A DNA stretch of 64,000 nt from an uncultured bacterium (GTDB lineage: Bacteria; Zhuqueibacterota; QNDG01; DSAB01), in NCBI GenBank assembly GCA_964651045.1, contig CAZYVD010000010.1, positions 828 through 64,827 on the forward strand, read 5' to 3'. Under the pieces are notes generated by a model. That model had not been told where the DNA came from. It was given only the letters and a program-made list of their open reading frames with translations, and ran no database searches. The translations under genes and the position numbers were made by a program. Positions 1-64,000 of the stretch are shown in pieces (position 1 is the first letter of the stretch; every line of letters begins with the position of its first letter).

Positions 1-377
1 TCCTTTCGCTTCCTCTTCCATCCGGAGACAAGATCATAACCCTCCTCCAGCTTCTTTATAAGGTTCGGAATCTCCAGAGGATCGTCCTGAAGATCTCCAT
101 CCATTGTAACTATCATTGCACCAGCAGCAACAGAGAAGCCTGCAGCAAGAGCCTCAGATTTACCGAAATTTTTTCTAAATTGAATGATCTTTGCCCGCCT
201 GTCTTTTTTGTGTATACTGCTCAGTATATCAAAAGATCTATCTGTAGAACAGTCGTCAACATAGATCACTTCGAACGAGAGTCTGTTTTTCTCGCACACC
301 CTGCAAATCTGATCATGAAGTTCTACAAGGGATCTCTCTTCATTATAGACAGGCACAACGACTGAAATATCAAGCAA
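1..377 (-). CDS. Glycosyltransferase family 2 (ArnC/DPM1-like), partial; runs off the window start
   Basis: Not in the ORF track. Manual translation from TTG at 377 gives MLDISVVVPVYNEERSL...YVDDCSTD...RKNFGKSEALAAGF...TMDGDLQDDP...GYDLVSGW; SD GGAGAGG upstream. Confidence 0.9.
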   Translation of the reverse strand, partial: MLDISVVVPVYNEERSLVELHDQICRVCEKNRLSFEVIYVDDCSTDRSFDILSSIHKKDRRAKIIQFRKNFGKSEALAAGFSVAAGAMIVTMDGDLQDDPLEIPNLIKKLEEGYDLVSGWKRKRK

Positions 378-405
378 CTTGATCCTCTCCTTTTTGGCTT
401 TATTA

Positions 406-1179
406 TTATAATTCAACTACCTCTACCCCATCTGGAATCTTTATATCAAACCATCTCTTGCTCATTGAGGGATTGACTCTTACAGTCTGATAGATAAGTG
501 TTACTCTTCTTCTAAGCGAGTAGTCTGTTATTCTGACAACTCTCGGCAGTACAATTCCCTTCACTCTCCGAAAACTCCTACCCTCCCATGAGAGCACCAC
601 ATCCCCAAAATCATTCACTCTTTCCCATTTTTCAACAACAAGATCACGGGATCTTATCCATACCCTCTCCCTGGGGTCATAACTTATCAGATACCTTCCA
701 CCATCTTTATTTATAGAGAATGTAGAATCCAGACCTTCAAATCTTGGAATAAAAAGTCCCAGCAGCCGTAAAATCATATCAGAAGAACTAAGATTCAGTG
801 GAAGAATATTCTCCTCCTGAAGTGCCTCTATTCTCCCCATATAGACCACATTCTCTCTCGGCATATAGAAAATCGATCTTCCCGCCCCAAAAGATCCAAC
901 CGCCACATCCACACCTAAAATTCCCTCCACCTTTATCCAGATCGAATCGGGCATCTTTATCCTGAGTCTTACCGAGCCCCTGAACGATCCTTCTGGAGAA
1001 ACAATCGCTATCTTTGCATTTGCCCTGCATGTTCTTATTTTTTGAGAGGCGAATTCGATCCTCTCCATTAATTCTTCTGCAGATAAATTCGATACTAGAT
1101 CGGGCCCGTAAAAGGTCCCTCTACAACTTAAAGAGAGTGCTGCCAAGAGAACAGTAAATCTTAAATGGACACTTTTCAT
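406..1179 (-). CDS. DUF4292-like outer-membrane lipoprotein (LolA/LolB-like fold)
   Basis: Lipobox LSLSC; RLRIKMPDSIWIKV...GVDVA pattern typical of the family; lies next to a TPR gene. Confidence 0.6.
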   Translation of the reverse strand: MKSVHLRFTVLLAALSLSCRGTFYGPDLVSNLSAEELMERIEFASQKIRTCRANAKIAIVSPEGSFRGSVRLRIKMPDSIWIKVEGILGVDVAVGSFGAGRSIFYMPRENVVYMGRIEALQEENILPLNLSSSDMILRLLGLFIPRFEGLDSTFSINKDGGRYLISYDPRERVWIRSRDLVVEKWERVNDFGDVVLSWEGRSFRRVKGIVLPRVVRITDYSLRRRVTLIYQTVRVNPSMSKRWFDIKIPDGVEVVEL

Positions 1180-1189
1180 CTATAAATGC

Positions 1190-2884
1190 TTATCTATTTC
1201 TCTCAATCTTCTTTTGAATCTCAAGATTATTCCTGTCCAGCTCAAGCGCCTTCTTCCACAACTCCACAGCCTTATCCTTCATGCCGAGTTTATCATAAAC
1301 GTCTCCCAGATGTTCTGCCACCTCTGCACTCGTATCCCGTACCATGAAGGCCTGTTTGATATACTTCAGTGCATCTTCATATCTGCCCATTTTAAAGTAT
1401 ATCCAGCCTATAGTATCGAGATAAGCGCCATTTTCTGGTTCGCTCTCGAGAGCGCGTTTAACCATCCTGAGAGCCTCATCTAGTCTAATGCCTCTTACAG
1501 ATAGACTGTATGCATAATTGTTCAATACAAGTGCATTGCTTGAATCCAGCTTTATGGCCCTTCGAAAAAGGCTGTCTGCAATCGAATATTTTTTTAATCT
1601 TTCATACTCTCCTGCAAGTGCTCCTAAAACAGCCACCCAATTAGGTCTGCGCTTCAAGACCTGTTCAAAATAGTAGATTGCCTCCTCAGACTTGTTGAGT
1701 TGAGAGAGCACTGAACCCAAATAGTAGTTCCCCAGAGTATTTTCTGGTTCAAAATCAAGAGCCTTTTTTAAATAGGACTGACTCTGTTCGAGGCTGTCGA
1801 GATGAACAAGAGATATTCCCACAAAGAGCCATCCCAAATACGATTCTGGATTAAGCTCGATGACCTTCTTAAACTTCCAGTATGCCTCCTCATACCTGGC
1901 ACCATCCAGATATAGCCGACCAAGTTCGAGGTATGAACGCCACTCCTGTGGGAATCTATCGATGATCATCTTAAAGGTCGCAATTGAGGAAGCCGTGTCT
2001 CCCTTCATCCTCTGAAGGTCTCCAATCTCAAGCCAGCTAACCATGTCTGAGGAATCGATCCTTACTGCATTGTTAAGAAGCTGAAGTGCATCATCCCACT
2101 TCCTCTGGTTAATGTATATCTGGCTTAATCTGACAACCGCCTCTTTGAGATCTGGAGATTTACTTATTGCCTCGTTGTAGTAGAATACAGCACCAGAAGT
2201 ATCACCGGCCGCCTCACGACTCAAACCCACTCCATAGTAGCCAAACCCCTCCTCGGGTTCAAGCCGGACCAGCTCTCTATATATATCACCTGCCTCATCG
2301 TAGCGCTTCATCTCGAGAAACAGGTCTCCGAGGCGCAGTAGAATCCCTGGATCTGGAATCTCCTGCATTGATAGAATCTTGCTGTATATGTCTGCAGCCT
2401 CTTTCAGCCTATCTGTCTGAAGATATATCTGGGCCAGATCAAAATAGAGATCAACTCTTGTACTGTCACTCTTCAGCATATCTTTAAAGATATTTTCAGC
2501 CATTGCCAGACGGCCGCTTCTAAGATAAACCTCTGCAAGAAACCTCTTCACATCTCCATTACTAGGATCCAGCCTAAGAGCCTTTTTGAAGAATATCTCA
2601 GCACTCTCGACCTTGCCCATCATGAAATAGTCCCTACCGACAGAAAAATAGATCTCAGATGATGTCGAATCGTAAAGGAGTGCTTCTTGATATGCTAAAA
2701 GAGCTGCTGGATAATTCTGGTCTATATCATACATAACACCATCGATAAAACACTCCAGGGCTCTCTTGTCGGGCCTGTCTATTTTAACCTCTTTCAGATT
2801 GGCCAATCTGTTGTTGCCTGCACATTGAATAAGCATCAAAAAAACAGGAACCGTTAAAATTATATAAAAACTTTTTCTAAGCAA
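1190..2884 (-). CDS. Multi-TPR lipoprotein
   Basis: Signal ending LIQC; many TPR repeats; C-terminal LNNYAYSL...YLDTIGWIYFKMG...EHLGDVY motif. Confidence 0.9.
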   Translation of the reverse strand: MLRKSFYIILTVPVFLMLIQCAGNNRLANLKEVKIDRPDKRALECFIDGVMYDIDQNYPAALLAYQEALLYDSTSSEIYFSVGRDYFMMGKVESAEIFFKKALRLDPSNGDVKRFLAEVYLRSGRLAMAENIFKDMLKSDSTRVDLYFDLAQIYLQTDRLKEAADIYSKILSMQEIPDPGILLRLGDLFLEMKRYDEAGDIYRELVRLEPEEGFGYYGVGLSREAAGDTSGAVFYYNEAISKSPDLKEAVVRLSQIYINQRKWDDALQLLNNAVRIDSSDMVSWLEIGDLQRMKGDTASSIATFKMIIDRFPQEWRSYLELGRLYLDGARYEEAYWKFKKVIELNPESYLGWLFVGISLVHLDSLEQSQSYLKKALDFEPENTLGNYYLGSVLSQLNKSEEAIYYFEQVLKRRPNWVAVLGALAGEYERLKKYSIADSLFRRAIKLDSSNALVLNNYAYSLSVRGIRLDEALRMVKRALESEPENGAYLDTIGWIYFKMGRYEDALKYIKQAFMVRDTSAEVAEHLGDVYDKLGMKDKAVELWKKALELDRNNLEIQKKIERNR

Positions 2885-2982
2885 TTTATTCTCCTGTAAT
2901 GATTATAATCGATCTTTAATATTAAATATATCATATAAAAAAAACATCTACAAGGAAAAAATATCTCAGAGCCTCATTTCCA

Positions 2983-3011
2983 TTGCATAAAACTTTTTAC
3001 ATTTTTATATT
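2983..3011 (+). promoter_or_regulatory. Putative sigma70-type promoter for priA
   Basis: TTGCAT (2983-2988), 17-bp spacer, TATATT (3006-3011). Confidence 0.5.
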
Positions 3012-3016
3012 GAAAT

Positions 3017-5446
3017 GTGAACCCGGGAAAAAATAAAAATGCTGAAGTAGTTTTTACGCAACCACCACTTCAATGTTTTACCTACGCCGTTCCCTCAAGG
3101 TTCCTGAATGATCTGAGACCAGGACACAGGGTCGTTGTACCTTTAAAAAATCGCAGAGTAATCGGGTTTGTAGTGAAACTTGCAGAAGAGAGCTCGATTC
3201 GCCAGCTCAAGGAAATAGAAGACATCTGTGATCCATATCCACTGCTTACTCCAGAACTGGTAAAGTTGACACGGTGGGTTTCAGAGTACTATCTTAGCTC
3301 ATGGGGAGATGTAATTCGCACATCACTGCCTCCAGGAATGCACAGAAAGAGCAGAATAATAATAGAGAAGATCGATCATGAAGATTTAAATAAAAGGCTG
3401 TCAGAAACGCAGAAAAAAATTTTGTCGATAATAGAGAGAGAAAAAAAGACCACTCTAAATAAAATAAAAATGAAGACTAACATAAAAGGGATACGATGGC
3501 ATCTCTATAGACTTGAGAGTGCAGGATTGATAAAACTAAAACATGTTCTCGATGAATCTGACATAGGTATAAAATCGGAAAAATGGATATATCTAAAGTC
3601 TGATCCTGATCCAGATCTATTGAACCAGCTGAAAAAGAGGGCACCCCGACAGTATGAAGTAATCATGCACCTTAAAGATTCAGACGGAATGGCCAGCAAG
3701 AAAGAACTATCTGTAGAGCTCTCAGTTCTTAACAGACTGAAGCAGAAGGGCATGATAGAAATCCTAAATAAAGAGGTGTTTAGGGACCCCTATTCCGAAA
3801 TCACAAAAAAAGGGCCAAAACCAGTAAAGCTTACTGAAGATCAGAAGAGCGCATTAAAAAAAATCAGAGAATCACTGAATAGAGAGGAATTCAGGGTATT
3901 TTTAATTCACGGAGTCACAGCCAGTGGAAAGACACAGGTCTACATAGAGTCGATACGCCATGCACTAAACAGGGGAAAATCGGCTCTTGTACTCATTCCT
4001 GAAATATCTCTTACTCCACAGGCCGTATCTCGCTATCGTGCCGTCTTTGGCGATAGTGTGGCAGTGCTTCACAGCAGAATGTCTCAGGGCGAGAGGTATG
4101 ACTCATGGAGAAAGATAAGAGAGGGCAGCTCTCTGATTGCACTTGGCCCAAGATCAACAGTCTTTGCCCCACTGAAAAACCTAGGTTTAATAATAGTGGA
4201 TGAGGAACATGACACATCGTATAAACAGATGAATCCATCTCCAAGATACAATGCAAGGGATGTTGCAGTAATGAGAGGTAAAATCAATGGATGCGTTGTA
4301 ATCCTTGGTTCTGCCACACCGAGTCTCGAATCCTACTTCAATACAACAAAGGGCAAATATGAACTGATAAGGCTTCCAAACAGGATCGATAACACCCCCC
4401 TTCCAAAAATAACCGTGGTCGATCAAAAGGAGTCGAGGAATGATGTATTTACAGATCATTTCATAGAAAGAATGAAAACACATCTGGAAAGGGGAGAGCA
4501 GATTATTCTACTTCAAAACCGCAGAGGTTATTCCTCGTTCCTCAGGTGCAGAGATTGTGGATACATAGAGCACTGTCCAAATTGTGATATCTCGCTCACA
4601 TATCATAAAAAGAATTATCTATTGATCTGCCACTACTGTGATTTCAAGAAAAAGCCACCAGACACCTGTTCCAGATGCGGCGGCTCAACATTGAACTACA
4701 GAGGTGTGGGCACTCAGAGGGTCGAGGCAGAACTCAATCGGCTCTTCCCCGACTTAAAAACAATTAGAATGGATCTCGACTCTACAAGAAGAAAAGGATC
4801 TCACGATCATATTATAAGAGAATTTGAAAAGGGAAGTGCTAAGATCCTCATAGGAACACAGATGGTTGCAAAGGGACACGACTTTCCAGATGTAAACTTC
4901 GTTGGAATCATCTCTGCAGATACTGGTCTCTATTTTCCAGATTTCCGCTCAACAGAGAGAACCTTCCACCTCTTGACACAGGCAGCAGGAAGGGCAGGAA
5001 GACGAAGGGTACAGGGTGAGGTCGTAATCCAGACCTACTCAACAGACAGCCCTGTGCTTCGATTTGCCCAAAAGCAGGATTACGATGCATTTTACAACCA
5101 CGAATCAACGCAGCGGAAAGAACTCAACTATCCTCCATGGGGGAAACTCATACTACTGCGGTTCATCTCTAAAAGCAGTGAAAGTGCAGAAAGGGCTTCA
5201 AAGATATTTTCTGATCTTATAAAAGAAGAAGATTTTTTTCAAAAGCTGGGGCCTGCGCCTTCACCAATTTCGAGAATAAGGGATAATTATAGATATCAGA
5301 TGATTTTCAAATCAAAAAAAAGTCTTGATCCCTCTGGAAAAAAAATCCGTGAAATAATAAGAAACAATCTTACGATCTTTTATGAGAAGACATATTTTCC
5401 AGATGTAAGAATCACAATAGATGTCGATCCAGTAGATATGATGTGA
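3017..5446 (+). CDS. priA: Primosomal protein N' (replication restart helicase)
   Basis: Walker A GVTASGKT, DEEH box, Cys-rich CRDC/CPNC/CHYC/CSRC zinc module, TQMVAKGHDFP, QAAGRAGR. Confidence 0.97.
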   Translation: MNPGKNKNAEVVFTQPPLQCFTYAVPSRFLNDLRPGHRVVVPLKNRRVIGFVVKLAEESSIRQLKEIEDICDPYPLLTPELVKLTRWVSEYYLSSWGDVIRTSLPPGMHRKSRIIIEKIDHEDLNKRLSETQKKILSIIEREKKTTLNKIKMKTNIKGIRWHLYRLESAGLIKLKHVLDESDIGIKSEKWIYLKSDPDPDLLNQLKKRAPRQYEVIMHLKDSDGMASKKELSVELSVLNRLKQKGMIEILNKEVFRDPYSEITKKGPKPVKLTEDQKSALKKIRESLNREEFRVFLIHGVTASGKTQVYIESIRHALNRGKSALVLIPEISLTPQAVSRYRAVFGDSVAVLHSRMSQGERYDSWRKIREGSSLIALGPRSTVFAPLKNLGLIIVDEEHDTSYKQMNPSPRYNARDVAVMRGKINGCVVILGSATPSLESYFNTTKGKYELIRLPNRIDNTPLPKITVVDQKESRNDVFTDHFIERMKTHLERGEQIILLQNRRGYSSFLRCRDCGYIEHCPNCDISLTYHKKNYLLICHYCDFKKKPPDTCSRCGGSTLNYRGVGTQRVEAELNRLFPDLKTIRMDLDSTRRKGSHDHIIREFEKGSAKILIGTQMVAKGHDFPDVNFVGIISADTGLYFPDFRSTERTFHLLTQAAGRAGRRRVQGEVVIQTYSTDSPVLRFAQKQDYDAFYNHESTQRKELNYPPWGKLILLRFISKSSESAERASKIFSDLIKEEDFFQKLGPAPSPISRIRDNYRYQMIFKSKKSLDPSGKKIREIIRNNLTIFYEKTYFPDVRITIDVDPVDMM

Positions 5447-5520
5447 ATATGGTTCACTTTTTGCAGTATGGCAGAATCAAACGATAAAAAACAATAACAG
5501 CTTGTGGAAGGAGATAATAC

Positions 5521-6249
5521 TTGAAGATAGCAATCATTTCAGATATTCACAGCAATCTCGAAGCACTCGAAAATGTCCTAAAGGACATCGAGATGGAAGG
5601 AGTCGATCATATCTTCTGCCTCGGCGACATAGTCGGTTATGGACCTAACCCGAACGAGTGTATAGAGATGGTACTCTCATCTGTAGAAAAGGCTGTAATG
5701 GGAAATCACGACTATGCTGCGGCAGACCTCTGTTCTGCTAGAAACTTCAACGATTATGCCAAAGAGGCCATATATTGGACAAGAGATGTATTAAAAAAGA
5801 AAAATGTAGAAAGAGTAAAGGAGTTCCCGTTTATCATAATAAAGGATGAAATAACACTGGTTCATTCATCGCCTCATGAGCCGCATAAATTTTACTATCT
5901 ATTCAGTGAGAGTGATGTCATCAACGGATTCGGTGCTTTGAAGAGCCGTCTCTGTTTTGTTGGACACACTCATACTCCTGTGGCATTTGTTATGGAAGAG
6001 GATAGAAAAATAACCGCACTGAGTGCATCAAACCTCACGATAAATGAAAAATATAGATATATAATCAACGTCGGAAGTGTGGGACAGCCTCGCGATGGCG
6101 ACAACAGAAGCTGCTATGGAATCTTTGACACAAGTGAAAACAGATTCTATTTAAGGCGAGTAGAATATCCAATTAAGATTGTTCAGAACAAAATGCGTTA
6201 TGAGAACTTGCCCTACTATCTAATAGAGCGTCTTTCAGAAGGAAGATAA
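5521..6249 (+). CDS. Metallophosphoesterase family protein
   Basis: SDIH, GDIVGYG, GNHD, GHTH and NVGSVGQPRDG motifs. Confidence 0.92.
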   Translation: MKIAIISDIHSNLEALENVLKDIEMEGVDHIFCLGDIVGYGPNPNECIEMVLSSVEKAVMGNHDYAAADLCSARNFNDYAKEAIYWTRDVLKKKNVERVKEFPFIIIKDEITLVHSSPHEPHKFYYLFSESDVINGFGALKSRLCFVGHTHTPVAFVMEEDRKITALSASNLTINEKYRYIINVGSVGQPRDGDNRSCYGIFDTSENRFYLRRVEYPIKIVQNKMRYENLPYYLIERLSEGR

Positions 6250-6267
6250 TCATGGTCAGATGTTGTA

Positions 6268-7575
6268 ATGAACACAAAAATCTATAAAAAGATAATAAAT
6301 GCATGGTGTATGTATGACTGGGCAAACTCGGCATTTGCCACGACCGTCATGGCTGCGGTTCTCCCAATATTTTTCAGAAATGTATCAACAGCCGCTATAC
6401 CACAATCGCACCACTACTTAGCAACATCGCTCTGGGGCTATACCGCCTCTGCCGCAATGCTTTTCATAGCAATCATCGCCCTCATCATGGGTCCCATAGC
6501 CGATCACTTTTCATCAAAGAAAATTTTCATTGGAATCTTCACCTCGATAGGTGTACTATTTACTGCTCTAATATCCCTAACCGGTTCAGGAGACTGGATC
6601 TGGGTTTCTATTTTTTTCATAGCTGCCAATATTGGCTTTGCGGGAAGCGAAATATTCTACGATTCCCTCCTGCCGCACATATCACGACCCGAACACATGG
6701 ACAGAGTCTCAACAAGAGGTTATGCAACAGGCTATTTCGGAGGAGGCCTTCTTTTAATAATCAATATTATAATGATCTGGCTGCTTCCAAAAACATCGAT
6801 TCAGGGCTCAAGTGTAATGCTTCCCATCCTAGGCATGAGGTTATCTATTCTGAGTGCAGCAGTCTGGTGGGGTCTTTTTTCTCTGTTTTTATTTAAGATC
6901 ATACCTGAACCAAAAATAGAATTCCATGACTCGATATCTACAAACCCATTAAAGATTTCTGCTGGCCGGTTGATAAATACATTCAAAGAGATAAAAAGAT
7001 ATAAAAACCTCTTTCTATTTCTACTCGCCTTCTGGTTTTATAACGACGGAATAGGTACTATCATAAAGATGGCTACAGCCTTTGGAGATGAGATCGGAAT
7101 AAGCACAATGGATCTGGTCGGAGCGCTTCTCCTTACACAGATAGTAGGATTCCCATCATCGCTTGGATTTGGTAAAATCGCTGAGAGGATAGGAGCCAAA
7201 AAAACAATTCTCATAGGGCTGGCAATATATATTATGGTATCTGTGGCGGCCTTTTTTATAACAAGGGCAATCCACTTCTGGATAGTAGCATTCATTATAG
7301 GACTCATTCAGGGCGGAACTCAGGCACTCAGCCGTTCACTGTTTGGCAGCATGGTACCAAGAAAAAAGAGCGCAGAATTTTTTGGTTTTTACAACATAAG
7401 CGGTAAGTTTGCTGGCATCATCGGACCGGCAATCTTTGGTATTGTCAGCCAGCTCGCAAAGACAAGCAGGCTGGGCGTCCTATCATTGATATTGTTTTTC
7501 GTTACAGGAGGTCTGCTACTTCTCAAGGTAGACACTGAAAAAAGTAACACGTCTAGAAACCAAACAATTTTATAA
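6268..7575 (+). CDS. MFS transporter (UMF1/ATG22-like)
   Basis: AWCMYDWANSAF N-terminus, about 12 hydrophobic segments, QALSRSLFG and EFFGFY motifs. Confidence 0.9.
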   Translation: MNTKIYKKIINAWCMYDWANSAFATTVMAAVLPIFFRNVSTAAIPQSHHYLATSLWGYTASAAMLFIAIIALIMGPIADHFSSKKIFIGIFTSIGVLFTALISLTGSGDWIWVSIFFIAANIGFAGSEIFYDSLLPHISRPEHMDRVSTRGYATGYFGGGLLLIINIIMIWLLPKTSIQGSSVMLPILGMRLSILSAAVWWGLFSLFLFKIIPEPKIEFHDSISTNPLKISAGRLINTFKEIKRYKNLFLFLLAFWFYNDGIGTIIKMATAFGDEIGISTMDLVGALLLTQIVGFPSSLGFGKIAERIGAKKTILIGLAIYIMVSVAAFFITRAIHFWIVAFIIGLIQGGTQALSRSLFGSMVPRKKSAEFFGFYNISGKFAGIIGPAIFGIVSQLAKTSRLGVLSLILFFVTGGLLLLKVDTEKSNTSRNQTIL

Positions 7576-7601
7576 TAATTTGTTGATATAAAATATTTTA
7601 C

Positions 7602-7630
7602 TTGACTTTTTGATAGATAATTTCTAATTT
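7602..7630 (+). promoter_or_regulatory. Putative sigma70-type promoter for the vWA/PorV gene pair
   Basis: TTGACT (7602-7607), 17-bp spacer, TAATTT (weak -10). Confidence 0.35.
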
Positions 7631-7642
7631 TTTCAAGCCTTA

Positions 7643-7742
7643 GGGGAAAACCAGCAAAAGCACTCATAAATTTATCAGACAGAGACTTGGGTATGGGCAG
7701 CAGGCAAAGATAAAGGAGTGCTGCTGGTGGGTGAGTCTCTGG
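7643..7742 (+). ncRNA. Candidate structured 5' leader RNA with pseudoknot (family unassigned)
   Basis: Nested stems ACCAGC/GCTGGT, AGCACTC/GAGTGCT and TTTATC/GATAAA. Loop CAGAGACT (7680-7687) is complementary to downstream AGTCTCTG (7734-7741). Confidence 0.4.
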
Positions 7743-7795
7743 TTCATATTGCTTGCAAATAAATCCTATAACATAAAATTTAAAAAGAGGTAGAA

Positions 7796-9868
7796 ATGTT
7801 CCAGAGACTAAATTTCAAAGACATTTTACCAATCTGCCTCATCACTTCCACAATCCTCCTAATACCATTCTCAACACTTGCTCAATCAGACTCTCTTCAG
7901 GTTATTTTCGAATCTGTTTCAATAGCAGACACAACTATCTTCAAAGGTGTTCATGGCGGCTTCCCAAATCCTGTTCTTTCACTAATTACAATTAAGAATC
8001 AGAAGGGGCTCTATATTCAGGGTCTTGCAGACACCTCTCGTTGGCTTGGACCAAGCGATACAACTCTCTCAGGAGCTGTGGTGGATTCTGTGTGGAAGGT
8101 GCTTCTTGAATACCATCAGGAAGATACAACTAAACCTGCCGATCCTGATATTAAAAAAAGCTCGCCAGAATATATGGTAACAGAGGTCTACAATGTGGAA
8201 GGAAGGGGAATATCGGCAGCACTGGCAATGGACTACAGCTTCAGCATGGGCAGCGATATTGAGAAGGCAGAGGATGCAGCCAGAATTTTTGTCCGTCAGA
8301 TGAATGATATAGACAGAGCAGCCATAATAAAATTCAACGGGGTTGTACATATTATTCAGGAATTTACAAGCGATACGAGCCTTTTGATAAATGCAATCTC
8401 AAAAAATATTTCCACTGCATCGGGAACCGCCTTTTACGATGCGCTATACTCTTCAATAGACCTTTGTCTGGCTGAGTCGTGGCGAAGAGCCGTCATTGCC
8501 TACACGGACGGGATAGACAACAAGAGTACACATACAATAGATGAGGTAATAGAGTATGCTGTAACAAATAAGATTCCAGTATTTACAATCGGACTAGGCG
8601 GACGTGTGAACGGAGACGATCTCAAGAGAATAGCAGACGAAACTGGAGGAATATATAAATATGCCCCAAATGCAGAAGACCTGGCTTCCATCTATCTATC
8701 CATCTACGGCCTGCTGAAAGGTTATTATGTTCTTGCTCATACATCTACGGATCCATTTACAAATGGAACCTGGCGGATAGTGGACATAACACTTCATCAT
8801 GGATCTGCCACTGGCCGGGGCAAGGGAATCTACTACGTACCAATGATTCCTCCAGACCTCAAGATCTCAAAAAAGGTAATATCGGATTCCGTATCTATAG
8901 AACATGGTGACACTCTATATTTTGCACATCAGGGCGACACGATTTCATACGAAATCACAATAAAGAATATAGGAGCAGGACTAGGGGGAAATATCAGAGT
9001 CGTAGATTTTCTTGCCGACTCTGTCTCCCCAATCGACTTTGAAGTCCAACCGGCCGTTCAGAGCGACGATTCTGTTGTATGGAATTTTTCACTGATCGGT
9101 GTTGGAGAAACAAAAAAGATAGGTTATCGATGTGTGGTCGGCTCGCACTTCTCACCATGGGAGCCAAGTCCGCAGGTAAATAGTGCTACTGTTTACTGCA
9201 GCGATGACCAGAACCCTTCGAATAATACGGCTACAGACACACTATGGGTAATAGGAACAAATCTACCAAAACCTGAAATTCAGGTCTCCCCTGCAATAAT
9301 CGAACCTTTTGATAGTGTTGAGGTAAGGGTAAGAGTCAAATCTGATATAAAGAAATGGGATCTTAAGGTCCTGTTTGAGGAGGGAACAATAATCGACACA
9401 TATGCAGACGAATTCATCGAGACTACAACTCTTACTCCAGATGTATGGATAAAAATAGAACCCGATTTCAGTGACACACGCATGAGAACAGATAAAAAGA
9501 AAGAAAGGGTGGGAGTGATCTTTGAGACAACAGGATTCTGGAACGAGACAAAATCGGATACTGCATATTTCACGATTCAGAGCTCAGATGAATTCTTCCT
9601 AGATGAAAACGTGTTCAAACCCGACGACTCAACACCTCTTGGAATGCGTTTCAAACTCAGCTCCAACCGATATGCCGAAATAAATGTCTATGACCTCTCT
9701 GGTGGTTTTATCAAGAAAGTTGTAAGCGGCAACTATTATGCTGGGTGGAACTTCACTACCTGGGATGGAAAAGATTCAAACGGCAATACAGTCGGGAGTG
9801 GAATCTATATTGCAATACTCATATCAGGTGATTTTCATAAGAGCCGCAAATTTATAGTAATAAGATGA
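7796..9868 (+). CDS. Secreted vWA-domain protein with DUF11-like and C-terminal FlgD Ig-like domain
   Basis: Signal peptide; MIDAS DYSFS...T...TDG; DTISYEITIKNIG...IRVVDFL (DUF11-like); C-terminal INVYDLSG..IKKV...WDGKDSNGNTVGSGIYI. Confidence 0.85.
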   Translation: MFQRLNFKDILPICLITSTILLIPFSTLAQSDSLQVIFESVSIADTTIFKGVHGGFPNPVLSLITIKNQKGLYIQGLADTSRWLGPSDTTLSGAVVDSVWKVLLEYHQEDTTKPADPDIKKSSPEYMVTEVYNVEGRGISAALAMDYSFSMGSDIEKAEDAARIFVRQMNDIDRAAIIKFNGVVHIIQEFTSDTSLLINAISKNISTASGTAFYDALYSSIDLCLAESWRRAVIAYTDGIDNKSTHTIDEVIEYAVTNKIPVFTIGLGGRVNGDDLKRIADETGGIYKYAPNAEDLASIYLSIYGLLKGYYVLAHTSTDPFTNGTWRIVDITLHHGSATGRGKGIYYVPMIPPDLKISKKVISDSVSIEHGDTLYFAHQGDTISYEITIKNIGAGLGGNIRVVDFLADSVSPIDFEVQPAVQSDDSVVWNFSLIGVGETKKIGYRCVVGSHFSPWEPSPQVNSATVYCSDDQNPSNNTATDTLWVIGTNLPKPEIQVSPAIIEPFDSVEVRVRVKSDIKKWDLKVLFEEGTIIDTYADEFIETTTLTPDVWIKIEPDFSDTRMRTDKKKERVGVIFETTGFWNETKSDTAYFTIQSSDEFFLDENVFKPDDSTPLGMRFKLSSNRYAEINVYDLSGGFIKKVVSGNYYAGWNFTTWDGKDSNGNTVGSGIYIAILISGDFHKSRKFIVIR

Positions 9869-9884
9869 TCAGCAGGGGGATACC

Positions 9885-12800
9885 ATGAAAAATATTAAAA
9901 CAAACATATCTATTCTTCTGCTTCTCACTCTTTCGATCCCTACCATACATACAAGAGGGCAGAACATCGGACTTCCATTCATGAAAATATATCCAGGTGC
10001 AAGACAAGCAGGCATGGGAGGTATATTCACAGGAGTCGGTGATGACATTTATACGATCTATTCAAACCCGGGTGGAGTCGGACTGATAAGAAGGTGGCAG
10101 TGGTCTGTAGCCTACAACAGATGGTTTGCTGATGTCTATCAAGCTGACTTTACCTTTCTTAAGCAGTTCCGGTTTCTCGGCAGTAAAAAGACCGCCTTAG
10201 GTTTCGGATTAAATTATGTTGGAATGCCCTCGTGGGATGCGACTGGAGGAAAGGCTGATCCAGTCTCGGCAAATCATCTTGTGGCAACAATCTCATTTGG
10301 CCAGAGACTCGACTGGCTTTCCCGATACCTTGCGCTTGGAGTCAATTTTAAATCGATCTCAAGCAGACTTTCCACATATTCAGCAACAGCAATGGCAGCA
10401 GATGCTGGAATTCTCTTCAGACCCGATCGCTTCAGATTAGGCAGATTCGGACTCTCCATCTTCGATTATGGAATATTCACGGCAGGGGTTGCACTATTAA
10501 ATTACGGAACAGGCATGCAGTTTGATAAAAATTACTCATCCCTGCCTCTTACACTTCGCGGAGGAGTATCGTTTCGTGCTGGAAGTTACAGGGCATGGAG
10601 TCTGTTAATCGCAACCGATGGAGTCAAAGTGGAAAATCGAGATTGGGTATTTGGGATTGGTGGAGAATTGTGGTGGAAAGATATCATAGGTGCACGCGTT
10701 GGATATATAATAAATGGAAAAGATCTGGGTGATTTTAGTTTTGGTTTTGGTTTCCGCTGGGGAGATGTCATAAATTCCATTTTTGGTCTTCCTTCAAGGT
10801 TTGGCGACAGTTTTGAAATCAACCTTGCAGAGGCAGGATATGGAGAGGTCCTTGAACCGGCCTACAGGGCAGCGATCTCACACTACCCAATCGCACCAGA
10901 GCCCTTCCATCTCCAAGAACCTCAAATAGTAGAATCGAGGGTGAGGGGAAAGTCATCACAAATCGAACTGGACTGGGAAGATGCATACGATCCAGATCCT
11001 TTTGATGAGGTTAAATATATCCTGCTTATCGACAGGGACAGATCAAGACTCCAGAGGATCGTAAAATCGACAGAAAAAGATGTTGAAAAATTCTTCCAGT
11101 CAAGTCTAAGAGATTCTGTCATGATTTCAGAGCTAACATCTTCAAGCTCCTATTCAACATCTGTCATGGAAGGAGGGATCTACTATTGGGCAGTCGTGGC
11201 CTATGATCTTGGAAAACATGCCCGACTCGCAAAGAGGGGAAGGGAAAATATATCAGAATTTGTGGTTAGCACTCCAGACCTGATAGTAAAAAAGATTGAG
11301 TTCGATCCTACTCAATGGATAACAGTAACACCAGAACAGGGCGATCTTATAATAACCGTGGGAAACTGCGGAACAAACTCGACAGGAGCATTCGATATTT
11401 TAGTAGAGGATCTTTTTAACGATCCCGAATTGAATCGATCAGTTTTAATGAAAAAAAGAATCGAAAATCTATCACCAGATCAGGATACAACAATTCAGAT
11501 TAGATGGGAAACAGAATACAATGGTATTCATTCTATTAGAGTAGCATTGGATCCAGATTCCCTAATTCTTGAAAGAGATAAAGACAATAACATAAAAGAA
11601 GAAAAATTTATATCTGTTCCAAAAGGGATTGTTGAGTCGCCCGACTCACTCGAAGTAATGTCAACAGGTTACGACTATATTGAACTTCCATTTGTTCCTG
11701 AAATCTACTTTGAAAAAAATTCGGCTGTAATCGATTCCTCATATTTCTCCGAAAACGATATAGCCCTTCCAACGCTCAGGACTCTTGCAGAGAGATTAAA
11801 AAAGAACAGAAGTGTCGTGATTGAGGTTATGGGCTCGATCGATGCTCTTAGTGGTGAAAAGGATCCTGCACTCGCCGATGATAGAGCAGAAAGTGTAAAA
11901 TCAATGTTAATCGATCTTGACGTAGCCCCTTCACAGATAAGGATAGTTAGGGATCATCCCGATAAGATCCTTGGACTCAGACCAATGCCATCAGATTCAC
12001 TCGATGCAAAGTGGGTCATGGAGCAGAACAGAGTAGTATCATTTAAGGTAGAACAGAAATATGAAGCAGAGATTTTCGGCCCCTACAAAATATCTGTTGA
12101 TACTACACTCAGCGGTGGCGGAATTCCATTCAATGCAGAAATCGTATCTTCCGGAGGAATACAATCATGGAGAATAAAGGGAAGGCCCGGACCATTTGAA
12201 GCAACCTCTCCCGATATTGTTTCTGGAAACTTTATTAGTGGCAAATTCAACTGGGATGGTATGAACCTAAGCGGCAGGCTTGTTCCTCGTAATGCCACAT
12301 ATAAATACAATCTCGTACTAAAAGATACAATTGGAAGAACATTCCGAACACATACAGACTCGGTCTTTATAGAAGAAAAAAGAACTCTTAGAAGATGGGA
12401 AATGTTCGGTGCTGCAAAATTTGCCAAGATCGAACCAGTATATCAATTCTACTGGGATCGTATGATGGATATTGCAAAACAGCTCATTAAGAATCCAGAC
12501 ATGCGTGTACGATTCGAAGGCCATGCATGTGCAATTGGGAATCAAAGCATAAATGAACAGTTATCATACAGAAGGGCTCAAAATTTTACCAGAGCATTTA
12601 AAGAAAGAGTTAAACAGAGATATCCATCAAAATATCAGATAATATGGAAAAGAATTGATCCACCTGTAGGATATGGTGAAAGCAGACCATTAAAGATACG
12701 GCTGAAGGGTAAGGGCGACGTTCTATTCGGTGATAACAATTCGCCTGTTGGCCGATATCTCAATCGAAGAATCATGGTTCTACTCTATAAAGAGAATTAA
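9885..12800 (+). CDS. PorV/PorQ-like beta-barrel fused to FN3-like, CARDB-like and OmpA-like domains
   Basis: N-terminal GARQAGMGGIFTGVGDD..IYSNPGG; PDLIVKKI...IRVALDPD...ERDKDNN (CARDB); C-terminal FEGHAC.IG...N.QLS.RRA...GYGESRP...NRR (OmpA-like), plus a more degenerate OmpA-like segment. Confidence 0.75.
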   Translation: MKNIKTNISILLLLTLSIPTIHTRGQNIGLPFMKIYPGARQAGMGGIFTGVGDDIYTIYSNPGGVGLIRRWQWSVAYNRWFADVYQADFTFLKQFRFLGSKKTALGFGLNYVGMPSWDATGGKADPVSANHLVATISFGQRLDWLSRYLALGVNFKSISSRLSTYSATAMAADAGILFRPDRFRLGRFGLSIFDYGIFTAGVALLNYGTGMQFDKNYSSLPLTLRGGVSFRAGSYRAWSLLIATDGVKVENRDWVFGIGGELWWKDIIGARVGYIINGKDLGDFSFGFGFRWGDVINSIFGLPSRFGDSFEINLAEAGYGEVLEPAYRAAISHYPIAPEPFHLQEPQIVESRVRGKSSQIELDWEDAYDPDPFDEVKYILLIDRDRSRLQRIVKSTEKDVEKFFQSSLRDSVMISELTSSSSYSTSVMEGGIYYWAVVAYDLGKHARLAKRGRENISEFVVSTPDLIVKKIEFDPTQWITVTPEQGDLIITVGNCGTNSTGAFDILVEDLFNDPELNRSVLMKKRIENLSPDQDTTIQIRWETEYNGIHSIRVALDPDSLILERDKDNNIKEEKFISVPKGIVESPDSLEVMSTGYDYIELPFVPEIYFEKNSAVIDSSYFSENDIALPTLRTLAERLKKNRSVVIEVMGSIDALSGEKDPALADDRAESVKSMLIDLDVAPSQIRIVRDHPDKILGLRPMPSDSLDAKWVMEQNRVVSFKVEQKYEAEIFGPYKISVDTTLSGGGIPFNAEIVSSGGIQSWRIKGRPGPFEATSPDIVSGNFISGKFNWDGMNLSGRLVPRNATYKYNLVLKDTIGRTFRTHTDSVFIEEKRTLRRWEMFGAAKFAKIEPVYQFYWDRMMDIAKQLIKNPDMRVRFEGHACAIGNQSINEQLSYRRAQNFTRAFKERVKQRYPSKYQIIWKRIDPPVGYGESRPLKIRLKGKGDVLFGDNNSPVGRYLNRRIMVLLYKEN

Positions 12801-12811
12801 GTATTAGTACG

Positions 12812-12827
12812 TGGCATGATTTATGCA
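12812..12827 (+). promoter_or_regulatory. Putative sigma54 (-24/-12) promoter
   Basis: TGGCATGATTTATGCA has GG-N10-GC spacing and shares GTGGCATGAT with the site at 15980. Confidence 0.55.
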
Positions 12828-12880
12828 AAAATTTTGTAATTGTAGCAGTGGTTTCATTTAGTATATTAAAGGCCAAACTA

Positions 12881-13423
12881 ATGAAAAAGATCACCTGTAT
12901 AATAATCTTGTTATGCCTTGCATCAAATCTACTAAGTTCAGATTTGATTGTCACGAAAAACAATAAGAAATATCGCGGACACTTTCTCAGAAGAACGGAA
13001 AGAGGCCTTCTACTGAAAACAGACAGCGGTACACTAATAGTGCTGCCCATAGAACAGATTTCAAAAATATACAGAAGCGACAAATCTATATGGGACTTTG
13101 AAACTAGAACCAGATACTATCTGAAAAAGAACCATCCATTTCTTCCATTCATTTTTTTAGGACTAGCAACGGGTGCTTATGCTGTGCAAAAATATCAGGA
13201 TTATCAAAAACATAAACAGCAGGCAGAAAGCGAAGAGCAAATGGCCAATGCAGACTATCTTGCAGACCAGTCAAAGAGAGATCTTGCGTGGTGTATCGTA
13301 TCCAGTCTCTTCAGTGCTGGATCTATCTATGTTGCCTTCATTCCAATGGAGGTAAAGGTTCCAATTGGCAGAATCAATCTAAGTGCAACCAGTAATGGAA
13401 TCAATATTGCCCTCCACTTTTAA
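12881..13423 (+). CDS. Hypothetical exported/membrane protein
   Basis: ORF 12848-13423; likely start ATG 12881 (MKKITCIIILLCLASNLLS signal); two internal hydrophobic segments. Confidence 0.6.
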   Translation: MKKITCIIILLCLASNLLSSDLIVTKNNKKYRGHFLRRTERGLLLKTDSGTLIVLPIEQISKIYRSDKSIWDFETRTRYYLKKNHPFLPFIFLGLATGAYAVQKYQDYQKHKQQAESEEQMANADYLADQSKRDLAWCIVSSLFSAGSIYVAFIPMEVKVPIGRINLSATSNGINIALHF

Positions 13424-13518
13424 CGTACCGAGTCTATTACCAACATTCGGAACTTTTTTTATGGGCAGGCGTAATATCGTAAATGTTACTATCCAGTAAA
13501 AAGTAAAGGAGAGAATAA

Positions 13519-14211
13519 ATGCCATTGTTCTTCTTTGATCCAACAATAATTATACTGTTGCCAGCAATTCTTCTTGCGGTATGGGCCCAATATCAGATTA
13601 AAACAACATATTCAAAATACAGCAAGATACCGGCCTCTTCTGGAATCACTGGAGGCATGGCGGCAAGAAATCTATTGGATGAGAACGGGCTCCAGAACAT
13701 CCACATCGAAGAGGTTGAAGGAAGGCTGACCGACCACTACGATCCAAGATCTCGAGTGTTGAGGCTCTCATCCTCTATCTTTAGAAGCAGGTCACTGGCA
13801 GCCCTTGCAATTGCTGCTCACGAGGTTGGACACGCCATTCAGCACAAAATGGCATATTCACCATTTCAGATAAGGCAATCAATCTTTCCTGTTGCCAGTA
13901 TCGGATCATCGATGGCATTCCCCCTGTTTTTCATTGGATTTCTATTTTACCCGTCTGCAAAATGGCTCATGGACCTCGGTATCTATCTCTTTGGAGCAGC
14001 TGTTTTTTTCCAGATCGTTACACTGCCTGTAGAATTCAATGCAAGCTCCAGAGCATTAAAACTTCTCAGATCGAGAGGTTATCTTGTAGAAGAGGAATCA
14101 CATCATGCAAAAAAGATATTGCAGGCCGCTGCTCTTACATATGTGGCAGCAAGTGCTGTTGCAGTGTTCCATCTGATAAGACTTCTTCTGCTTAGAAGTG
14201 CAAGGGACTGA
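13519..14211 (+). CDS. Membrane zinc metallopeptidase (YugP/Zn_peptidase_2-like)
   Basis: LTDHYDP, AAHEVGHAIQ (HExxH), TLPVEFNASSRA, AAALTYVA. Confidence 0.93.
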   Translation: MPLFFFDPTIIILLPAILLAVWAQYQIKTTYSKYSKIPASSGITGGMAARNLLDENGLQNIHIEEVEGRLTDHYDPRSRVLRLSSSIFRSRSLAALAIAAHEVGHAIQHKMAYSPFQIRQSIFPVASIGSSMAFPLFFIGFLFYPSAKWLMDLGIYLFGAAVFFQIVTLPVEFNASSRALKLLRSRGYLVEEESHHAKKILQAAALTYVAASAVAVFHLIRLLLLRSARD

Positions 14212-14256
14212 TTCTTGGTAGATAGAAAAATTTATAAATTATTTGGAGGTGATAAC

Positions 14257-15789
14257 ATGTGGACATCAAGAAAAAAAAGACTAACTGCTGCCGGACTGAT
14301 ATTAATCGGAATAGTCATCGGAATTGTTTTAACAGTCAATTTCAACTGGATACCAAAGGGAATCGCTTCACGCAACACAACAACTGTTGATATCGGTTCA
14401 AAAGAAAATAGCCCCCAGGCTAGATTTGATCTTCAGAGTACGGCGAAGGCATTTACAGCAGTTGCAAAAAGAGTAGTGCCAACGGTTGTCAGGATCTCTC
14501 CCCAAAAAACAATAACACGCAGAGTCGTTCCGTTCGATGATTTATTCAGACAATTCTTCGATTTCAAATACAAGCCTCAGAAAAGGGAAGATGTCATAAA
14601 AGGTCTCGGATCAGGAGTGATAATAAGCAGCGATGGATACATCCTGACCAACAATCATGTAGTGGCAGACATGGATGAACTCGATGTAACTCTGCCGGAT
14701 AACCGCTCATTTAAGGCAAAACTAATTGGAACAGATCCTTTAACAGAGATTGCAGTAATTAAAATCGATGGTAAAAATCTGCCTACAGCAAAGCTAGGCA
14801 ACTCAGACGAACTGGAAGTCGGAGAATGGGTACTCGCTGTTGGAAGTCCTCTTGGAGAGTATCTGAGTTCTACGGTAACTGCAGGAATAGTAAGTGCTCT
14901 TGGAAGAAATATTAACATAATAAGGGATGTAGAGACAAGCCCAGAATATGGCTCATATGCAATCGAAAATTTTATTCAAACAGATGCTGCTATAAATCCT
15001 GGAAATAGTGGCGGGCCACTTGTAAATTTAAAGGGTGAGGTCGTCGGAATAAATACGGCAATTGCAACTGGTACAGGATTTTATGCAGGATACGGATTTG
15101 CAGTACCTATCAATCTGGCAAAGAAGATAGCTTCTGATCTTATAGAAAAGGGATATGTGGTCCGTGCCTTTCTTGGAATATCCATGACCAACGTTGACGA
15201 AAATAAGGCAAAAAGATTTGGCTTAGATAAACCGACTGGAGTGCTCATCGAAAAGGTTCAGCCGGGAAGTCCAGCAGAGAAAGCAGGACTTCAGCAGTTC
15301 GATATCATACTAGAGATAGACGGGAAAAAAGTCAATGCAAGTAATCAGGTTCAGAGTTATATAGCATTAAAAAATCCAGGCGACTTTGTTGAGATAACAA
15401 TTCTTCGAAACCGTTTAAAGAAAACAATCAAGATCAAACTTGGACAGCGTGAGACTGGAAAGGAAAAACCCAAAAAACAGGAACAGGCTGCTGACTTTCC
15501 TGATATTGGGATCGTTGTAAAAAATCTTGATGACCAATATCGTCAGCAGTACGGAATCGATGAAGGCGACGAGGGTGTGATAGTTGTTGATATAGAGCGA
15601 TACGGTCCTGCATGGAAGGGTGGAATTCGCAACATTGGAACTCTCATCACAAAAATTGAAAATTACAAGATTAGATCAACTTCAGACTATCGAAAAGCAT
15701 TGAGGAAATTTAAAAAGGGAAGTGTCGTGATTTTTTATCTAAGATTCAGAGGTATCGATTCTCATGCATTTGTCGAGATACCAGATTAA
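14257..15789 (+). CDS. degP: Do/DegP (HtrA) family serine endopeptidase with two PDZ domains
   Basis: GLGSGVII, TNNHVV, QTDAAINPGNSGGPL; two PDZ-like segments; SD GGAGG before ATG 14257. Confidence 0.92.
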   Translation: MWTSRKKRLTAAGLILIGIVIGIVLTVNFNWIPKGIASRNTTTVDIGSKENSPQARFDLQSTAKAFTAVAKRVVPTVVRISPQKTITRRVVPFDDLFRQFFDFKYKPQKREDVIKGLGSGVIISSDGYILTNNHVVADMDELDVTLPDNRSFKAKLIGTDPLTEIAVIKIDGKNLPTAKLGNSDELEVGEWVLAVGSPLGEYLSSTVTAGIVSALGRNINIIRDVETSPEYGSYAIENFIQTDAAINPGNSGGPLVNLKGEVVGINTAIATGTGFYAGYGFAVPINLAKKIASDLIEKGYVVRAFLGISMTNVDENKAKRFGLDKPTGVLIEKVQPGSPAEKAGLQQFDIILEIDGKKVNASNQVQSYIALKNPGDFVEITILRNRLKKTIKIKLGQRETGKEKPKKQEQAADFPDIGIVVKNLDDQYRQQYGIDEGDEGVIVVDIERYGPAWKGGIRNIGTLITKIENYKIRSTSDYRKALRKFKKGSVVIFYLRFRGIDSHAFVEIPD

Positions 15790-15814
15790 ATTGGTCGTTA
15801 AACACAAAACAGGC

Positions 15815-15845
15815 AAAGAGGAGGCCCTTCATGCCTCCTCTTTTT
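15815..15845 (+). terminator. Intrinsic terminator after degP
   Basis: AAAGAGGAGGC-ccttcat-GCCTCCTCTTT followed by further T residues. Confidence 0.8.
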
Positions 15846-15980
15846 ATGCCAATATGACAACAAATTAACATTAATGTGTCACAATTTCATTTATAATGTT
15901 ATTCTGACACAATTCACATATTCAGATTCTTCATCCCTATCTAGTTTAATATCAAGAAGATAAGTCGACTTTCTAAACCG

Positions 15981-15996
15981 TGGCATGATGGTTGCA
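15981..15996 (+). promoter_or_regulatory. Sigma54 (-24/-12) promoter upstream of the hsp20-grpE-dnaJ-dnaK-clpB genes
   Basis: TGGCATGATGGTTGCA is near the consensus TGGCACGNNNNTTGCW with exact GG-N10-GC spacing; it follows a terminator and lies 48 bp before the hsp20 start. Confidence 0.75.
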
Positions 15997-16044
15997 CTTC
16001 CTGAAGGCAAAATCACAAAATGATTATGAAAGGAGGTATTAACC

Positions 16045-16491
16045 ATGACACTGATTCGCTGGTCACCATGGCGGGACCTGGCCCGTATCCAGGAAGACAT
16101 GGATCGTCTCTATAATGCCTTCTTTTCCGGAACGCCAACAAAGCTGGACAGTGGTTCGATGGTCTGGAACCCTGCCGTAGACATTCATGAAAACGATAAT
16201 GAGTTTATTGTAGTTGCCGAAATCCCAGGCATGAAGAAAGAGGATGTAAAGATTTCACTTCAGGACAATGTGCTGACTATATCCGGTGAAAAAAAGAGAG
16301 AAAAAGAAGAGGAGAAAAAAACCTACCACCGCATTGAACGGGAATACGGCTCGTTTGAGAGATCTTTCAGTCTGCCATCTTCTGTAAAGGTTGACAGTGT
16401 GAAGGCAACATATAAGGATGGACTGCTGACAATTACTCTACCTAAATCTGAGGAGGCAAAACCAAAAGAGATTAGCATCTCTGTCAGCTGA
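16045..16491 (+). CDS. Hsp20/alpha-crystallin small heat shock protein
   Basis: PAVDIHE...AEIPGMKKEDV..SLQDNVLTISGE...RIEREYGSFERSFSLP...ATYKDGLLTITLPK. Confidence 0.96.
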   Translation: MTLIRWSPWRDLARIQEDMDRLYNAFFSGTPTKLDSGSMVWNPAVDIHENDNEFIVVAEIPGMKKEDVKISLQDNVLTISGEKKREKEEEKKTYHRIEREYGSFERSFSLPSSVKVDSVKATYKDGLLTITLPKSEEAKPKEISISVS

Positions 16492-16514
16492 GTGTAAAAA
16501 ATCGATATAGCAAA

Positions 16515-16548
16515 AAGAGTCTGGATGTTGTATCGCATCCAGACTCTT
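16515..16548 (+). repeat. Perfect 13-bp-stem hairpin between hsp20 and grpE
   Basis: AAGAGTCTGGATG-ttgtatcg-CATCCAGACTCTT; no clear U-tract. Confidence 0.7.
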
Positions 16549-16573
16549 AAAATTTAATTAAATTGGGTAGAAA

Positions 16574-17125
16574 ATGGAAAATAAGAAAATAAACATTGAA
16601 ATAGAGGATACAGAAAAAGAGATCGATTCAGAAGAGCAGAATAAAAACTCAAGTAGTGAAAAGTGCTCAAACGAAACCGTGCGGCAAAAAGACGATGATT
16701 ATCTCGAGCAACTTCAGAGGCTTCAGGCCGATTTTATAAATTATAAAAGAAGAACAGAAAAAGAGTGGGCAGAAATTAGTTCAACGGCTAAGGGAGAACT
16801 AATCTCAAACTTACTACCTGTTCTTGATGACTTTAAAAGAATGATCAATCACAACAACGAAAACAACTTTATAGAAATCGATGGGGTAAAATTGATATAT
16901 AAGAAATTCAATAAAATCCTTGCCGATGAAGGTCTGGAGGAAATTCCAGCCGTGGGATGTGAATTTGATCCTGAGATTCATGAAGTCGTTGTAACCGAAG
17001 AAACAGATCAGGATAAAGACAGTATTGTGCTGGAAGAGTGGCAGACCGGATATCGATTCAGGGGAAAATTGCTGCGTCCCAGCAAAGTAAAGGTCGGCAA
17101 GTACAGAGACAATCGAAATGAATAG
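16574..17125 (+). CDS. grpE: Nucleotide exchange factor GrpE
   Basis: LQRLQADFINYKRR, LLPVLDDF, FDPEIHEVV, GY...KLLRPSKVKV. Confidence 0.95.
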   Translation: MENKKINIEIEDTEKEIDSEEQNKNSSSEKCSNETVRQKDDDYLEQLQRLQADFINYKRRTEKEWAEISSTAKGELISNLLPVLDDFKRMINHNNENNFIEIDGVKLIYKKFNKILADEGLEEIPAVGCEFDPEIHEVVVTEETDQDKDSIVLEEWQTGYRFRGKLLRPSKVKVGKYRDNRNE

Positions 17126-17130
17126 ATAAG

Positions 17131-18177
17131 ATGGGAGTCAAAGATTATTATAAAATACTTGGAGTATCAGAAAATGCCAGTCAGGATGAAATAAAACAGG
17201 CATTCAGGCGACTGGCAAAAATGTATCACCCCGATGCCAATCCAGGGAATAAAGAAGCAGAGGAAAAATTTAAAGACATCCAGGAAGCTCACGAAATCCT
17301 CAGCAATCCACAGAAGAGAGAAAAGTATGACCAGATGCGAAAATTCGGCACCGGGGCAAACTTTGATTTCAATAATTTCAACTTCGGAGGATTCCACAGA
17401 AAAGGCTGTCAAGGCGGAGGCGGATTCTCATTCGAAGGCTTCGATATTTTCAGTGATCTGGGAGATGTTTTCTCTCAAATCTTTGATATAGGTCAGAGAA
17501 CACGCAAGTCAAGACGTGGCCCCACTAAGGGTGATGATATTAGAGTCAATCTAACGATACCCTTTGAACTGGCCATCAACGGCGGGAAAACATCCTTCAG
17601 TGTAGAAAAAGAAAAGGTCTGTCCTGTCTGCAGTGGTGGCGGTGCCAAGCCCGGATCCAGAGTGGAGACGTGCCCTGAATGTAATGGACGAGGAACAGTA
17701 GTAATCGGATATGGAGGATTCGGAGTTAGCCGTCCATGCCCCAGATGCTATGGAAGGGGACACATTATTCACAACCCATGCGATAGATGTCATGGAAGAG
17801 GAGTCGCAAAGGGAAAAAGGACCTATTCGGTAAAGATACCAAAAGGTATAGATGAAATGGAAGAAATCAGGCTGAGGGGTGAAGGAGAACCAGGTATTGG
17901 TGGGGCACCTCCCGGCGACATGATCGTAAGAATTCATGTGCAGCCGCATCACTTCTTCAAACGTGAGGGTAACGATATTACATGTGAGATATATCTTGAT
18001 AAAGATCAGGCTGCAAGGGGTGCCACCGTTAAAGTAAAAACAGTACACGGCAGCAAGATTAAGCTTAAGATTCCCCCTGGTACACATGACGGATCAACAT
18101 TTAGATTGAGTGGAATGGGTATAAAACGAAATGGTCGAGAAGGAGATCAGTATATAACAGTCAGGGTTAAGGAATAA
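17131..18177 (+). CDS. dnaJ: Chaperone DnaJ
   Basis: J-domain with HPD, G/F-rich region, four CxxCxGxG repeats, PGDM..RI...H.FF.REGND. Confidence 0.95.
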   Translation: MGVKDYYKILGVSENASQDEIKQAFRRLAKMYHPDANPGNKEAEEKFKDIQEAHEILSNPQKREKYDQMRKFGTGANFDFNNFNFGGFHRKGCQGGGGFSFEGFDIFSDLGDVFSQIFDIGQRTRKSRRGPTKGDDIRVNLTIPFELAINGGKTSFSVEKEKVCPVCSGGGAKPGSRVETCPECNGRGTVVIGYGGFGVSRPCPRCYGRGHIIHNPCDRCHGRGVAKGKRTYSVKIPKGIDEMEEIRLRGEGEPGIGGAPPGDMIVRIHVQPHHFFKREGNDITCEIYLDKDQAARGATVKVKTVHGSKIKLKIPPGTHDGSTFRLSGMGIKRNGREGDQYITVRVKE

Positions 18178-18204
18178 TAGACAATCTAAAGAGAGGGAAA
18201 TATT

Positions 18205-18498
18205 ATGCCTACATACGAATATCGCTGTGATAAATGCAATCATGAGTTTGAGGTTTTTCAATTGATAACAGAAGAACCTTTGAGTAGATGTCCAAAGTGC
18301 AGGGGAAAAGTTACACGACTGATAAGCGCCGGAGCAGGGCTTATATTCAAGGGCTCTGGGTTTTACATCACCGATTACAAAAAGAAGGGAACAGGAGAAT
18401 CTGCTTCTGACTTAACCGCATCTTCTGATGCAAAGAGTAAAGAAAGGGATAAAAAGAGTGAAAATACAAAACCAAAAGATAAATCATCTGAAAAATAA
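18205..18498 (+). CDS. FmdB-family zinc ribbon protein
   Basis: MPTYEYRCDKC...CPKC...FKGSGFYITDY. Confidence 0.9.
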   Translation: MPTYEYRCDKCNHEFEVFQLITEEPLSRCPKCRGKVTRLISAGAGLIFKGSGFYITDYKKKGTGESASDLTASSDAKSKERDKKSENTKPKDKSSEK

Positions 18499-18543
18499 GA
18501 ATAACGATCTTTAATAAAATATTTTAAAAGGAGGTTTTCAACA

Positions 18544-20454
18544 ATGGGAAAAATAATTGGAATCGACTTGGGAACTACAAATTCATGTGTAGCTGTAATG
18601 GAGGGTGGTGAGCCGGTAGTAATTCCTAACGCTGAAGGCTCTCGAACAACTCCCTCCATGGTAGCATTCACTAAAAAAGGAGAAAGACTGGTCGGGGCAT
18701 CGGCAAAGCGTCAGGCAATTACAAATCCTGACAATACCATCTTCTCAATAAAGCGTTTCATGGGACGAATGTATGAAGAGGTTGAGGAGGAAATAAAAGA
18801 GGTTCCATATAAAGTAGTAAAAGGGAAGAACAATGTTGCCCGAGTAAAGATTGGTGATAAGGAATACTCCCCTCCTGAAATATCTGCAATGATACTGCAG
18901 AAAATGAAACAAACTGCCGAAGACTATCTCGGCCAGAAGGTCACAGAGGCGGTTATTACTGTACCTGCTTACTTCAACGACAGCCAGAGACAGGCCACAA
19001 AAGAAGCTGGAATAATTGCAGGTCTTGAGGTCAAACGGATAATCAATGAACCAACAGCAGCATCCCTAGCATATGGACTGGATAAAAAGAAAAACGAAAA
19101 GATCGCAGTGTTTGATCTCGGAGGTGGCACATTTGATATATCGATTCTTGAATTAGGTGACGGTGTTTTTGAAGTCAAATCCACAAATGGAGATACACAC
19201 CTCGGCGGCGACGATTTCGATCAGCGCATAATCAACTGGCTTGTAGATGAATTTAAGAAGGCAGAAGGTGTTGATCTCTCCAAAGATCCAATGGCTCTTC
19301 AGAGACTCAAAGAAGCAGCCGAAAAGGCAAAGATGGAGCTTTCAACATCTACACAGACAGAGATAAATCTTCCTTTCATAACAGCAACAGACTCTGGTCC
19401 AAAACATCTTAACATGACTCTCACCCGCGCAAAATTCGAGCAGCTGTGCGATGACCTCTTCACCAAAACAATAGAACCGTGTCAGATTGCATTAAATGAT
19501 GCAGGCCTGAAACCAACCGATATCGACGAAGTTGTGCTTGTAGGAGGCATGACCCGTGTTCCAAGAGTTCAGGAAATTGTAAAAGAGATCTTTGGTAAAG
19601 ATCCACACAAGGGTGTTAATCCAGACGAAGTTGTTGCCATTGGCGCTGCCATTCAAGGTGGAGTCCTTGGAGGGGATGTAAAGGATGTTCTTCTTCTCGA
19701 TGTTACACCTCTTTCTCTTGGAATCGAGACGCTCGGTGGAGTCTTTACAAAACTCATAGAGAAGAACACAACCATCCCAACCAGGAAGAGTGAGATCTTC
19801 TCTACCGCTGCAGACAACCAGACAACTGTCGAAATCCATGTATTGCAGGGTGAAAGAGAAATGGCCATTGATAACAAAACAATAGGTCGTTTCCATTTGG
19901 ACGGGATTCCACCTGCACCAAGAGGCGTGCCGCAGATCGAAGTCACCTTTGACATCGATGCCAACGGCATACTAAATGTCTCGGCAAAAGATAAGGCGAC
20001 AAACAAGGAACAGTCAATAAGAATCGAAGCTTCAAGCGGTCTTACCAAGGAAGAAATCGATAAGATGATAAAGGATGCCAAACAACACGCTGCTGAAGAT
20101 AAAAAACGAAGAGAAGAGGTCGATGCAAGAAATGCCGCAGACCAACTCGTATATCAAACAGAGAAGAATCTTAAAGAGTCGGGTGACAAAATCGATAGTG
20201 ACTTAAAGAATAAAATAGAGGCAGCAGTAGGACGAGTGAAAGAGGCAATGAAGGGTTCAAACATAGATGAGATAAAATCCGCAACTGATAATCTCAATCA
20301 ACTGTGGCAACAGGCCGTATCATATATGTATACACATGCAGCCGGAGCCCAGACCGGAACAGGCCAATCACAGACATCACAGACCGAAGAGAAAAAGGAA
20401 AAGAAGGCACAGGACGCAGACTTCGAGGTCGTTGACGATGATGAAGGAAAATGA
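18544..20454 (+). CDS. dnaK: Chaperone DnaK (Hsp70)
   Basis: [47 protein letters not shown]. Confidence 0.99.
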
Positions 20455-20461
20455 TAAAAAA

Positions 20462-20577
20462 GGGGCTGTATCAAGAGTATTAAAAAAGGGCAAAGATATA
20501 TCAAGATGGAAACACTTAAAAACCAACCTCTGCGCTCTTTAAGGTTCCAATAAGTTTCCGATTCTTGATACAACCCC
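20462..20577. repeat. 116-bp element with 15-bp terminal inverted repeats (MITE-like or long hairpin)
   Basis: GGGGCTGTATCAAGA (20462-20476) versus TCTTGATACAACCCC (20563-20577): 14/15 complementary. Confidence 0.55.
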
Positions 20578-20619
20578 CTATTTATATTATGGAATTATTT
20601 AAAAACTCGGAGGTCTTAA

Positions 20620-23235
20620 TTGATTGACATAAACAGGTTCACATTAAAATCTCAGGACGCAATACAAAAATCACACACTCTTGCCAGTGAATATGGAAAT
20701 CAACAGATAGAGCCCGAACACCTCCTCTACACCCTTCTGCAGGATAGAGAAGGACTTGTTTGTTCCATCCTAAAAAAACTTGGCACATCCGTCGAAGAAG
20801 CGGAAAGCAAAGTTCTAAACCAGATCGAGCGGTTCCCAAAAGTAACAGGAGGTGTGGGACAGGTATATCTTTCTCAAGAATTAAATCAGGTTCTCGAGAG
20901 AGGCCTCAAAAAAGCCGAGGCCCTCAAGGATGACTATATAAGCGTCGAGCATCTACTTCTTGCCATATCGGAATCCAGGAGCAAGGCAGGGGAAATTCTC
21001 AGAGAGGGAGGTGTTTCTGAGGAAAACATTCTAAACGTGCTTCGCTCTATTCGCGGCGGACACAGAGTAACAGATCAGAATCCAGAAGATAAATATCAGG
21101 CTCTGAAGCGGTATGCTCGCGATCTTAATGAACTTGCCAGGCAGGGCAAACTAGATCCTGTAATTGGAAGAGATGAAGAGATACGAAGAGTGTTGCAGGT
21201 TCTGTCGCGCAGGACGAAAAATAATCCTGTTCTCATTGGTGAGCCTGGTGTCGGAAAAACCGCCATTGTCGAGGGTATAGCTCATCGTATCATATCAGGA
21301 GATGTTCCGGAGAACCTTAAAACAAAACGCATCATTGCTCTTGATATTGGATCATTGATAGCAGGAGCAAAATACAGGGGTGAGTTTGAAGACAGACTCA
21401 AGGCCGTTCTAAAGGAGATCCACGAATCAGAAGGCCAGATAATTTTATTTATAGATGAGATGCATACACTTGTTGGAGCAGGAGCAGCAGAAGGCGCCGT
21501 GGATGCATCCAACATGCTTAAGCCTGCACTAGCACGTGGAGATTTGAGATGTGTTGGTGCTACAACACTAAACGAATATCGAAAACACATCGAGAAGGAT
21601 GCTGCTCTTGAGCGCAGGTTCCAGCCGGTATACGTCGGAGAGCCTTCTGTTGAAGATACGATATCCATTCTAAGAGGACTGAAAGAGAGATATGAAGTAC
21701 ATCATGGTGTCAGGATAAAGGATAGTGCACTTGTAGAGGCAGCAGTCCTTTCACACCGATACATCAGCGATCGTTTCCTCCCAGACAAGGCCATAGACCT
21801 GATCGATGAAGCTGCATCCAAACTTCGCATCGAAATCGATTCAATGCCAGAAGAGCTGGACGAAGTAGAGCGAAAAATAAAACAGCTTGAGATTGAACGA
21901 GAGGCCATGAAAAAGGAAAAAGATCCAGGCTCAAAAGAACGGCTCAGGAAAATTAAAGAGGAACTCTCGAATCTAAAAGAAAAAGCAGACGAGCTCAGGG
22001 CTCACTGGCAGATGGAAAAGGAGACAATCTCGCGCATTAGAAAATTAAAAGAAGAGATAGAAAATGTTAAGACAGAATCTGCAAAGGCAGAAAGAGACGG
22101 CGATCTTTCAAAGGCAGCAGAGTTAAAGTACGGGAAACTTCCGGAACTCGAGAAAGAGCTCAACGAGGTCAATGCAAAACTCGTAGAACTTCAGAAGGAT
22201 CGAAAGATGCTTAAAGAGGAAGTTGAAGAAGAAGATGTTGCAGAAATCGTCTCAAGATGGACAGGGATCCCTGTGTCGAGAATGATGGAAAGCGAGCGAG
22301 AAAAACTAATACACATGGAAGAACGCATCAGACAGAGAATCGTGGGCCAAGATGAGGCGGTTCGGGCTGTTGCAGATGCGATTCGAAGGGCAAGAGCAGG
22401 TCTTCAAGAAGAGGCTCGCCCCATTGGTTCATTCATCTTTCTTGGAACAACAGGTGTCGGTAAAACCGAACTTGCAAGGGCTCTAGCAGAATTTCTATTT
22501 GATGATGAACATGCAATGATAAGAATCGATATGTCAGAGTATATGGAACGACACTCTGTTTCTCGCCTCATTGGTGCACCTCCTGGTTATGTAGGATATG
22601 AGGAGGGGGGCCAGCTCACAGAAGCGGTAAGAAGACGGCCATACTCGGTAGTACTCTTAGATGAAATCGAAAAGGCCCATCCTGAAGTATTCAACATTCT
22701 ACTACAGATACTGGATGACGGTCAGCTTACAGACAATCAGGGAAGAAAAGTCAATTTTAAGAATACTATTATTATTATGACATCCAATATCGGTGCACCC
22801 TTCATAATGGAACGGTCTCAAAATATAACAGATGAAAATAGAGAACGCATATATCAGGAAATTAAAAACGAAGTAAACAGCCAGCTTAAAAAAACCTTAA
22901 GACCCGAACTCCTAAACAGAATCGACGAGATCATCGTATTTCATCCATTAGGAATGAAAGAGATAGAACAAATAGTATCTCTTCAGTTTAAAAAGATAGC
23001 GGAAAAGGCAAAGAAACAGGGGGTTAATATCGAACTTACCGAGGAGGCCAGGGCCTATCTAGCGAAAACAGGATATGATCCTGCCTTTGGTGCACGGCCT
23101 CTCAAACGTTCCCTTCAGAAGATGATTACAAATGAACTTGCAAAAAGAATATTGAGCGGCCAGATAAAAACTGGAGATAATATCAAAATCATATTCAAAG
23201 AAAATAGCCTTGATTTTATTCCTAAGACTAATTAA
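20620..23235 (+). CDS. clpB: ATP-dependent disaggregase ClpB
   Basis: Two AAA+ modules ([16 protein letters not shown]), coiled-coil middle domain, [17 protein letters not shown]. Confidence 0.97.
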
Positions 23236-23282
23236 ACTAACCGGTTAAAACATTGATGTTTACTTAATAAGGAGAGTAATCG

Positions 23283-23780
23283 ATGAGGAGCCTAATAACA
23301 GTATCATTTGCAGTGACAGTCATTATCATATCAATTACAGGATGCTTAAAACTCTCAGATGAACAGCTCATGAACAGGGCTGAAAAATTAGAGTCAGAGG
23401 AGAAATTCTCAAAGGCGGCCGAAATTTATGAAAAAGTTGCCTCCCTTCATCCTGAGAGTCCATTAGCAGATTCTGCCCTATACAGAGCGGCCATTGTCTA
23501 CACCGGCGGCCTAAAAAAATTCTCAAAGGCAATCTCTCTATTCAAACGAATCGTCGATGAATATCCTGAAAGTAGATCAGCTCCTCAATCTCAATTCATG
23601 ATAGGATACATTTATGCCAACACAATCGGCGACACAACCATGGCACGCAGGGCATATAAGAGATTTCTCGAAAAGTATCCCGATCATGAACTTGTTCCAT
23701 CAGTAAGATGGGAGTTGAAATATCTTGGGAGAGACATAAATGATATCCCGGAGCTGAAAAATTTAGAAGGTAAAAATTAA
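23283..23780 (+). CDS. TPR lipoprotein (YbgF/BamD-like repeats)
   Basis: Lipobox ITGC; YP.S..A..ALYR and APQSQFMIGYIY repeats. Confidence 0.8.
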   Translation: MRSLITVSFAVTVIIISITGCLKLSDEQLMNRAEKLESEEKFSKAAEIYEKVASLHPESPLADSALYRAAIVYTGGLKKFSKAISLFKRIVDEYPESRSAPQSQFMIGYIYANTIGDTTMARRAYKRFLEKYPDHELVPSVRWELKYLGRDINDIPELKNLEGKN

Positions 23781-23835
23781 TCTTTCTGGTCAGTGGAACT
23801 TTTATTAAACTGAAAAGTATGAAAAAATATAAAAT

Positions 23836-24870
23836 ATGGGGAGGTATATGAAACATAGTATAGTCAAACCCATCCTTTTAACAATACTTTTCTCAGCCAT
23901 ACTTTCAGGACAAACATATTCTATTCCAGACTCATCAGAAAATATAAGAGTAACTCTATCTGCAGAAATATCTCACAAATCTGTACCATTAAACCGTACA
24001 TTCTCACTATCAGTAAAGGTGTTGTGGGAAGGAGACCAGAACAGAATTGAAATCGTTAAGATCGAGGAGCCAATATTATCAAACTGCGAAATAACAGGAA
24101 CCTCTGTATCAAACAGAGTGACAGGAACATCGGGTAGTCAAAAGGCAGAAAGGGAGATTAGCTATAAACTTAAGCCACACTCCCTGGGAATGGCCTATAT
24201 AGAAGAGGTTCTTCTTACATACAAGGACAGAAAAACAGACAAAACCTACACACTCAAAACAGAGAGACTTTCTGTCGAAGTTGTTGATCCAGTCCCTGAA
24301 AATGTGCATAAGAGTAATCTGTGGATACTATTTCTATTCTTGGGGGTTCTGATAACTATCGTCATCATATCTCTATTTATAATTAAAAAAAGATCAGAAG
24401 GGAAGATCGCTCCCCAGCCTCAGAGAATCATAGAAGAAATTTATCTGGAGGAACTAAAAAAGAGCGTTGATCTTAAGGCAAAGAAAACAGATGAGGCCTT
24501 TGGTGTATTATCAAGACTCTTCAGAAGATATCTTTCCGAAAAATTTGGAATATCGGCAACACAGCTTACAACTCAGCAGCTGTTAAAAAAACTGGAAGAA
24601 ACTGATCTGGATGAGAACACAAGAAGGAAATGCGAAAAACTCTTTACAACTGCAGATGTTGTTAAATTCTCAGGCCATGATGCAACACAATCAGAATTAG
24701 AAGATGGCTACACAACGGTCGAAACCATTCTTGAATCGAATCTGTCAAAGATGATTGAGGAAAGGCAGAGAGCAGAACAGCAAATATCAAAAGGGAAAAA
24801 GATATTGAAGATATTTAAAAAAAGCGCTCATCAAGAACTTGAAAGGAGGTTCAATGGACACCAAGATTGA
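23836..24870 (+). CDS. BatD-like N-terminal domain membrane protein
   Basis: Signal, Ig-like region (VPLNRTFSLSV...YKLKP...G), one TM segment, RRYLSEKFG.SA..LTT..L...ADVVKFS; resembles 27730-28782. Confidence 0.55.
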   Translation: MGRYMKHSIVKPILLTILFSAILSGQTYSIPDSSENIRVTLSAEISHKSVPLNRTFSLSVKVLWEGDQNRIEIVKIEEPILSNCEITGTSVSNRVTGTSGSQKAEREISYKLKPHSLGMAYIEEVLLTYKDRKTDKTYTLKTERLSVEVVDPVPENVHKSNLWILFLFLGVLITIVIISLFIIKKRSEGKIAPQPQRIIEEIYLEELKKSVDLKAKKTDEAFGVLSRLFRRYLSEKFGISATQLTTQQLLKKLEETDLDENTRRKCEKLFTTADVVKFSGHDATQSELEDGYTTVETILESNLSKMIEERQRAEQQISKGKKILKIFKKSAHQELERRFNGHQD

Positions 24871-25843
24871 GGCCATCCACAAAAAAATACAGAAAGAGAG
24901 TATATTTATCGACAGGCTAATCGATGAAATTGGTAAGGTAATAGTCGGTCAAAAGTACATGATCGAAAGGCTACTTATAGGGCTTCTTTCCAACGGACAC
25001 GTGCTGCTCGAGGGTGTTCCAGGTCTGGCAAAAACAATGACTGTCAGGACACTCTCAGATGCAATTCAGACAAAATTTCAGCGCATCCAGTTCACTCCTG
25101 ATCTCCTTCCAGCAGATCTTATAGGAACGCTGATATATGATCAAAAGAACGGAAAGTTCCAGACCAAAAAAGGCCCAATTTTCTCGAACATAATTCTTGC
25201 CGACGAAATAAACCGATCACCTGCTAAGGTACAGTCGGCACTGCTTGAGGCAATGCAGGAACGAACAGTTACGATAGGAGACAATACATTTGCCCTTGAG
25301 GATCCATTTCTCGTTCTCGCCACTCAGAACCCGATAGAACAGGAAGGAACCTATCCCCTACCCGAAGCCCAGGTCGACCGCTTCATGCTTAAACTCTCAA
25401 TCGATTATCCGACACCAGAAGAGGAACTCGAGATCATGCGCCGCATGTCAGTAGGCCCTGAACCAAAGGCAGACCCTGTAATCGGGCCAAAGGAGATAAT
25501 TAATGCCAGATCGGTTGTTGAAGAAATTTACATAGATCCAAAGATTCAGCAATACATTGTTGACATCGTATTTGCAACACGAAAACCAAAAGAGTATGGA
25601 CTCGAAGACCTCGTGGAACTAATCGCATATGGCGCATCTCCAAGAGCATCGATCTATCTGTCAAAGGCAGCCAAGGCCCATGCATTCTTGAGAAAGAGGG
25701 GCTATGTGACACCAGAAGATGTAAGGGCAATCGGGATGGACATCCTGCGACACAGGATTATAGTAACATATGAGGCCGAAGCAGAAGAGGTTACATCAGA
25801 GGATGTTGTAAGAAAAGTACTCAACAGAATTGAGGTTCCATAA
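24854..25843 (+). CDS. moxR: MoxR family AAA+ ATPase
   Basis: HVLLEGVPGLAKT, RIQFTPDLLPAD, LADEINR, ATQNPIEQEGTYPLPEAQVDRF, YGASPRA. Confidence 0.96.
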   Translation: MDTKIEAIHKKIQKESIFIDRLIDEIGKVIVGQKYMIERLLIGLLSNGHVLLEGVPGLAKTMTVRTLSDAIQTKFQRIQFTPDLLPADLIGTLIYDQKNGKFQTKKGPIFSNIILADEINRSPAKVQSALLEAMQERTVTIGDNTFALEDPFLVLATQNPIEQEGTYPLPEAQVDRFMLKLSIDYPTPEEELEIMRRMSVGPEPKADPVIGPKEIINARSVVEEIYIDPKIQQYIVDIVFATRKPKEYGLEDLVELIAYGASPRASIYLSKAAKAHAFLRKRGYVTPEDVRAIGMDILRHRIIVTYEAEAEEVTSEDVVRKVLNRIEVP

Positions 25844-25862
25844 CAGAACAACAGGAATAACG

Positions 25863-26741
25863 ATGATTCCAAAAGAGGTTCTTAAAAAGGTCAAACGTCT
25901 CGAAATCACAACAAGGAGTCTTGTAAACGACGTCTTCTCAGGTGAGTACCACTCTGTATTTAAAGGAAGGGGAATGGAATTTTCTGAGGTAAGGGAGTAT
26001 CAAATTGGAGACGACATCCGCACAATAGACTGGAACGTTACAGCAAGATATGGACATCCCTATGTTAAGGTCTTTGATGAAGAGCGTGAGCTAACAGTGA
26101 TGCTACTCGTTGATGCCAGCTCATCTGGAGAATTCGGAACATTCGAGAGGATGAAGGGAGAAATAGGAGTCGAAATCTGTGCCCTACTTGCATTCTCTGC
26201 CATAAAAAACAATGATAAGGTAGGATTGATAATATTTACAGACAAGGTCGAAAAGTTTATCCCACCAAGAAAAGGAAGGACCCATGTTCTAAGGGTGCTG
26301 CGGGAGCTTCTCTATTTTCAGCCTGAGAAGAAAAAAACAGACATAGGTGAAGCACTCGAGTATTTCAACAGAGTAATTAAGAGAAGAAGCGTTGTGTTTC
26401 TTGTTTCAGATTTCATATCTGAAGATTACGAGAATGCACTCAGGATTGCAAATAAGAAGCACGATATAGTTGCTATAAACATAGTCGATCCAAGAGAAAT
26501 AGAGCTGCCCGCTATCGGATATGTGGAACTCGAGGATGCCGAGACAGGCGAGACAATACTGATAAACACATCAGACAGGCAAATACGAAAGGAATTCAAT
26601 GTAAGAACATCAGAAGCATTGATAAACAGAGAGAAACTATTCAAATCGATGAACGTCGACTCTATAATAATTCATACTGATGAATCCTATTTTGAACCTC
26701 TAATGAAATTTTTCAGAACCAGGGCAAAGAGGTTTAGATAA
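25863..26741 (+). CDS. DUF58 (VWA-like) protein
   Basis: SVFKGRGMEFSEVREYQIGDDIRTIDWNVTAR, VDASSS, FLVSDF. Confidence 0.95.
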   Translation: MIPKEVLKKVKRLEITTRSLVNDVFSGEYHSVFKGRGMEFSEVREYQIGDDIRTIDWNVTARYGHPYVKVFDEERELTVMLLVDASSSGEFGTFERMKGEIGVEICALLAFSAIKNNDKVGLIIFTDKVEKFIPPRKGRTHVLRVLRELLYFQPEKKKTDIGEALEYFNRVIKRRSVVFLVSDFISEDYENALRIANKKHDIVAINIVDPREIELPAIGYVELEDAETGETILINTSDRQIRKEFNVRTSEALINREKLFKSMNVDSIIIHTDESYFEPLMKFFRTRAKRFR

Positions 26742-26773
26742 TCGCAGTCATGAAAAAATTTAGAGGGTGGAAC

Positions 26774-27712
26774 ATGAAAAACCTGAACATTTCAATTCTC
26801 TGTACGATTCTATCATTGCTGCTAATATTTTCTCTCTGTTCGAATCCTCAAAAATCACAAGTGGATGCGGACAGAATCAGAAGCTATGCGAATGCCCTCT
26901 ATAACAGAGAACTTCATACTCAGGCAATAAGAGAGTATCAGCGTTATCTGGATCAATTTCCCGTCAGCAAAAAACAGAGAGCAAACATCAACTTCATTAT
27001 CGGCAACATCTATTTTGACAGACTCCATGATTATGAAAACGCCATGTCCTATTATCTCAAAGTAAAATATCTATTTCCAGAATCAGAATTAATCGAAAGT
27101 GTCAACAAGAAAATAGTCGAGTGTCTAGAGAGACTACAGCGAACCGCAGATGCCAAACAGGCTATGGATGAAACAATCCGTCTCGACTCGCATGCAGAGA
27201 AGGGTTCACGTCCTGGAGAAGTTATTGCAAGGATAGGTGAACGCAAAATAACATCTGGAGATCTGAAATACTACATAAGTCGACTGCCAGAATACCTTCA
27301 ATCCCAATTCAAAGACAGAAAATCAAAGATTGAATTTTTAAAAAACTACATCGCAACAGAGCTTTTCTACGACGCTGCAAAGCGAAAGGGTTTGGACAGA
27401 GATAAGGATGTTATAGAGGGAACATTCCAGGCAAAAAAACAGCTTATGGTTCAGAAATATCTTGAACAGGAGATATCTCCTGAGCTTAAGATTACTCCTG
27501 ATGAAGTAGAACTCTACTACAAGGCAAACATGGAAAAATATGTTGAAAAGGATGAAAAGGGTAAAATAAAGAGACAAAAACCGTTCAGTGAAGTAAGAGA
27601 AGATGTTGTTAGAGACCTGATGAAAGAAAAACAGAAGAATGCGCTCGAAAGACTGCTTGAGAGAATGATGAATGCAGAGAATGTAAAGATCTATGAGGAC
27701 CTGATAAAATAA
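26774..27712 (+). CDS. TPR plus PrsA/SurA-like foldase scaffold protein
   Basis: N-terminal TPR-like repeats; VIARIGERKIT..DL...ELFYDAAKRKGLD...ITPDEVELYY...KPFSEVR resembles the PrsA/SurA N/C domain. Confidence 0.6.
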   Translation: MKNLNISILCTILSLLLIFSLCSNPQKSQVDADRIRSYANALYNRELHTQAIREYQRYLDQFPVSKKQRANINFIIGNIYFDRLHDYENAMSYYLKVKYLFPESELIESVNKKIVECLERLQRTADAKQAMDETIRLDSHAEKGSRPGEVIARIGERKITSGDLKYYISRLPEYLQSQFKDRKSKIEFLKNYIATELFYDAAKRKGLDRDKDVIEGTFQAKKQLMVQKYLEQEISPELKITPDEVELYYKANMEKYVEKDEKGKIKRQKPFSEVREDVVRDLMKEKQKNALERLLERMMNAENVKIYEDLIK

Positions 27713-27729
27713 CCGGTAAGTTTTTGATT

Positions 27730-28782
27730 ATGAAGCCTAAATCGATTAAAATCATTTATCTGGTTGCGGTCATCCTGATGATCGTGGCCACAGCTTATGC
27801 AAATAAGTCGCCAATAACGATCACATCAAACGTTGATAAATCTCGAATAACAATCGGAGATCTTATAACCTACTCTATAATAGTAGAGCACGATAAAGAT
27901 GTAAGAGTCGAGATGCCTGGGATGGGCGCAAATCTGGGACAATTCGAGATCAGAGACTACAGGGTACATGAACCAAAGAAACAAAAGGAGAGAATAATAT
28001 CTAGATGGGATTATATCATCTCAACATTTTTTACTGGTGAGTTCGAAATTCCGCCATTGACCGTAAAGTATACTCTGCCACAAGATACTACTTCATACTA
28101 TCTTCAGACAGAAAAGATAAAAATTGTGGTAGAGAGCGTCAAGCCAAGCAAAGAGGGTGATATTCGCGACATAAAACCACCGGTCAATATTCCTGCAGAT
28201 CTGTGGTCAACACTGCGGTGGATAATATTAACAGTCCTGCTGATCAGTACTGGAATTGTGCTGTTTATTATTTACAGAAGAAAAAAGAGCGGTAAGGTGC
28301 CTCTTGCACAGCGGTTTACTCCTCCCAGGCCGCCCCATGAGACTGCTCTAGAGGAGCTGAATAATCTGAAAAATTCAAATCTACTGCAAGATGGGGAGAT
28401 AAAAAAGTACTACATTCGAATATCGGAAATAATCAGAAGATACATTGAAGGCAGATACTTCATAACGGCAATGGAAATGACAACTACAGAGGTACTTCTA
28501 CGCCTCTCCAGAGAGGATGTAAATAGTGAAGAGTTACGGCTTTTTGAACAGTTCCTGAACAGGTGCGACCTTGTTAAATTTGCCAAATTAAAACCATCGG
28601 ATGAAGAGAATGAAGAGGTTTTAAATCTTGCATACGAGATTATCAACAGAACAAAAGTAGTACTGGAAACTCAGCAGAACGAGGCAAATAAAGAACGGGC
28701 AGAAGCAGTTACAAGCGAGGAGGAAAAGGTTACAACATTGGAGCCAGAAGTTAGGAATGAAAATACAGAACAAATAAAATAA
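27730..28782 (+). CDS. Bat-cluster membrane protein (BatD-like N-terminus)
   Basis: VDKSRITIGD.ITYSI...GEFEIPPL...DIRDIKPP, one TM segment, PHETALEEL...IRRYIEGRY...DLVKFAK. Confidence 0.7.
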   Translation: MKPKSIKIIYLVAVILMIVATAYANKSPITITSNVDKSRITIGDLITYSIIVEHDKDVRVEMPGMGANLGQFEIRDYRVHEPKKQKERIISRWDYIISTFFTGEFEIPPLTVKYTLPQDTTSYYLQTEKIKIVVESVKPSKEGDIRDIKPPVNIPADLWSTLRWIILTVLLISTGIVLFIIYRRKKSGKVPLAQRFTPPRPPHETALEELNNLKNSNLLQDGEIKKYYIRISEIIRRYIEGRYFITAMEMTTTEVLLRLSREDVNSEELRLFEQFLNRCDLVKFAKLKPSDEENEEVLNLAYEIINRTKVVLETQQNEANKERAEAVTSEEEKVTTLEPEVRNENTEQIK

Positions 28783-28793
28783 GAGCCAGGCCG

Positions 28794-29783
28794 ATGTTTT
28801 TTAGATTTGCAAATCCACAATTTTTAATTCTGCTAATTCTGATTCCTCTTCTTATATATCTATATCTAAAAAAATTGAGAAGAGGAGGCACAATACGCTA
28901 TTCCAATCTTGGAATTCTCAAACAAATAAGCACAATCTCCTCAACAAGACCGAGACATCTTCTATTTATTATTCGAATATTTGTTCTCACTCTTCTCATA
29001 ATTGCCTTTGCAAGACCCCAGTCGGGAATCAAGGGCGAAGAAGTTATCACGCAAGGAGTAGACATAATACTGGCAATAGATATATCGAGCTCCATGCTCG
29101 CAGAGGATATTAAACCAAACAGGGTAGAGGCTGTGAAGGCCGTAGCATCAGAATTTATAAAGAGAAGAAAAAGCGACAGGATAGGCATGGTTGTATTTGC
29201 CGGTGAGGCCTACACACAGTGTCCACTGACTCTCGACTATGGAATTCTGCTCAATTTTCTTGAAAAGATCAAGGTGGGAATTATCGAGGATGGCACAGCA
29301 ATTGGAATGGGTCTTGCCACAGCAGTGAACCGTCTTCGCAGCAGTCAGGCCAAATCCAAGCTAATAATCCTTCTTACAGACGGACGAAACAACACAGGTG
29401 AGATCGATCCTATTACGGCTGCTCAGGCAGCTCAGGCCTTTGACATCAGGGTATATACCATAGGTGCAGGAACAAAGGGATCGGCCATGTACCCCGTCAA
29501 TGATCCAATATTCGGAAAAAGGTATGTTCCTGTTCCGGTCGATATTGATGAAAGTACGCTCAAGAAGATAGCAGAAATGACAGGTGGTAAATACTTCAGA
29601 GCAACAAACAGGAAGAGACTCTCAGACATATATAGAGAAATCGACAAAATGGAAAAGACAAAAATTAAGGTGAAGGAGTACACAAGGTATTCGGAACTCT
29701 TCTACTATTTCGCAGGTATCGCCTTTTTATTCATTATGGCAGAGATTGTTCTGGCCAATACAACACTAAGAAAAATTCCATAG
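28794..29783 (+). CDS. batA: VWA-domain protein BatA
   Basis: AFARPQ, DISSSMLAEDIKPNR, DGTAIGMGLA, LLTDGRNN, TGGKYFRA. Confidence 0.9.
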   Translation: MFFRFANPQFLILLILIPLLIYLYLKKLRRGGTIRYSNLGILKQISTISSTRPRHLLFIIRIFVLTLLIIAFARPQSGIKGEEVITQGVDIILAIDISSSMLAEDIKPNRVEAVKAVASEFIKRRKSDRIGMVVFAGEAYTQCPLTLDYGILLNFLEKIKVGIIEDGTAIGMGLATAVNRLRSSQAKSKLIILLTDGRNNTGEIDPITAAQAAQAFDIRVYTIGAGTKGSAMYPVNDPIFGKRYVPVPVDIDESTLKKIAEMTGGKYFRATNRKRLSDIYREIDKMEKTKIKVKEYTRYSELFYYFAGIAFLFIMAEIVLANTTLRKIP

Positions 29784-29800
29784 GAGGACAGTAGAGAAGA

Positions 29801-30832
29801 ATGTTCAGGTTTGGGTTTCAAAATCTTCTCTATCTTTTAATTCTGATTCCATGTCTGATCATTTTTTTCATCTATAGCTTCAGTCAGAAGCGCAAAGCAA
29901 TAAAGCGCTTCGGGAATTCCGATCTTATGAAACACCTTACACGATCTGTAAGCAAAAAACGGCAGATATGGAAAACAGTAATAATGACTTCTGCAATACT
30001 GTCTCTCATACTCTCCCTTGCACGTCCTCAGATAGGTACAAAGCTGAGAACAGTGAGCAGAGAGGGTCAGGATATAATGATTGCACTCGATGTATCGCTT
30101 TCCATGTTGGCAGAGGATATTAAACCAAATCGACTGGCCAAGGCAAAGCATGAAATAGCAACATTCATAGACAACCTTAAGGGAGACAGGGTGGGCCTCA
30201 TTGCATTTGCAGGAAAACCATTCGTACAGTGTCCGCTCACCCTTGACTATGGTGCAGCCAAGATGTTTCTCGATACCATGGAACCAGATATAATACCAGT
30301 TCCAGGAACCGCAATTGCAGGGGCAATTGAAAAAGCAATAGAGAGTTTTGATCAAAAGGAGCGAAAACATAAGGTATTGATTCTAATAACAGACGGGGAA
30401 GATCACGTTGGAAAACCTGTCGAGACGGCCAAGATTGCATCTAAGGAGGGAATAGTAATCTACTGTGTCGGGATCGGATCCCTCCAGGGAGTTCCAATTC
30501 CGGTATACGATTCGAGAGGAAACAGGACAGGATACAAAAAGGACAGAAATGGCAAAGTAGTGATGACAAAACTGGACGAGCTCACATTGGAGAAAATAGC
30601 TCTTGAGACAGGGGGCAAATACTACAGGGCAACGCCTGGGGAGGTTGAACTAAGTAAGATATATGATGAAATATTTAAGATGGAAAAGAAAAAACTGCGG
30701 TCAAAGCAGTATGCTCAATTTGAGGACCGATTCCAGATACTACTTGGATTTTCAATTTTTCTTCTTATTTTGGAGTATTTGATCCCAGAACGAAGAAGGA
30801 TAAAGAAGGAATGGAAAGGACGGTTCGTGTAA
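29801..30832 (+). CDS. batB: VWA-domain protein BatB
   Basis: LARPQIG, DVSLSMLAEDIKPNRL.KAK, ITDGEDH, second VWA gene in the cluster. Confidence 0.88.
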   Translation: MFRFGFQNLLYLLILIPCLIIFFIYSFSQKRKAIKRFGNSDLMKHLTRSVSKKRQIWKTVIMTSAILSLILSLARPQIGTKLRTVSREGQDIMIALDVSLSMLAEDIKPNRLAKAKHEIATFIDNLKGDRVGLIAFAGKPFVQCPLTLDYGAAKMFLDTMEPDIIPVPGTAIAGAIEKAIESFDQKERKHKVLILITDGEDHVGKPVETAKIASKEGIVIYCVGIGSLQGVPIPVYDSRGNRTGYKKDRNGKVVMTKLDELTLEKIALETGGKYYRATPGEVELSKIYDEIFKMEKKKLRSKQYAQFEDRFQILLGFSIFLLILEYLIPERRRIKKEWKGRFV

Positions 30833-30834
30833 AG

Positions 30835-31542
30835 ATGAAGAAGAGTGAAGGGAAATCTGCTCTATTATTTACATTCATTTTTATCCTACCTCTGGTCCTG
30901 AATGCTCAGTCTGTTCACAAAAAGGTAGCAGAGGCCAACAAACTCTTTCACGAACAGAAGTATGATCGGGCCATAAATAAATATCAGGATGCTCTGCTGG
31001 AAGATCCGACATCACCACTGATCCAGTTTAACATGGGAGACGTGCTATACAAAAAGAAAAGCTATGAGAAGGCACTAAAGGCATATCAGAAGGCACTGGA
31101 CTCAAGGGATCCAATGCTGCAATCCAAGGCCTATTATAATATCGGAAACACTCTCTATCGCGCGGGAAAGCTTCCAGAGAGCATAATTGCCTATCAGCAG
31201 GCTCTGAAACTTAATCCAGACGATCAGGATGCAAAATACAATCTTGAATTTGTTCGAAACAAGCTAAAACAAAACCCTAAAAAGCAACAACAGCAGCAGA
31301 ACCAGCAAAAACAACAAAGAGAGGAGAGTGATAAAAAAAACAGACCTGACAACAAGAGGCAGGATCAAAACAAAGAACAAAACGATCAGAAGCAAGAGCA
31401 AAGAAGTGCAGAACAAAAGAGGAAAGAGATGTCTAAGGAGGAGGCCGAAAACCTTCTGAATGCATTAAAAGAAAATCAGAAGAAGATGAAGAAAAAACTC
31501 GCCCGTGCAGGCGGAAAAATTAGGGTTTTAAAAGATTGGTAA
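30835..31542 (+). CDS. batC: TPR protein BatC
   Basis: TPRs (AYYNIGN, DAKYNLE), Gln-rich linker, C-terminal KDW. Confidence 0.85.
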   Translation: MKKSEGKSALLFTFIFILPLVLNAQSVHKKVAEANKLFHEQKYDRAINKYQDALLEDPTSPLIQFNMGDVLYKKKSYEKALKAYQKALDSRDPMLQSKAYYNIGNTLYRAGKLPESIIAYQQALKLNPDDQDAKYNLEFVRNKLKQNPKKQQQQQNQQKQQREESDKKNRPDNKRQDQNKEQNDQKQEQRSAEQKRKEMSKEEAENLLNALKENQKKMKKKLARAGGKIRVLKDW

Positions 31543-31553
31543 TAGAGAATAAG

Positions 31554-33416
31554 ATGAGAATAAGGGGAAAAATCTTTCTGTTTGCATTAACAGTAACGTC
31601 CATTTCTGCGGTCCAAGCGGCAGAGGATTTTCAAATAAAGGCATGGGTCGACAGGAGTGTGATCGGAATCAATGAACAGTTTATTCTAAATGTTGAGCTA
31701 TCGGGCAATGAAGCAGGCAGGGCTTCTACTCCACAGCTTCCAGACATGAATGAGTTTGCCGCTTTTCTTGGAAGTGGCTCATCACAAAATTTTCAGATAA
31801 TAAATGGTGTTACATCTATATCAAAAACAATAAATTACTATTTTCAGGCAACAAAGATAGGTAAGTTTACGATTGGCCCCATAAAAATAAAAGTTAAAAA
31901 TAAAACATATCAAACAGACCCAATCCCGATCGAGATTACTAAATCGTCATCAAAACCACGACAATCGGCTCAATCTCAGAGAAATGTTCAACAGGGACAG
32001 TCAGACATCTCCAATGAAGATATATTTATAAAGACCGTTGTTAATAAGAAAAAAGTTTATCAAAACGAGCCTGTAATAGTAACATATAAAATATATACCC
32101 GTGTAAACATGACTCCTGTGGGATTCACAAAACTTCCAGCTACTACTGGATTCTGGAAAGAAGAATTCCCAATGGGGCAGCAAATCCCCACTCACACAGA
32201 GATAGTTGACGGAAAACGCTATACTGTAGCAACAATTAAAAAAATGGCCCTCTTCCCGATGACTCCGGGGAAAAAGGTAATCGAGCCTCTCGTTCTTCAG
32301 TGCAGAATAAGGGTAAGGAAAAGACGGAGCATGTTCGACGATTTCTTTAATGACGATTTTTTCAGTGATCCATTTGGAAGAACAATCCAAAAAAATATAA
32401 GCTCTGAGCCTGTTATAATAAATGTTATCCCACTTCCAGAGAATGGAAAGCCGAAAGATTTCAAGGGCGTTGTGGGTGACTATAAAATATCTTCATTTGT
32501 AGATAAAGCAGATGTCAAGACAAATGAAGCAATAACATACACATTAACAATTTCAGGAACTGGTAACATACGCTCACTCCCAGAACCTGAAATATCCTTT
32601 TCACATGATCTTGAAGCCTACCCACCCGAGGTTTCAGAAAAGATTGAAAGAAAGGGAAATTCAATTTCTGGAACAAGAACATACGAATACGTTTTAATCC
32701 CCAGAGCTGCTGGCACCCAGAAGATTCAGCCTGTGACATTTACTTTCTTTGACCCTTCATCAAAAACATATAAAACACTTAGAACAGATCCAATAACAAT
32801 TCGCGTGCAAAAGGGAAGAGAGATATCAACACCAATCCCGCAAATAACATCAAAAGAAGAGGTGGAGCTGGTCGGAAAGGAGATCCGATTTATCATGACA
32901 GAACCCCCATCATTTCGGAAAATCGGTGAGGGAATCTTTAAATCTTATACTCTTATCATAATCTTTATTTCACCTCTAATCCTGCTATTTGCTGCAGTTT
33001 CTATAAGAAAACATCAGGATCGGCTGAGAGGAGACATTGCCTATGCCAGAAACAGGAGGGCAGGAAAATTTGCAAGGAAAAGACTCTCCATGGCTCGCTC
33101 TCTACTCAACGTTGAGAGTCAAAAAGAATTTTATGCAGAGGTAGGAAAGGCTCTTCTCGGCTATATCGGAGACAAACTCAATATAGAAGAGGCAGGAATA
33201 ATAAGGGATGAAGTAAAAAATATGTTGACTAAAAAGGGTGTAAGCGAAGAAGTACTGAATCGATTCTTTAAATGTCTCGATATTTGTGATATGAAGCGAT
33301 TCTCGCCCACAGGATCGACCATAGATGAGATGAAGAAATTTTTAAAAGAGGCAGAAGAGTGCCTTGTCATTATGGATCGGCATCTGGCAAAACAAAACAG
33401 GGATTTATCGTCATGA
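31554..33416 (+). CDS. batD: BatD family protein
   Basis: Repeated Ig-like modules; VYQNEPVIVTYKIY; P.DFKGVVG; YVLIPR..G; position after batC. Confidence 0.88.
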   Translation: MRIRGKIFLFALTVTSISAVQAAEDFQIKAWVDRSVIGINEQFILNVELSGNEAGRASTPQLPDMNEFAAFLGSGSSQNFQIINGVTSISKTINYYFQATKIGKFTIGPIKIKVKNKTYQTDPIPIEITKSSSKPRQSAQSQRNVQQGQSDISNEDIFIKTVVNKKKVYQNEPVIVTYKIYTRVNMTPVGFTKLPATTGFWKEEFPMGQQIPTHTEIVDGKRYTVATIKKMALFPMTPGKKVIEPLVLQCRIRVRKRRSMFDDFFNDDFFSDPFGRTIQKNISSEPVIINVIPLPENGKPKDFKGVVGDYKISSFVDKADVKTNEAITYTLTISGTGNIRSLPEPEISFSHDLEAYPPEVSEKIERKGNSISGTRTYEYVLIPRAAGTQKIQPVTFTFFDPSSKTYKTLRTDPITIRVQKGREISTPIPQITSKEEVELVGKEIRFIMTEPPSFRKIGEGIFKSYTLIIIFISPLILLFAAVSIRKHQDRLRGDIAYARNRRAGKFARKRLSMARSLLNVESQKEFYAEVGKALLGYIGDKLNIEEAGIIRDEVKNMLTKKGVSEEVLNRFFKCLDICDMKRFSPTGSTIDEMKKFLKEAEECLVIMDRHLAKQNRDLSS

Positions 33417-34177
33417 AAGGGAATATATATTTTTTAATAGCCATCTTTGCAATAACAGCATCCTACTGTTGCTTTGGCGATGAAAAGATCGATCTTTTTA
33501 ACAAGGGCAATGAATCATATAAGAATGGAAAATATAAGGAGTCGCTCGAAAGCTATTTAAAAATTCTTGATATGGGTTATGAAAGCGGAGAGCTATACTT
33601 CAATATAGGCAACTGCTACTATAAGCTAAACGACATTGGCAGATCAATCCTGTTTTATGAAAAGGCGAAAAAACTCATACCAGGCAATAAAGATTTGAAT
33701 GCAAACCTCCAACTTGCCAGATTAAAAGCAGTGGACAGGATTAAACCCCTGCCCGAATTCTTTTTGTTTAAACTAATAAGAACCATTATTTATCTCTTTC
33801 CTCTATCATTCATGATCTGGACAGCAGCAGGATTCTATACAGCAGCCTTCCTGTTTCTTATAATATGGACACTATCAAGAAAAAGATTTATTCGGCTCTT
33901 CAGCTTAAGAACCAGTATGGTGCTGGGTTCAATATTTCTGCTATTTTCTGTTGGGATAATTGGTCAGACTCTCACAGAGAAGAATAAAAAAGAGGCGGTA
34001 ATACTAGTGGACAAGGTGGATGTCAAGGGCTCACCCAGCGAGGATGGAATCGATGTCTTTTCCCTACATGAAGGAACAAAGGTTCGAATCGACCAGGAGT
34101 CTGACGAATGGATTGAGATTGTTCTTGCAGATGGAAAGGTTGGATGGATAAAGAAAACCATTGTCGGTATAATATGA
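33413..34177 (+). CDS. batE: BatE (TPR plus C-terminal SH3-like)
   Basis: YFNIGNCYYKL..IG.SIL.YEKA; C-terminal LHEGTKVRI...WIEI.LADGKVGWI. Confidence 0.9.
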   Translation: MKGNIYFLIAIFAITASYCCFGDEKIDLFNKGNESYKNGKYKESLESYLKILDMGYESGELYFNIGNCYYKLNDIGRSILFYEKAKKLIPGNKDLNANLQLARLKAVDRIKPLPEFFLFKLIRTIIYLFPLSFMIWTAAGFYTAAFLFLIIWTLSRKRFIRLFSLRTSMVLGSIFLLFSVGIIGQTLTEKNKKEAVILVDKVDVKGSPSEDGIDVFSLHEGTKVRIDQESDEWIEIVLADGKVGWIKKTIVGII

Positions 34178-34233
34178 TAGCGACTGCAATAATTTCAAAT
34201 TAACCGAACTTCGGTGCTGAAACTATGCCCTAT

Positions 34234-34271
34234 AAATATTGTTTATCTCTCTTTGATTTTTCTAAATTTTA
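34234..34271. repeat. 38-bp direct repeat, left copy
   Basis: AAATATTGTTTATCTCTCTTTGATTTTTCTAAATTTTA, identical to 34774-34811. Confidence 0.95.
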
Positions 34272-34277
34272 TTGATC

Positions 34278-34299
34278 CGCAGGGGCTCTTGCCCCTGCG
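34278..34299. repeat. REP-like palindrome, left
   Basis: CGCAGGGGC-tctt-GCCCCTGCG. Confidence 0.85.
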
Positions 34300-34318
34300 C
34301 TAAACAAGAAACAATCAA

Positions 34319-34724
34319 ATGGGTACAAGAGACTACATTCAATTGTATAATAATAGTGACACCTATTATTTTACAACTACTGCTATCGATTGGAAACATA
34401 TTTTTATAAAACGATCTGTTATTTGTACTATTATTTATTGTCAAGCTGCAAATTATACAAGAAGATGCAGATTTGTTATTAAAAAAATTTTATTCCACCA
34501 AATCATATCAAAAGGTCATTTCACAGATTCTGACAGAACGACTCGGATCTGGGGCAGTATATAGGGAAACATTTCTTCGGAGAAAATTAGCGTATATACA
34601 CAAGTACCCAATTCAGCCCCATTGGGTACTTGTAGAGCAACTCGAGGCATATCTTTTCAGCAGTTTTGGATATTGTCATACAGATCAAGACTGGAATGGT
34701 ATCAACATTTTATCATTATTGTGA
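34319..34724 (+). pseudogene. Decayed REP-associated tyrosine transposase (RAYT/Y1 TnpA-like)
   Basis: One frame gives YYFTTTAIDWKHIF...YCQ (RAYT-like N-terminus). Another gives KLAYIHKYPI...LVEQLEAYLFSS (like YIH.NPV..GLV...EDY.YSS). Frameshifted; no HUH motif visible. Confidence 0.7.
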
Positions 34725-34743
34725 GATTAATACAATTCAAAAT

Positions 34744-34765
34744 CGCAGGGGCAAGAGCCCCTGCA
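34744..34765. repeat. REP-like palindrome, right (inverted copy of the left)
   Basis: CGCAGGGGC-aaga-GCCCCTGCA matches the reverse complement of the left copy at 21/22 positions. Confidence 0.85.
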
Positions 34766-34773
34766 GAGCTTAA

Positions 34774-34811
34774 AAATATTGTTTATCTCTCTTTGATTTT
34801 TCTAAATTTTA
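34774..34811. repeat. 38-bp direct repeat, right copy
   Basis: Identical to 34234-34271, 540 bp away. Confidence 0.95.
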
Positions 34812-34818
34812 ATTTCAT

Positions 34819-35655
34819 CTACTCCTTTCCCCTCTCTGCAACACGACGTGACCTTTTTACTATAGCCGCAACAATCAAAGCGAGTCCCATAAAGCTAACA
34901 ACCGAAGGACCGCATGAAAAATCCAGTGAATAGGAAAATGCCAGTCCCACAATAGATGCAGAAATTCCCAGAAGCCAGGCTAGCAACATCCTTTTAAACC
35001 AGCTCGAAGTGAAAATTGCGGCAAATGTAGTCGGTATGATCAAGAATGAAAATATGGCTAAAACACCACCTATTCTGACTGAAATTGTTATAACCAATCC
35101 CATAGATACATAAAATAGAAAATCCCACCATGCTGCTCTGGAATCCTTCTCAATCGTCCTTCGATAATCTTTAGAAAGTGTTGTAAATTTATTTCTAAAA
35201 ATATAATGAAAAAGACCCACGATCAAATACACAGATGTACATATTAAAATATCATGCCATTTTGCCCATAATATGCTTCCTGTCAGCATATGCTCTAAAT
35301 GTACATCCCCTCCTGCAGCAAGAGCGAGTAGAAAAAGAGCAAGTGCTGCAGAGACGGCATACGATACACCGATAATTGCTTCCTGGGTTATCTGTGTAAC
35401 TCGCTTTATTATTTGTGAATAGAAAAATGCTGCCAGTATGGTAAATCCAAATGCTGAAAAATATGCAATTATGCTGGTATCCTCGATCCTCCACAGGGTA
35501 AAAACCAGTACAGTACCAACTGCTGCAACCTGGGCCAAAGCAATATCAATAAACACAATCTCCCTTTCAAGCACATGAATGCCTAAATAACCAAATATTC
35601 CTATCATGACCGCACATGCCACAAATGGAGGAAATAAAAATCCAATTACTTCCAT
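34819..35655 (-). CDS. Metal ABC transporter permease (ABC-3/ZnuB-like)
   Basis: GIHVLEREIVFIDIALAQVAA, EAIIGVSY, LTGSILW, FSFLIIP. Confidence 0.9.
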   Translation of the reverse strand: MEVIGFLFPPFVACAVMIGIFGYLGIHVLEREIVFIDIALAQVAAVGTVLVFTLWRIEDTSIIAYFSAFGFTILAAFFYSQIIKRVTQITQEAIIGVSYAVSAALALFLLALAAGGDVHLEHMLTGSILWAKWHDILICTSVYLIVGLFHYIFRNKFTTLSKDYRRTIEKDSRAAWWDFLFYVSMGLVITISVRIGGVLAIFSFLIIPTTFAAIFTSSWFKRMLLAWLLGISASIVGLAFSYSLDFSCGPSVVSFMGLALIVAAIVKRSRRVAERGKE

Positions 35656-35666
35656 TTTTCTTCCTT

Positions 35667-36494
35667 TCAGTTATTAGTACTGTATGCTTTTCTGTTCAAT
35701 CCGATCCGTATGATGAGAGCAAAAATAAAAAACAGGCCCAGAGAAAGTACCAGAGTGGGCCCATATGGCAGCCGGAAAAAATATGATGAAAACAGGCCTA
35801 CCATTGAAGCAACAAAACCAACAATCCAACCGATCCTCAGTGCATCGCCCCATCCCTTAGTAAACAGTGCTGCAATAGATGCCGGTATCATCAAGAATCC
35901 ATATGCTAAAAGCACTCCAGCAATAGGAACTATTAACACGGTTATAATACCAAGCGAGATGAAAAAGAAAAGGTCCCACAAATTCTCATTTGGTATTGTT
36001 CCTGGTTTTTCGGTTATTGTGATAAATTTATGACGATATTTATAGTGAAAGATCCCAAGAAGAATATAAACAAAAACTGTAACCACAACAAGCGGCCAGT
36101 TTACCCAGAGCATACATCCCGACTGAGTCTGGGTTACATATGAAGAGCCTCCACTAAATTTATCTGCTACCATGAAAGAGCTGACAAGGGCCAATCCATA
36201 TATTATGCCGATTACAGCCTCATGCGGAACTCGCTCTGATTTCGGCTTAACAAATGCAAGAAGTACCGAACCTATAAGCACTGCAACAAATGAGACAAAG
36301 TAGGAATAAGTCGATCCTCCTCCTATTCCCAATCCAATACCAATTATAATGCCCAGTGCAGCAAGCTGATCCAGTGCAAGATCACTGAATACAATACCTC
36401 TTCTGATTACATGCAGCCCCAGATATGTATGTACTGATGTTACTACAGCAAGCAGTACTATTTGAATCGATAAAAAATTAAACGTCTCCCACAT
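35667..36494 (-). CDS. Metal ABC transporter permease (ABC-3), paralog
   Basis: GLHVIRRGIVFSDLALDQLAA, EAVIGIIY, FLMIPA. Confidence 0.9.
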   Translation of the reverse strand: MWETFNFLSIQIVLLAVVTSVHTYLGLHVIRRGIVFSDLALDQLAALGIIIGIGLGIGGGSTYSYFVSFVAVLIGSVLLAFVKPKSERVPHEAVIGIIYGLALVSSFMVADKFSGGSSYVTQTQSGCMLWVNWPLVVVTVFVYILLGIFHYKYRHKFITITEKPGTIPNENLWDLFFFISLGIITVLIVPIAGVLLAYGFLMIPASIAALFTKGWGDALRIGWIVGFVASMVGLFSSYFFRLPYGPTLVLSLGLFFIFALIIRIGLNRKAYSTNN

Positions 36495-36519
36495 AAGATT
36501 CTCCTAAAATTGAGTAATT

Positions 36520-37554
36520 CTATTCTGAAACAGCCTCTACTATGTGATCGATCCAATAATCCATCAGTTTAAAATTATCTGAAACCTCTGGATTTCCGCC
36601 AACAGAAAGTGGAAGAAAAAGTGCCATAATTCCTGTCTTCTGGGCAATAGTGGTCGGTTTTCTCTTCTCAAAATAGTCTGCCACCAGCATGACATCAATC
36701 CCACTATCTTTAATGAGTTTAATCATCTTTTCAACATGCTTTGGTGTGGGAGGAATGCCTGGTTTTGGTTCAATGTATCCAAGAACCTTCATCCCAAAGT
36801 CATGAGCAAAATAGGCCCAGTTTTTATGATAGGCAATGACCTCCTTACCGTGCAGCGGCATGGCCTTTTTCATCCATCCACCGAGTCTTTTTACCAGCTT
36901 CTCGCCTCTAAATTCCCTTTCAATAAAATCAAAGAATGTGCCTGCCTTAACAAGATCCATCAGCTGCTGCCCGCCTATTAAATCAACGAGTTCATCGCCA
37001 AACATTGCCCTGTAAACACGGTCTACAAACCTTTTCTGTCTCTCTTCATAATATGATGCATGATCCGGATCTACCTTTTTCAATCCAATCAGGATATTCT
37101 CTGAAATAGGAATCCAGTTTCTGGGGCTGGTATGAATGTGAGGATTTCCATAAACATGAATATCTCCCTCTGTCCTGCTCAGAGCAGTCGTTGGTTTTTG
37201 CAAAAGCTCGATACCAGGATATACGGTAACATATCCAATCGCCCCATCCATGATCTTCTTGTTTCGCGCCTTGTCGAGCAGTGTTGTTGCCCAGAGCTCT
37301 AAATCCAGTCCTGTTGTTATAAAAAGATCTGCCTTTTTAAGCTTTATTGCAAGACTCGGCTTTGGAGGCACAAAATGGGGATCCTGATCGCCGTGTGACA
37401 GGTGATCAACAGTGACATAATCTCCGCCAATCTCCTTTACAATCGAAGCATAATCTGAAAATGTAGTAACAACATAGAGTTTGCCTTCCTGTGCAGATAT
37501 CATTGTAAATGTAAAAACTACTGCCAAAACGAAAATCAATTTACTCTTATTCAT
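36520..37554 (-). CDS. Metal ABC substrate-binding protein (ZnuA/TroA-like)
   Basis: GDQDPHFV, GLDLE, GDIHVYGNPHIH, YHKNW.YF, EPKPGIPPTPKH. Confidence 0.92.
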   Translation of the reverse strand: MNKSKLIFVLAVVFTFTMISAQEGKLYVVTTFSDYASIVKEIGGDYVTVDHLSHGDQDPHFVPPKPSLAIKLKKADLFITTGLDLELWATTLLDKARNKKIMDGAIGYVTVYPGIELLQKPTTALSRTEGDIHVYGNPHIHTSPRNWIPISENILIGLKKVDPDHASYYEERQKRFVDRVYRAMFGDELVDLIGGQQLMDLVKAGTFFDFIEREFRGEKLVKRLGGWMKKAMPLHGKEVIAYHKNWAYFAHDFGMKVLGYIEPKPGIPPTPKHVEKMIKLIKDSGIDVMLVADYFEKRKPTTIAQKTGIMALFLPLSVGGNPEVSDNFKLMDYWIDHIVEAVSE

Positions 37555-37606
37555 TGTCCACTCCTCTTTTAATTCATATAATAAAAAATACTATATAGAT
37601 TATTGA

Positions 37607-38926
37607 TCAATATGCTTCATGCTTATGGGGTCCCATTGACCAGACCGTCTGAATAAAGAATGTATGATCATTCTCTTCATAACTGCGGTAAGTATAGCTG
37701 TACTGGAACCTCATCATGACAAATTCTGACTGCCAGAAATCGACATAGGGAGTTATATCCCATTCATACTCCTTATTAACAACAGTTGGCAACTCCGAAT
37801 AACCCGCTCTGATACCTATCCAGAACCTGCGCCCGAGTTTATTGGAGATGTATGAATAGAAACCAAATCTATCGATTGCTCCATCCTTTCTGTTTCTGTG
37901 GCTGTAAAAAAATTCGTTTCTGAACTCTACAGTACGATAGTGAGCCCTGTCAACAGGAGCCCATTTATAGGTAATATCCAACCCCACAAGGGTCGTTCTG
38001 TACCCTGCCTTTTTATCGTTATATCCATTTGCACCTGAAAATCCAATCTCTATATAGGCATCTCTCGAAAGGTCATAATAGTTCTTCAGATGTGTAACAA
38101 ATATGACATTATCATTAGCATCATCAAAACTCACTCCATCTCCGCCTGTAACTATCTCTATATCGAGTTCGTTGACATGGGCCCACAGCCTGGGAAGCAA
38201 AAAGTTTGCTCCAACACCTATCCCTGCAAAATTATTCTTAGAAAAAAGATTGGTCAGCACCCTTGGACGGTCAACCTGAGGAAGACCGTGATCGTGCCAT
38301 CTGTTCAATATTCCAAACTGTGTATTAAACAGTCCAATCTTCAAGTTCATATTGGCCGGAAGATTGAGCCATTCCATATAGGCCTCTCCTATCATAAAAC
38401 TTAAGGGATATTCTCCTACTCCCGGTATGCCAAGAAAAAACTTACCTCTTGTAAATGGATCGAGTGGAGCAATGATATGAAATTCTGCCTCCCTCATATA
38501 AAACATATTCCGTCCATCTGTGAAATCGCCATCATTTACTATGACATCACTTTTCCCTGAGGATACACTTCCAAAAAAGTCACCAGTCATACTAATGTTG
38601 GGATTCAGCGCCTGAAGCTGTCTCTGCCCTCCTCTGAAGACTCTCGAAATCGTAGCTTCCTCTTTTTTCTTTGTCCTCGAGAGATCGCTTGCAGCATTGA
38701 GAAGTGCCTCCATTTCTGCCTTCTCCTTCTCTTCCTTTCTCGCCTTCTCTATGGCAGAGATTCTGCTGTCCAGATCCTTCAATTTTTTCAGATAGCAGTT
38801 CCTTAGCGAATCGAGCTCTGATAAGGCCTTTTTTATATCACTGTCCTTCTTTTTTTGAGCAGCCACGCCTGTACTCAAAGAGAGCATAAACATACACCCT
38901 GCAAATAGAGTAATCCATCTCATCAT
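37607..38926 (-). CDS. Outer-membrane beta-barrel (metal-uptake associated porin) with N-terminal coiled coil
   Basis: Signal, coiled coil, LNPNISMTGDF, FGILNRWHDHGLPQVDRP, alternating beta-strands, C-terminal MGPHKHEAY. Confidence 0.75.
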   Translation of the reverse strand: MMRWITLFAGCMFMLSLSTGVAAQKKKDSDIKKALSELDSLRNCYLKKLKDLDSRISAIEKARKEEKEKAEMEALLNAASDLSRTKKKEEATISRVFRGGQRQLQALNPNISMTGDFFGSVSSGKSDVIVNDGDFTDGRNMFYMREAEFHIIAPLDPFTRGKFFLGIPGVGEYPLSFMIGEAYMEWLNLPANMNLKIGLFNTQFGILNRWHDHGLPQVDRPRVLTNLFSKNNFAGIGVGANFLLPRLWAHVNELDIEIVTGGDGVSFDDANDNVIFVTHLKNYYDLSRDAYIEIGFSGANGYNDKKAGYRTTLVGLDITYKWAPVDRAHYRTVEFRNEFFYSHRNRKDGAIDRFGFYSYISNKLGRRFWIGIRAGYSELPTVVNKEYEWDITPYVDFWQSEFVMMRFQYSYTYRSYEENDHTFFIQTVWSMGPHKHEAY

Positions 38927-38991
38927 AAACTCCTTTCTTATGACTTAAAATAGAAGCTCAATAACAAGTATTATAATTTTAATTATAGTCT

Positions 38992-39294
38992 CTATGCAGG
39001 CGGGGCACGCGGATTGGGTCTTGATGATAAGACTTTTTGTGGTGTTAGAATGATTTCTTCTAAGGATATGTATTCAATGGTTATTGGCTGGACACATGTT
39101 GAACCCATGATGGGCATGATCTCCGGGATATCATTCTTTATTTGAATCTCCCAATGGCATGCCGGGCAATTATCATGGAATCTAAAATCCTGCTTGTGAT
39201 TGTGTAAAAGGGGGCTTAATAAATATATTGCTAAAAAATATGTCAGTACAATAGAGAATAATATTTTATATATAATTTTATAATTATGATTCAT
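38992..39294 (-). CDS. DUF2946-like leader protein with CxxC and C-terminal RAPP motif
   Basis: Hydrophobic N-terminus, HNH...HDNCPACH, ends PNPRAPPA-stop; 65 bp upstream of the porin gene. Confidence 0.75.
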   Translation of the reverse strand: MNHNYKIIYKILFSIVLTYFLAIYLLSPLLHNHKQDFRFHDNCPACHWEIQIKNDIPEIMPIMGSTCVQPITIEYISLEEIILTPQKVLSSRPNPRAPPA

Positions 39295-39325
39295 AATATA
39301 AACACTAATATTTTAAAGTAAAACT

Positions 39326-39354
39326 AAGATAAATAATTTTATTCTCGAATGCAA
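39326..39354 (-). promoter_or_regulatory. Putative sigma70-type promoter of the metal uptake operon
   Basis: On the minus strand TTGCAT, 17-bp spacer, TATCTT. Confidence 0.55.
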
Positions 39355-39471
39355 GCATTTTCCGCCGAACCATATTAATTAAAAATAAAATATCGATCGA
39401 TAGCTACATATATAATTTGAAAATACAAACACTTAGATTCTGTCTATTCATGGTAAGGGTAACATTTAAAT

Positions 39472-39503
39472 AAAAAAGCCCTACTCTATTAAGAGTAAGG
39501 CTT
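39472..39503 (-). terminator. Intrinsic terminator after the sigma54-type regulator
   Basis: Minus strand AAGCCTTACTCT-taat-AGAGTAGGGCTT followed by TTTT. Confidence 0.75.
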
Positions 39504-39527
39504 CATCTGTTTAAACTTCTGCTACTT

Positions 39528-40454
39528 TTAAAACTCTTTCTTTGAGAAACCATACTTTTTCATCTTGTAGCGCAGAGCGGCCTCTGAAATCTTAAGAGCC
39601 CTTGCCGATTTTGTCTGATTTCCTGCATATCTGCGGAGCGACTTGCGAATCATATACTTCTCGACTTCACCCACAGAACTCGGCAGATCCATGCCATCCA
39701 AGAATTCAAAGGGATGCCTCCTCACCTCAAATGGTAAATACTCTATCGAAAGCTTATCCTCTGGTGACAGCAGTATCAAATTCTCTATGGCATTCTTCAA
39801 TTCTGTTACATTACCTGGCCACTCATACTCCATAATCGACTCGAATAAAAGTGTTGGAACTGCGGGCATCTCCTCCTGCGAATCTTTAAAATGTTCGTTC
39901 ATAAAGTGGTTAAAAAGAATAGGAATGTCCTGCCTCCTGTTCCTCAGTGGTGGGAGATAGATTTTGAGTTGACTCAGAAGAGCCAGAAAATCCTGCCGAA
40001 ATGTCTCCTTTTTCAGTTTCTTCTCATCCGTGGCAGAAGCTATCAAGCGAATATCTATCTTTACATACTCATCCTCTGAAGGCCTTTTGAATTTACCCTC
40101 TTTAAAAATATTGAAAAATCTTTTCTGATACTCTGGATCAAGATCTTCTACGTTTTCAAGAAATAGTATGCCTCTGTTCGCCTTCTCAATAATACCGAGT
40201 TTGCGTTCAAAACCCTTCGGGCCTTCTACTCTCTTTCCAAATATCTCATCATCCGTAATCGTGTCGCCAACCGCAGGACAATTCAAAACCACAAATGGCT
40301 TCCTGACCCTTGTACTCCGATGGCGTATCTCAAGAGCCGTGTGTTTTCTTCCTGTCCCGACCTCCCCAATTATCAACACATTAACATCCGACTTGCCGGC
40401 TTCTCGTATTATTCTTCTTGCCGTCAATATTTCAGGACTCTGTCCTAATAACAT
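39528..40454 (-). CDS. Sigma54-interaction-domain/Fis-HTH regulator, degenerate, with no sensor domain
   Basis: Start ATG 40454 with AGGAGG. bEBP layout (LPPLRNRRQDIP, YEWPGNVTEL, GNQTKSARALKIS) but altered Walker A, Walker B and GAFTGA positions. Confidence 0.85.
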   Translation of the reverse strand: MLLGQSPEILTARRIIREAGKSDVNVLIIGEVGTGRKHTALEIRHRSTRVRKPFVVLNCPAVGDTITDDEIFGKRVEGPKGFERKLGIIEKANRGILFLENVEDLDPEYQKRFFNIFKEGKFKRPSEDEYVKIDIRLIASATDEKKLKKETFRQDFLALLSQLKIYLPPLRNRRQDIPILFNHFMNEHFKDSQEEMPAVPTLLFESIMEYEWPGNVTELKNAIENLILLSPEDKLSIEYLPFEVRRHPFEFLDGMDLPSSVGEVEKYMIRKSLRRYAGNQTKSARALKISEAALRYKMKKYGFSKKEF

Positions 40455-40700
40455 AATACACCTCCTATTGCTATTCTCATCTTTAATATCTCTTTCACCT
40501 CTAATTCTCTTAAAATAAAATATAATATTTTTTTCGAATAAATCAAGATAAATAATAAATATTTTTATTTTATTCACAATTAACTTGTGGGAGAAATCGA
40601 ATTCAGCAGAGTTAAAAGGTATTCTTTAGCTGAATTAACAATTTTAGCTGCTGTGAGAATAATTTGGTAGGCCTATTAGCAATAATTCAATCAATGTGGA

Positions 40701-43700
40701 TTAAATAGATAACCTCTTGAATTTTATAGAAATCTTCTCAAAAGTAACATATAGAACCGGAATTACTGTAAGCACCATTACCGTAGATGCGATTAAACCT
40801 CCAATTGTTGCAAGTGCAAGTGCATACCAGATGTCACCAGATTCGCTTCCTAAAATCACAAGTGGAAGCAGGCCACCAATGGTAGTAAACGTTGTCATCA
40901 GGATCGGCCTCATTCTGTTTGAGGTTCCATTAATGACAGCCTCTTTAATACTTAAACCTTCCCTTCTCAATCTGTTTATATGATCAATTAAAATGATCGA
41001 GTCGTTAACAACAATTCCTCCAAGCAGTATAACACCAATATATGCAGAACGATCAAAAGATGTACCGGTCAGATAGAATATTAAAAAAACACCTGAGAGT
41101 GAAAACGGTACAGTCAGAAGAATGAGAAAAGGATGAAGAATCGACTCAAAAAGACCGGCAGTTACCAGAAATACGAGCAGAAGAGAAATACCGAGTATAA
41201 AAAAGATTTCATTCTTCTCTTTTTTGCTCATTCTATAACTTCTGCCATTATCCACACTGTACCCTGGCGGAACATGTGTTGTATTTATTATGCTCTCAAT
41301 GAGACGATTACATAGCTTCTGAGGACCTCTAAACTCAAATCCAACATATCGCATGTACTGCTGATTCTCTCTCAAAATCTCCTCCATTGTCTTTCGTTTT
41401 GTTATGAGAGCAACCTCACCTAAACGTACCCCCTCTCCCCTCTTTGTTGGTATGAGCAGATTCTTTAAATCCATCATTGAAAAATCTTTATAAGTTTTAA
41501 ACTTAATTGTACACCCTATCTCATCACCGCCCATTCTGACCCGCTGGGCACCAAGATTTTCCCTCAAAAAAGCACTCACATTGTATAGAACCTCCAATAT
41601 TGTGATATCGTATTTCATCAACTTTTCTCTATCAATACTAAGAACAGTCTCATATGAGTTTCCATATGAATAGACATAAGCCATATCTTCATTCACATTT
41701 TTCACTCTTACATATTTCCTGAGCCTTTTTCCTATATCGTGTGCTATCTTTTTTATTCTGTCATAGTTGTATCCAAGAATCTTTATACTATTTCCCATTA
41801 CCCAATAGGAAGATCCTATAGAGAATGGCTCACCAAAACCATATATTGAAACATCTATGCCCGACATCTGTGCTGCAACTCCTATCAACTCCTCTTTTAG
41901 AATATATGGAAAACTTGTGGATAGAACCTCCTCAGGGAATTTTATTCTCATGCTTGCACTTTCATCATAAACATTTGTTGAAATCTTTTCCACAAAATTT
42001 TTTTTGAGAGCTATGTTTTCAAATTTTCTAATAATCTTATCGGTGCGCTCCAGTTCTGCACCTTTTGGCAGTCTTATGCCTACATACAGGACCTCTCTTC
42101 TTCCCCAGCCCGACCATATCCTTCCCTTCGTAACATACCTGTCAAAAATATAGTATGAAAATCCAAGCAGGATGAGGAGAACAGACAATACAACTCCCCT
42201 GTGATCAACCATCCTGCTCAATGTTCGCTTAAACCATCCCAGAGGTTTAAAAACCCGAATCTTTTCGACAGCAAGTTCTTCTTCTGAAAAAAACCTTGCT
42301 GTGAGTGAAGGGGTCAGTGAAAATGCAACAACTATTGAAGAAAGAAGAGAAAAACCAACGGCCATTGCAAATGGAAGATAGTAGATGCGAAGCTCGCCTG
42401 TCATGTACAAAAAAGGCAAAAAGGCTACAACTGTTGTAAGAGTAGATGCCATTATTGGAAGCACAACCTCTTTTGTACCATGTATAGCAGAATCGATCAG
42501 CCTCTCGCCACCTCCACATCTTCTTATTATATTCTCCACAACAACAATGGCATTGTCAACAAGCATACCAAACCCAAGAGTGAGCCCAGCTAATGTGAGA
42601 AGATTGAGAGTGATTTTAAAGATTAAAAACAGATTGAGACTCATGAGAACCGAGAAAAAGATTGTGGAAATTATGATTATCGGTGAACGATATGTGTGTA
42701 AAAATATCATAAGAACAAGAAAAATAACCACAACGGAAAACAGGGATTTCTGAGCAAGTGAGGAGAGATTGTCCCGAATCTCTCTACTCTGATCATCATC
42801 AACAATCATTGTAAGGTTGGCGGGCAGCCTATCTTTAATTACATCAAGCTTTTCCATTATTCTATCTGCACAACTTACAATGTTTGTTCCGATCTCCCTG
42901 TCGATATTGATAACCACTGCAGGATTACCATTTATTCTGGAAAGGCTCCTTGCACGCCCAAAAGTATCAAAAACCTGGGCAACATCTTTGATTCTGACAA
43001 CTCCACCATCCTTTGTGGTCTTGATTATAGCATTACTGATTTCATCAGCATCTTTTATTGGAGTATCTATAAATATGGACTGACGAGTTCCTCCCTGATC
43101 TATTGCACCAATATTCTCTTTCATCCCAAGCTCATTGAGCACAGCAGCAATACTGTAGAGTGAGAGTCCATATGAATCTAACCTGTGTTTATCCACAAGA
43201 ATCTCTATTTCACGATCCTGTCCTCCAATCACTGTAACATTTGCCACACCCTTTATTCCTAAAAGATATGGTCTGATTCTATCGAGTGCTATACTCCGAA
43301 GATCATTTATCGTGTAAGGCCCTGTCAGGCGAATTGAAAAGAAACGTCCTGTTCTGAATTTCCTCGGCTCATATCTGCTGATAGAAGGAGGCGACACGCC
43401 GTGGGGAAGCTCTTCTCGTACCATTGATAACTTTTCACTGAGCTCCATCTTTGCAAATTCCATATCGGTTCCACGACTGAACTGAAGTGTTACCTGAGAA
43501 TTTCCCTCACTTGAACTCGATGTTACTTTCTGAACACCCCTGATGGTATTTGCCACTGCCTCCAGTGGTGCTGTGACAAATGCCTCCATTACTTCTGGAG
43601 ATGTATAGGGCCATGAAACAGTGATTGTCAACTGGGGAAACTCTACATTTGGAGTAATCTCAAGAGGCAGATGAGTTGCAGAAAAAAAGCCTGTGAAGAG

Positions 43701-43763
43701 AATGACCAGAAAAATCATTGCAATTGCAATTGGACGTCTTATCGATGTTTCTATTAGATCCAT
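40701..43763 (-). CDS. RND efflux permease (AcrB/AcrD/AcrF family)
   Basis: P.VEFPQLTITV, GMLVDNAIVVVENI, RMRPILMTT, about 12 TM segments. Confidence 0.95.
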   Translation of the reverse strand: MDLIETSIRRPIAIAMIFLVILFTGFFSATHLPLEITPNVEFPQLTITVSWPYTSPEVMEAFVTAPLEAVANTIRGVQKVTSSSSEGNSQVTLQFSRGTDMEFAKMELSEKLSMVREELPHGVSPPSISRYEPRKFRTGRFFSIRLTGPYTINDLRSIALDRIRPYLLGIKGVANVTVIGGQDREIEILVDKHRLDSYGLSLYSIAAVLNELGMKENIGAIDQGGTRQSIFIDTPIKDADEISNAIIKTTKDGGVVRIKDVAQVFDTFGRARSLSRINGNPAVVINIDREIGTNIVSCADRIMEKLDVIKDRLPANLTMIVDDDQSREIRDNLSSLAQKSLFSVVVIFLVLMIFLHTYRSPIIIISTIFFSVLMSLNLFLIFKITLNLLTLAGLTLGFGMLVDNAIVVVENIIRRCGGGERLIDSAIHGTKEVVLPIMASTLTTVVAFLPFLYMTGELRIYYLPFAMAVGFSLLSSIVVAFSLTPSLTARFFSEEELAVEKIRVFKPLGWFKRTLSRMVDHRGVVLSVLLILLGFSYYIFDRYVTKGRIWSGWGRREVLYVGIRLPKGAELERTDKIIRKFENIALKKNFVEKISTNVYDESASMRIKFPEEVLSTSFPYILKEELIGVAAQMSGIDVSIYGFGEPFSIGSSYWVMGNSIKILGYNYDRIKKIAHDIGKRLRKYVRVKNVNEDMAYVYSYGNSYETVLSIDREKLMKYDITILEVLYNVSAFLRENLGAQRVRMGGDEIGCTIKFKTYKDFSMMDLKNLLIPTKRGEGVRLGEVALITKRKTMEEILRENQQYMRYVGFEFRGPQKLCNRLIESIINTTHVPPGYSVDNGRSYRMSKKEKNEIFFILGISLLLVFLVTAGLFESILHPFLILLTVPFSLSGVFLIFYLTGTSFDRSAYIGVILLGGIVVNDSIILIDHINRLRREGLSIKEAVINGTSNRMRPILMTTFTTIGGLLPLVILGSESGDIWYALALATIGGLIASTVMVLTVIPVLYVTFEKISIKFKRLSI

Positions 43764-43830
43764 TTTCGATATATAATAATCTTAAAAAGTTAACTTCCAG
43801 CAATCCTCAGTATTGTAGCAATTAAACAAT

Positions 43831-46800
43831 CTAAACAGCCTCCTCCCTGCTCTGTCTCCTCTCAGAAACCAGGCTGTAGAGTACTGGAATCATAATAAGG
43901 GTTAGCACCGTAGATGTAAAGAGCCCACCTATAATTGCCAGTGCCAGTGGACGTTGCAGTTCTGCACCTGCACCCAGTCCACTGGCCATTGGTGCAAGCC
44001 CAAGTATGGTTGTTACTGATGTCATCACAATTGGCCTGAACCTCTTTCTTCCAGCATCCATTATTGCCCTCCGTACAGAACTGCCCCTCCTTCTTTCCTG
44101 ATTAATAAAATCTATCTTGACAATAGCATCATTGACTGCAATACCCACAAGCACAACAACACCTATCATAGAGATTACATTCAGAGACTGACCTGTCAAC
44201 AGCAAAAGCCATATTGTTCCCACAGCAGCCATCGGTATTGAGAATATTATGATAAGGGGATGAATTAAAGACTCAAACTGGGCAGCCATAATCATATAAA
44301 CAAGTACAATGGCCAGAATTCCTGCCCACATTAGACTTTTATACGATTGTGCCATCTCCTGCTTGGCACCACCTATTGAAATGTATGTGTCTGTACTCAG
44401 GGGAATGTCATCCATTTTATTCTCGAGCTTTTTTATCACCTGGGCGAGTGACTTTCCAGAAACATTAGCATAAAGACTTATTACCCTCGTCTGATCCTCA
44501 CGATGTATCTCTACAGCACCCCTTGACTTTGATATTGTTGCCACCTCTCTCAGTGGAATACCACTGTGTCCTGTAGGAATCGTTGTATTCATCAATCTCT
44601 CAATATCCATTCTGTTGGAAAATCGAGGTTTGACTCTGATATCTATCTTCTGCTCCATCTCCTTGAATTGAGAAGCAAGATCGCCTGTTAAATCATTCTT
44701 TATGAACCTTGCTATATTTCTAACCGAGAGTCCATACATCCCTGCTCTCTCTCTATCGATAACTATCCGATATTCCGGCCTGCCCACTTCGAAGTCGGAT
44801 TTTAAATCGGTTATCCCCGGCACTTCTCTACACTTCTCTTTTATCTTTTCTATAATCCCAAGAGCTTCCTCAAGCTTCTCACCGTAGACCTGAATAACTA
44901 TATCTGCTTCTGTGGTACCGAGTATCTGGCTTAGCACAGTCTGACCAGTACCAAATGTAACTTCTGCAGCACTGTTTGCAAATCTTTTTCTAAGATTATC
45001 CATTATACTTTTTGTCTTAACACCCCTCTTAACACGTACACGTATCTCGGCCTTATTGAGACCCGTATTTGCCATCCCGGTTCCTATCTGCTGTCGAATT
45101 AATCCCACACTGGAAAAAACATCCTGCACTCCATCTGTTTGCATTATTTCCCTTTCCATCTGCAAGACCAATTCATTTACTGCCGATAGAGATGTACCCG
45201 GCTCCATCCGCACCTCTATCCTGAACTCTCTCTGGTCGACTCTTGGCATAAGCTCTCTCGGAAGAATAAATCCTGCACCTGCGGTTATGAAGAGTATTAG
45301 TGCCATGATGAGCAGAGCAGCAACCCTGTTATCAAGTGCTGTATTTAAAACCTTCTCATACTTCTGCATGAGGAAAGATAGTATCCTGTTGAACTGTTTG
45401 AATATTGGATTTGTAAATCTATAAAACATAGCTCCGCATCTTTTAAGAATCAGAGATATAAGACTCATAACAATCCGATAAATATATCTGATAAGTTTAA
45501 ATATCGCTCCTAATACGATCCTGAAAGGAAACAGTATCCATCTTATCGGCCGCCTGTTTATGAAATCGATTTTCCCACCCCCAATCTCCTCTACATGGTC
45601 CACTTTACCATCACGCGAAAATCTTGATGCAAGCACTGGAAGAAGGGTTAATGAAACTACTAGAGAAGAAAGTAGTGCAAATGTTACTGTTATTGCCTGG
45701 TCCTTGAAAAGCTGTCCGGCAATTCCACGAACATACAATACCGGGAAAAATACTGCGATTGTCGTAAAGGTCGAAGCAGTTACTGCCATTGCTACCTCTT
45801 TTGTCCCATTCACTGCAGCTCTAACCATACCTGCACCACCTTCTCTATGGCGAAAGATGTTTTCGAGTACAACTATAGAACAATCCACAAGCATGCCCAC
45901 ACCAAGTGCAAGCCCACCAAGCGACATGAGATTCAGGCTCACACCAGTAAAATATAATAAAATGAATGTTCCGATTATCGATATTGGAATCGCAACAGAT
46001 ATACTAAGAGGATTTCTTATATCATTCATGAAAAAGAACAGTATAAAAAAGGCAAGAATACCTCCTAACACAATCGCCTGCAGAACGTTAGAAACTGCCT
46101 TTGATATGAAATCTGCCTGATCATAGGCTATGACTATTGGTATTCTTGGATACTCCATCCTCAGTTGTGATAGAACCTGCTTTACTCTTTTCGATACTCT
46201 TACGGTATTTGCGCCGGCCTCTTTGGTCAGCAGTATTCCTATGCTCTCTTCTCCATTGTAGTGGGTTATGTTCTGCCTCTCTTTGAAACCCTGTTTTACA
46301 ACTGCCACATCTCTGAGATGTATTATTGAACCATCCCTTTCTCTTTTTATTACTACAGATTCCATCTCTTTTACATTCTGGAAAGAACCGATTGTACGAA
46401 GAGAGTAGCGATATCTGCCCTTTTTGATGGTGCCCCCAGGCATATCAACATTTGCATTATCAATTGCAGCCGAGATATGATCTATAGTCAAACCGAGGGC
46501 CTCGATCTTCTCTTTGTCTACATCTACCTGGACCTCTCTCTCCATTCCGCCAACCACATCGGCAAGTGCAACTCCCCTTATCTGTTCCAATCTTCTCTTG
46601 AAAACATTCCTGCTTATCTCTTTTAATGAAACAAGATCCCTTCCCGAAACAGAAAGAGCAATGATCGGCTGCTGTGAAGGATCGAGATGAATGAGTGTTG
46701 GCCTTCCAGCATCTTCAGGAAGACTCCTGCTAATTGCATCGAGCTTCTCTCTTACGTGAAGAGAGGCAAAATCCATGTTCTGTCCCCAGTTGAATTCCAG

Positions 46801-47076
46801 GATTATCTGGGAAAGCCCCTCTTTTGAGAACGATCTTATTTTACGAATCCCTGCTACTGTTGATACACTCTGTTCAATTGGTTTTGTTATCAGTCGCTCG
46901 ACCTCCTCTGGTACTGCATTTGGAAATACAGTATACACAGTTAACTTTGGATAAGAAAGATCCGGCAGCAAATCCACAGACAACCTGCCAAGTGACACAA
47001 AACCCAAAAGAAGTATGCCCGTATAGAACATTATTACTGCAACGGGACGTCTTGTTACGAGTTCTGCAATATGCAT
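43831..47076 (-). CDS. RND efflux permease, paralog
   Basis: DLLPDLSYP, GMLVDCSIVVLENI, AQFESLIHP, RFRPIVMTS. Confidence 0.95.
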   Translation of the reverse strand: MHIAELVTRRPVAVIMFYTGILLLGFVSLGRLSVDLLPDLSYPKLTVYTVFPNAVPEEVERLITKPIEQSVSTVAGIRKIRSFSKEGLSQIILEFNWGQNMDFASLHVREKLDAISRSLPEDAGRPTLIHLDPSQQPIIALSVSGRDLVSLKEISRNVFKRRLEQIRGVALADVVGGMEREVQVDVDKEKIEALGLTIDHISAAIDNANVDMPGGTIKKGRYRYSLRTIGSFQNVKEMESVVIKRERDGSIIHLRDVAVVKQGFKERQNITHYNGEESIGILLTKEAGANTVRVSKRVKQVLSQLRMEYPRIPIVIAYDQADFISKAVSNVLQAIVLGGILAFFILFFFMNDIRNPLSISVAIPISIIGTFILLYFTGVSLNLMSLGGLALGVGMLVDCSIVVLENIFRHREGGAGMVRAAVNGTKEVAMAVTASTFTTIAVFFPVLYVRGIAGQLFKDQAITVTFALLSSLVVSLTLLPVLASRFSRDGKVDHVEEIGGGKIDFINRRPIRWILFPFRIVLGAIFKLIRYIYRIVMSLISLILKRCGAMFYRFTNPIFKQFNRILSFLMQKYEKVLNTALDNRVAALLIMALILFITAGAGFILPRELMPRVDQREFRIEVRMEPGTSLSAVNELVLQMEREIMQTDGVQDVFSSVGLIRQQIGTGMANTGLNKAEIRVRVKRGVKTKSIMDNLRKRFANSAAEVTFGTGQTVLSQILGTTEADIVIQVYGEKLEEALGIIEKIKEKCREVPGITDLKSDFEVGRPEYRIVIDRERAGMYGLSVRNIARFIKNDLTGDLASQFKEMEQKIDIRVKPRFSNRMDIERLMNTTIPTGHSGIPLREVATISKSRGAVEIHREDQTRVISLYANVSGKSLAQVIKKLENKMDDIPLSTDTYISIGGAKQEMAQSYKSLMWAGILAIVLVYMIMAAQFESLIHPLIIIFSIPMAAVGTIWLLLLTGQSLNVISMIGVVVLVGIAVNDAIVKIDFINQERRRGSSVRRAIMDAGRKRFRPIVMTSVTTILGLAPMASGLGAGAELQRPLALAIIGGLFTSTVLTLIMIPVLYSLVSERRQSREEAV

Positions 47077-47114
47077 ATTTTACTAATCCAGAATTTTATT
47101 AAAATTTTAACAAA

Positions 47115-48386
47115 TCACTTTCTTACTTTAACTGGTGCATCGTGAGCAAGCGTGTAGTTTCCTTTTGTGACTACAAGTTCTCCCGGTTTGAGATTGAACT
47201 TTGAACTCAATACTTCTTTATACATCTCATTTTCAAGACCTGTAGTCACATAACTCCACTTTGCCTTTCCATCTCTCACAATAAATACTACTTCACGCTG
47301 ATCCCTCAGAACAACCGCCTCCTTCGGCACAAGGAACCTCTCCTTATATATTTTTGCTACTATCTTTACATCTGCAGACATTCCAGACTTTATCCTGTAT
47401 CCTGGATTATCGATACAAATTGTTACACGACACATTCTCTTTTCCTGATCAATAATAGGATTTATCGAGATCACTTCTCCTCTGAATGTATCACCAGGAA
47501 AGGCGAGAAACTCTGCAGTTGCCTCCCGGCCGACCATGATCGATCCAATCTCACTCTCAAGAACATTTGCCTCTATTCTTATTTTTGAAAGATCTACAAG
47601 CTTAAAACACTCCCTACCACTGTTTACATACTGTCCCAAAAATACCTGCTGGTCACCAAGAATTCCTGAGAATGGGGCTCTGATTTCTGTGTTCAAAAGA
47701 TTGAATCTGGCACGCCTGAGAGATATTACCGCATCATCCAGACCGCTCCTAATTGAAAATCTATCTATTCGACTCTGGGCAACAAAATCTTTTGTCACAT
47801 CGTACCATATTTTGAATTTCGAAAACTCTTTCTCAGATATTTTTCCAGCCTCCTTCAAAGCCATAGCATTCTCATAACTCTGCCTCATCTTCTCTAAATA
47901 TACTGGATCTGATCTGTTTGAGTCAGTATCAGAGGGCATGAGAGAGAGGGTCCCTCCTGAGAACAACTTTTCTACAAAAGATGCCTGAGCCTTCTTCAGG
48001 TTGTTTTCGGCCTCTTCCAGATCGAGACGATATCTGCTGTCATCGATCTTAAAAATCATCTCCCCTTCTTTCACCTCAGAGCCCTCTTGCACCGGAAGCT
48101 CGACTATCCTTCCACTTACTCGTGGAATTATGGTCACCTCACTCCAGGGTCTTGCAACACCAGAGGCAGATACTCTGATTATTAGATCTCCAACAAATGC
48201 CGGCCTCGCCTCAACAATCACAGGATTTATAAACTTTGATTCATCTGTCTTGAATTCTACTGTCTTATCTGCCCTGTTCCTTGCCTCCTTCCTCTTTTGA
48301 ATAAAATACAATGACAGCAAAACAATAATAATTGTAGGTATTATCCATCTCAGTGAAGATTTTAAGATTTTAATAAATTTTTTCAT
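47115..48386 (-). CDS. RND periplasmic adaptor (membrane fusion protein)
   Basis: N-terminal TM, VSGRIVELPVQEGSEVKEG, TEIRAPFSG, IKSGMSADV, VPKEAV. Confidence 0.93.
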   Translation of the reverse strand: MKKFIKILKSSLRWIIPTIIIVLLSLYFIQKRKEARNRADKTVEFKTDESKFINPVIVEARPAFVGDLIIRVSASGVARPWSEVTIIPRVSGRIVELPVQEGSEVKEGEMIFKIDDSRYRLDLEEAENNLKKAQASFVEKLFSGGTLSLMPSDTDSNRSDPVYLEKMRQSYENAMALKEAGKISEKEFSKFKIWYDVTKDFVAQSRIDRFSIRSGLDDAVISLRRARFNLLNTEIRAPFSGILGDQQVFLGQYVNSGRECFKLVDLSKIRIEANVLESEIGSIMVGREATAEFLAFPGDTFRGEVISINPIIDQEKRMCRVTICIDNPGYRIKSGMSADVKIVAKIYKERFLVPKEAVVLRDQREVVFIVRDGKAKWSYVTTGLENEMYKEVLSSKFNLKPGELVVTKGNYTLAHDAPVKVRK

Positions 48387-48508
48387 GGCACACCCAACAA
48401 TTTTTGTTTGATTAATAACAGTGATGAGTAATTATCACTAATATTATAATTTATTGTAAAAAAATCAAGCTATAAATTATAATATTTTGGAAAAATAATG
48501 TGGATAGA

Positions 48509-49033
48509 TTAAAAAATAATTGCAGAAATGTGTGGCAGTTCTCTGAATTTATTATCATAATCGAGACCGTAACCAACAATGAATTCATCTGGTACAACAA
48601 AGCCTACATAATCTGCCCTAAATGGAATGGAACGACGAGAAGGCTTATCAAGCAGTACGCATGTCTTAAAGAGTGAGGGACTTTTCTCCTTTAGATGATG
48701 GGCAACAAAGTTGAGTGTTGTTCCCGTGTCAAGTATATCGTCTACAAGAAGCACCTGTTTGCCAGAGATTTCTGTTGAGATATCCCGTATCAGCTCAATC
48801 CTTCCGGATGGCTCGGTGCCAGAGCCATAAGATGAAACGGTCATAAAATCAAGCAGAAGAGAGAATCCGCTTCTGTAGAGTTCCCGCACAAGATCTGCCA
48901 TGAAAATAAAACTCCCCTTTAGAAGACCTATCACAACCAGATCTTTCTTTTTAAAATCTTTGATTATCAGCTCAGCAAGAGATTTAACGCACTCTCTTAT
49001 TTGAAACTCATCATATAGAAGCCTAAGGTTCAT
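48509..49033 (-). CDS. hpt: Hypoxanthine phosphoribosyltransferase
   Basis: GLLKGSFIFMADL, VLLVDDILDTGTT, FIVGYGLDY. Confidence 0.95.
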   Translation of the reverse strand: MNLRLLYDEFQIRECVKSLAELIIKDFKKKDLVVIGLLKGSFIFMADLVRELYRSGFSLLLDFMTVSSYGSGTEPSGRIELIRDISTEISGKQVLLVDDILDTGTTLNFVAHHLKEKSPSLFKTCVLLDKPSRRSIPFRADYVGFVVPDEFIVGYGLDYDNKFRELPHISAIIF

Positions 49034-50099
49034 CTCGCATTTCCAAATCTATTATTCCCGATTCATTTATTATCCTTATACCACTGTTCAACTCCATGGA
49101 TATCTCGTTCAGGTAATCAATTATTCTCTTTCTGCCCCTTCCATAAACACTCCGCGGCTGAAAATTTACCTTATAGTTATTCACATAAATTGGAATCAAA
49201 TGGCATGACAAAGTGTTGTATCCAAACCGTACTTTCAACAGCATTCCAAAATCAACATTTTTACTGTAAGATCCAAAAACATAATTGCCGAGACTGTATG
49301 CTATCAAACGGTTATTGTATATCTCAAATCCCTGGACAACATGGGGATGATGTCCGATGACAAGATCGGCTCCATATTCCACTGCCTTATGGGCCCAGTA
49401 TCTCTGGTATCCCTTGGGCCGATCCATGAGTTCGCCACCCCAATGAAAGGAAACAACCACAATATCTGCCTCCTCCCTCTTCATCCTCTCGATTCGGGCC
49501 CTTAATCTTTTATTCATTGGAAACGCAGTTCCACATTTTTTTGAGGATGCCCAGAAATCTGACGGGTACGTTAGTGAGTATGCGAGAAATCCAACCCTCC
49601 AACACCCTTTTTGTACTACGACCCCCTCCTCTGCACTCTCCAAATCCCTGCCTGCGCCACAGGAGGAGATATTCAATCTTTTGAGAACATTCAATGTGGA
49701 ATAAAGCCCCTCATATCCATAATCCAAAATATGATTGTTTGCCAGAGTCAATACATCGAAACCAGCCCTTAATACACCATCTGCATAATCTGTTGGTACC
49801 TTGAATCTATATTTCTTCTTTTCAAAATATGTTCCACCTTGTGTAAAAGGAGCTTCCAGATTTGCAACAGCAAAGTCGGCATTCAATATATAATTACGAG
49901 TGGAATCAAATGGATAGTCGACTCCCCTCTTATCAATTATAGGAAGAGCACTTCCACCCATCATCAAATCTCCTGCAGCAATAATCACAACAAACTCCGA
50001 AGAATCATCAGGGACTCTCTCGATACAAAAAGCCCTGCTATTTACATAACAGGAAAAGAGAAACAAAATGGAAAATATATTAACTAAAACTTTCAACAT
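49023..50099 (-). CDS. CapA family (poly-gamma-glutamate synthesis-like metallophosphatase)
   Basis: AAGDLM, ANLE, LANNHILDYG, SFHWG.E, IGHHPHVVQG, YSLGNYVF. Confidence 0.93.
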   Translation of the reverse strand: MLKVLVNIFSILFLFSCYVNSRAFCIERVPDDSSEFVVIIAAGDLMMGGSALPIIDKRGVDYPFDSTRNYILNADFAVANLEAPFTQGGTYFEKKKYRFKVPTDYADGVLRAGFDVLTLANNHILDYGYEGLYSTLNVLKRLNISSCGAGRDLESAEEGVVVQKGCWRVGFLAYSLTYPSDFWASSKKCGTAFPMNKRLRARIERMKREEADIVVVSFHWGGELMDRPKGYQRYWAHKAVEYGADLVIGHHPHVVQGFEIYNNRLIAYSLGNYVFGSYSKNVDFGMLLKVRFGYNTLSCHLIPIYVNNYKVNFQPRSVYGRGRKRIIDYLNEISMELNSGIRIINESGIIDLEMRDEP

Positions 50100-50122
50100 C
50101 TAACAAGGGAAAAAAGTGAAAA

Positions 50123-50527
50123 TCAAGATCTCTTTTTACTCTTTGACTCATCTTTTTTAGGGGTCTGAGCCTTTGGTTTTGCCGGTGCAGGAGGCTTCTT
50201 CTCTGCTGTCTTTTTCTTTTGTGATGTCTCCTTCTTTATCTTCTCAATCTCGGTCTCCTTTGCCTTCAGATCTGCCTTGAGTTGCTTAATCTCTGCAACA
50301 ATCTTTTTTATCCTGTCACTCGTGCCAACATCTGTCTGTTTCTTCTTTTCAAAGAGTTTGTATACCTCCTGTCCAAGAGTCGAATACTTCTTCTCCAGGC
50401 TTCTCTTGATATTGAGAATATCAACCTTTAACTTTCCTATTCTTGTGTACTCCTCTGTCTTCTCTGCCGCAACAGAAAGACCATCTTTAAGACTCTTTTT
50501 AATATTATCCCATATTGATGCTCCCAT
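50123..50527 (-). CDS. Hypothetical coiled-coil protein with Lys-rich tail
   Basis: ATG 50527 preceded by GGAGGAG; coiled-coil pattern. Confidence 0.7.
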   Translation of the reverse strand: MGASIWDNIKKSLKDGLSVAAEKTEEYTRIGKLKVDILNIKRSLEKKYSTLGQEVYKLFEKKKQTDVGTSDRIKKIVAEIKQLKADLKAKETEIEKIKKETSQKKKTAEKKPPAPAKPKAQTPKKDESKSKKRS

Positions 50528-50636
50528 GAAGACTCCTCCTATATTGATAAATTGGTCTGTTGATAAAATAAAAAGGGGACTCGAAAAAATCAAGTCCCAT
50601 CTTCTTTCAATGACTTTTTATTGGAATTAATTAAAG

Positions 50637-51158
50637 CTACTCTTTTGGAGAATCGACGAGTTCTACTGAAATCTTTTTGCTGCTTCCCATATAGGCCCAG
50701 ACATCGATTATATTAACATCGATTATCTTTCCCTGTTCGCCATCAAATGGAAGGTAATCATTTGTGGGAAATTTAGGTCTCATGAAGATATAGGTGGAAT
50801 CTGGCTCTATGCAGCCCAGCTTTTCAAACTCATACCCTATATCATTTAGCTCATAGGTCAGATCGTCTGTTCTGAAATAGATTACATGTTCGAGCCCATC
50901 TGGAGGTCCCTGCATGTGGGCGATTCCGTAAAACTCCAGTGCCTCTGGCTGAAAATTATACACAGTGATCTTAAACTTAACAACATTGACCTTTGTTGCC
51001 TCAAGCCCTGAAAAAGGAGGAGTAGCCGGAACATAATCTGTCCCTATATGTTCAATAAACACCTGTTTAGGAAGGAGGCTATCTTTAGGGGGATTCGATG
51101 GATAATTGCTGCAGCCAGCAATTAGAACCATTAGCACTACTATCAATCCTCTCTTCAT
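50637..51158 (-). CDS. Hypothetical lipoprotein
   Basis: Lipobox LIAGC; SD-like GGGGAG upstream. Confidence 0.7.
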   Translation of the reverse strand: MKRGLIVVLMVLIAGCSNYPSNPPKDSLLPKQVFIEHIGTDYVPATPPFSGLEATKVNVVKFKITVYNFQPEALEFYGIAHMQGPPDGLEHVIYFRTDDLTYELNDIGYEFEKLGCIEPDSTYIFMRPKFPTNDYLPFDGEQGKIIDVNIIDVWAYMGSSKKISVELVDSPKE

Positions 51159-51338
51159 GGTAATATCTCCCCATATGTGGTAAATTTTTCCTTATATAAA
51201 TAGATCATAAAATTCCATAAGTATCTAATAAATAATAATCTTACATGCAAACACAAGAACCGTTTTAAAATAGACTGCAAATTAGATACCACATGGGAAA
51301 TTATTACAGAAGTTTAAAATCTGGATATTTAACCTTAC

Positions 51339-51367
51339 AAAAACCGCCGGATTTTGTTGTCCAGCGG
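51339..51367 (-). terminator. Minus-strand intrinsic terminator in the large intergenic region
   Basis: Minus strand CCGCTGGA-caacaaaa-TCCGGCGG-TTTTT (one G-U pair). Confidence 0.55.
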
Positions 51368-51611
51368 CCTAAGGTGAGGGAGGAGAAAAATGATGTATAT
51401 CTAATCAGAATCTAACTTTTATAAGTGCAATTGTTATACCACTCCAATCCAAATTTTTCGAACCTGTATAATCTATTGTTATTATTAAAGCGAGCCTGTT
51501 TGGGAAAAATTGTTTATTAAATGGATATCCACGAAATGGCCGATTATCAACCAAAAATATTTTCAGGGTGGCTGTTTGTAAACAGCCGTTTCACATCAGA
51601 CCAGAATTTGC

Positions 51612-51640
51612 TTGACTGTTGGCGATTAATTTTGTATCTT
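51612..51640 (+). promoter_or_regulatory. Sigma70-type promoter of the Fe-S/metal cluster
   Basis: TTGACT (51612-51617), 17-bp spacer, TATCTT (51635-51640). Confidence 0.65.
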
Positions 51641-51641
51641 G

Positions 51642-51661
51642 TTACGAGCATATGCTCATAA
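51642..51661. promoter_or_regulatory. Palindromic operator, copy 1
   Basis: TTACGAGCATATGCTCATAA, 18/20 self-complementary, overlapping the predicted transcription start. Confidence 0.7.
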
Positions 51662-51712
51662 TATAGTTTGTAACAATGTAGAACCTATTATGATATATAT
51701 AAGGTTTAAATC

Positions 51713-52573
51713 ATGATCATTTCAATTGCAAGCGGAAAGGGTGGAACAGGAAAAACTACTGTTGCCACAAACCTTGCCTCCTCTATTTCAAACAGCAGTA
51801 TTACTTTCATCGACTGTGATGTAGAAGAACCCAACAGTCACCTCTTCCTCAGACCTGCTGTGGAAAAAGAACAGACATGCCTGACATTCATTCCGAAGGT
51901 CGATACAGAAAAGTGCACCCTTTGCGGCAAATGTTCAGAGCTGTGTCAATTCAAGGCCATAGTAAAAATTGCAGACACTATGCTTGTATTTCCTGAACTG
52001 TGTCATGGATGTGAAGGATGCAAATTGATCTGTCCGGTAGATGCAATTTCGGACGACCAGAAACAGATCGGTACGATATCGGTGGCAACCTCAGGCAGGA
52101 TTCGTTTTGTAGGCGGAAGGCTCAAAATCGGAGAGGCCCTTTCTCCACCACTTATCAGGGAGGTCATACAGACAGCATTAAAAGAAAATAAATCCGATAT
52201 AAATATTATCGATTCGCCTCCGGGTACTTCATGTCCTGTGATAGAATCTATTAAGGTATCAGATTTTGTTGTTCTTGTAACAGAGCCCACTCCCTTTGGA
52301 CTAAACGACCTCAGGCTGGCCGTAGAAACCGTCAGGGTTCTTGGAATTCCGTTCGGAGTTGTCATAAACAGATCAACAATCGGGAATAACAATATCACCA
52401 AATACTGTGATGAACAGTCAATTCCTATCCTCCTCGAGATACCAGACGACAGAAAGATTGCCGAGGCCTACTCAAGGGGATATCTAATTATTGATCATCT
52501 CCCCCAATACAAAAGCCATTTTGAGCTCCTATTAGATAATATAAAAAAGATCAGCGATTCCGATAAGGAGTAG
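51713..52573 (+). CDS. MinD/CobQ-like P-loop ATPase with two 4Fe-4S motifs
   Basis: SGKGGTGKT, DCDVEEPN, CTLCGKCSELC, CHGCEGCKLIC, DSPPGTSC, VTEPTPFG. Confidence 0.92.
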   Translation: MIISIASGKGGTGKTTVATNLASSISNSSITFIDCDVEEPNSHLFLRPAVEKEQTCLTFIPKVDTEKCTLCGKCSELCQFKAIVKIADTMLVFPELCHGCEGCKLICPVDAISDDQKQIGTISVATSGRIRFVGGRLKIGEALSPPLIREVIQTALKENKSDINIIDSPPGTSCPVIESIKVSDFVVLVTEPTPFGLNDLRLAVETVRVLGIPFGVVINRSTIGNNNITKYCDEQSIPILLEIPDDRKIAEAYSRGYLIIDHLPQYKSHFELLLDNIKKISDSDKE

Positions 52574-52580
52574 TAGATAG

Positions 52581-53441
52581 ATGAAAGAGATAGTGATAAT
52601 AAGTGGAAAGGGCGGAACAGGTAAAACAACAATCACCGCCTCCCTCGCATCCCTGATTCCCGATAAGGTTATTGCAGACTGTGATGTTGATGCTGCAGAT
52701 CTTCATCTTCTTCTCGATCCAGAGATTAAGGAGAGAAACGACTTTTATGGCGGTGTAAAGGCCTCAATAGATCTCGACAAGTGTACGGGCTGTGGCAGAT
52801 GTCTGGAAGTATGTAGATACGATGCAATATCTTCCGATTTTATAGTAAACGATATTAACTGTGAGGGATGCGGAGTATGTCCCTATTTTTGCCCTGAAGA
52901 TGCCATAACTCTTATCGACCGTCACTCGGGAGAATGGTATATCTCTGAAACAAGATTCGGACCAATGGTCCATGCAAGACTCGGAATAGCAGAAGAAAAT
53001 TCTGGAAAGCTGGTCAGCCTGATCAGGCGCCAGGCAAAAACCATTGCTGAGGATAGAGGGTTTGACACGATCCTTATAGACGGGTCGCCAGGAATAGGGT
53101 GCCCGGTAATAAGTTCTATCACAGGTGCATCAATAGTTGTTGTTGTTACAGAACCAACCATATCCGGAATACACGATCTTAAAAGAGTCATATCTTTAAA
53201 CCAGCACTTCAAGATAGAATCTGTAGTCTTAATCAACAAGTCGGACATAAACGAAGAGATGACAGGAAAGATAAGAAAAAGAGCTGAAGAACAGGGGATC
53301 GAAGTAATAGGTATGATTCCCTATGACCCTGTTGTCACAAGGGCAATGGTTCATAAAAAGACAGTTGTAGAATTTACAAACAGCAAAGTGGCAATGGAAA
53401 TCATCAAGGCAGGAGATGTGATTTTTAATAAAATAAGATAA
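52581..53441 (+). CDS. MinD/CobQ-like P-loop ATPase with two 4Fe-4S motifs, paralog
   Basis: SGKGGTGKT, DCDVDAAD, CTGCGRCLEVC, CEGCGVCPYFC, DGSPGIGC. Confidence 0.92.
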   Translation: MKEIVIISGKGGTGKTTITASLASLIPDKVIADCDVDAADLHLLLDPEIKERNDFYGGVKASIDLDKCTGCGRCLEVCRYDAISSDFIVNDINCEGCGVCPYFCPEDAITLIDRHSGEWYISETRFGPMVHARLGIAEENSGKLVSLIRRQAKTIAEDRGFDTILIDGSPGIGCPVISSITGASIVVVVTEPTISGIHDLKRVISLNQHFKIESVVLINKSDINEEMTGKIRKRAEEQGIEVIGMIPYDPVVTRAMVHKKTVVEFTNSKVAMEIIKAGDVIFNKIR

Positions 53442-53485
53442 TAAAGGAACTATATACAGCTTTCAGCGTTATGTATTAAGATATG

Positions 53486-53505
53486 TTTTGAGTATATGTT
53501 CAAAA
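53486..53505. promoter_or_regulatory. Palindromic operator, copy 2, directly before the DUF134 gene
   Basis: TTTTGAGTATATGTTCAAAA; same length and dyad core as copy 1. Confidence 0.65.
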
Positions 53506-53515
53506 CGAGGTTTTT

Positions 53516-53869
53516 ATGCCCCGACCAAAAAAATGCCGATGGATAAGCGCCCGACCAGGTGCTTCATTTTTCAAGCCACAGGGCATTCCGCTCAGAATGC
53601 TCGATCAGGTTTGTCTGGAGATGGATGAACTTGAGGCAATTCGCCTCGCAGATCTTGAAGGTCTCAGTCATGAACTCGCGGCAAAAAAGATGAATGTATC
53701 GAGAGCAACTTTCGGGCGAATAGTTGCAGGTGGCAGAAAAAAAGTAGCAGAAGCCCTCGTTGTAGGAAAGGCAATACGAATCGAGGGAGGAGAGGTAGAG
53801 CTGCGTCCTCCCCTTCCGATAGACTGGCCAGGGGGGCCTCATGGACGTGGAAAGGGACCATGGTTTTAA
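53516..53869 (+). CDS. DUF134 (UPF0251) putative DNA-binding protein
   Basis: MPRPKKCR...FKP.GIP...DELEAIRLADLEGLS...A.KMNVSRATFGRI...RKKVAEALV.GKAIRIEGG. Confidence 0.92.
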   Translation: MPRPKKCRWISARPGASFFKPQGIPLRMLDQVCLEMDELEAIRLADLEGLSHELAAKKMNVSRATFGRIVAGGRKKVAEALVVGKAIRIEGGEVELRPPLPIDWPGGPHGRGKGPWF

Positions 53870-53887
53870 TCTGAGGAACCGCAACCG

Positions 53888-54334
53888 ATGAAGAACAGAG
53901 AAGAAGATATATTCGAGAGGCTTGAAGCCTACTTTATGGGTCAGGCTTCTGAACGATTTTCAGAAAAAGTAATCTCGCTTGCCTATGATCCTATAAATGT
54001 TGGAGAAATAAAAAATCCTGATGGTCTCGGATTCATCAAAGGCCCATGCGGAGATAGAATGGCAATCTTTTTAAAAATTACAGAGGGAAAAATCTCGGAA
54101 GCAAAATTTCTTGCCGACGGATGCGGAGCCACAATAGCATGCGGCTGTGCTGTAACAGATCTGGCCATTGGGAAGAGCCCCATAGAGGCAGAATCGATAA
54201 ATGTTCTGGAGATACTGAGATATCTAAATGATCTTCCAGCTTCCCATGAACACTGTGCAGTACTCGCAGTGAATACTCTCAAAGAGGCTTTAAAAAACAT
54301 GAAAAAAATAGGTAGTTTAAAAATAAGGAGGTAA
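53888..54334 (+). CDS. IscU/NifU N-terminal-like Fe-S scaffold
   Basis: P.NVG, GPCGD, DGCG..IAC, HCA.LA: three conserved Cys. Confidence 0.88.
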   Translation: MKNREEDIFERLEAYFMGQASERFSEKVISLAYDPINVGEIKNPDGLGFIKGPCGDRMAIFLKITEGKISEAKFLADGCGATIACGCAVTDLAIGKSPIEAESINVLEILRYLNDLPASHEHCAVLAVNTLKEALKNMKKIGSLKIRR

Positions 54335-54337
54335 ATC

Positions 54338-54667
54338 ATGCCAAGAGGAGATGGAACAGGCCCCATGGGAATGGGACCAATGACAGGTAGGGCGGCCGGC
54401 TACTGCGCTGGCTACTCGGTGCCGGGATTCATGAATCCCTATGGAGGAAGATTTGGTGGAGGATTTGGCAGAGGAAGAGGATTTGGATGGAGAAGATGGG
54501 CTGGTTTTCCTTCGGCCTACCAGTATCCTCTTCCCTATGGAACAGGCTTTACTCAGGATCAGGAGATCGAACTCCTTCAAAATCATGCGAAGATATTGAA
54601 AGATCAGCTCGAGAACATCGAAAAACGGATCTCAGATCTTGAGAGCAAGTCAGCCAAAGAGGCATAG
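54338..54667 (+). CDS. DUF5320 family Gly/Arg-rich protein
   Basis: MPRGDGTGPMGMGPMTGRAAGYCAG, GRGRGFG, C-terminal coiled coil. Confidence 0.88.
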   Translation: MPRGDGTGPMGMGPMTGRAAGYCAGYSVPGFMNPYGGRFGGGFGRGRGFGWRRWAGFPSAYQYPLPYGTGFTQDQEIELLQNHAKILKDQLENIEKRISDLESKSAKEA

Positions 54668-54677
54668 TAGTTCATGA

Positions 54678-54709
54678 GGATCCCGGTGTTAGTAAAAACG
54701 CCGGGATCC
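54678..54709. repeat. GC-rich intra-operon hairpin followed by an A-tract
   Basis: GGATCCCGGTGTT...AACGCCGGGATCC followed by 10 A; not a canonical terminator on either strand. Confidence 0.6.
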
Positions 54710-54741
54710 AAAAAAAAAATTAAAAATGAGGATTAAAAGGC

Positions 54742-54993
54742 ATGCCGACCTATGAATATGAATGCACCGTATGCGGACACCGATTCACAAAATTTCAATC
54801 AATAAATGATGAGCCCGTAAAAAAATGCCCTGAGTGTTCTGGTAAGGTTAACAGGTTGATCTCTGGCGGAATGGGAGTGATATTCAAGGGCTCAGGATTT
54901 TATTCCACAGACTACAAGAAAAAGAGCAGCGGTGATTCATGCTGTAGTCAGGGAAATCAGTGCGAAAATCCAAAACGCTGCTGTGGAAGATAA
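54742..54993 (+). CDS. FmdB-family zinc ribbon protein with Cys-rich tail
   Basis: [11 protein letters not shown]...CPEC...[11 protein letters not shown]...SCC...C...CCGR. Confidence 0.88.
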
Positions 54994-55013
54994 TCTGCAG
55001 GCTGGATTATACC

Positions 55014-55394
55014 ATGTCTGTATCTATTGATAAAAATATCTGCAGGGGATGTGGAGTATGTATAGAAAGCTGTCCTGCTGGTGCCATCAAAATGGAGAGA
55101 ACTATTGTTGTTGACCCAGAAAAATGTACTGAATGCAGCAGATGTATGAATGCCTGCCCATTCGGTGCTATCACCTTACAGAACAACTCTCCTGCTGACA
55201 GACCGCATTCTCATTCTGAATCAGCACAAATATTTCTTCCAAATAGTACCAGAATCAAAGTCCAGAAACCCCTGCAACCGGATAAATCTTACAATGATTC
55301 GCTAAACGACCTTCGTGCTCAAAAGGAGAATCTCGAGAGACGCCTTGAAGAAGTTCAGAAGAGAATTGACAGATTAAAACATTGTTTAAAATAA
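55014..55394 (+). CDS. 2x[4Fe-4S] ferredoxin fused to a C-terminal coiled coil
   Basis: CRGCGVCIESCP, CTECSRCMNACP; tail LNDLRAQKENLERRLEEVQKRI. Confidence 0.85.
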   Translation: MSVSIDKNICRGCGVCIESCPAGAIKMERTIVVDPEKCTECSRCMNACPFGAITLQNNSPADRPHSHSESAQIFLPNSTRIKVQKPLQPDKSYNDSLNDLRAQKENLERRLEEVQKRIDRLKHCLK

Positions 55395-55410
55395 AGAAAG
55401 GAGGCATATT

Positions 55411-55638
55411 ATGCCAAGAGGAGATGGAACTGGTCCTGCAGGACAGGGCCCTGGAACAGGAAGAGGAATGGGAAGGGGAGGCGGAGGTAGAGGAAGAATG
55501 GGCGGTAATCGCCCTGGAGCAGGTCCTGGCGGAAGCTGTGTATGTCCAAGCTGCGGTGCAAAGGTAGTCCACAAACAGGGAGAGCCTTGCTATACAATCA
55601 GCTGTCCCCAATGTGGAGCAAAGATGATGAGAGAATAG
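55411..55638 (+). CDS. DUF5320-like Gly-rich protein with a Cys-rich zinc-finger-like C-terminus
   Basis: MPRGDGTGP...GRGRMGG...CVCPSCG...PC...CPQCG; SD AGGAGG. Confidence 0.82.
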   Translation: MPRGDGTGPAGQGPGTGRGMGRGGGGRGRMGGNRPGAGPGGSCVCPSCGAKVVHKQGEPCYTISCPQCGAKMMRE

Positions 55639-55650
55639 AGGAGAAAACAT

Positions 55651-56421
55651 ATGAAGATAGCCATAACCTCTCAGGGAACCGATCTGAATGCAGAAATCGA
55701 CCCTCGCTTTGGCAGATGTAGCTACTTTATCATCTACGATACTGAAAAGGAAAATTATGAGGTAGTTGAAAATTCGAGCATAAATCTTGGTGGTGGTGCA
55801 GGAATCCAGGCAGCCCAGACAATCTCTGAAAATGGAGTGAGAGTTCTGCTCACAGGCAATGTAGGACCAAACGCTTTTCAGACACTTTCTGCTGCATCCA
55901 TCGAAATATATACCGGCCTGAGTGGAAAAATTTCAGAAGTTGTAGAAAAGTTCAAGAGTGGGAACTTGGAAAAGAGTTCTGCCCCATCGGTGGATTCCCA
56001 TCACGGTTTGAACAAATCGCAGGCTTCGGTATCGGCCCAGGTGTCGAAAAAACGAATAGCAGTCGCCTCAGAAGATGACAGGGGGCTCGAATCAAACGTA
56101 AGCGCTCATTTTGGAAGATGCCCCTACTACACAATGGTCGAAGTCGAGGGTGACAGGATCGTACTCAGCTATAAGGTAGAGAATCCCTTTTTTCATGCAC
56201 ATGGACAGCCCGGTCAGGTTCCAACATTTATCCGTGACCAGGGATCCAATGTTATAATAGCCGGAGGCATGGGCCAGCGTGCCGTTGAATTTTTTAACCA
56301 GTTTGGAATAGAGGTAGTAACGGGTACAGCAAGAAAGGTAAACGATGTCGTGAACCAATACATTCAGGGAAGAATAAAGGGCTATACCCCCTGTGACCAC
56401 GAACATGAACCTTGTGATTGA
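55651..56421 (+). CDS. Tandem NifB/NifX (FeMo-cofactor-binding-like) domain protein
   Basis: Two repeats: RFGRCSYF...GGAG...GNVGPNA and HFGRCPYY...GGMGQRA; C-terminal CDHEHEPCD. Confidence 0.9.
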   Translation: MKIAITSQGTDLNAEIDPRFGRCSYFIIYDTEKENYEVVENSSINLGGGAGIQAAQTISENGVRVLLTGNVGPNAFQTLSAASIEIYTGLSGKISEVVEKFKSGNLEKSSAPSVDSHHGLNKSQASVSAQVSKKRIAVASEDDRGLESNVSAHFGRCPYYTMVEVEGDRIVLSYKVENPFFHAHGQPGQVPTFIRDQGSNVIIAGGMGQRAVEFFNQFGIEVVTGTARKVNDVVNQYIQGRIKGYTPCDHEHEPCD

Positions 56422-56468
56422 TTAACCCAATCTATGGAATAAAAATTAAGGGAAAGGAAATAGTCTCT

Positions 56469-57293
56469 ATGAATAAGGATCAGGAAAAAGTTAAGACAAT
56501 GGAAGAACAGAACCGCCGAATCGACGAAAATTTAAAAAAGATAAAACACAGGATAGTCATATTCAGCGGCAAAGGAGGAGTCGGCAAGAGTACAGTTGCC
56601 GTGAATTTAGCCTACTCACTCACGCTTAAGGGGCTTAAAGTCGGCCTTTTAGATGCAGACATCACAGGGCCAAACATACCAAAAATGATCGGTCTCAAAG
56701 GATTTCCGAGAATCGACCCGGAAGAAAAAAACATTCTTCCCCAAGAAAAAGACGGGTTATATGTTATCTCTATCGCCCCAATGGTTCCTCAGGATGCTCC
56801 TGTCATCTGGCGTGGGCCGCTGCGATCCGGCGCAATTACTCAATTTCTATCAGATGTGGTCTGGGGAGATCTTGACTTTCTACTTGCAGATCTTCCACCC
56901 GGCACAGGAGACGAGGTCTTGACTACTGCTCAGAAAATGATTCCTCAAATGGCAATAATAGTAACGACTCCGCAGGAGGTATCCCTGATAGACTGCCGAA
57001 GGGCAGTAAACATGGCAAAGAAGCTGAATATCGGGAAAATAGGCGTTGTGGAAAACATGTCGGGTCTTCTCTGTCCGCACTGTGGAAAAGAGATTGATCT
57101 GTTCGATTCTGGCGGTGGTGAAAAGATGGCAAACGAGATGGGGGTCACATTTCTTGGCCGAATTCCCATTGAGATCGAAACTCGCAAAGGAGGCGATTCG
57201 GGAAATCCTGTTGTCCTCTCAAACAAGAAAAGCGGTACTGCCGACTCGTTTGCTCTGATTGCAGAAAATACAATAAAACTCGTATCACTGTGA
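56469..57293 (+). CDS. mrp: Mrp/NBP35 (ApbC-like) Fe-S carrier ATPase
   Basis: SGKGGVGKS, LDADITGP, VIWRGP, DLPPGTGD, TTPQ, ENMSG..CPHC. Confidence 0.93.
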   Translation: MNKDQEKVKTMEEQNRRIDENLKKIKHRIVIFSGKGGVGKSTVAVNLAYSLTLKGLKVGLLDADITGPNIPKMIGLKGFPRIDPEEKNILPQEKDGLYVISIAPMVPQDAPVIWRGPLRSGAITQFLSDVVWGDLDFLLADLPPGTGDEVLTTAQKMIPQMAIIVTTPQEVSLIDCRRAVNMAKKLNIGKIGVVENMSGLLCPHCGKEIDLFDSGGGEKMANEMGVTFLGRIPIEIETRKGGDSGNPVVLSNKKSGTADSFALIAENTIKLVSL

Positions 57294-57299
57294 TGAAAA

Positions 57300-57935
57300 A
57301 TGAGCAGACAAATGGAAAATAAAATTCATCAGAAAAAACAACCTCTCCCAACATGCGACCTGTGCAAATCGAAAAAATGTAGGGAGGGAGAAGACTGCTT
57401 CTCCATGTCCAACCAGATAGTTTCAGAATATACAGGAGATAGACTCAAACTTGCACGAGTCTCATCTATGATCGAGGGCAGATACTATATGAAAAAGACC
57501 CGTCTGGAGGAGATAATTCTTTTTTCAAATGAAATGGGATACAAGAGGCTTGGGATCGCATTCTGTATTGGACTTTCCGATGAGGCAAGTATGCTTGCCA
57601 AACTTCTCAGAGACAAATTCGAGGTCGTTTCTGTATGCTGCAAGGTTTGCGGAATAGAGAAAAGTTATTTTAACTTCGAGAAAATAGATCCCGGAAGTGC
57701 TGAGTCGATGTGCAATCCAATAGGCCAGGCAATCCTTCTCAATAGTGCAGAGACCGATCTAAATATCATCTGCGGACTTTGCATTGGTCACGATATACAA
57801 TTCACACAATTTTCAAAGGCTCCTGTAACAACCTACATCGTCAAAGACCGCCTGCTTGCCCACAACACTGCAGGCATGCTCTACTGCGGATATTTGAAAA
57901 AAAGAATCCAAAAAAACGGCAGGAGAGAGAAATGA
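57300..57935 (+). CDS. DUF1847 domain protein
   Basis: C..C...C..GEDC, TRLEE, GIAFCIGL, CCKVCG, CNPIGQA, GLCIGHD, KDR.LAHN. Confidence 0.9.
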   Translation: MSRQMENKIHQKKQPLPTCDLCKSKKCREGEDCFSMSNQIVSEYTGDRLKLARVSSMIEGRYYMKKTRLEEIILFSNEMGYKRLGIAFCIGLSDEASMLAKLLRDKFEVVSVCCKVCGIEKSYFNFEKIDPGSAESMCNPIGQAILLNSAETDLNIICGLCIGHDIQFTQFSKAPVTTYIVKDRLLAHNTAGMLYCGYLKKRIQKNGRREK

Positions 57936-58960
57936 CAGAAATAGTATCTGTTATCAAACATTCATTAATGATAACAACGTTTGTCTTTGTAATGATGCTG
58001 ATAGTAGACTACATCAATGTCATCACATCAGGACGGTTATCGGTTTTAATGAAAGGAGGAAAATGGCGGCAGTACATGACAAGCTCCTTTTTAGGTGCAA
58101 CTCCTGGCTGTCTCGGATCATTCATGAATGTCTCATTCTATGTACATGGACTCATAGGTTTCGGGGCGATCGTGGGAGGAATGATTGCAACATCTGGGGA
58201 CGAGGCCTTTGTCATGCTTACCCTCTTTCCTGGAAAAGCGCTTATCCTCTTTGGACTTCTGATGATAATGGGCATTATATTTGGGTTTGTAGCCGACAGG
58301 ATCGCAAGTGTTCTTAAAATCACACCGTGCCAGGAGTGCGACCTTCAACAGATACATACAATCGAAACCTGTCAGTGTTTTGATAAAACCGAGCTTTCCA
58401 AAAACTTTTTTAATATATCCATCCAACGAGCAGTACTTGTTCTCGGTACAGTTATTATCATTGTTGCACTGACAACAGGGATCATCGGACCCGAGGAGTG
58501 GAACTGGGAGAAAGTCACACTGACGATTCTCGTGGCTGTGGCTGCAGTCATTGTGGGAAGTGTACCCAATCATTATCTCAGAGAACACATCTGGGATCAT
58601 ATTGTAAGAAAACATCTTTGGAAAATCTTTCTCTGGTCACTACTTGCACTCTTTGTTATAAACATTGGGTTAGAACACTGGAACCTGGAATCCTTTATCA
58701 AGAGTCACATGGGGTGGGTGCTCATCATCAGTGGTATTGCCGGAATCATCCCTGAATCCGGTCCGCACATGATTTTTGTCATAATGTTTGCTCAGGGTCT
58801 AATCCCATTCTCTGTGCTTCTTACGAGTTCTTTTGTTCAGGACGGCCATGGAATGCTGCCGCTTCTATCCTATTCAGTAAGGGATTCTGTGATGATCAAG
58901 GCCTTTAATCTTGTTTTTGGACTCGTGGTCGGTGGACTGCTCTTCGCAATCGGATGGTAG
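57932..58960 (+). CDS. Putative manganese/metal transporter (DUF2899-like)
   Basis: LGATPGCLG, IATSGDEAFVM, IPESGPH, QDGHGMLPLL; multiple TM segments. Confidence 0.8.
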   Translation: MTEIVSVIKHSLMITTFVFVMMLIVDYINVITSGRLSVLMKGGKWRQYMTSSFLGATPGCLGSFMNVSFYVHGLIGFGAIVGGMIATSGDEAFVMLTLFPGKALILFGLLMIMGIIFGFVADRIASVLKITPCQECDLQQIHTIETCQCFDKTELSKNFFNISIQRAVLVLGTVIIIVALTTGIIGPEEWNWEKVTLTILVAVAAVIVGSVPNHYLREHIWDHIVRKHLWKIFLWSLLALFVINIGLEHWNLESFIKSHMGWVLIISGIAGIIPESGPHMIFVIMFAQGLIPFSVLLTSSFVQDGHGMLPLLSYSVRDSVMIKAFNLVFGLVVGGLLFAIGW

Positions 58961-58978
58961 ACAGGAGTCGGAATAGAT

Positions 58979-59932
58979 ATGATAATATTCGGCCCAGTTC
59001 CATCCAGAAGACTCGGAAGAAGCCTTGGAATAAACAACATACCATACAAGGCATGTACATATTCATGCATCTACTGCCAGCTTGGAAAAACCAAAAAGTT
59101 AACTGCAGAGCCTCAGCAATATTACGATCCAGAACAGATTCTTACCATGACAGCAGATTCAGTAGATAAATTACAAGAAAATAAAGAGCATATAGACTAC
59201 ATCACCTTTGTTCCTGATGGAGAACCCACTCTCGATATTAATCTTGGAAGAGAGATAGAGCTGCTCAAGGGGCTTGGGATAAAAGTTGCCGTGATAACAA
59301 ATTCCTCTCTTATATGGAGAGATGATGTGCGGCAAAGGCTTTCAAAGGCCGATCTGGTATCTTTGAAGGTAGACTCATTAACAGAACAGTCGTGGCACAG
59401 AATCAACAGGCCGCATCCTCTTCTCAATATCGATGATATTAAAGAATCTATGATCTCATTTGCAAAGGATTACCGCGGCACCATTATAACAGAGACCATG
59501 CTTGTGGGCGGAATAAATGATGACTTAGAAGAGATAAAAAGGATAGGTGAATTCTTGTTAAAGCTCAGGCCCAAAACCGCATATCTCTCTATTCCAACAC
59601 GTCCTCCAGCAGAAAAATGGGTCAAGAGTCCGAGTCCTGCCCTACTCGCCCAGTCATTTAAGACTCTAAAGGATTCAGGCCTCTTTCCAGAATATCTAAC
59701 AGAATACGAGGGAAATCTTTTCTCGAAAAGAAATGACCTCAGAGAAGACCTTTTAAGCATTACTTCAGTCCATCCCATGCGCGAGGAGGGTGTTAGAGAA
59801 TTTCTGTTAAAAAATGACGGTGACTGGTCACTGGTAGATGAACTCATTAGAGACGGGCTTATTGTTAAAAAAGAATATGATGGGAAGATCTTTTATCGCA
59901 GAAGATTTTCAGGGAATGACAAAAAACTTTAA
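58979..59932 (+). CDS. Radical SAM protein
   Basis: FGPVPSRRLGRSLGIN, CTYSCIYC, GEPTL. Confidence 0.93.
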   Translation: MIIFGPVPSRRLGRSLGINNIPYKACTYSCIYCQLGKTKKLTAEPQQYYDPEQILTMTADSVDKLQENKEHIDYITFVPDGEPTLDINLGREIELLKGLGIKVAVITNSSLIWRDDVRQRLSKADLVSLKVDSLTEQSWHRINRPHPLLNIDDIKESMISFAKDYRGTIITETMLVGGINDDLEEIKRIGEFLLKLRPKTAYLSIPTRPPAEKWVKSPSPALLAQSFKTLKDSGLFPEYLTEYEGNLFSKRNDLREDLLSITSVHPMREEGVREFLLKNDGDWSLVDELIRDGLIVKKEYDGKIFYRRRFSGNDKKL

Positions 59933-59942
59933 AAGAGGAAAA

Positions 59943-60389
59943 ATGAAAAACAAAAAAGAGAATAAACTAAAAAGGCTGGCAAGATCATTCTACGGTGCAT
60001 TAAAGAGCCTCGGCTTTGCACTGCCTGCCATTGTAGTAGTGATTCTTTTAACCGGTCTTTTCAGGACATTCATCTCAAAAAAGATGATAGTGTCGATATT
60101 CAGTGGACATGGACTGCTCGATACACTGGTTGGATCAATATCAGGCAGCATATCTGCAGGCAACCCGATCACAAGTTATATAATCGGAGGAGAACTTTTA
60201 AAAAACAGTGTGAGCCTCTTTGCAGTCACCTCATTCATTGTGGCATGGGTCACTGTGGGAATAATCCAGCTCCCTGTGGAGTCTGCATTCCTCGGTAAAA
60301 GATTTGCCGTTGTGCGAAACGGCGTAAGTTTTATCCTCTCTATTCTCGTATCGATTGCTACGGTACTGACATTGAGGACAATCTCATGA
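59943..60389 (+). CDS. Small permease (DUF318/ArsP-like, half-size)
   Basis: GSISAGNPITSYIIGGELL..GV-type motif, QLPVE..FLGKRFAV.RN. Confidence 0.72.
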   Translation: MKNKKENKLKRLARSFYGALKSLGFALPAIVVVILLTGLFRTFISKKMIVSIFSGHGLLDTLVGSISGSISAGNPITSYIIGGELLKNSVSLFAVTSFIVAWVTVGIIQLPVESAFLGKRFAVVRNGVSFILSILVSIATVLTLRTIS

Positions 60390-60922
60390 AAAACAATAAA
60401 CCTGAAAACGCAAAGAAAAAAACCAGAAAGGGAAATTACAGGTACTACCTTCTCCTCGCCAGCCTCTTCCTTTATGCGATCCTTTTTATTTTAAAACCAG
60501 AAGATACACTGAAGGCAATGAAGACTTCCCTTGCCACATTGATTCAGATCGTTCCGATCCTTCTCGGAGTCATACTTTTCATGGGAATGTTCAACTACTT
60601 TATAAATCCTAAAAAACTTTCATATTATCTCGGAAAAGAATCCGGAGTCAAGGGATGGTTTCTTGCAGTATCTGCAGGAGTTTTAAGCCACGGCGCAATT
60701 TATGTGTGGTACAGCCTGTTAAAAGAGTTGAGGGAACATGGAATGAGGAGCGGTCTGGCTGCAGTCTTTCTGTACAACAGGGCAATAAAGATTCCCTTCA
60801 TACCAGTCATGGTATATTACTTTGGAATCAAGTATGTAATTGTACTGCTTCTCTATATGATAATCTTGTCTGTGTTAGAAGGAAAAATTGTGGAGGTATT
60901 AATAGATGAAAAAACTCACTAA
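60386..60922 (+). CDS. Small permease (DUF318/ArsP-like partner)
   Basis: LGKESGVKGW, GVLSHGAIYVWY.LL.EL...GM, FLYNRAIKIP; overlaps the previous gene by 4 bp. Confidence 0.7.
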   Translation: MKNNKPENAKKKTRKGNYRYYLLLASLFLYAILFILKPEDTLKAMKTSLATLIQIVPILLGVILFMGMFNYFINPKKLSYYLGKESGVKGWFLAVSAGVLSHGAIYVWYSLLKELREHGMRSGLAAVFLYNRAIKIPFIPVMVYYFGIKYVIVLLLYMIILSVLEGKIVEVLIDEKTH

Positions 60923-61613
60923 TATTAACTTCATCATCGATGCAATTCTATTCATCATTGTAATGGCAATGGGTGGAATCGGATTTCTGATGAAATTCAT
61001 ACTTATCCCCGGTACTGAACGCTGGGATGTCTATGGAAGCAATGTTGAGCTCAAACTCTGGGGATGGGACAGACACCAGTGGGGGTCTCTTCATCTCATT
61101 CTAGGATATGTTTTCCTCGCTCTTCTTCTGCTTCACATCATCCTCCACTGGAATCAGATCAAATGTATTTTCAATAATATGGTTAGAAGAAGGGCTCACA
61201 GAGTAATCATTACACTTATCTTTTTAATATTGAGCCTTGTTGTTTTTCTCTTCGCATTCTTTGTTCCATTTGACGTAATTGCTGTTGAAAGCGGGCAGGG
61301 AAGGAAAATAGAACCCCAAGACCAAATTAAAACGCACTCCCAGCAGTCAATAAAAGATTCGCAAGAGAAATCATCAAGAAGCAGTGGAAAACAGAAAGGT
61401 CAAAACAGGACTGTAATGGTCAATGGATCAATGACCCTTGAAGAAGCTGGAGAAAAATATCGAATACCTGCAGACACCCTTAAAAGATTGCTCAACATCC
61501 CGCCCGAAACATCCAGTAGCCAGAGACTCGGAATACTGAGAAAAATGTACGGCTTTCGCATGAGCGATGTTGAGCGCTCAATCGAAAAATATATAGAATC
61601 AAAAAGAGAGTAA
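60906..61613 (+). CDS. DUF4405-like membrane protein
   Basis: WGSLHLILG...LHIILHW (His in TM helices); C-terminal GSMTL.E...Y.IP domain. Confidence 0.78.
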   Translation: MKKLTNINFIIDAILFIIVMAMGGIGFLMKFILIPGTERWDVYGSNVELKLWGWDRHQWGSLHLILGYVFLALLLLHIILHWNQIKCIFNNMVRRRAHRVIITLIFLILSLVVFLFAFFVPFDVIAVESGQGRKIEPQDQIKTHSQQSIKDSQEKSSRSSGKQKGQNRTVMVNGSMTLEEAGEKYRIPADTLKRLLNIPPETSSSQRLGILRKMYGFRMSDVERSIEKYIESKRE

Positions 61614-61624
61614 AAAATTGAGCT

Positions 61625-62266
61625 ATGAAAATAACCATAATATATGACAACACACAGCATCAGGAAGAGCTTCAGCCCGACTGGGGTTTTTCAGCTCTTG
61701 TTGAACTCGATAACAACTCTAAAATACTATTCGATGCAGGAGCAGATGGCTTGATCCTTCTATCCAATATGGAAAAACTCGGAATAGATCCTAAATCAAT
61801 TAGTACTGTATTCATCTCCCATGCACATTACGACCATATAGGTGGACTTTCAACTTTCCTCAATACCAATAATGATGTAAGGGTATTTGTACCTGTTTCA
61901 CTAAAGGGAATCCACAGAGCAAGAGAGGTGATCTCCATAGTAGGTCCAATGGAAATAGGCGAAAATCTATTCTCAACAGGCGAGCTGGATAGAATCGAAC
62001 AGTCTCTTGTTGTAAGAATCGAAAAAGGAGTCCTGCTCATAGTTGGCTGCTCGCATCCTAAGATGGAACACATCTTCAGTGCCGCCGAACAATATGGAAA
62101 TATTCGCGCAATAGTTGGAGGCATGCATGGACTGAGGAAATTTGATCTGTTCAGAGATTTAGAGCTCATCTGCCCCACACATTGCACACAGAACAAGGAT
62201 GAAATAGAATATATGTTTCCTAAAAAGTATATAGAAGGCGGAGCAGGAAAGGTTATATCATTTTAA
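61625..62266 (+). CDS. MBL-fold metallo-hydrolase
   Basis: WGFS.L, LFDAG, SHAHYDHIGG, GCSHP, GGMH, PTHCT. Confidence 0.9.
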   Translation: MKITIIYDNTQHQEELQPDWGFSALVELDNNSKILFDAGADGLILLSNMEKLGIDPKSISTVFISHAHYDHIGGLSTFLNTNNDVRVFVPVSLKGIHRAREVISIVGPMEIGENLFSTGELDRIEQSLVVRIEKGVLLIVGCSHPKMEHIFSAAEQYGNIRAIVGGMHGLRKFDLFRDLELICPTHCTQNKDEIEYMFPKKYIEGGAGKVISF

Positions 62267-62293
62267 TCCTGATATCATAGAAAGGAGCAAACC

Positions 62294-62737
62294 ATGAAAA
62301 GAATTGGCATTATCATTTGCGCAAGATATCAGTCGTGCGGAGGAGGAAAATGCCTGAGGTCAATGCGCGAACATGTTGGTGCTTTCTCTATTTATCCAGA
62401 AGATGAAAAATTAGAACTCGTTGGTTATTCATACTGCGGAGGTTGTCCAGGGGGAAATGTGGAATATGTTCCTGAAGAGATGATAAACAATGGTGCAGAA
62501 GTAATCCACCTTGCAACAGGACTAGTTGTGGGATATCCTCCGTGTCCGAGGATAAGACAATTTAAAGAATTCATCGAGTCAAATTATAAAATTCCGGTTG
62601 TCATTGGAACACATCCAATTCCCCTGAAGTACTGGGATGCACATAAGAAGCTCTCATTCTGGAAAAAGATGAAAATGGAAAAGATTGCTACAACCCTTAT
62701 GGAAGAAGATAAAAAAATCATGGAAGCATATAATTAA
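62294..62737 (+). CDS. CGGC domain protein
   Basis: CGGGKC, CGGCPG, IHLATG...YPPCP, GTH. Confidence 0.9.
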   Translation: MKRIGIIICARYQSCGGGKCLRSMREHVGAFSIYPEDEKLELVGYSYCGGCPGGNVEYVPEEMINNGAEVIHLATGLVVGYPPCPRIRQFKEFIESNYKIPVVIGTHPIPLKYWDAHKKLSFWKKMKMEKIATTLMEEDKKIMEAYN

Positions 62738-62776
62738 TAGATACTCATCTTACTATCACCATGAAAGGAATGAATA

Positions 62777-63844
62777 ATGGAGATGAAAAATCTTAAACTA
62801 TTCGAGAAAGACCTCGATAGATGCATTCGCTGCGCTTACTGTTTCGAAGGATGTCCTGTATATAAAGAACTTGAATGGGAAACAGACAGTCCGAGAGGCA
62901 AAATGGTAATTGCCTATGGACTGCTTACAGGAGAATTAGAGGTTTCAGATTATGTTGTTGAAAAACTTTTTCAGTGCACATTTTGCAAGGATTGTATAGA
63001 GAGATGTTCTGCTCATGTTTCAGTACCAGATATTATTGCAGCAGCACGTAGCGACCTTTTTAATGAGGGCTATTCATACAACTCTCATAAGTCTCTTCTG
63101 GATAAAATCGAAATGAGCGGAAACATCTTTGGTAAAAGGCTCGAATCACCACCAACGGATGGAGAGAAGACAGTGCTGCTTGGCTGCAGACTTCTCGACA
63201 GGAAATCGGACGCACAAAAATACCTCTTAATTCTCGAAAAACTTGGCATAAAACCAAAAACCTTTGATGAGACCTGCTGCGGAATGCCATTTGCCGTTCT
63301 TGGCGATAAAAATGGTTTTTCCAGACAGCAGGATAAATTCACTGAATCGATACCAGACAGAAAGGAAGAGATACTCTGCGTCTGTACAACATGTGCATTC
63401 TTTATTCAAAAAAAATATCCCGATTTAAGGTCAAAATATATCATAAATGAAATTATTGAAAGATTATCTAAATTTAAAAATAACATAAAAAAATTAAACA
63501 TGACAGTTACATATCACGATCCGTGCAATGTTGCAAGAGGCCTTGGCATGGTGGATCAGCCCAGATGGCTTCTTGAAAAGATCGGAGTCAATTTGGTAGA
63601 GATGGCAACTTATGGAATGGAGGCAGAGTGCTGTGGTGGCGGAGGAGGTGTGCTTGTTACAGATAAAAAGTTATCGGAGGCCATGGCCGATCATCGGATA
63701 AGACAGGCAATCGAAACAGGTGCAGAATATCTTGTAACTCTCTGCCCAACCTGTGAACTAAACCTCCACAATGCGGCAGAAAGGGCTGGGGGAAAACTAA
63801 AAGTTAAAAATGTGCTCGACCTTGTATACGATGCACTTGTTTGA
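62777..63844 (+). CDS. HdrD/GlpC-like Fe-S oxidoreductase (2x4Fe-4S plus CCG domains)
   Basis: CIRCAYCFEGCP, CTFCKDCIERC, TCCG, YHDPC, CCGGGGG, CPTC. Confidence 0.9.
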   Translation: MEMKNLKLFEKDLDRCIRCAYCFEGCPVYKELEWETDSPRGKMVIAYGLLTGELEVSDYVVEKLFQCTFCKDCIERCSAHVSVPDIIAAARSDLFNEGYSYNSHKSLLDKIEMSGNIFGKRLESPPTDGEKTVLLGCRLLDRKSDAQKYLLILEKLGIKPKTFDETCCGMPFAVLGDKNGFSRQQDKFTESIPDRKEEILCVCTTCAFFIQKKYPDLRSKYIINEIIERLSKFKNNIKKLNMTVTYHDPCNVARGLGMVDQPRWLLEKIGVNLVEMATYGMEAECCGGGGGVLVTDKKLSEAMADHRIRQAIETGAEYLVTLCPTCELNLHNAAERAGGKLKVKNVLDLVYDALV

Positions 63845-63868
63845 TATTCTTTGTAAAGTTTATCATTA

Positions 63869-63897
63869 GGATGCCATCGCTTTAAACGATGGCATCC
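63869..63897 (+). terminator. Hairpin ending the Fe-S/metal cluster
   Basis: GGATGCCATCG-ctttaaa-CGATGGCATCC followed by a pyrimidine-rich tail. Confidence 0.6.
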
Positions 63898-63947
63898 CTT
63901 CTCATTGAAAGAATTCAAAACCTCTACATAATTCTCAAGTAAAGGGA

Positions 63948-63975
63948 AAGTCCCCTCATTAATATGAGGGGACTT
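63948..63975. repeat. Second perfect hairpin near the window end
   Basis: AAGTCCCCTCAT-taat-ATGAGGGGACTT. Confidence 0.6.
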
Positions 63976-64000
63976 AAAAAAATGGGATGATTCTCCCTTT

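Follow-up and report, generated by a model that had tools for sequence, protein, structure and literature searches.

Gene cluster and palindromic sites in the window

The 64-kb stretch of DNA analysed here (the window) encodes together, as judged by Pfam, an ORP-type gene set of MinD-like ferredoxin ATPases, a NifX-like protein and an Mrp/NBP35 protein, with a DUF134/UPF0251 gene among them (Table 1). The first ATPase gives partial matches to the NCBIfam MrpORP and MinD models and the NifX-like protein a partial match to MrpORP; all matches to MrpORP (NF041136) are partial and fall under the equivalog cut-off, and in place of a single Orp9-type fusion there are two neighbouring genes for the Mrp and the NifX-like part. 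MrpORP itself is annotated by RefSeq in a DUF134 operon of Peptoclostridium.

Table 1. Genes and predicted control elements of the cluster, in window coordinates
Feature	Position	Strand	Basis
-35 element TTGACT of the operon promoter	51612..51617	+	Sequence reading and promoter scan
-10 element TATCTT, 17-nt spacer after TTGACT	51635..51640	+	Sequence reading and promoter scan
Operator O1, TTACGAGCATATGCTCATAA	51642..51661		Predicted; 28.7 bits, independent matrix
MinD/CbiA-type P-loop ATPase with 2x[4Fe-4S] ferredoxin insert, Orp3/Orp4-like	51713..52573	+	Pfam CbiA, ParA, Fer4
Second MinD/CbiA-type ATPase with ferredoxin insert	52581..53441	+	Pfam, NCBIfam
Operator O2, TTTTGAGTATATGTTCAAAA	53486..53505		Predicted; 20.0 bits, independent matrix
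DUF134/UPF0251 protein, proposed repressor	53516..53869	+	Pfam PF02001, 117 aa
NifU_N/IscU-like Fe-S scaffold	53888..54334	+	Pfam
DUF5320 protein, N-terminal half Gly/Arg/aromatic-rich	54338..54667	+	Pfam, sequence
Zn_ribbon_8 (FmdB-type) protein	54742..54993	+	Pfam
2x[4Fe-4S] ferredoxin-domain protein	54960..55394	+	Pfam
75-aa ORF, DUF5320-like N-terminus and C4 zinc ribbon	55411..55638	+	Sequence
Tandem NifX/NifB-like (Nitro_FeMo-Co) protein, Orp5/7/8- or IssA-like	55651..56421	+	Pfam, two stretches, E 5e-49
Mrp/NBP35/ApbC-type Fe-S carrier ATPase	56418..57293	+	Pfam PF10609, E 3e-93
DUF1847 Cys-rich protein, final gene of the cluster core	57300..57935	+	Pfam

Several of these families recur beside DUF134 or its putative operator elsewhere. 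MinD-ferredoxin ATPase genes lie downstream of the operator also in loci L002-L004 and L107, DUF5320 genes do so in L065, L076, L122 and L146, and the operator of L065 is near a DUF1847 gene. A CxxC..CxxC module like that of Zn_ribbon_8 is fused to many DUF134 relatives and is absent from the DUF134 protein of the window, and the module of the 75-aa ORF is found as a C-terminal fusion to DUF134 in L051, L125, L128 and L175. The commonest DUF134 neighbour is a NifX-like gene, which usually comes next after DUF134; in about 10 of 161 loci the two are fused. Enterobacterial plasmids (E. coli, Klebsiella) carry mobile two-gene DUF134-NifX cassettes with an operator variant of their own, and the minimal unit consists of the operator, DUF134 and the NifX-like gene. 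Plasmid-borne DUF134 proteins include WP_201951922.1 (E. coli pKTa005_1) and WP_047359284.1 (K. quasipneumoniae pG4584).

The original prediction described two copies of a dyad operator, and both are present. O1 begins 1 nt past the TATCTT element and extends over the predicted start of operon transcription, whereas the weaker O2 ends 10 nt 5′ of the DUF134 ATG at 53516 and has a counterpart, TTTTGAGCATATGTTCATAA, at the same position in L001, the closest relative. A position weight matrix made from other loci only (36 unique sites, none from the window) places both palindromes above the best score among 20 shuffled windows (14.3 bits). With the joint consensus at up to three mismatches, O1 and O2 are the only matches in the 64 kb, and none is found in 100 shuffles. 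Both palindromes are confirmed as genuine sites and are candidates for DUF134 binding. A third partial core at 35280-35299, inside the ORF at 34819-35655, reaches 10 bits, which is the level of the shuffles, and was rejected as a site.

Promoters and operator registers

The TTGACT-N17-TATCTT promoter of the original prediction is backed by a phylogenetic footprint, as in an alignment of six operon-type loci the only invariant parts are TTGAC, a TAT..T -10 element and the operator. The promoters discussed here are predictions from consensus matches, and promoter-like sites in the region are no more numerous than in shuffles. By the same scan, O1 also occupies the spacer of a second, alternative promoter, TTGTTA(51639)-17-TATAGT(51667); at O2, the promoter scan and comparison with L001 gave no convincing -35/-10 pair. 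Across 135 unique upstream contexts, the commonest register places TTGAC ∼30–31 nt and the -10 element ∼7–8 nt before the operator. A second register has TTGAC 7–8 nt before the site and the -10 element within the right arm, and in Clostridia the operator itself contains TTGACA. The operators overlap the predicted core promoter or start site in at least three registers, an arrangement that fits repression. Control by sigma-54, as in Desulfovibrio vulgaris, was considered and rejected for this cluster: no -24/-12 element was matched on the + strand of the upstream region (51159-51712), and no sigma-54 activator is encoded among the Pfam-scanned ORFs of 47115-61613 (the ORFs from 61625 to 63844 were left out).

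Co-occurrence of the palindrome with DUF134

In the forward direction, we examined 80 metagenome loci encoding DUF134 relatives of 52–87% identity, with a site threshold of at least 14 bits. In 71 of them the palindrome is found at the DUF134 gene or at the promoter of its operon, and in 61 of the 80 it lies within 30 nt of the DUF134 start codon. In operon-type loci the site is found at the promoter of the operon; one example precedes the MinD-ferredoxin gene by 34 nt and DUF134 by 2019 nt, and the window is arranged alike. The nine loci that gave no site are mostly short contigs or have a divergent palindrome.

In the reverse direction, the exact 18-mer ATGAGCATATGCTMATAA was searched in 185,579 species genomes and matched at least 120 blocks. 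Among the matches listed, DUF134 is encoded in 93 of 120 genome blocks and starts 6–75 nt downstream of the motif in 87, and at least eight further exact sites precede NifX-like, MinD-ferredoxin, DUF5320 or Zn-ribbon genes. Judged from record titles, at least 15 phyla are represented among the blocks, and all 120 listed are bacterial. Likewise, 1.3 Mb of loci contain 208 sites of at least 18 bits, 151 of which adjoin DUF134 and 32 other families of the cluster. Absence of the motif beside DUF134 in other genomes had been named as the observation that would speak against the original prediction; searched in both directions, motif and DUF134 co-occur. Five exact matches on viral contigs are without DUF134, and three ORFs neighbouring them (L081, L082 and L084) drew a blank in Pfam, so that these matches are unexplained or due to chance. 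The occurrence of the same palindrome before DUF134 genes in at least 15 phyla makes it very probable that DUF134 represses itself and an anaerobe Fe-S gene cluster of the ‘orange protein’ type.

The DUF134 protein

The DUF134 protein of the window matches the PF02001 profile over residues 3-95 with 85.1 bits (cut-off 27) and consists of an N-terminal MPRPxxxR arm, a sigma-70-region-4-like HTH and a Pro/Gly/Arg/Trp tail. The family is large, with 2697 homologues in a word-indexed search and, at 50% identity, 5173 clusters at E ≤ 1e-3 or 3764 at E ≤ 1e-10. Its annotation is merely ‘predicted DNA-binding’, and a literature search for DUF134, UPF0251, COG1342, PF02001, IPR002852 and the motif returned no report of a function or binding site. 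UPF0251 does appear in a paper on Rex, solely as a secondary mutation.

The HTH-like segment noted originally is recovered as a three-helix HTH in both the alignment and an AlphaFold2 model (pLDDT 83.7), with helices at residues 36-47, 52-58 and 63-83. In Foldseek, this core superimposes with an rmsd of 0.7–0.9 Å over 40–48 residues on region 4 of SigB, SigE and SigR and on the DNA-binding domain of DeoR, at a probability of about 1.0 and with weak E-values (0.05–0.5) that follow from the short aligned part of ∼45 residues. The Sigma70_r4_2 profile gives 19.5 bits in the window protein, below the Pfam cut-off of 25.7, and a match of this type exceeds the threshold in some relatives (e.g. 34.9 bits in the MPRPPIERA clade). 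A profile search found no solved DUF134 structure, the nearest being the DeoR HTH (PDB 7bhy, E 0.0016). R3, P4, R8, S62, R63, T65, F66 and G67 are invariant in 58 aligned sequences, including the window protein.

The same alignment has no invariant Cys or His. The window protein has Cys7 and Cys33, neither of which is conserved; position 7 may be C, S, M, I, T, W, E or K, and the N-terminus reads MPRPPIERA or MGRPHKKRF throughout some clades. The N-terminal Cys therefore cannot be the metal or Fe-S ligand of the family, and a sensing role for this residue is not supported.

Recognition helix and operator variants

Operators with TGAGC..GCTCA arms accompany the helix SRATFGR, and in the clade in which the operator is invariant the helix residues S62, R63, T65, F66 and G67 are invariant too. 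In distant clades, namely enterobacterial plasmids, Clostridia and Bacteroidales, both helix and palindrome are changed. TTGGC..GCCAA is found with SRQTLAN (E. coli and Klebsiella plasmids), TTGAC..GYCAA with SRATFQA, IQS, VQK and VQQ (Clostridia), TGAAC..GTTCA with SRPTLSR and SRATFAR, and TGTGC..GCACA with SRGTIGR. The central CATATG is nearly invariant, and asymmetric sites such as ATGAGCATATGCTAATAA are conserved throughout one clade. Changes in the DUF134 recognition helix are accompanied by changes in the operator, a relation that is confounded with phylogeny and to which several variant clades contribute one to three sequences each. If the relation is true, clade-specific helix-operator pairs would make up a testable specificity code.

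Proposed mode of action and alternatives

From the comparative sequence data we infer DUF134 to be the binding protein, a dimer to be the bound form and repression to be the outcome. The reading that we consider likely is that DUF134 is a dimeric HTH repressor that binds a 20-bp palindrome and autoregulates an Fe-S (ORP-type) cluster. This small protein would most likely target TTATGAGCATATGCTCATAA. O1 would lie over the transcription start of a sigma-70-type promoter serving the entire + strand cluster, i.e. the two MinD-ferredoxin ATPases, DUF134, and the IscU-like, DUF5320, Zn-ribbon, ferredoxin, NifX-like, Mrp and DUF1847 genes, and O2 would be a weaker copy directly before the DUF134 gene. 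Bound DUF134 would block RNA polymerase, so that the cluster and its regulator would come under negative feedback. An autoregulatory repressor-operator pair that defines a regulon, as put forward originally, is thus favoured by the co-occurrence, the promoter overlap and the tracking of operator by helix; sensing through the N-terminal Cys is not.

It is unlikely, yet the strongest of the alternatives, that DUF134 binds the palindrome as an activator, a dual regulator or a sigma-like promoter-recognition protein. Its HTH resembles sigma-70 region 4, the reader of -35 elements; the Clostridia operators include TTGACA and one arm serves in many loci as a -10 element, so that DUF134 and polymerase might cooperate; and the analogous cluster of D. 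vulgaris is positively controlled by OrpR (PMC8359166). However, a perfect dyad suggests a dimer rather than a sigma factor, placement on the core promoter or start in at least three registers is typical of occlusion and not of class I or II activation, and the good consensus -35 and -10 elements would need no activator.

A lower probability still is given to another factor, of the CRP/FNR type or a global iron or Fe-S regulator, that would bind the palindrome with DUF134 as merely the most conserved member of its regulon. The sites follow a 5-4-5 dyad plan, and TGAGC-N4-GCTCA and TTGAC-N4-GTCAA are spaced like FNR-type boxes. A Crp/Fnr family gene lies just 5′ of a DUF134::NifX fusion in Pusillibacter, and the tie between DUF134 and the palindrome is a comparative one. 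Against such a factor, the nearly invariant CATATG contrasts with the unconstrained centre of CRP/FNR boxes, the 87 listed exact matches directly 5′ of DUF134 span at least 15 phyla, the plasmid cassettes bring their own operator variant, and operator changes follow the DUF134 helix, with no second DNA-binding gene common to the loci seen in the neighbourhoods compared.

Least probable is that the palindrome acts as a 5′ stem-loop of the mRNA (stability or translation) or is a promoter-embedded sequence without a dedicated binder: the commonest register would place the site in the first ∼15 nt of the mRNA, symmetric clade-specific changes keep the hairpin potential and O1 folds better than its own shuffles (z -4.6), but the predicted hairpins of O1 and O2 are weak (-5.3 and -2.1 kcal/mol), Rfam (E ≤ 1, 50500-56000) gives just two sub-threshold chance matches and no known RNA element, sites that lie in the spacer or contain the -35 element, as in other registers and in Clostridia, would not be transcribed there, and what is conserved is sequence and not pairing alone, with an invariant CATATG loop and a pairing-breaking asymmetry kept in a whole clade.

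If DUF134 is indeed an autoregulating repressor, a large domain family of unknown function becomes a testable transcription factor for which operator, regulon and mode of action are proposed. DUF134 would be the missing regulator of ORP-type clusters outside the delta-Proteobacteria, as OrpR, the only known one, is reported to be confined to that group. MinD-ferredoxin ATPases, NifX/IssA-like, DUF5320, Zn_ribbon_8 and DUF1847 proteins, all poorly understood, would then form one co-regulated system of anaerobes, with a regulon possibly extending to DUF169, DUF89/ARMT1 and C_GCAxxG_C_C proteins, and the co-regulated set is probably concerned with the handling of Fe-S or metal-sulfur cofactors. 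The DUF134-NifX cassettes of the E. coli and Klebsiella plasmids would offer a convenient experimental system, and Clostridium butyricum and Peptoclostridium acidaminophilum are carriers that can be cultivated.

Candidate sensor modules

Metal or Fe-S sensing, a possibility raised in the original prediction, would more plausibly reside in the partner modules (NifX-like, Zn-ribbon or Gly/Arg tail), and the cofactor-binding NifX-like domain is a better sensor candidate than the N-terminal Cys. The window DUF134 itself has neither a C-terminal CxxC..CxxC ribbon nor a NifX-like domain. More speculatively, the signal may be the load of Fe-S or metal-sulfur cofactor, or the redox state, conveyed by the NifX-like partner, the Zn-ribbon or the cationic Gly/Arg tail. 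We offer only tentatively, as a proposal that may well be wrong, that DUF134 and the NifX-like protein form a two-part sensor of Fe-S, thioferrate or Mo/W-S load or of redox state that switches DUF134 on and off its operator. This would be an ancient, horizontally mobile feedback circuit for the ORP-type trafficking of metal-sulfur species in anaerobes, its operator almost unchanged across at least 15 phyla and copies of it present on enterobacterial conjugative plasmids.

Comparison with known systems

IscR and SufR are Fe-S cluster-sensing autorepressors, small dimeric HTH proteins that are encoded in the Fe-S operon they control and bind palindromic operators overlapping the promoter. By analogy, DUF134 may share with them the dimer, the promoter-overlapping palindrome and the Fe-S negative feedback. 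In contrast to the Rrf2 and DeoR-type winged helices of these regulators, DUF134 has a sigma-70-region-4-like HTH, the operator sequences are unrelated, and DUF134 is without conserved Cys ligands, so that any cofactor would sit in a partner or fused domain.

In D. vulgaris Hildenborough, OrpR (DVU2106) controls the orp operons for the orange protein (ORP) complex (PMC8359166, PMC6345978); this activator, an enhancer-binding protein of the sigma-54 class with an Fe-S PAS domain, is reported to be restricted to the delta-Proteobacteria (PMC8359166). The two systems share gene families, namely the MinD-like ferredoxin ATPases (Orp3/Orp4), NifX-like proteins (Orp5/7/8) and Mrp/NBP35 (Orp9, MrpORP), and each cluster is specific to anaerobes and has a local regulator of its own, which in the window is a predicted one. 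In the window, by contrast, the promoter is of the sigma-70 type and the putative regulator, a 117-aa HTH protein, is unrelated to OrpR and predicted to repress; IscU-like, DUF5320, Zn-ribbon and DUF1847 genes are present in addition.

The helix core of DUF134 finds its best matches in both sequence and structure in the HTH of DeoR (Bacillus subtilis) and the SorC family and in sigma-70 region 4, and in 7bhy and 8r7y an HTH of the DeoR/SorC type is seen bound to an operator. DUF134 differs from these proteins in being without the SorC sugar-binding domain and without sigma regions 2 and 3, and has as its own traits the invariant N-terminal R-P-x4-R arm and a small beta-sheet.

Finally, IssA of Pyrococcus furiosus is a NifX-like thioferrate storage protein with a tail that is first Pro-rich and then cationic and Gly/Arg/aromatic-rich (PMC5524996). 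It is not a regulator; its IPR003731/Nitro_FeMo-Co domain is that of the commonest DUF134 partner, and its tail has the same chemistry as the DUF134 tail of the window (RPPLPIDWPGGPHGRGKGPWF) and DUF5320, the likeness being one of composition only.

Proposed operator sites and gene cluster

The palindrome that the original prediction had placed at the operon promoter and immediately before the DUF134 gene lies at exactly those positions (sites 1 and 2), and these are the sole matches in the window at ≤3 mismatches to the predicted consensus, with 0 matches in 100 shuffled windows. With a matrix derived from 36 unique sites of other loci, the window being excluded, the scores are 28.7 bits for site 1 and 20.0 bits for site 2, and the highest score in 20 shuffled windows is 14.3 bits. 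Site 2, for which no clear promoter was found, is kept in the nearest relative (L001). A third candidate, at 35284, was rejected; it is a partial core inside an ORF, with a score no better than chance.

The 117-aa protein (ATG 53516) matches DUF134 in Pfam at 85.1 bits (cut-off 27), and its match to Sigma70_r4_2 is below threshold. Parts of the cluster proteins are assigned to MrpORP (NCBIfam), and the gene set is the counterpart of the genes for the ‘orange protein’ (ORP) complex in Desulfovibrio vulgaris (PMC6345978). Downstream lie ArsP-type permeases and a radical-SAM protein; the paired ArsP_1 ORFs are a split or frameshifted gene. The 75-aa ORF (MPRGDGTGP...GRG...CVCPSCG...CPQCG) lies where the ferredoxin and NifX-like genes seem to be separated by a gap of 256 nt, and joins an N-terminus resembling DUF5320 (E 6e-5, below cut-off) to a C4 zinc ribbon, a module that DUF134 itself carries as a C-terminal fusion in four other loci (L051, L125, L128 and L175). 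The inverted repeat is terminator-like only on the − strand, and no gene ends there.

Features of the DUF134 cluster and of other window regions discussed in the text
Feature	Position	Strand	Remark
−35 element TTGACT	51612-51617
−10 element TATCTT	51635-51640		17 nt after TTGACT
Site 1, TTACGAGCATATGCTCATAA	51642-51661		one base 3′ of TATCTT
Site 2, TTTTGAGTATATGTTCAAAA	53486-53505		10 nt 5′ of ATG at 53516
Cluster, all genes	51713-57935	+
Genes 1-3		+	two MinD/CbiA ATPases with 2x[4Fe-4S] inserts, then DUF134
Genes 4-7		+	NifU_N/IscU-like scaffold, DUF5320, Zn_ribbon_8 protein, ferredoxin
Gene 8, 75-aa ORF	55411-55638	+	DUF5320-like/Zn-ribbon; absent from the tools' gene calls
Genes 9-11		+	tandem NifX-like protein, Mrp/NBP35 ATPase, DUF1847
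GC-rich inverted repeat GGATCCCGG...CCGGGATCC, then A10	54678-54719	+	just 3′ of DUF5320
Adjoining ArsP_1 ORFs	59838-60389, 60386-60922	+	match N- and C-terminal halves of the permease profile
Sigma-54-like −24/−12 elements (TGGTAT-N5-TTGCA)	51276-51291, 51426-51441	−	face ORF 50637-51158
ORF	50637-51158	−	no Pfam match
Further sigma-54-like −24/−12 elements	15981-15996, 12812-12827

Co-occurrence of the palindrome and DUF134

We inspected the 90 nt 5′ of the start in 80 loci from a metagenome scan whose DUF134 relatives show 52–87% identity. The palindrome, (T)TATGAGCATATGCTCATAA or ATGAGCATATGCTAATAA, is seen in AT-rich and GC-rich contigs and falls ≤30 nt from the DUF134 start in 61 of the 80 loci; 74 sites of ≥14 bits are spread across 71 of them (455 kb). 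Where other genes precede DUF134, the site is found at the operon promoter instead, as in a locus of the same layout as the window, with the site 34 nt 5′ of a MinD-ferredoxin gene and 2019 nt 5′ of DUF134. Nine loci lack a site; most of these are short or incomplete contigs, and one carries a different palindrome. Conversely, exact ATGAGCATATGCTMATAA was sought in 185,579 genomes, each from a different species, giving at least 120 blocks, each of up to 8 kb. A profile search finds DUF134 in 93 of the 120 listed blocks, and in 87 its start lies 6–75 nt 3′ of the motif. Among the other 27 listed, at least eight sites are directly 5′ of NifX-like, MinD-ferredoxin, DUF5320 or Zn-ribbon genes, others precede genes for PocR, ARMT1/DUF89, a molybdate/tungstate-type solute-binding protein, DUF169-CoaE or C_GCAxxG_C_C, and three within long ORFs look like chance. 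Record titles assign the listed blocks to Desulfobacterota, Ignavibacteriota, Bacteroidota, Planctomycetota, Chloroflexota, Spirochaetota, Caldisericota, Omnitrophota, Bacillota, Verrucomicrobiota, Acidobacteriota, Zixibacteria, Nitrospirota, Actinomycetota and others. Co-occurrence is thus very strong in both directions, whereas its lack in other genomes would have refuted the original prediction.

Perfect operators stand directly 5′ of genes for a molybdate/tungstate-type SBP_bac_11 solute-binding protein (L152, 581-598), ARMT1/DUF89 (L089, 3897-3916), a DUF169-CoaE fusion (L187, 3353-3372) and C_GCAxxG_C_C (L201, 1964-1981), possible regulon members outside the core cluster. Five viral contigs (IMG/VR, L081-L085) each have a perfect operator and no DUF134 gene; in L084, TTGACA-17-TATAAT is followed by the operator and a 122-aa ORF without Pfam match, and L081 and L085 share the flanks of the operator in opposite orientation.

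Operator position relative to the predicted core promoter

Across 135 unique upstream contexts, TTGAC occurs in two principal registers, besides minor ones. In register A, that of the window, TTGAC lies ~31 nt and TAnnnT 8 nt 5′ of the site, which covers the start point to about +20; in register B, TTGAC lies ~7–8 nt 5′ of the site, which fills the 17-nt spacer and supplies the −10 element with its right arm (CATAAT or TATAAT). When the window is aligned with five operon-type loci, conservation is confined to TTGAC, the −10 and the operator; the promoter calls are based on this conservation, since promoter-like sites in a scan of the window are not in excess over shuffles. Constant overlap with the core promoter in shifting registers fits a repressor, but neither a promoter element nor a site for an activator bound upstream.

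Two or three sites are present in 15 loci, some in tandem 34 bp apart, which suggests that two dimers bind cooperatively in certain lineages. The spacing is exactly 34 bp in L143 (3189/3223), L178 (769/803) and L200 (6728/6762); others, among L169, L192, L137 and L100, are 56, 76 and ~121–127 bp.

DUF134 as the probable operator-binding protein

The DUF134 model (pLDDT 83.7) places short strands on either side of three helices (36-47, 52-58 and 63-83), and these helices align structurally with sigma-70 region 4 and with the DeoR/SorC HTH bound to DNA at 0.7–0.9 Å over 40–48 residues, with weak E-values; the best PDB sequence match is DeoR. R3, P4, R8 and the helix residues S62, R63, T65, F66 and G67 are invariant in the clade of the window, and this invariant recognition helix parallels an invariant operator. 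The strongest argument comes from distant members detected on plasmids, which are each preceded by a palindrome of the plan TTAT-nnnnCATATGnnnn-ATAA, and operator positions 5–8 and 13–16 change along with the helix: SRATFGR (window clade) goes with TGAGC..GCTCA, SRQTLAN (IncF plasmids of E. coli and Klebsiella, with two sites in tandem) with TTGGC..GCCAA, SRATFQA, IQS, VQK and VQQ (Clostridia) with TTGAC..GYCAA, SRPTLSR and SRATFAR (Phocaeicola, L051) with TGAAC..GTTCA, and SRGTIGR (L057) with TGTGC..GCACA. The change from TGAG to TTGR accompanies loss of Arg68. Phylogeny is a confounder of this co-variation, and some clades hold few sequences. An unlinked regulator as the binder seems unlikely, given the co-variation and the mobile DUF134-NifX cassettes, each with an operator of its own. 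DUF134 itself probably binds the palindrome and represses, by what would be a classical mechanism. Co-occurrence, promoter overlap and helix–operator co-variation all point to the predicted autoregulatory repressor–operator pair, with its regulon, being right.

In L057, a different perfect palindrome, TTGTGTGCGATTGCACACAA (1170-1189), 12 nt 5′ of the DUF134 start, is a candidate for diverged specificity. A cassette of two genes, DUF134-NifB/NifX, is found on conjugative IncF plasmids in Enterobacteriaceae, a plasmid-borne, facultative-aerobe version of an ‘anaerobe’ system; DUF134 is matched by 196 PLSDB records. Two variant operators of the TTATTGGCATATGCCAATAA type, in tandem and 28–29 bp apart, are present on E. 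coli pKTa005_1 (L206, 3944-3991) and K. quasipneumoniae pG4584_81.9Kb (L207, 3943-3991); PaaI thioesterase, Dps and ArsR genes neighbour the Klebsiella cassette. On a Salinivibrio plasmid (L209) a 14-nt unit, gtgtaacgtacggc, is repeated ~3.5 times 5′ of DUF134, and the strongest operators are 5′ of the NifX-like gene rather than DUF134 (repeats and operators at about 2850-2910 and 3554-3601).

The signal

The N-terminal Cys once proposed as a sensing ligand is not conserved; the main point of the original prediction stands, whereas its sensing detail is wrong or unproven. Of 173 DUF134 loci, 119 have a NifX-like gene, which in 77 is directly 3′ of DUF134. A Nitro_FeMo-Co domain is fused to DUF134 in about 10 of 161 unique proteins, and many others have a CxxC..CxxC ribbon, a Gly/Arg-rich tail or both at the C-terminus. 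The ligands of NifX-family domains are Fe-S or Fe-Mo-S species. IssA, of the same family, stores thioferrate via a Pro-rich, cationic Gly/Arg/aromatic tail (PMC5524996), and the tail of the window protein, RPPLPIDWPGGPHGRGKGPWF, has the same composition. Because of these neighbours, fusions and tails, and the NifX/IssA binding chemistry, cofactor load or redox state may be sensed through partner modules (NifX-like, CxxC ribbon, Gly/Arg tail), although our confidence in any particular signal is far lower than in binding and repression.

Comparison with known regulators

The orp operons of D. vulgaris have sigma-54 promoters activated by OrpR, which senses through an Fe-S PAS domain; the authors describe this enhancer-binding protein as confined to delta-Proteobacteria (PMC8359166; PMC3897727). 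In contrast, the promoter of the window cluster is sigma-70-type, no sigma-54 element was found upstream of it on the + strand, and no sigma-54 activator was found among the Pfam-scanned window ORFs; DUF134 would therefore be a different and far more widespread way of regulating genes of this type. IscR and SufR are autorepressors of Fe-S operons, and DUF134 resembles them in logic but is unrelated and has no conserved ligands. We found no functional study of DUF134/UPF0251/COG1342, or of the motif in a regulatory sense, in the literature searched, which lies outside subscription journals and regulon databases. A function, a site and a regulon are proposed for a large but uncharacterised family of 3764 clusters (50% identity, E ≤ 1e-10), and the operator reading is directly testable.

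Sigma-54-like matches with ≤2 mismatches number 39 in the whole window, against 23.9 ± 4.9 in shuffles, which suggests that the source organism uses sigma-54 promoters, though not for the DUF134 cluster.

Follow-up and report, generated by a model that had tools for sequence, protein, structure and literature searches.

A predicted 19-gene operon with a probable DUF134 regulator and a candidate role in Fe-S or metal-sulfide cluster handling

A cluster of 19 co-oriented genes in the DNA of an uncultured anaerobe is, on balance, probably a DUF134-controlled operon for an enlarged form of the Fe-S or metal-sulfide cluster handling associated with the Desulfovibrio ORP (orange protein) complex and the Pyrococcus protein IssA. 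The cluster occupies positions 51713-63844 of the analysed stretch of 64 kb (hereafter the window). Its genes, designated g1 to g19, and the associated signals are listed below; domains were assigned by Pfam and NCBIfam profile searches.

51612-51667, + strand: promoter-like region with two overlapping elements (consensus scan)
51642-51661, no strand assigned: predicted operator on the promoter, 20-bp palindrome TTACGAGCATATGCTCATAA, candidate DUF134 site
51713-52573, + strand: g1, MinD/CbiA-type P-loop ATPase with an inserted 2x[4Fe-4S] ferredoxin domain (Pfam CbiA, Fer4)
52581-53441, + strand: g2, MinD-Fer4 ATPase, 2x[4Fe-4S], paralog of g1 (36% identity)
53516-53869, + strand: g3, DUF134 (UPF0251) helix-turn-helix protein (Pfam DUF134, 85 bits)
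53888-54334, + strand: g4, Fe-S scaffold of the IscU/NifU-N type (Pfam NifU_N, 83.7 bits)
54338-54667, + strand: g5, DUF5320 protein, Gly/Arg/aromatic-rich N-terminal 70 aa and C-terminal coiled coil (Pfam, 110.6 bits)
54742-54993, + strand: g6, FmdB-family Zn-ribbon protein with Cys-rich tail (Zn_ribbon_8; TIGR02605, 73.9 bits)
54960-55394, + strand: g7, 2x[4Fe-4S] ferredoxin with C-terminal coiled-coil tail (Pfam Fer4 family)
55411-55638, + strand: g8, 75-aa protein, Gly/Arg-rich N-terminus (N-terminal motif) and CxCxxC-H-C-CxxC module
55651-56421, + strand: g9, tandem NifX-fold (Nitro_FeMo-Co) protein (Pfam, 165 bits, two stretches)
56418-57293, + strand: g10, Mrp/NBP35-type Fe-S carrier ATPase (NF041136 positions 1-250, 322.7 bits)
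57300-57935, + strand: g11, DUF1847 protein with nine invariant cysteines (Pfam, 179.9 bits)
57932-58960, + strand: g12, ArsP_2 10-TM permease of the arsenic-efflux-protein family (Pfam ArsP_2, 116.8 bits)
58979-59932, + strand: g13, radical SAM enzyme (Pfam Radical_SAM; CTYSCIYC motif)
59877-60389, + strand: g14, N-terminal half of a split ArsP_1-type permease (Pfam ArsP_1 16-130/294, below cut-off)
60386-60922, + strand: g15, C-terminal half of the split ArsP_1-type permease (Pfam ArsP_1 213-293/294)
60906-61613, + strand: g16, DUF4405 membrane protein with cytochrome-b561-like helices and a soluble tail (Pfam, 49.6 bits)
61625-62266, + strand: g17, small metallo-beta-lactamase-fold (MBL) protein (Pfam Lactamase_B; PDB 7dck, E 1e-34)
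62294-62737, + strand: g18, CGGC-domain protein (Pfam CGGC, 90.9 bits)
62777-63844, + strand: g19, HdrD/GlpC/TfrB-like protein, 2x[4Fe-4S] and two CCG domains (Pfam CCG, 93.9 bits; Fer4_8)
63869-63897, + strand: terminator-like hairpin directly 3' of g19, 11-bp stem with 7 G-C pairs

The coordinates and common strand of the 19 genes were reproduced by an ORF check of the window. Successive intergenic distances are 7, 74, 18, 3, 74, -34, 16, 12 and -4 nt from g1 to g10, and 6, -4, 18, -56, -4, -17, 11, 27 and 39 nt from g10 to g19, so that the largest gap is 74 nt. Genes on the 5' side lie on the - strand, as do the converging genes on the 3' side, seen in a longer version of this contig (L001), on which g7 (with an alternative ATG at 55014) and g14 are also called as genes. 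Among the terminator-like sites of 50600-64000, the hairpin behind g19 is listed first and is the richest in G-C. From the tight spacing, the opposite-strand flanks and the terminal hairpin we infer that g1-g19 form a single predicted operon. The domain assignments of the original prediction were recovered with the exception of the label of g12, and the absence of cysteine desulfurase and nitrogenase genes was borne out by domain searches, which found neither cysteine desulfurase nor nif genes in the 64-kb window. Catalytic and ligand motifs of the cluster products are intact (motif check). The statement that nearly every product is Cys/His-rich was overstated, with g5, g10, g13, g14 and g15 containing 2.2% Cys+His or less.

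The promoter-like region consists of TTGACT-17-TATCTT (51612-51640) and, overlapping it, TTGTTA-17-TATAGT (51639-51667), both from the consensus scan; no sigma54 -24/-12 element was found there on the + strand. The palindrome (core GAGCATATGCTC) occurs once in the window. Related loci have their -35 (TTGACA-type) and -10 (TATAAT-type) boxes at the equivalent position, immediately 5' of the palindrome. Its exact 12-mer turns up 12 more times in the loci retrieved, compared with 0-1 times in shuffles, and the palindrome is conserved across phyla. Its 18-nt core was found at least 120 times in metagenomes. At 57 of 80 sampled metagenome sites a DUF134 gene follows directly downstream, the median distance to its start codon being 19 nt; among operator-bearing genome loci, about half lack a DUF134 gene in the DNA retrieved. 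Since the core so often stands directly upstream of DUF134 genes, DUF134 is probably an autoregulatory repressor of the operon or regulon that would bind the palindrome, as their co-localisation suggests. The g3 protein gives a weak Sigma70_r4_2 match in Pfam, and many of its homologs have a Cys4 ribbon and a Gly/Arg tail. Genes linked to the operator elsewhere encode ZIP, CDF and ArsP_2 proteins (the g12 type adjoins it in L149 and L159), ArsR-type regulators and DUF364 'heavy-metal chelation' proteins. The palindromic operator on the promoter is new in this analysis.

The core of the cluster resembles the ORP complex, with its two ferredoxin-domain MinD ATPases, a NifX-fold protein and, here split, MrpORP (ORP composition and MrpORP motifs from PMC6345978). 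The Orp3/Orp4-like proteins g1 and g2 are probable heterodimer partners; both have a ferredoxin insert for two [4Fe-4S] clusters and, besides it, two more conserved cysteines. In g1 (GKGGTGKT and two CxxCxxCxxxC motifs) these are Cys35 and Cys174, which 97% of 61 homologs share. [quoted passage not shown] The P-loop half of MrpORP corresponds to g10 (GKGGVGKS; CPHC as the CxxC motif), which scores higher with the MrpORP model than with ApbC (248.7 bits, NCBIfam); MrpORP is divided here between g10 and the second domain of g9. In the scaffold g4 the CGD, GCG and HC ligand motifs were found and LPPVK was not (motif check). The tail of g7 is weakly similar to the C-terminus of DUF5320.

Published work on the relatives bears on this likeness. 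MrpORP transfers Fe-S to Orp3-Orp4-Orp8 in vitro, and the cluster bound by its Di-Nase domain is [3Fe-4S] rather than Mo-Cu. Expression of the orp operons is confined to low redox potential. Five neighbouring genes of M. voltae (Mvol_0689, 0691, 0692, 0693 and 0698) are all 2.3-5x up on FeS2; they encode one radical SAM protein, a pair of NifX-like proteins and a pair of FeS 'cobyrinic acid a,c-diamide synthase' proteins. The original interpretation, in which such sets have no assigned pathway, is partly supported: the core does have known relatives, being homologous to the ORP complex and MrpORP and related to IssA, and Fe-S or metal-cluster handling stands as the most coherent reading.

Cationic Gly/Arg(/aromatic)-rich segments are present in g5, in g8 and in the tail of g3. 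The motif MPRGDGTGP at the N-terminus of g8 is common to g5 and g8, and the six Cys and His54 of g8 are conserved in 35-36 of 36 homologs. By composition alone, residues 1-70 of g5 (21 Gly, 7 Arg+Lys, 13 Phe/Trp/Tyr, 8 Pro, 1 Cys, pI 10.3) resemble the 70-aa tail with which the Fe-S storage protein IssA binds thioferrate (15 Gly, 7 cationic, 14 aromatic, 11 Pro, 1 Cys, pI 10.7; PMC5524996). This match between DUF5320 and the IssA tail is new in this analysis, and IssA shares domain IPR003731 with the NifX-fold protein of the cluster. Gly/Arg-rich segments are also typical of nucleic-acid binders, and the analogy is therefore one of composition.

Recurrence was assessed around the NifX gene in loci of 80 genomes at species level, 67 of them bacterial and 13 archaeal MAGs. 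Similar gene sets do recur in anaerobes, as originally claimed: the MinD-Fer4 pair adjoins the NifX gene in 59-60 of the 80 loci, and 12 of the 19 families recur beside it, nearly all co-stranded. Co-stranded and no more than 6 kb from NifX were MinD-Fer4a (59 loci), MinD-Fer4b (56), g8-like (39), DUF5320 (37), Mrp (37), MBL (27), radical SAM (21), NifU_N (21) and DUF134 (19). Counted per locus, MBL was present in 35, radical SAM in 30, NifU_N in 24 and FmdB in 12. The closest neighbour is the g8-like gene (39/80, median 597 nt). Hit density was 26 per 51 kb vs 1 per 51 kb in the remaining window. Fusions comprise Mrp+NifX (seven loci; also in P0104), NifX+DUF5320 (three), NifX+MinD-Fer4 (two), MinD-Fer4 a+b (one) and Fd+DUF5320 (one, L057). 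Inheritance of all 19 genes as a block is contradicted, the richest sampled locus having 11 of the 19 families. DUF1847, ArsP_2, the two split ArsP_1 halves, DUF4405 (0/80), CGGC and HdrD-like are rare beside NifX (0-4/80). These seven families are lineage-specific add-ons, and their functional coupling to the core is therefore weak.

The nitrogenase cofactor is made along a NifU-NifB-NifX-NifEN/NifH pathway, and the cast of the cluster (scaffold, radical SAM, NifX-fold carriers, NifH-class ATPases) resembles it. Dedicated assembly of one complex metallocofactor, the main reading of the original prediction, in which the radical SAM enzyme would act on a NifX-bound precursor and the HdrD-like or CGGC protein would be the client, is nevertheless unlikely, in spite of the frequency of radical SAM and MBL genes and of the suspicion of the M. 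voltae authors that the radical SAM genes of that locus serve cofactor biosynthesis. The g13 enzyme conserves only the three SAM-cluster cysteines, without auxiliary-cluster cysteines, and had no NifB match, its best weak matches being viperin (47.7 bits) and PflA (NCBIfam); g9 falls far below the NifX cut-off (21.6 vs 112 bits). A nitrogenase-type line is thus not supported. Many loci have the core without a radical SAM gene. HdrD-like is absent from 79 of the 80 loci (>8 kb away in the other) and CGGC from 76, so there is no conserved client, and no evidence singled out g19 (best NCBIfam match TfrB, 161 bits, below the cut-off of 385) or g18 as such.

The permeases bring up thiometallates (Mo, W, Cu). 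Native D. gigas orange protein holds a Mo-Cu sulfide cluster, [S2MoS2CuS2MoS2]3-, not Fe-S, and the NifX-fold proteins might likewise sequester Mo/W-Cu sulfide clusters while the permeases export, as part of heavy-metal or metalloid handling or detoxification in sulfidic habitats. The libraries label g12, formerly taken for a putative Mn transporter, 'arsenic efflux protein'/ArsP_2 (NF037962, 136.6 bits, cut-off 100); g14 and g15, whose frames overlap by 4 nt, are ArsP_1 permease halves, and the CDF, ZIP, ArsR-type and DUF364 genes at the operator elsewhere fit as well. We still judge this distinctly unlikely: the cluster contains no Mo/W transporter, molybdopterin, ArsR, ArsC, ArsM or ArsA genes, transporters are among its least conserved parts (1-4/80), the IscU scaffold and Mrp carrier indicate Fe-S, and so does the [3Fe-4S] cluster of the Di-Nase domain.

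It is hardly probable that the transcript is a composite, with g1-g10 as the ORP-like unit and g11-g19 as unrelated redox and transport genes sharing strand and read-through. The rarity of the seven downstream families near NifX genes would agree with this, as would the different downstream genes of close relatives (ARMT1, methyltransferase, OsmC, Pyr_redox_2). Against it, gaps from g10 to g19 are at most 39 nt, with four overlaps, and no internal terminator was found there; some downstream families are directly linked to the operator; and in distant genomes genes for DUF1847, CGGC, MBL, radical SAM, ArsP_2 and DUF4405 again accompany those for Mrp, NifX or MinD-Fer4, in varying orders (L009, L013, L048, L062, L090-L092). 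In other genomes DUF1847 genes adjoin those of MinD-Fer4, Mrp or CGGC, CGGC accompanies DUF1847, Mrp or NifX genes in L007, L009, L062, L091 and L092, and DUF4405 is found in the close relatives L005 and L009. In g11, C19, C22, C27, C33, C89, C113, C114, C138, C161, H164, D165 and H188 are invariant, and its structure model is confident, yet no solved structural relative was found; g17 has HAHYDH and invariant C142, H144, H168, H186 and C187.

Least probable of all is a MinD-like positioning or cell-division module with the Fe-S domains as mere redox sensors, which was the original proposal for the ORP complex, whose published phenotype is morphological and division-related: g1 and g2 are of the MinD/ParA class, lost orp expression causes morphological defects, and MrpORP is at the cell pole in D. 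vulgaris, but the morphological defects could be secondary to an Fe-S defect, MinC, MinE and other division genes were not found nearby, metal/Fe-S proteins and transporters dominate the gene context in Bacteria and Archaea, and the homologous M. voltae locus responds to the iron/sulfur source.

The best reading is thus a regulated system for trafficking or storage of Fe-S or metal-sulfide clusters. Points that weigh against it are the want of a cysteine desulfurase gene nearby to supply sulfur, and the Mo-Cu rather than Fe-S cluster of native orange protein. The IscU-like protein and an Mrp dimer would be the assembly sites of Fe-S units, which would be passed on to the NifX-fold domains of g9. 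The g1/g2 heterodimer, spending ATP and low-potential electrons (via its own ferredoxin domains and g7), may drive loading, fusion or release of the bound clusters, by analogy with NifH-class ATPases serving NifEN, and the cationic Gly/Arg/aromatic segments of g5 and g8 may stabilise anionic iron-sulfide as the IssA tail does thioferrate. DUF134 on the operator over the transcription start would maintain repression until a metal, sulfide or redox signal arrives. To the same transcript the lineage would have recruited DUF1847, ArsP_2, radical SAM, the split permease, DUF4405, MBL, CGGC and the HdrD-like protein as accessories, which may serve in metal or sulfur transport, redox or modification.

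The stretch between 51713 and 63844 is filled by 19 open reading frames on the + strand (g1-g19, in order), and every domain that the original prediction had named in them was reproduced by Pfam and NCBIfam.

Table. Products of the cluster at 51713-63844 (+), in gene order
g1, g2: P-loop ATPases of the MinD/CbiA type, into which a 2x[4Fe-4S] ferredoxin domain is inserted (Pfam, NCBIfam)
g3: DUF134 (Pfam)
g4: NifU_N/IscU-like (PF01592, 83.7 bits)
g5: DUF5320 (Pfam)
g6: FmdB Zn ribbon (Pfam, NCBIfam)
g7: 2x[4Fe-4S] ferredoxin with a coiled-coil tail
g8: 75 aa, DUF5320-type N-terminus and a Cys6His module
g9: two Nitro_FeMo-Co (NifX-fold) domains (two PF02579 stretches, 165 bits)
g10: Mrp/NBP35 (Pfam ParA/NUBPL, PF10609, 312 bits)
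g11: DUF1847
g12: ArsP_2
g13: radical SAM (PF04055, 49.9 bits)
g14, g15: ArsP_1 permease in two halves
g16: DUF4405
g17: small MBL-fold protein
g18: CGGC
g19: HdrD/GlpC-like, two CCG domains (CCG 93.9 bits, two stretches)

The motifs expected of these families are intact across the cluster (deviant Walker A, CxxCxxCxxxC, CPHC, IscU ligands, Cx3Cx2C, HxHxDH, CGGC and CC). The g12 product, previously taken for a Mn transporter, was placed by the libraries among the ArsP_2/arsenic-efflux-family permeases, and the statement that nearly every product is rich in Cys and His is too broad, as five of them are not. The absence of a cysteine desulfurase and of nitrogenase genes was confirmed: neither an Aminotran_5 protein (IscS/NifS/SufS type) nor any nif gene was found in the cluster or anywhere in the 64-kb window. 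Gaps between the genes range from -56 to +74 nt. The upstream neighbours lie on the opposite strand, as do the genes past g19, which are visible in a longer version of this contig (L001, ENA ERZ27248172), and g19 is directly followed by a terminator-like hairpin (63869-63897), the top-listed and most G-C-rich of the region.

The composition of the cluster is only slightly above that of its neighbours, no tRNA or sign of a mobile element was detected in the window, and an Rfam scan of the whole window returned zero RNA families at the gathering score. The remainder is ordinary chromosome (priA, grpE-dnaJ-dnaK-clpB, a Bat-type operon, a ZnuA-type transporter and RND pumps). The host, an anaerobe, has not been cultured; among genomes, the closest relatives of g9 and g11 are in a Candidatus Latescibacterota MAG (64% identity) and a KSB1 bacterium (68%), respectively.

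Table. Other features observed in the window
7796-12800 (+): two large ORFs of 690 and 971 aa, nearly devoid of Pfam signal; an OmpA-like C-terminus is all that was recognised in the second
18190-18495 (+): another gene for an FmdB-type Zn ribbon (98 bits to g6), the sole cluster-family match outside the cluster, between dnaJ (17131-18177) and dnaK (18544-20454) in the grpE-dnaJ-dnaK-clpB heat-shock block
24839-34177 (+): Bat (aerotolerance)-type operon with MoxR AAA_3, DUF58, two ORFs lacking a Pfam match at E<=1e-10, BatA, VWA protein, TPR, BatD and TPR, which fits an anaerobe meeting oxygen
34819-38926 (-): ZnuA-type binding protein and two ABC-3 permeases, with no adjoining ATPase gene recognised, then a 439-aa ORF (37607-38926) lacking a Pfam match at E<=1e-10
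39528-40577 (-): sigma54 activator core with no obvious sensor domain
40701-48386 (-): two tandem AcrB-like RND pumps (1020 and 1081 aa) and one membrane-fusion protein
51276-51291 and 51426-51441 (-): two sigma54-type -24/-12 elements (TGGTATCTAATTTGCA and TGGTATAACAATTGCA) in the spacer that also precedes the cluster, directed away from the cluster at a lipoprotein-like gene (50637-51158)

The cluster had been described as a set of genes for handling Fe-S or metal clusters, with no assigned pathway. Both parts of this description stand, but the set does have kin, namely the orange protein (ORP) complex of Desulfovibrio, the Mrp plus Di-Nase protein MrpORP, and the Fe-S storage protein IssA. 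In the D. vulgaris ORP complex Orp3 and Orp4 are similar MinD-like proteins with two [4Fe-4S] motifs each, Orp5 is small and has a homolog that binds a [2Fe-2S] cluster, Orp8 is an orange-protein homolog and Orp9 is MrpORP (PMC6345978). What the window has in common with this system is, first, the pair g1/g2, paralogous MinD-type ATPases of ~31 kDa that each bear two [4Fe-4S] motifs. It also shares an orange-protein homolog of the NifX fold (domain 1 of g9), a CxxC-bearing carrier of the Mrp/NBP35 type (g10), a Di-Nase domain in which HFGxC and CDH are present (domain 2 of g9), and confinement to anaerobes. The g1 and g2 products (286 aa each, 36% mutual identity, GKGGTGKT and two CxxCxxCxxxC motifs apiece) appear to fit the published description of Orp3 and Orp4 (DVU2103 and DVU2104). 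The first domain of g9 aligned over the full domain length with the D. gigas orange protein (PDB 2wfb, E 8e-22) and over its full length with MTH1175 too; it is one half of a two-domain protein, whereas Orp8 is a single-domain NifX-fold protein. The best NCBIfam score of g10 was obtained with the MrpORP model NF041136 (322.7 bits, positions 1-250, vs 248.7 for ApbC), and positions 251-364 of the same model matched g9 domain 2 with 115.6 bits. Both scores are below the 450-bit cut-off of the fused protein; the two halves of MrpORP reside on separate polypeptides, thus MrpORP is present but split. Fused versions occur in relatives. The motifs that the discoverers of MrpORP tied to a [3Fe-4S] cluster in Di-Nase (CxHFGHCE and a terminal CDH) have the equivalents SAHFGRCP and PCDHEH in g9.

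The two systems also differ. ORP is encoded by two divergent three-gene operons, whereas the window has a single co-directional 19-gene operon with about a dozen genes beyond the ORP set, and in the window the Di-Nase part of the split MrpORP is fused to the Orp8-like domain. In place of OrpR and sigma54 promoters the cluster has a DUF134 regulator and a palindromic operator: no -24/-12 element with <=2 mismatches was found on the + strand upstream of g1, no enhancer-binding protein adjoins the cluster, and the nearest Sigma54_activat gene is 11 kb off. Unlike the orange protein and MTH1175, which have Ala at this position, g9 carries a cysteine (Cys23) in the RFGRC motif of domain 1. This residue is invariant in 23 tandem-NifX homologs, and its replacement by Ala in the other two proteins hints that cluster binding in the g9 subfamily may be covalent rather than non-covalent. 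MrpORP hands Fe-S clusters to Orp3-Orp4-Orp8 in vitro, and expression of the orp operons is confined to very low redox potential.

Conserved Cys and His residues were also found in other products. In homologs of g1 (MinD-Fer4a) Cys35 and Cys174 are kept in 97%, and in homologs of g2 (MinD-Fer4b) Cys34 is kept in 78%, Cys174 in 93% and His131 in 100%; by analogy with NifH, CooC and Mrp, these extra residues could form an inter-subunit site. The six cysteines and His54 of g8 are retained in 35-36 of 36 homologs, DUF1847 has nine invariant cysteines, g17 conserves its His/Asp motif together with Cys142 and Cys187, and in g13 the SAM-cluster cysteines are the only conserved ones. A Foldseek search of the PDB with the AlphaFold model of DUF1847 (pLDDT 87.8) gave no match at E <= 0.001, and only generic Rossmann-like folds with TM <= 0.35. 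PDB sequence relatives were not found for g3, g11, g13 or g18, nor was a publication on PDB entry 7dck found in the literature.

The co-inheritance of the 19 genes was examined with a tandem-NifX profile. Among species-representative genomes it detected 598 relatives, and the 80 best loci, which belong to MAGs from many phyla (13 archaeal, 67 bacterial), were translated in six frames and searched with the 19 window proteins.

Table. Loci (of 80) with a family member on the same strand, <=6 kb from the NifX gene
MinD-Fer4a: 59/80
Further NifX-fold ORF: 57/80
MinD-Fer4b: 56/80
g8-like: 39/80 (median distance 597 nt)
DUF5320: 37/80
Mrp: 37/80
MBL: 27/80
Radical SAM: 21/80
NifU_N: 21/80
DUF134: 19/80
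Ferredoxin: 10/80
FmdB ribbon: 10/80
ArsP_2: 4/80
CGGC: 3/80
DUF1847: 2/80
ArsP_1 halves: 1/80 each
DUF4405: 0/80
HdrD-like: 0/80

The NifX loci contain 26 family matches per 51 kb, compared with one in the 51 kb that make up the rest of the window. At most 11 of the 19 families were present in any one genome locus, and the window is the largest version of the neighbourhood among the about 170 loci examined. The 19-gene block is thus confirmed as an observation, but it is not a set inherited in fixed form: elsewhere the set is modular. No dedicated client was apparent, and the role of clients proposed for the HdrD-like and CGGC proteins is not borne out. DUF1847, CGGC, MBL, radical SAM, ArsP_2 and DUF4405 recur beside Mrp, NifX and MinD-Fer4 genes in differing orders. 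The rare families were encountered in a close relative (L009), in Thermoplasmata, Methanocellaceae and Caldisericota MAGs (L013, L048, L062), next to core genes on two further contigs, and in Methanolobus halotolerans (L090), where the order is NifX-NifX-MinD-Fer4a-MinD-Fer4b-DUF1847-MBL with Mrp and DUF134 divergent. Several families also occur fused to one another: Mrp+NifX (7 cases), NifX+DUF5320 (3, plus the protein P0079, above the Pfam cut-off), NifX+MinD-Fer4 (2), DUF134+g8 (2), and one each of MinD-Fer4 a+b, ferredoxin+DUF5320 and NifX+g8. These fusions support physical cooperation of the products.

Close relatives of the cluster adjoin oxidative-stress genes in two loci: a divergent Fe/Mn superoxide dismutase lies beside the cluster in L005 (7455-8177), and Pyr_redox_2 and OsmC are within it in L007 (8615-11311).

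The original prediction made no mention of an operator, and we add here a 20-bp palindrome (TTACGAGCATATGCTCATAA, 51642-51661), which is unique in the window. It is located in the 555-nt region upstream of g1, directly 3' of a TTGACT-17-TATCTT promoter-like site and inside the spacer of a second such site. Its 12-nt core had 12 further exact sites in 1.25 Mb of loci collected for other reasons, where shuffled versions gave 0-1, and nine more sites were found in the same 1.25 Mb when one mismatch was allowed. Core sites lie just 5' of the first gene of ORP-like clusters in Latescibacterota, Caldisericota, Ignavibacteria, Zixibacteria, Clostridia and delta-proteobacterial MAGs, and just 5' of such a cluster in a Pacearchaeota MAG. 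An unbiased metagenome scan with TWTGAGCATATGCTCAWA yielded at least 120 stretches, of which 80 loci were examined. At least one cluster family was present in 66 of these 80; the operator adjoined some cluster family at 63 sites, and at 57 sites a DUF134 gene was immediately downstream. The typical unit consists of the operator, DUF134 and a NifX-fold gene, followed by Mrp, CGGC, radical SAM, DUF5320 or the MinD-Fer4 pair. In one locus (L171) the families of g1-g11 are present and the gene order of the window is kept at least through DUF5320. The median distance from the operator end to the DUF134 start codon is 19 nt (7-33 nt in 46 of 53 cases), and clear -35 and -10 hexamers are found just 5' of the operator, thus the operator covers the transcription start. 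This geometry is the layout of an autoregulated repressor, with DUF134 as the predicted binder. A single-sequence model of DUF134 (pLDDT 53) was too poor for a structure search; it shows three central helices. Reading the palindrome as a riboswitch or RNA hairpin was rejected: where a variant differs at one position, the opposite arm shows no compensating change, and conservation is of the sequence as such, which argues for a DNA site. A literature search for the operator motif, DUF134 (UPF0251, COG1342), DUF1847, DUF5320 and CGGC found nothing relevant.

The same operator elsewhere precedes ZIP and CDF metal transporters, ArsP_2, an ArsR-type regulator, ARMT1, Pyr_redox_2 with NifU_N, and DUF364/DUF4213, and these linked genes indicate metal homeostasis as the theme of the regulon. 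The DUF364+DUF4213 proteins ('putative heavy-metal chelation') are absent from the window; their occurrence in DUF134-operator units (L123 1632-2366, L112, L105 and L134) makes them a candidate further member of the regulon. A diverged NifX-fold subfamily with a His/Gly-rich insert (...HHRGQQQHHHHGEGKGGGGNGH...), missed by phmmer with g9 and found by Pfam PF02579, directly follows DUF134 under the same operator (L099 4168-4722, L159, L126, L096 and L119).

IssA, with which Pyrococcus furiosus stores Fe-S as thioferrate, has the same globular domain as g9 (IPR003731/PF02579); it binds the thioferrate in polymeric form and forms nanoparticles. Its 70-residue tail (15 Gly, 7 cationic, 14 aromatic, 11 Pro and the only Cys of the protein, pI 10.7) is proposed to wrap around the anionic thioferrate. 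In IssA this tail is on the same polypeptide, whereas g9 ends with ...TPCDHEHEPCD, without a tail, and a ~70-residue cationic Gly/Arg/aromatic, Pro-containing segment with a single Cys is found in the separate DUF5320 protein g5, which has a coiled coil (residues 1-70: 21 Gly, 7 cationic, 13 aromatic, 8 Pro, 1 Cys, pI 10.3). The resemblance of the g5 segment to the IssA tail is one of composition. Unlike IssA, g9 has conserved Cys/His ligands, which suggests that it may hold discrete clusters rather than a polymer. The N-terminus MPRGDGTGPxG is common to g5 and g8; the C-terminal coiled coils of g7 and g5 are weakly similar (pairwise E 0.006, a hint only). The search for DUF5320 homologs returned >7800 relatives and no functional name among them. 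Of 73 collected DUF134 homologs, 29 (about a third) are longer than 140 aa; all 12 inspected extended tails contain a Cys4 ribbon, in most cases together with a Gly/Arg(/Trp) tail, and g3 itself ends with ...WPGGPHGRGKGPWF.

Taken together, the evidence best supports a mechanism in which Fe-S or metal-sulfide clusters are trafficked or stored, under regulation, on carriers of the NifX fold; we attach moderate confidence to this function. The carriers would be served by the IscU-like scaffold, the Mrp carrier and the pair of ferredoxin-domain ATPases, under control of the DUF134 repressor; the regulatory link to DUF134 is held with greater confidence than the function. Four rivals are considered less likely, each with specific evidence against it. 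A dedicated cofactor assembly line would resemble nitrogenase cofactor maturation (NifU, NifB, NifX/NafY, NifEN, NifH), which likewise combines a scaffold, a radical SAM enzyme, a NifX-fold carrier and an Fe-S SIMIBI-class ATPase. However, the window lacks nifHDK, nifEN and nifB, g13 has no auxiliary clusters, the ATPases are of the MinD-Fer4 type instead of NifH, and g9 scores 21.6 bits with the NifX equivalog TIGR02663 (cut-off 112), so that a nitrogenase-like system was rejected. Handling of thiometallates or heavy metals would suit the arsenic-efflux-family permeases, but an ars operon was considered and rejected, and ArsP genes are rare among the 80 NifX loci. Cell division is a function assigned to the ORP complex only 'putatively' (PMC6345978), and the other genes under the operator point to metals; the Orp proteins associate physically, and the phenotype described for them is morphological. 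Against a composite transcript, the rare families are more than random passengers.

In g10 GKGGVGKS (51-58) and CPHC (219-222) correspond to the deviant Walker A and CPHC motifs common to the Mrp/NBP35/ApbC family (Nbp35-Cfd1 of the eukaryotic CIA pathway, ApbC and Ind1), in which the CPHC-type motif bridges a [4Fe-4S] cluster; g10 differs in being closer to the MrpORP subfamily than to ApbC and in its setting within a NifX/MinD-Fer4 operon. The g4 scaffold has the ligands C54-G-D56, G-C79-G and H122-C123 and stays under every equivalog cut-off (NifU_clost 93 vs 188), and a canonical ISC/SUF operon was rejected, there being no adjoining cysteine desulfurase. The best equivalog of g19 is TfrB (161 bits, cut-off 385), thus its two [4Fe-4S] motifs and two CCG domains place it in the HdrD/GlpC/TfrB group at family level only. 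In g13 the radical SAM motif CTYSCIYC is at 26-33, with no NCBIfam subfamily match.

A comparable neighbourhood, known for FeS2-induced 'IssA-like' proteins, exists in Methanococcus voltae (Mvol_0689-0698), with two NifX-like genes, two FeS-motif CbiA-type genes and radical SAM enzymes; one of the latter is NifB-like, a type that the window lacks. In cells grown on pyrite vs Fe(II)/sulfide, the radical SAM protein Mvol_0698, the NifX-like Mvol_0689 and Mvol_0693, and two proteins annotated as FeS-motif 'cobyrinic acid a,c-diamide synthase' (Mvol_0691 and Mvol_0692) were 2.3-5-fold up. From annotation and gene order we infer that Mvol_0691 and Mvol_0692 are MinD-Fer4 proteins.

A bolder proposal, which we consider rather unlikely, is that the cationic modules of DUF134, DUF5320 and g8 type share one anionic iron-sulfide ligand and that the regulon is a widespread, ATP-driven Fe-S reserve of anaerobic Bacteria and Archaea. 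The ligand would be thioferrate-like chains or clusters; the mineral would be nucleated by NifX-fold domains, wrapped in trans by the DUF5320 and g8 tails in the manner of the IssA tail, loaded and mobilised by the Orp3/4-like ATPase and Mrp, and sensed directly by DUF134, leading to derepression of the operon. Gly/Arg-rich segments can bind nucleic acids as well; since, in addition, the likeness to IssA is compositional, the idea of a common ligand was kept apart from the main claim. If true, the ORP complex would gain its missing function and four domains of unknown function would be given roles.

To our knowledge the role of PF02579 outside nitrogenase is unsettled, IssA has been described from one archaeon, and no biochemical function has been assigned to the ORP complex since 2011. 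The window joins ORP, MrpORP and IssA-like features in one neighbourhood, and DUF5320, DUF1847 and the g8 family are nominated for anaerobic Fe-S/metal-sulfide metabolism. PF02579 is among the best genomic markers of anaerobes, being present in 65% of anaerobes vs 7.6% of aerobes (PMC13386939). The interest of the cluster lies less in its gene list than in the operator and in the suggested link between ORP, IssA, DUF134 and DUF5320. The operator spans phyla, is sharply defined and linked to DUF134, and makes the function of ORP directly testable: the signal that frees DUF134 from TTATGAGCATATGCTCATAA should reveal the physiological role of the whole regulon.
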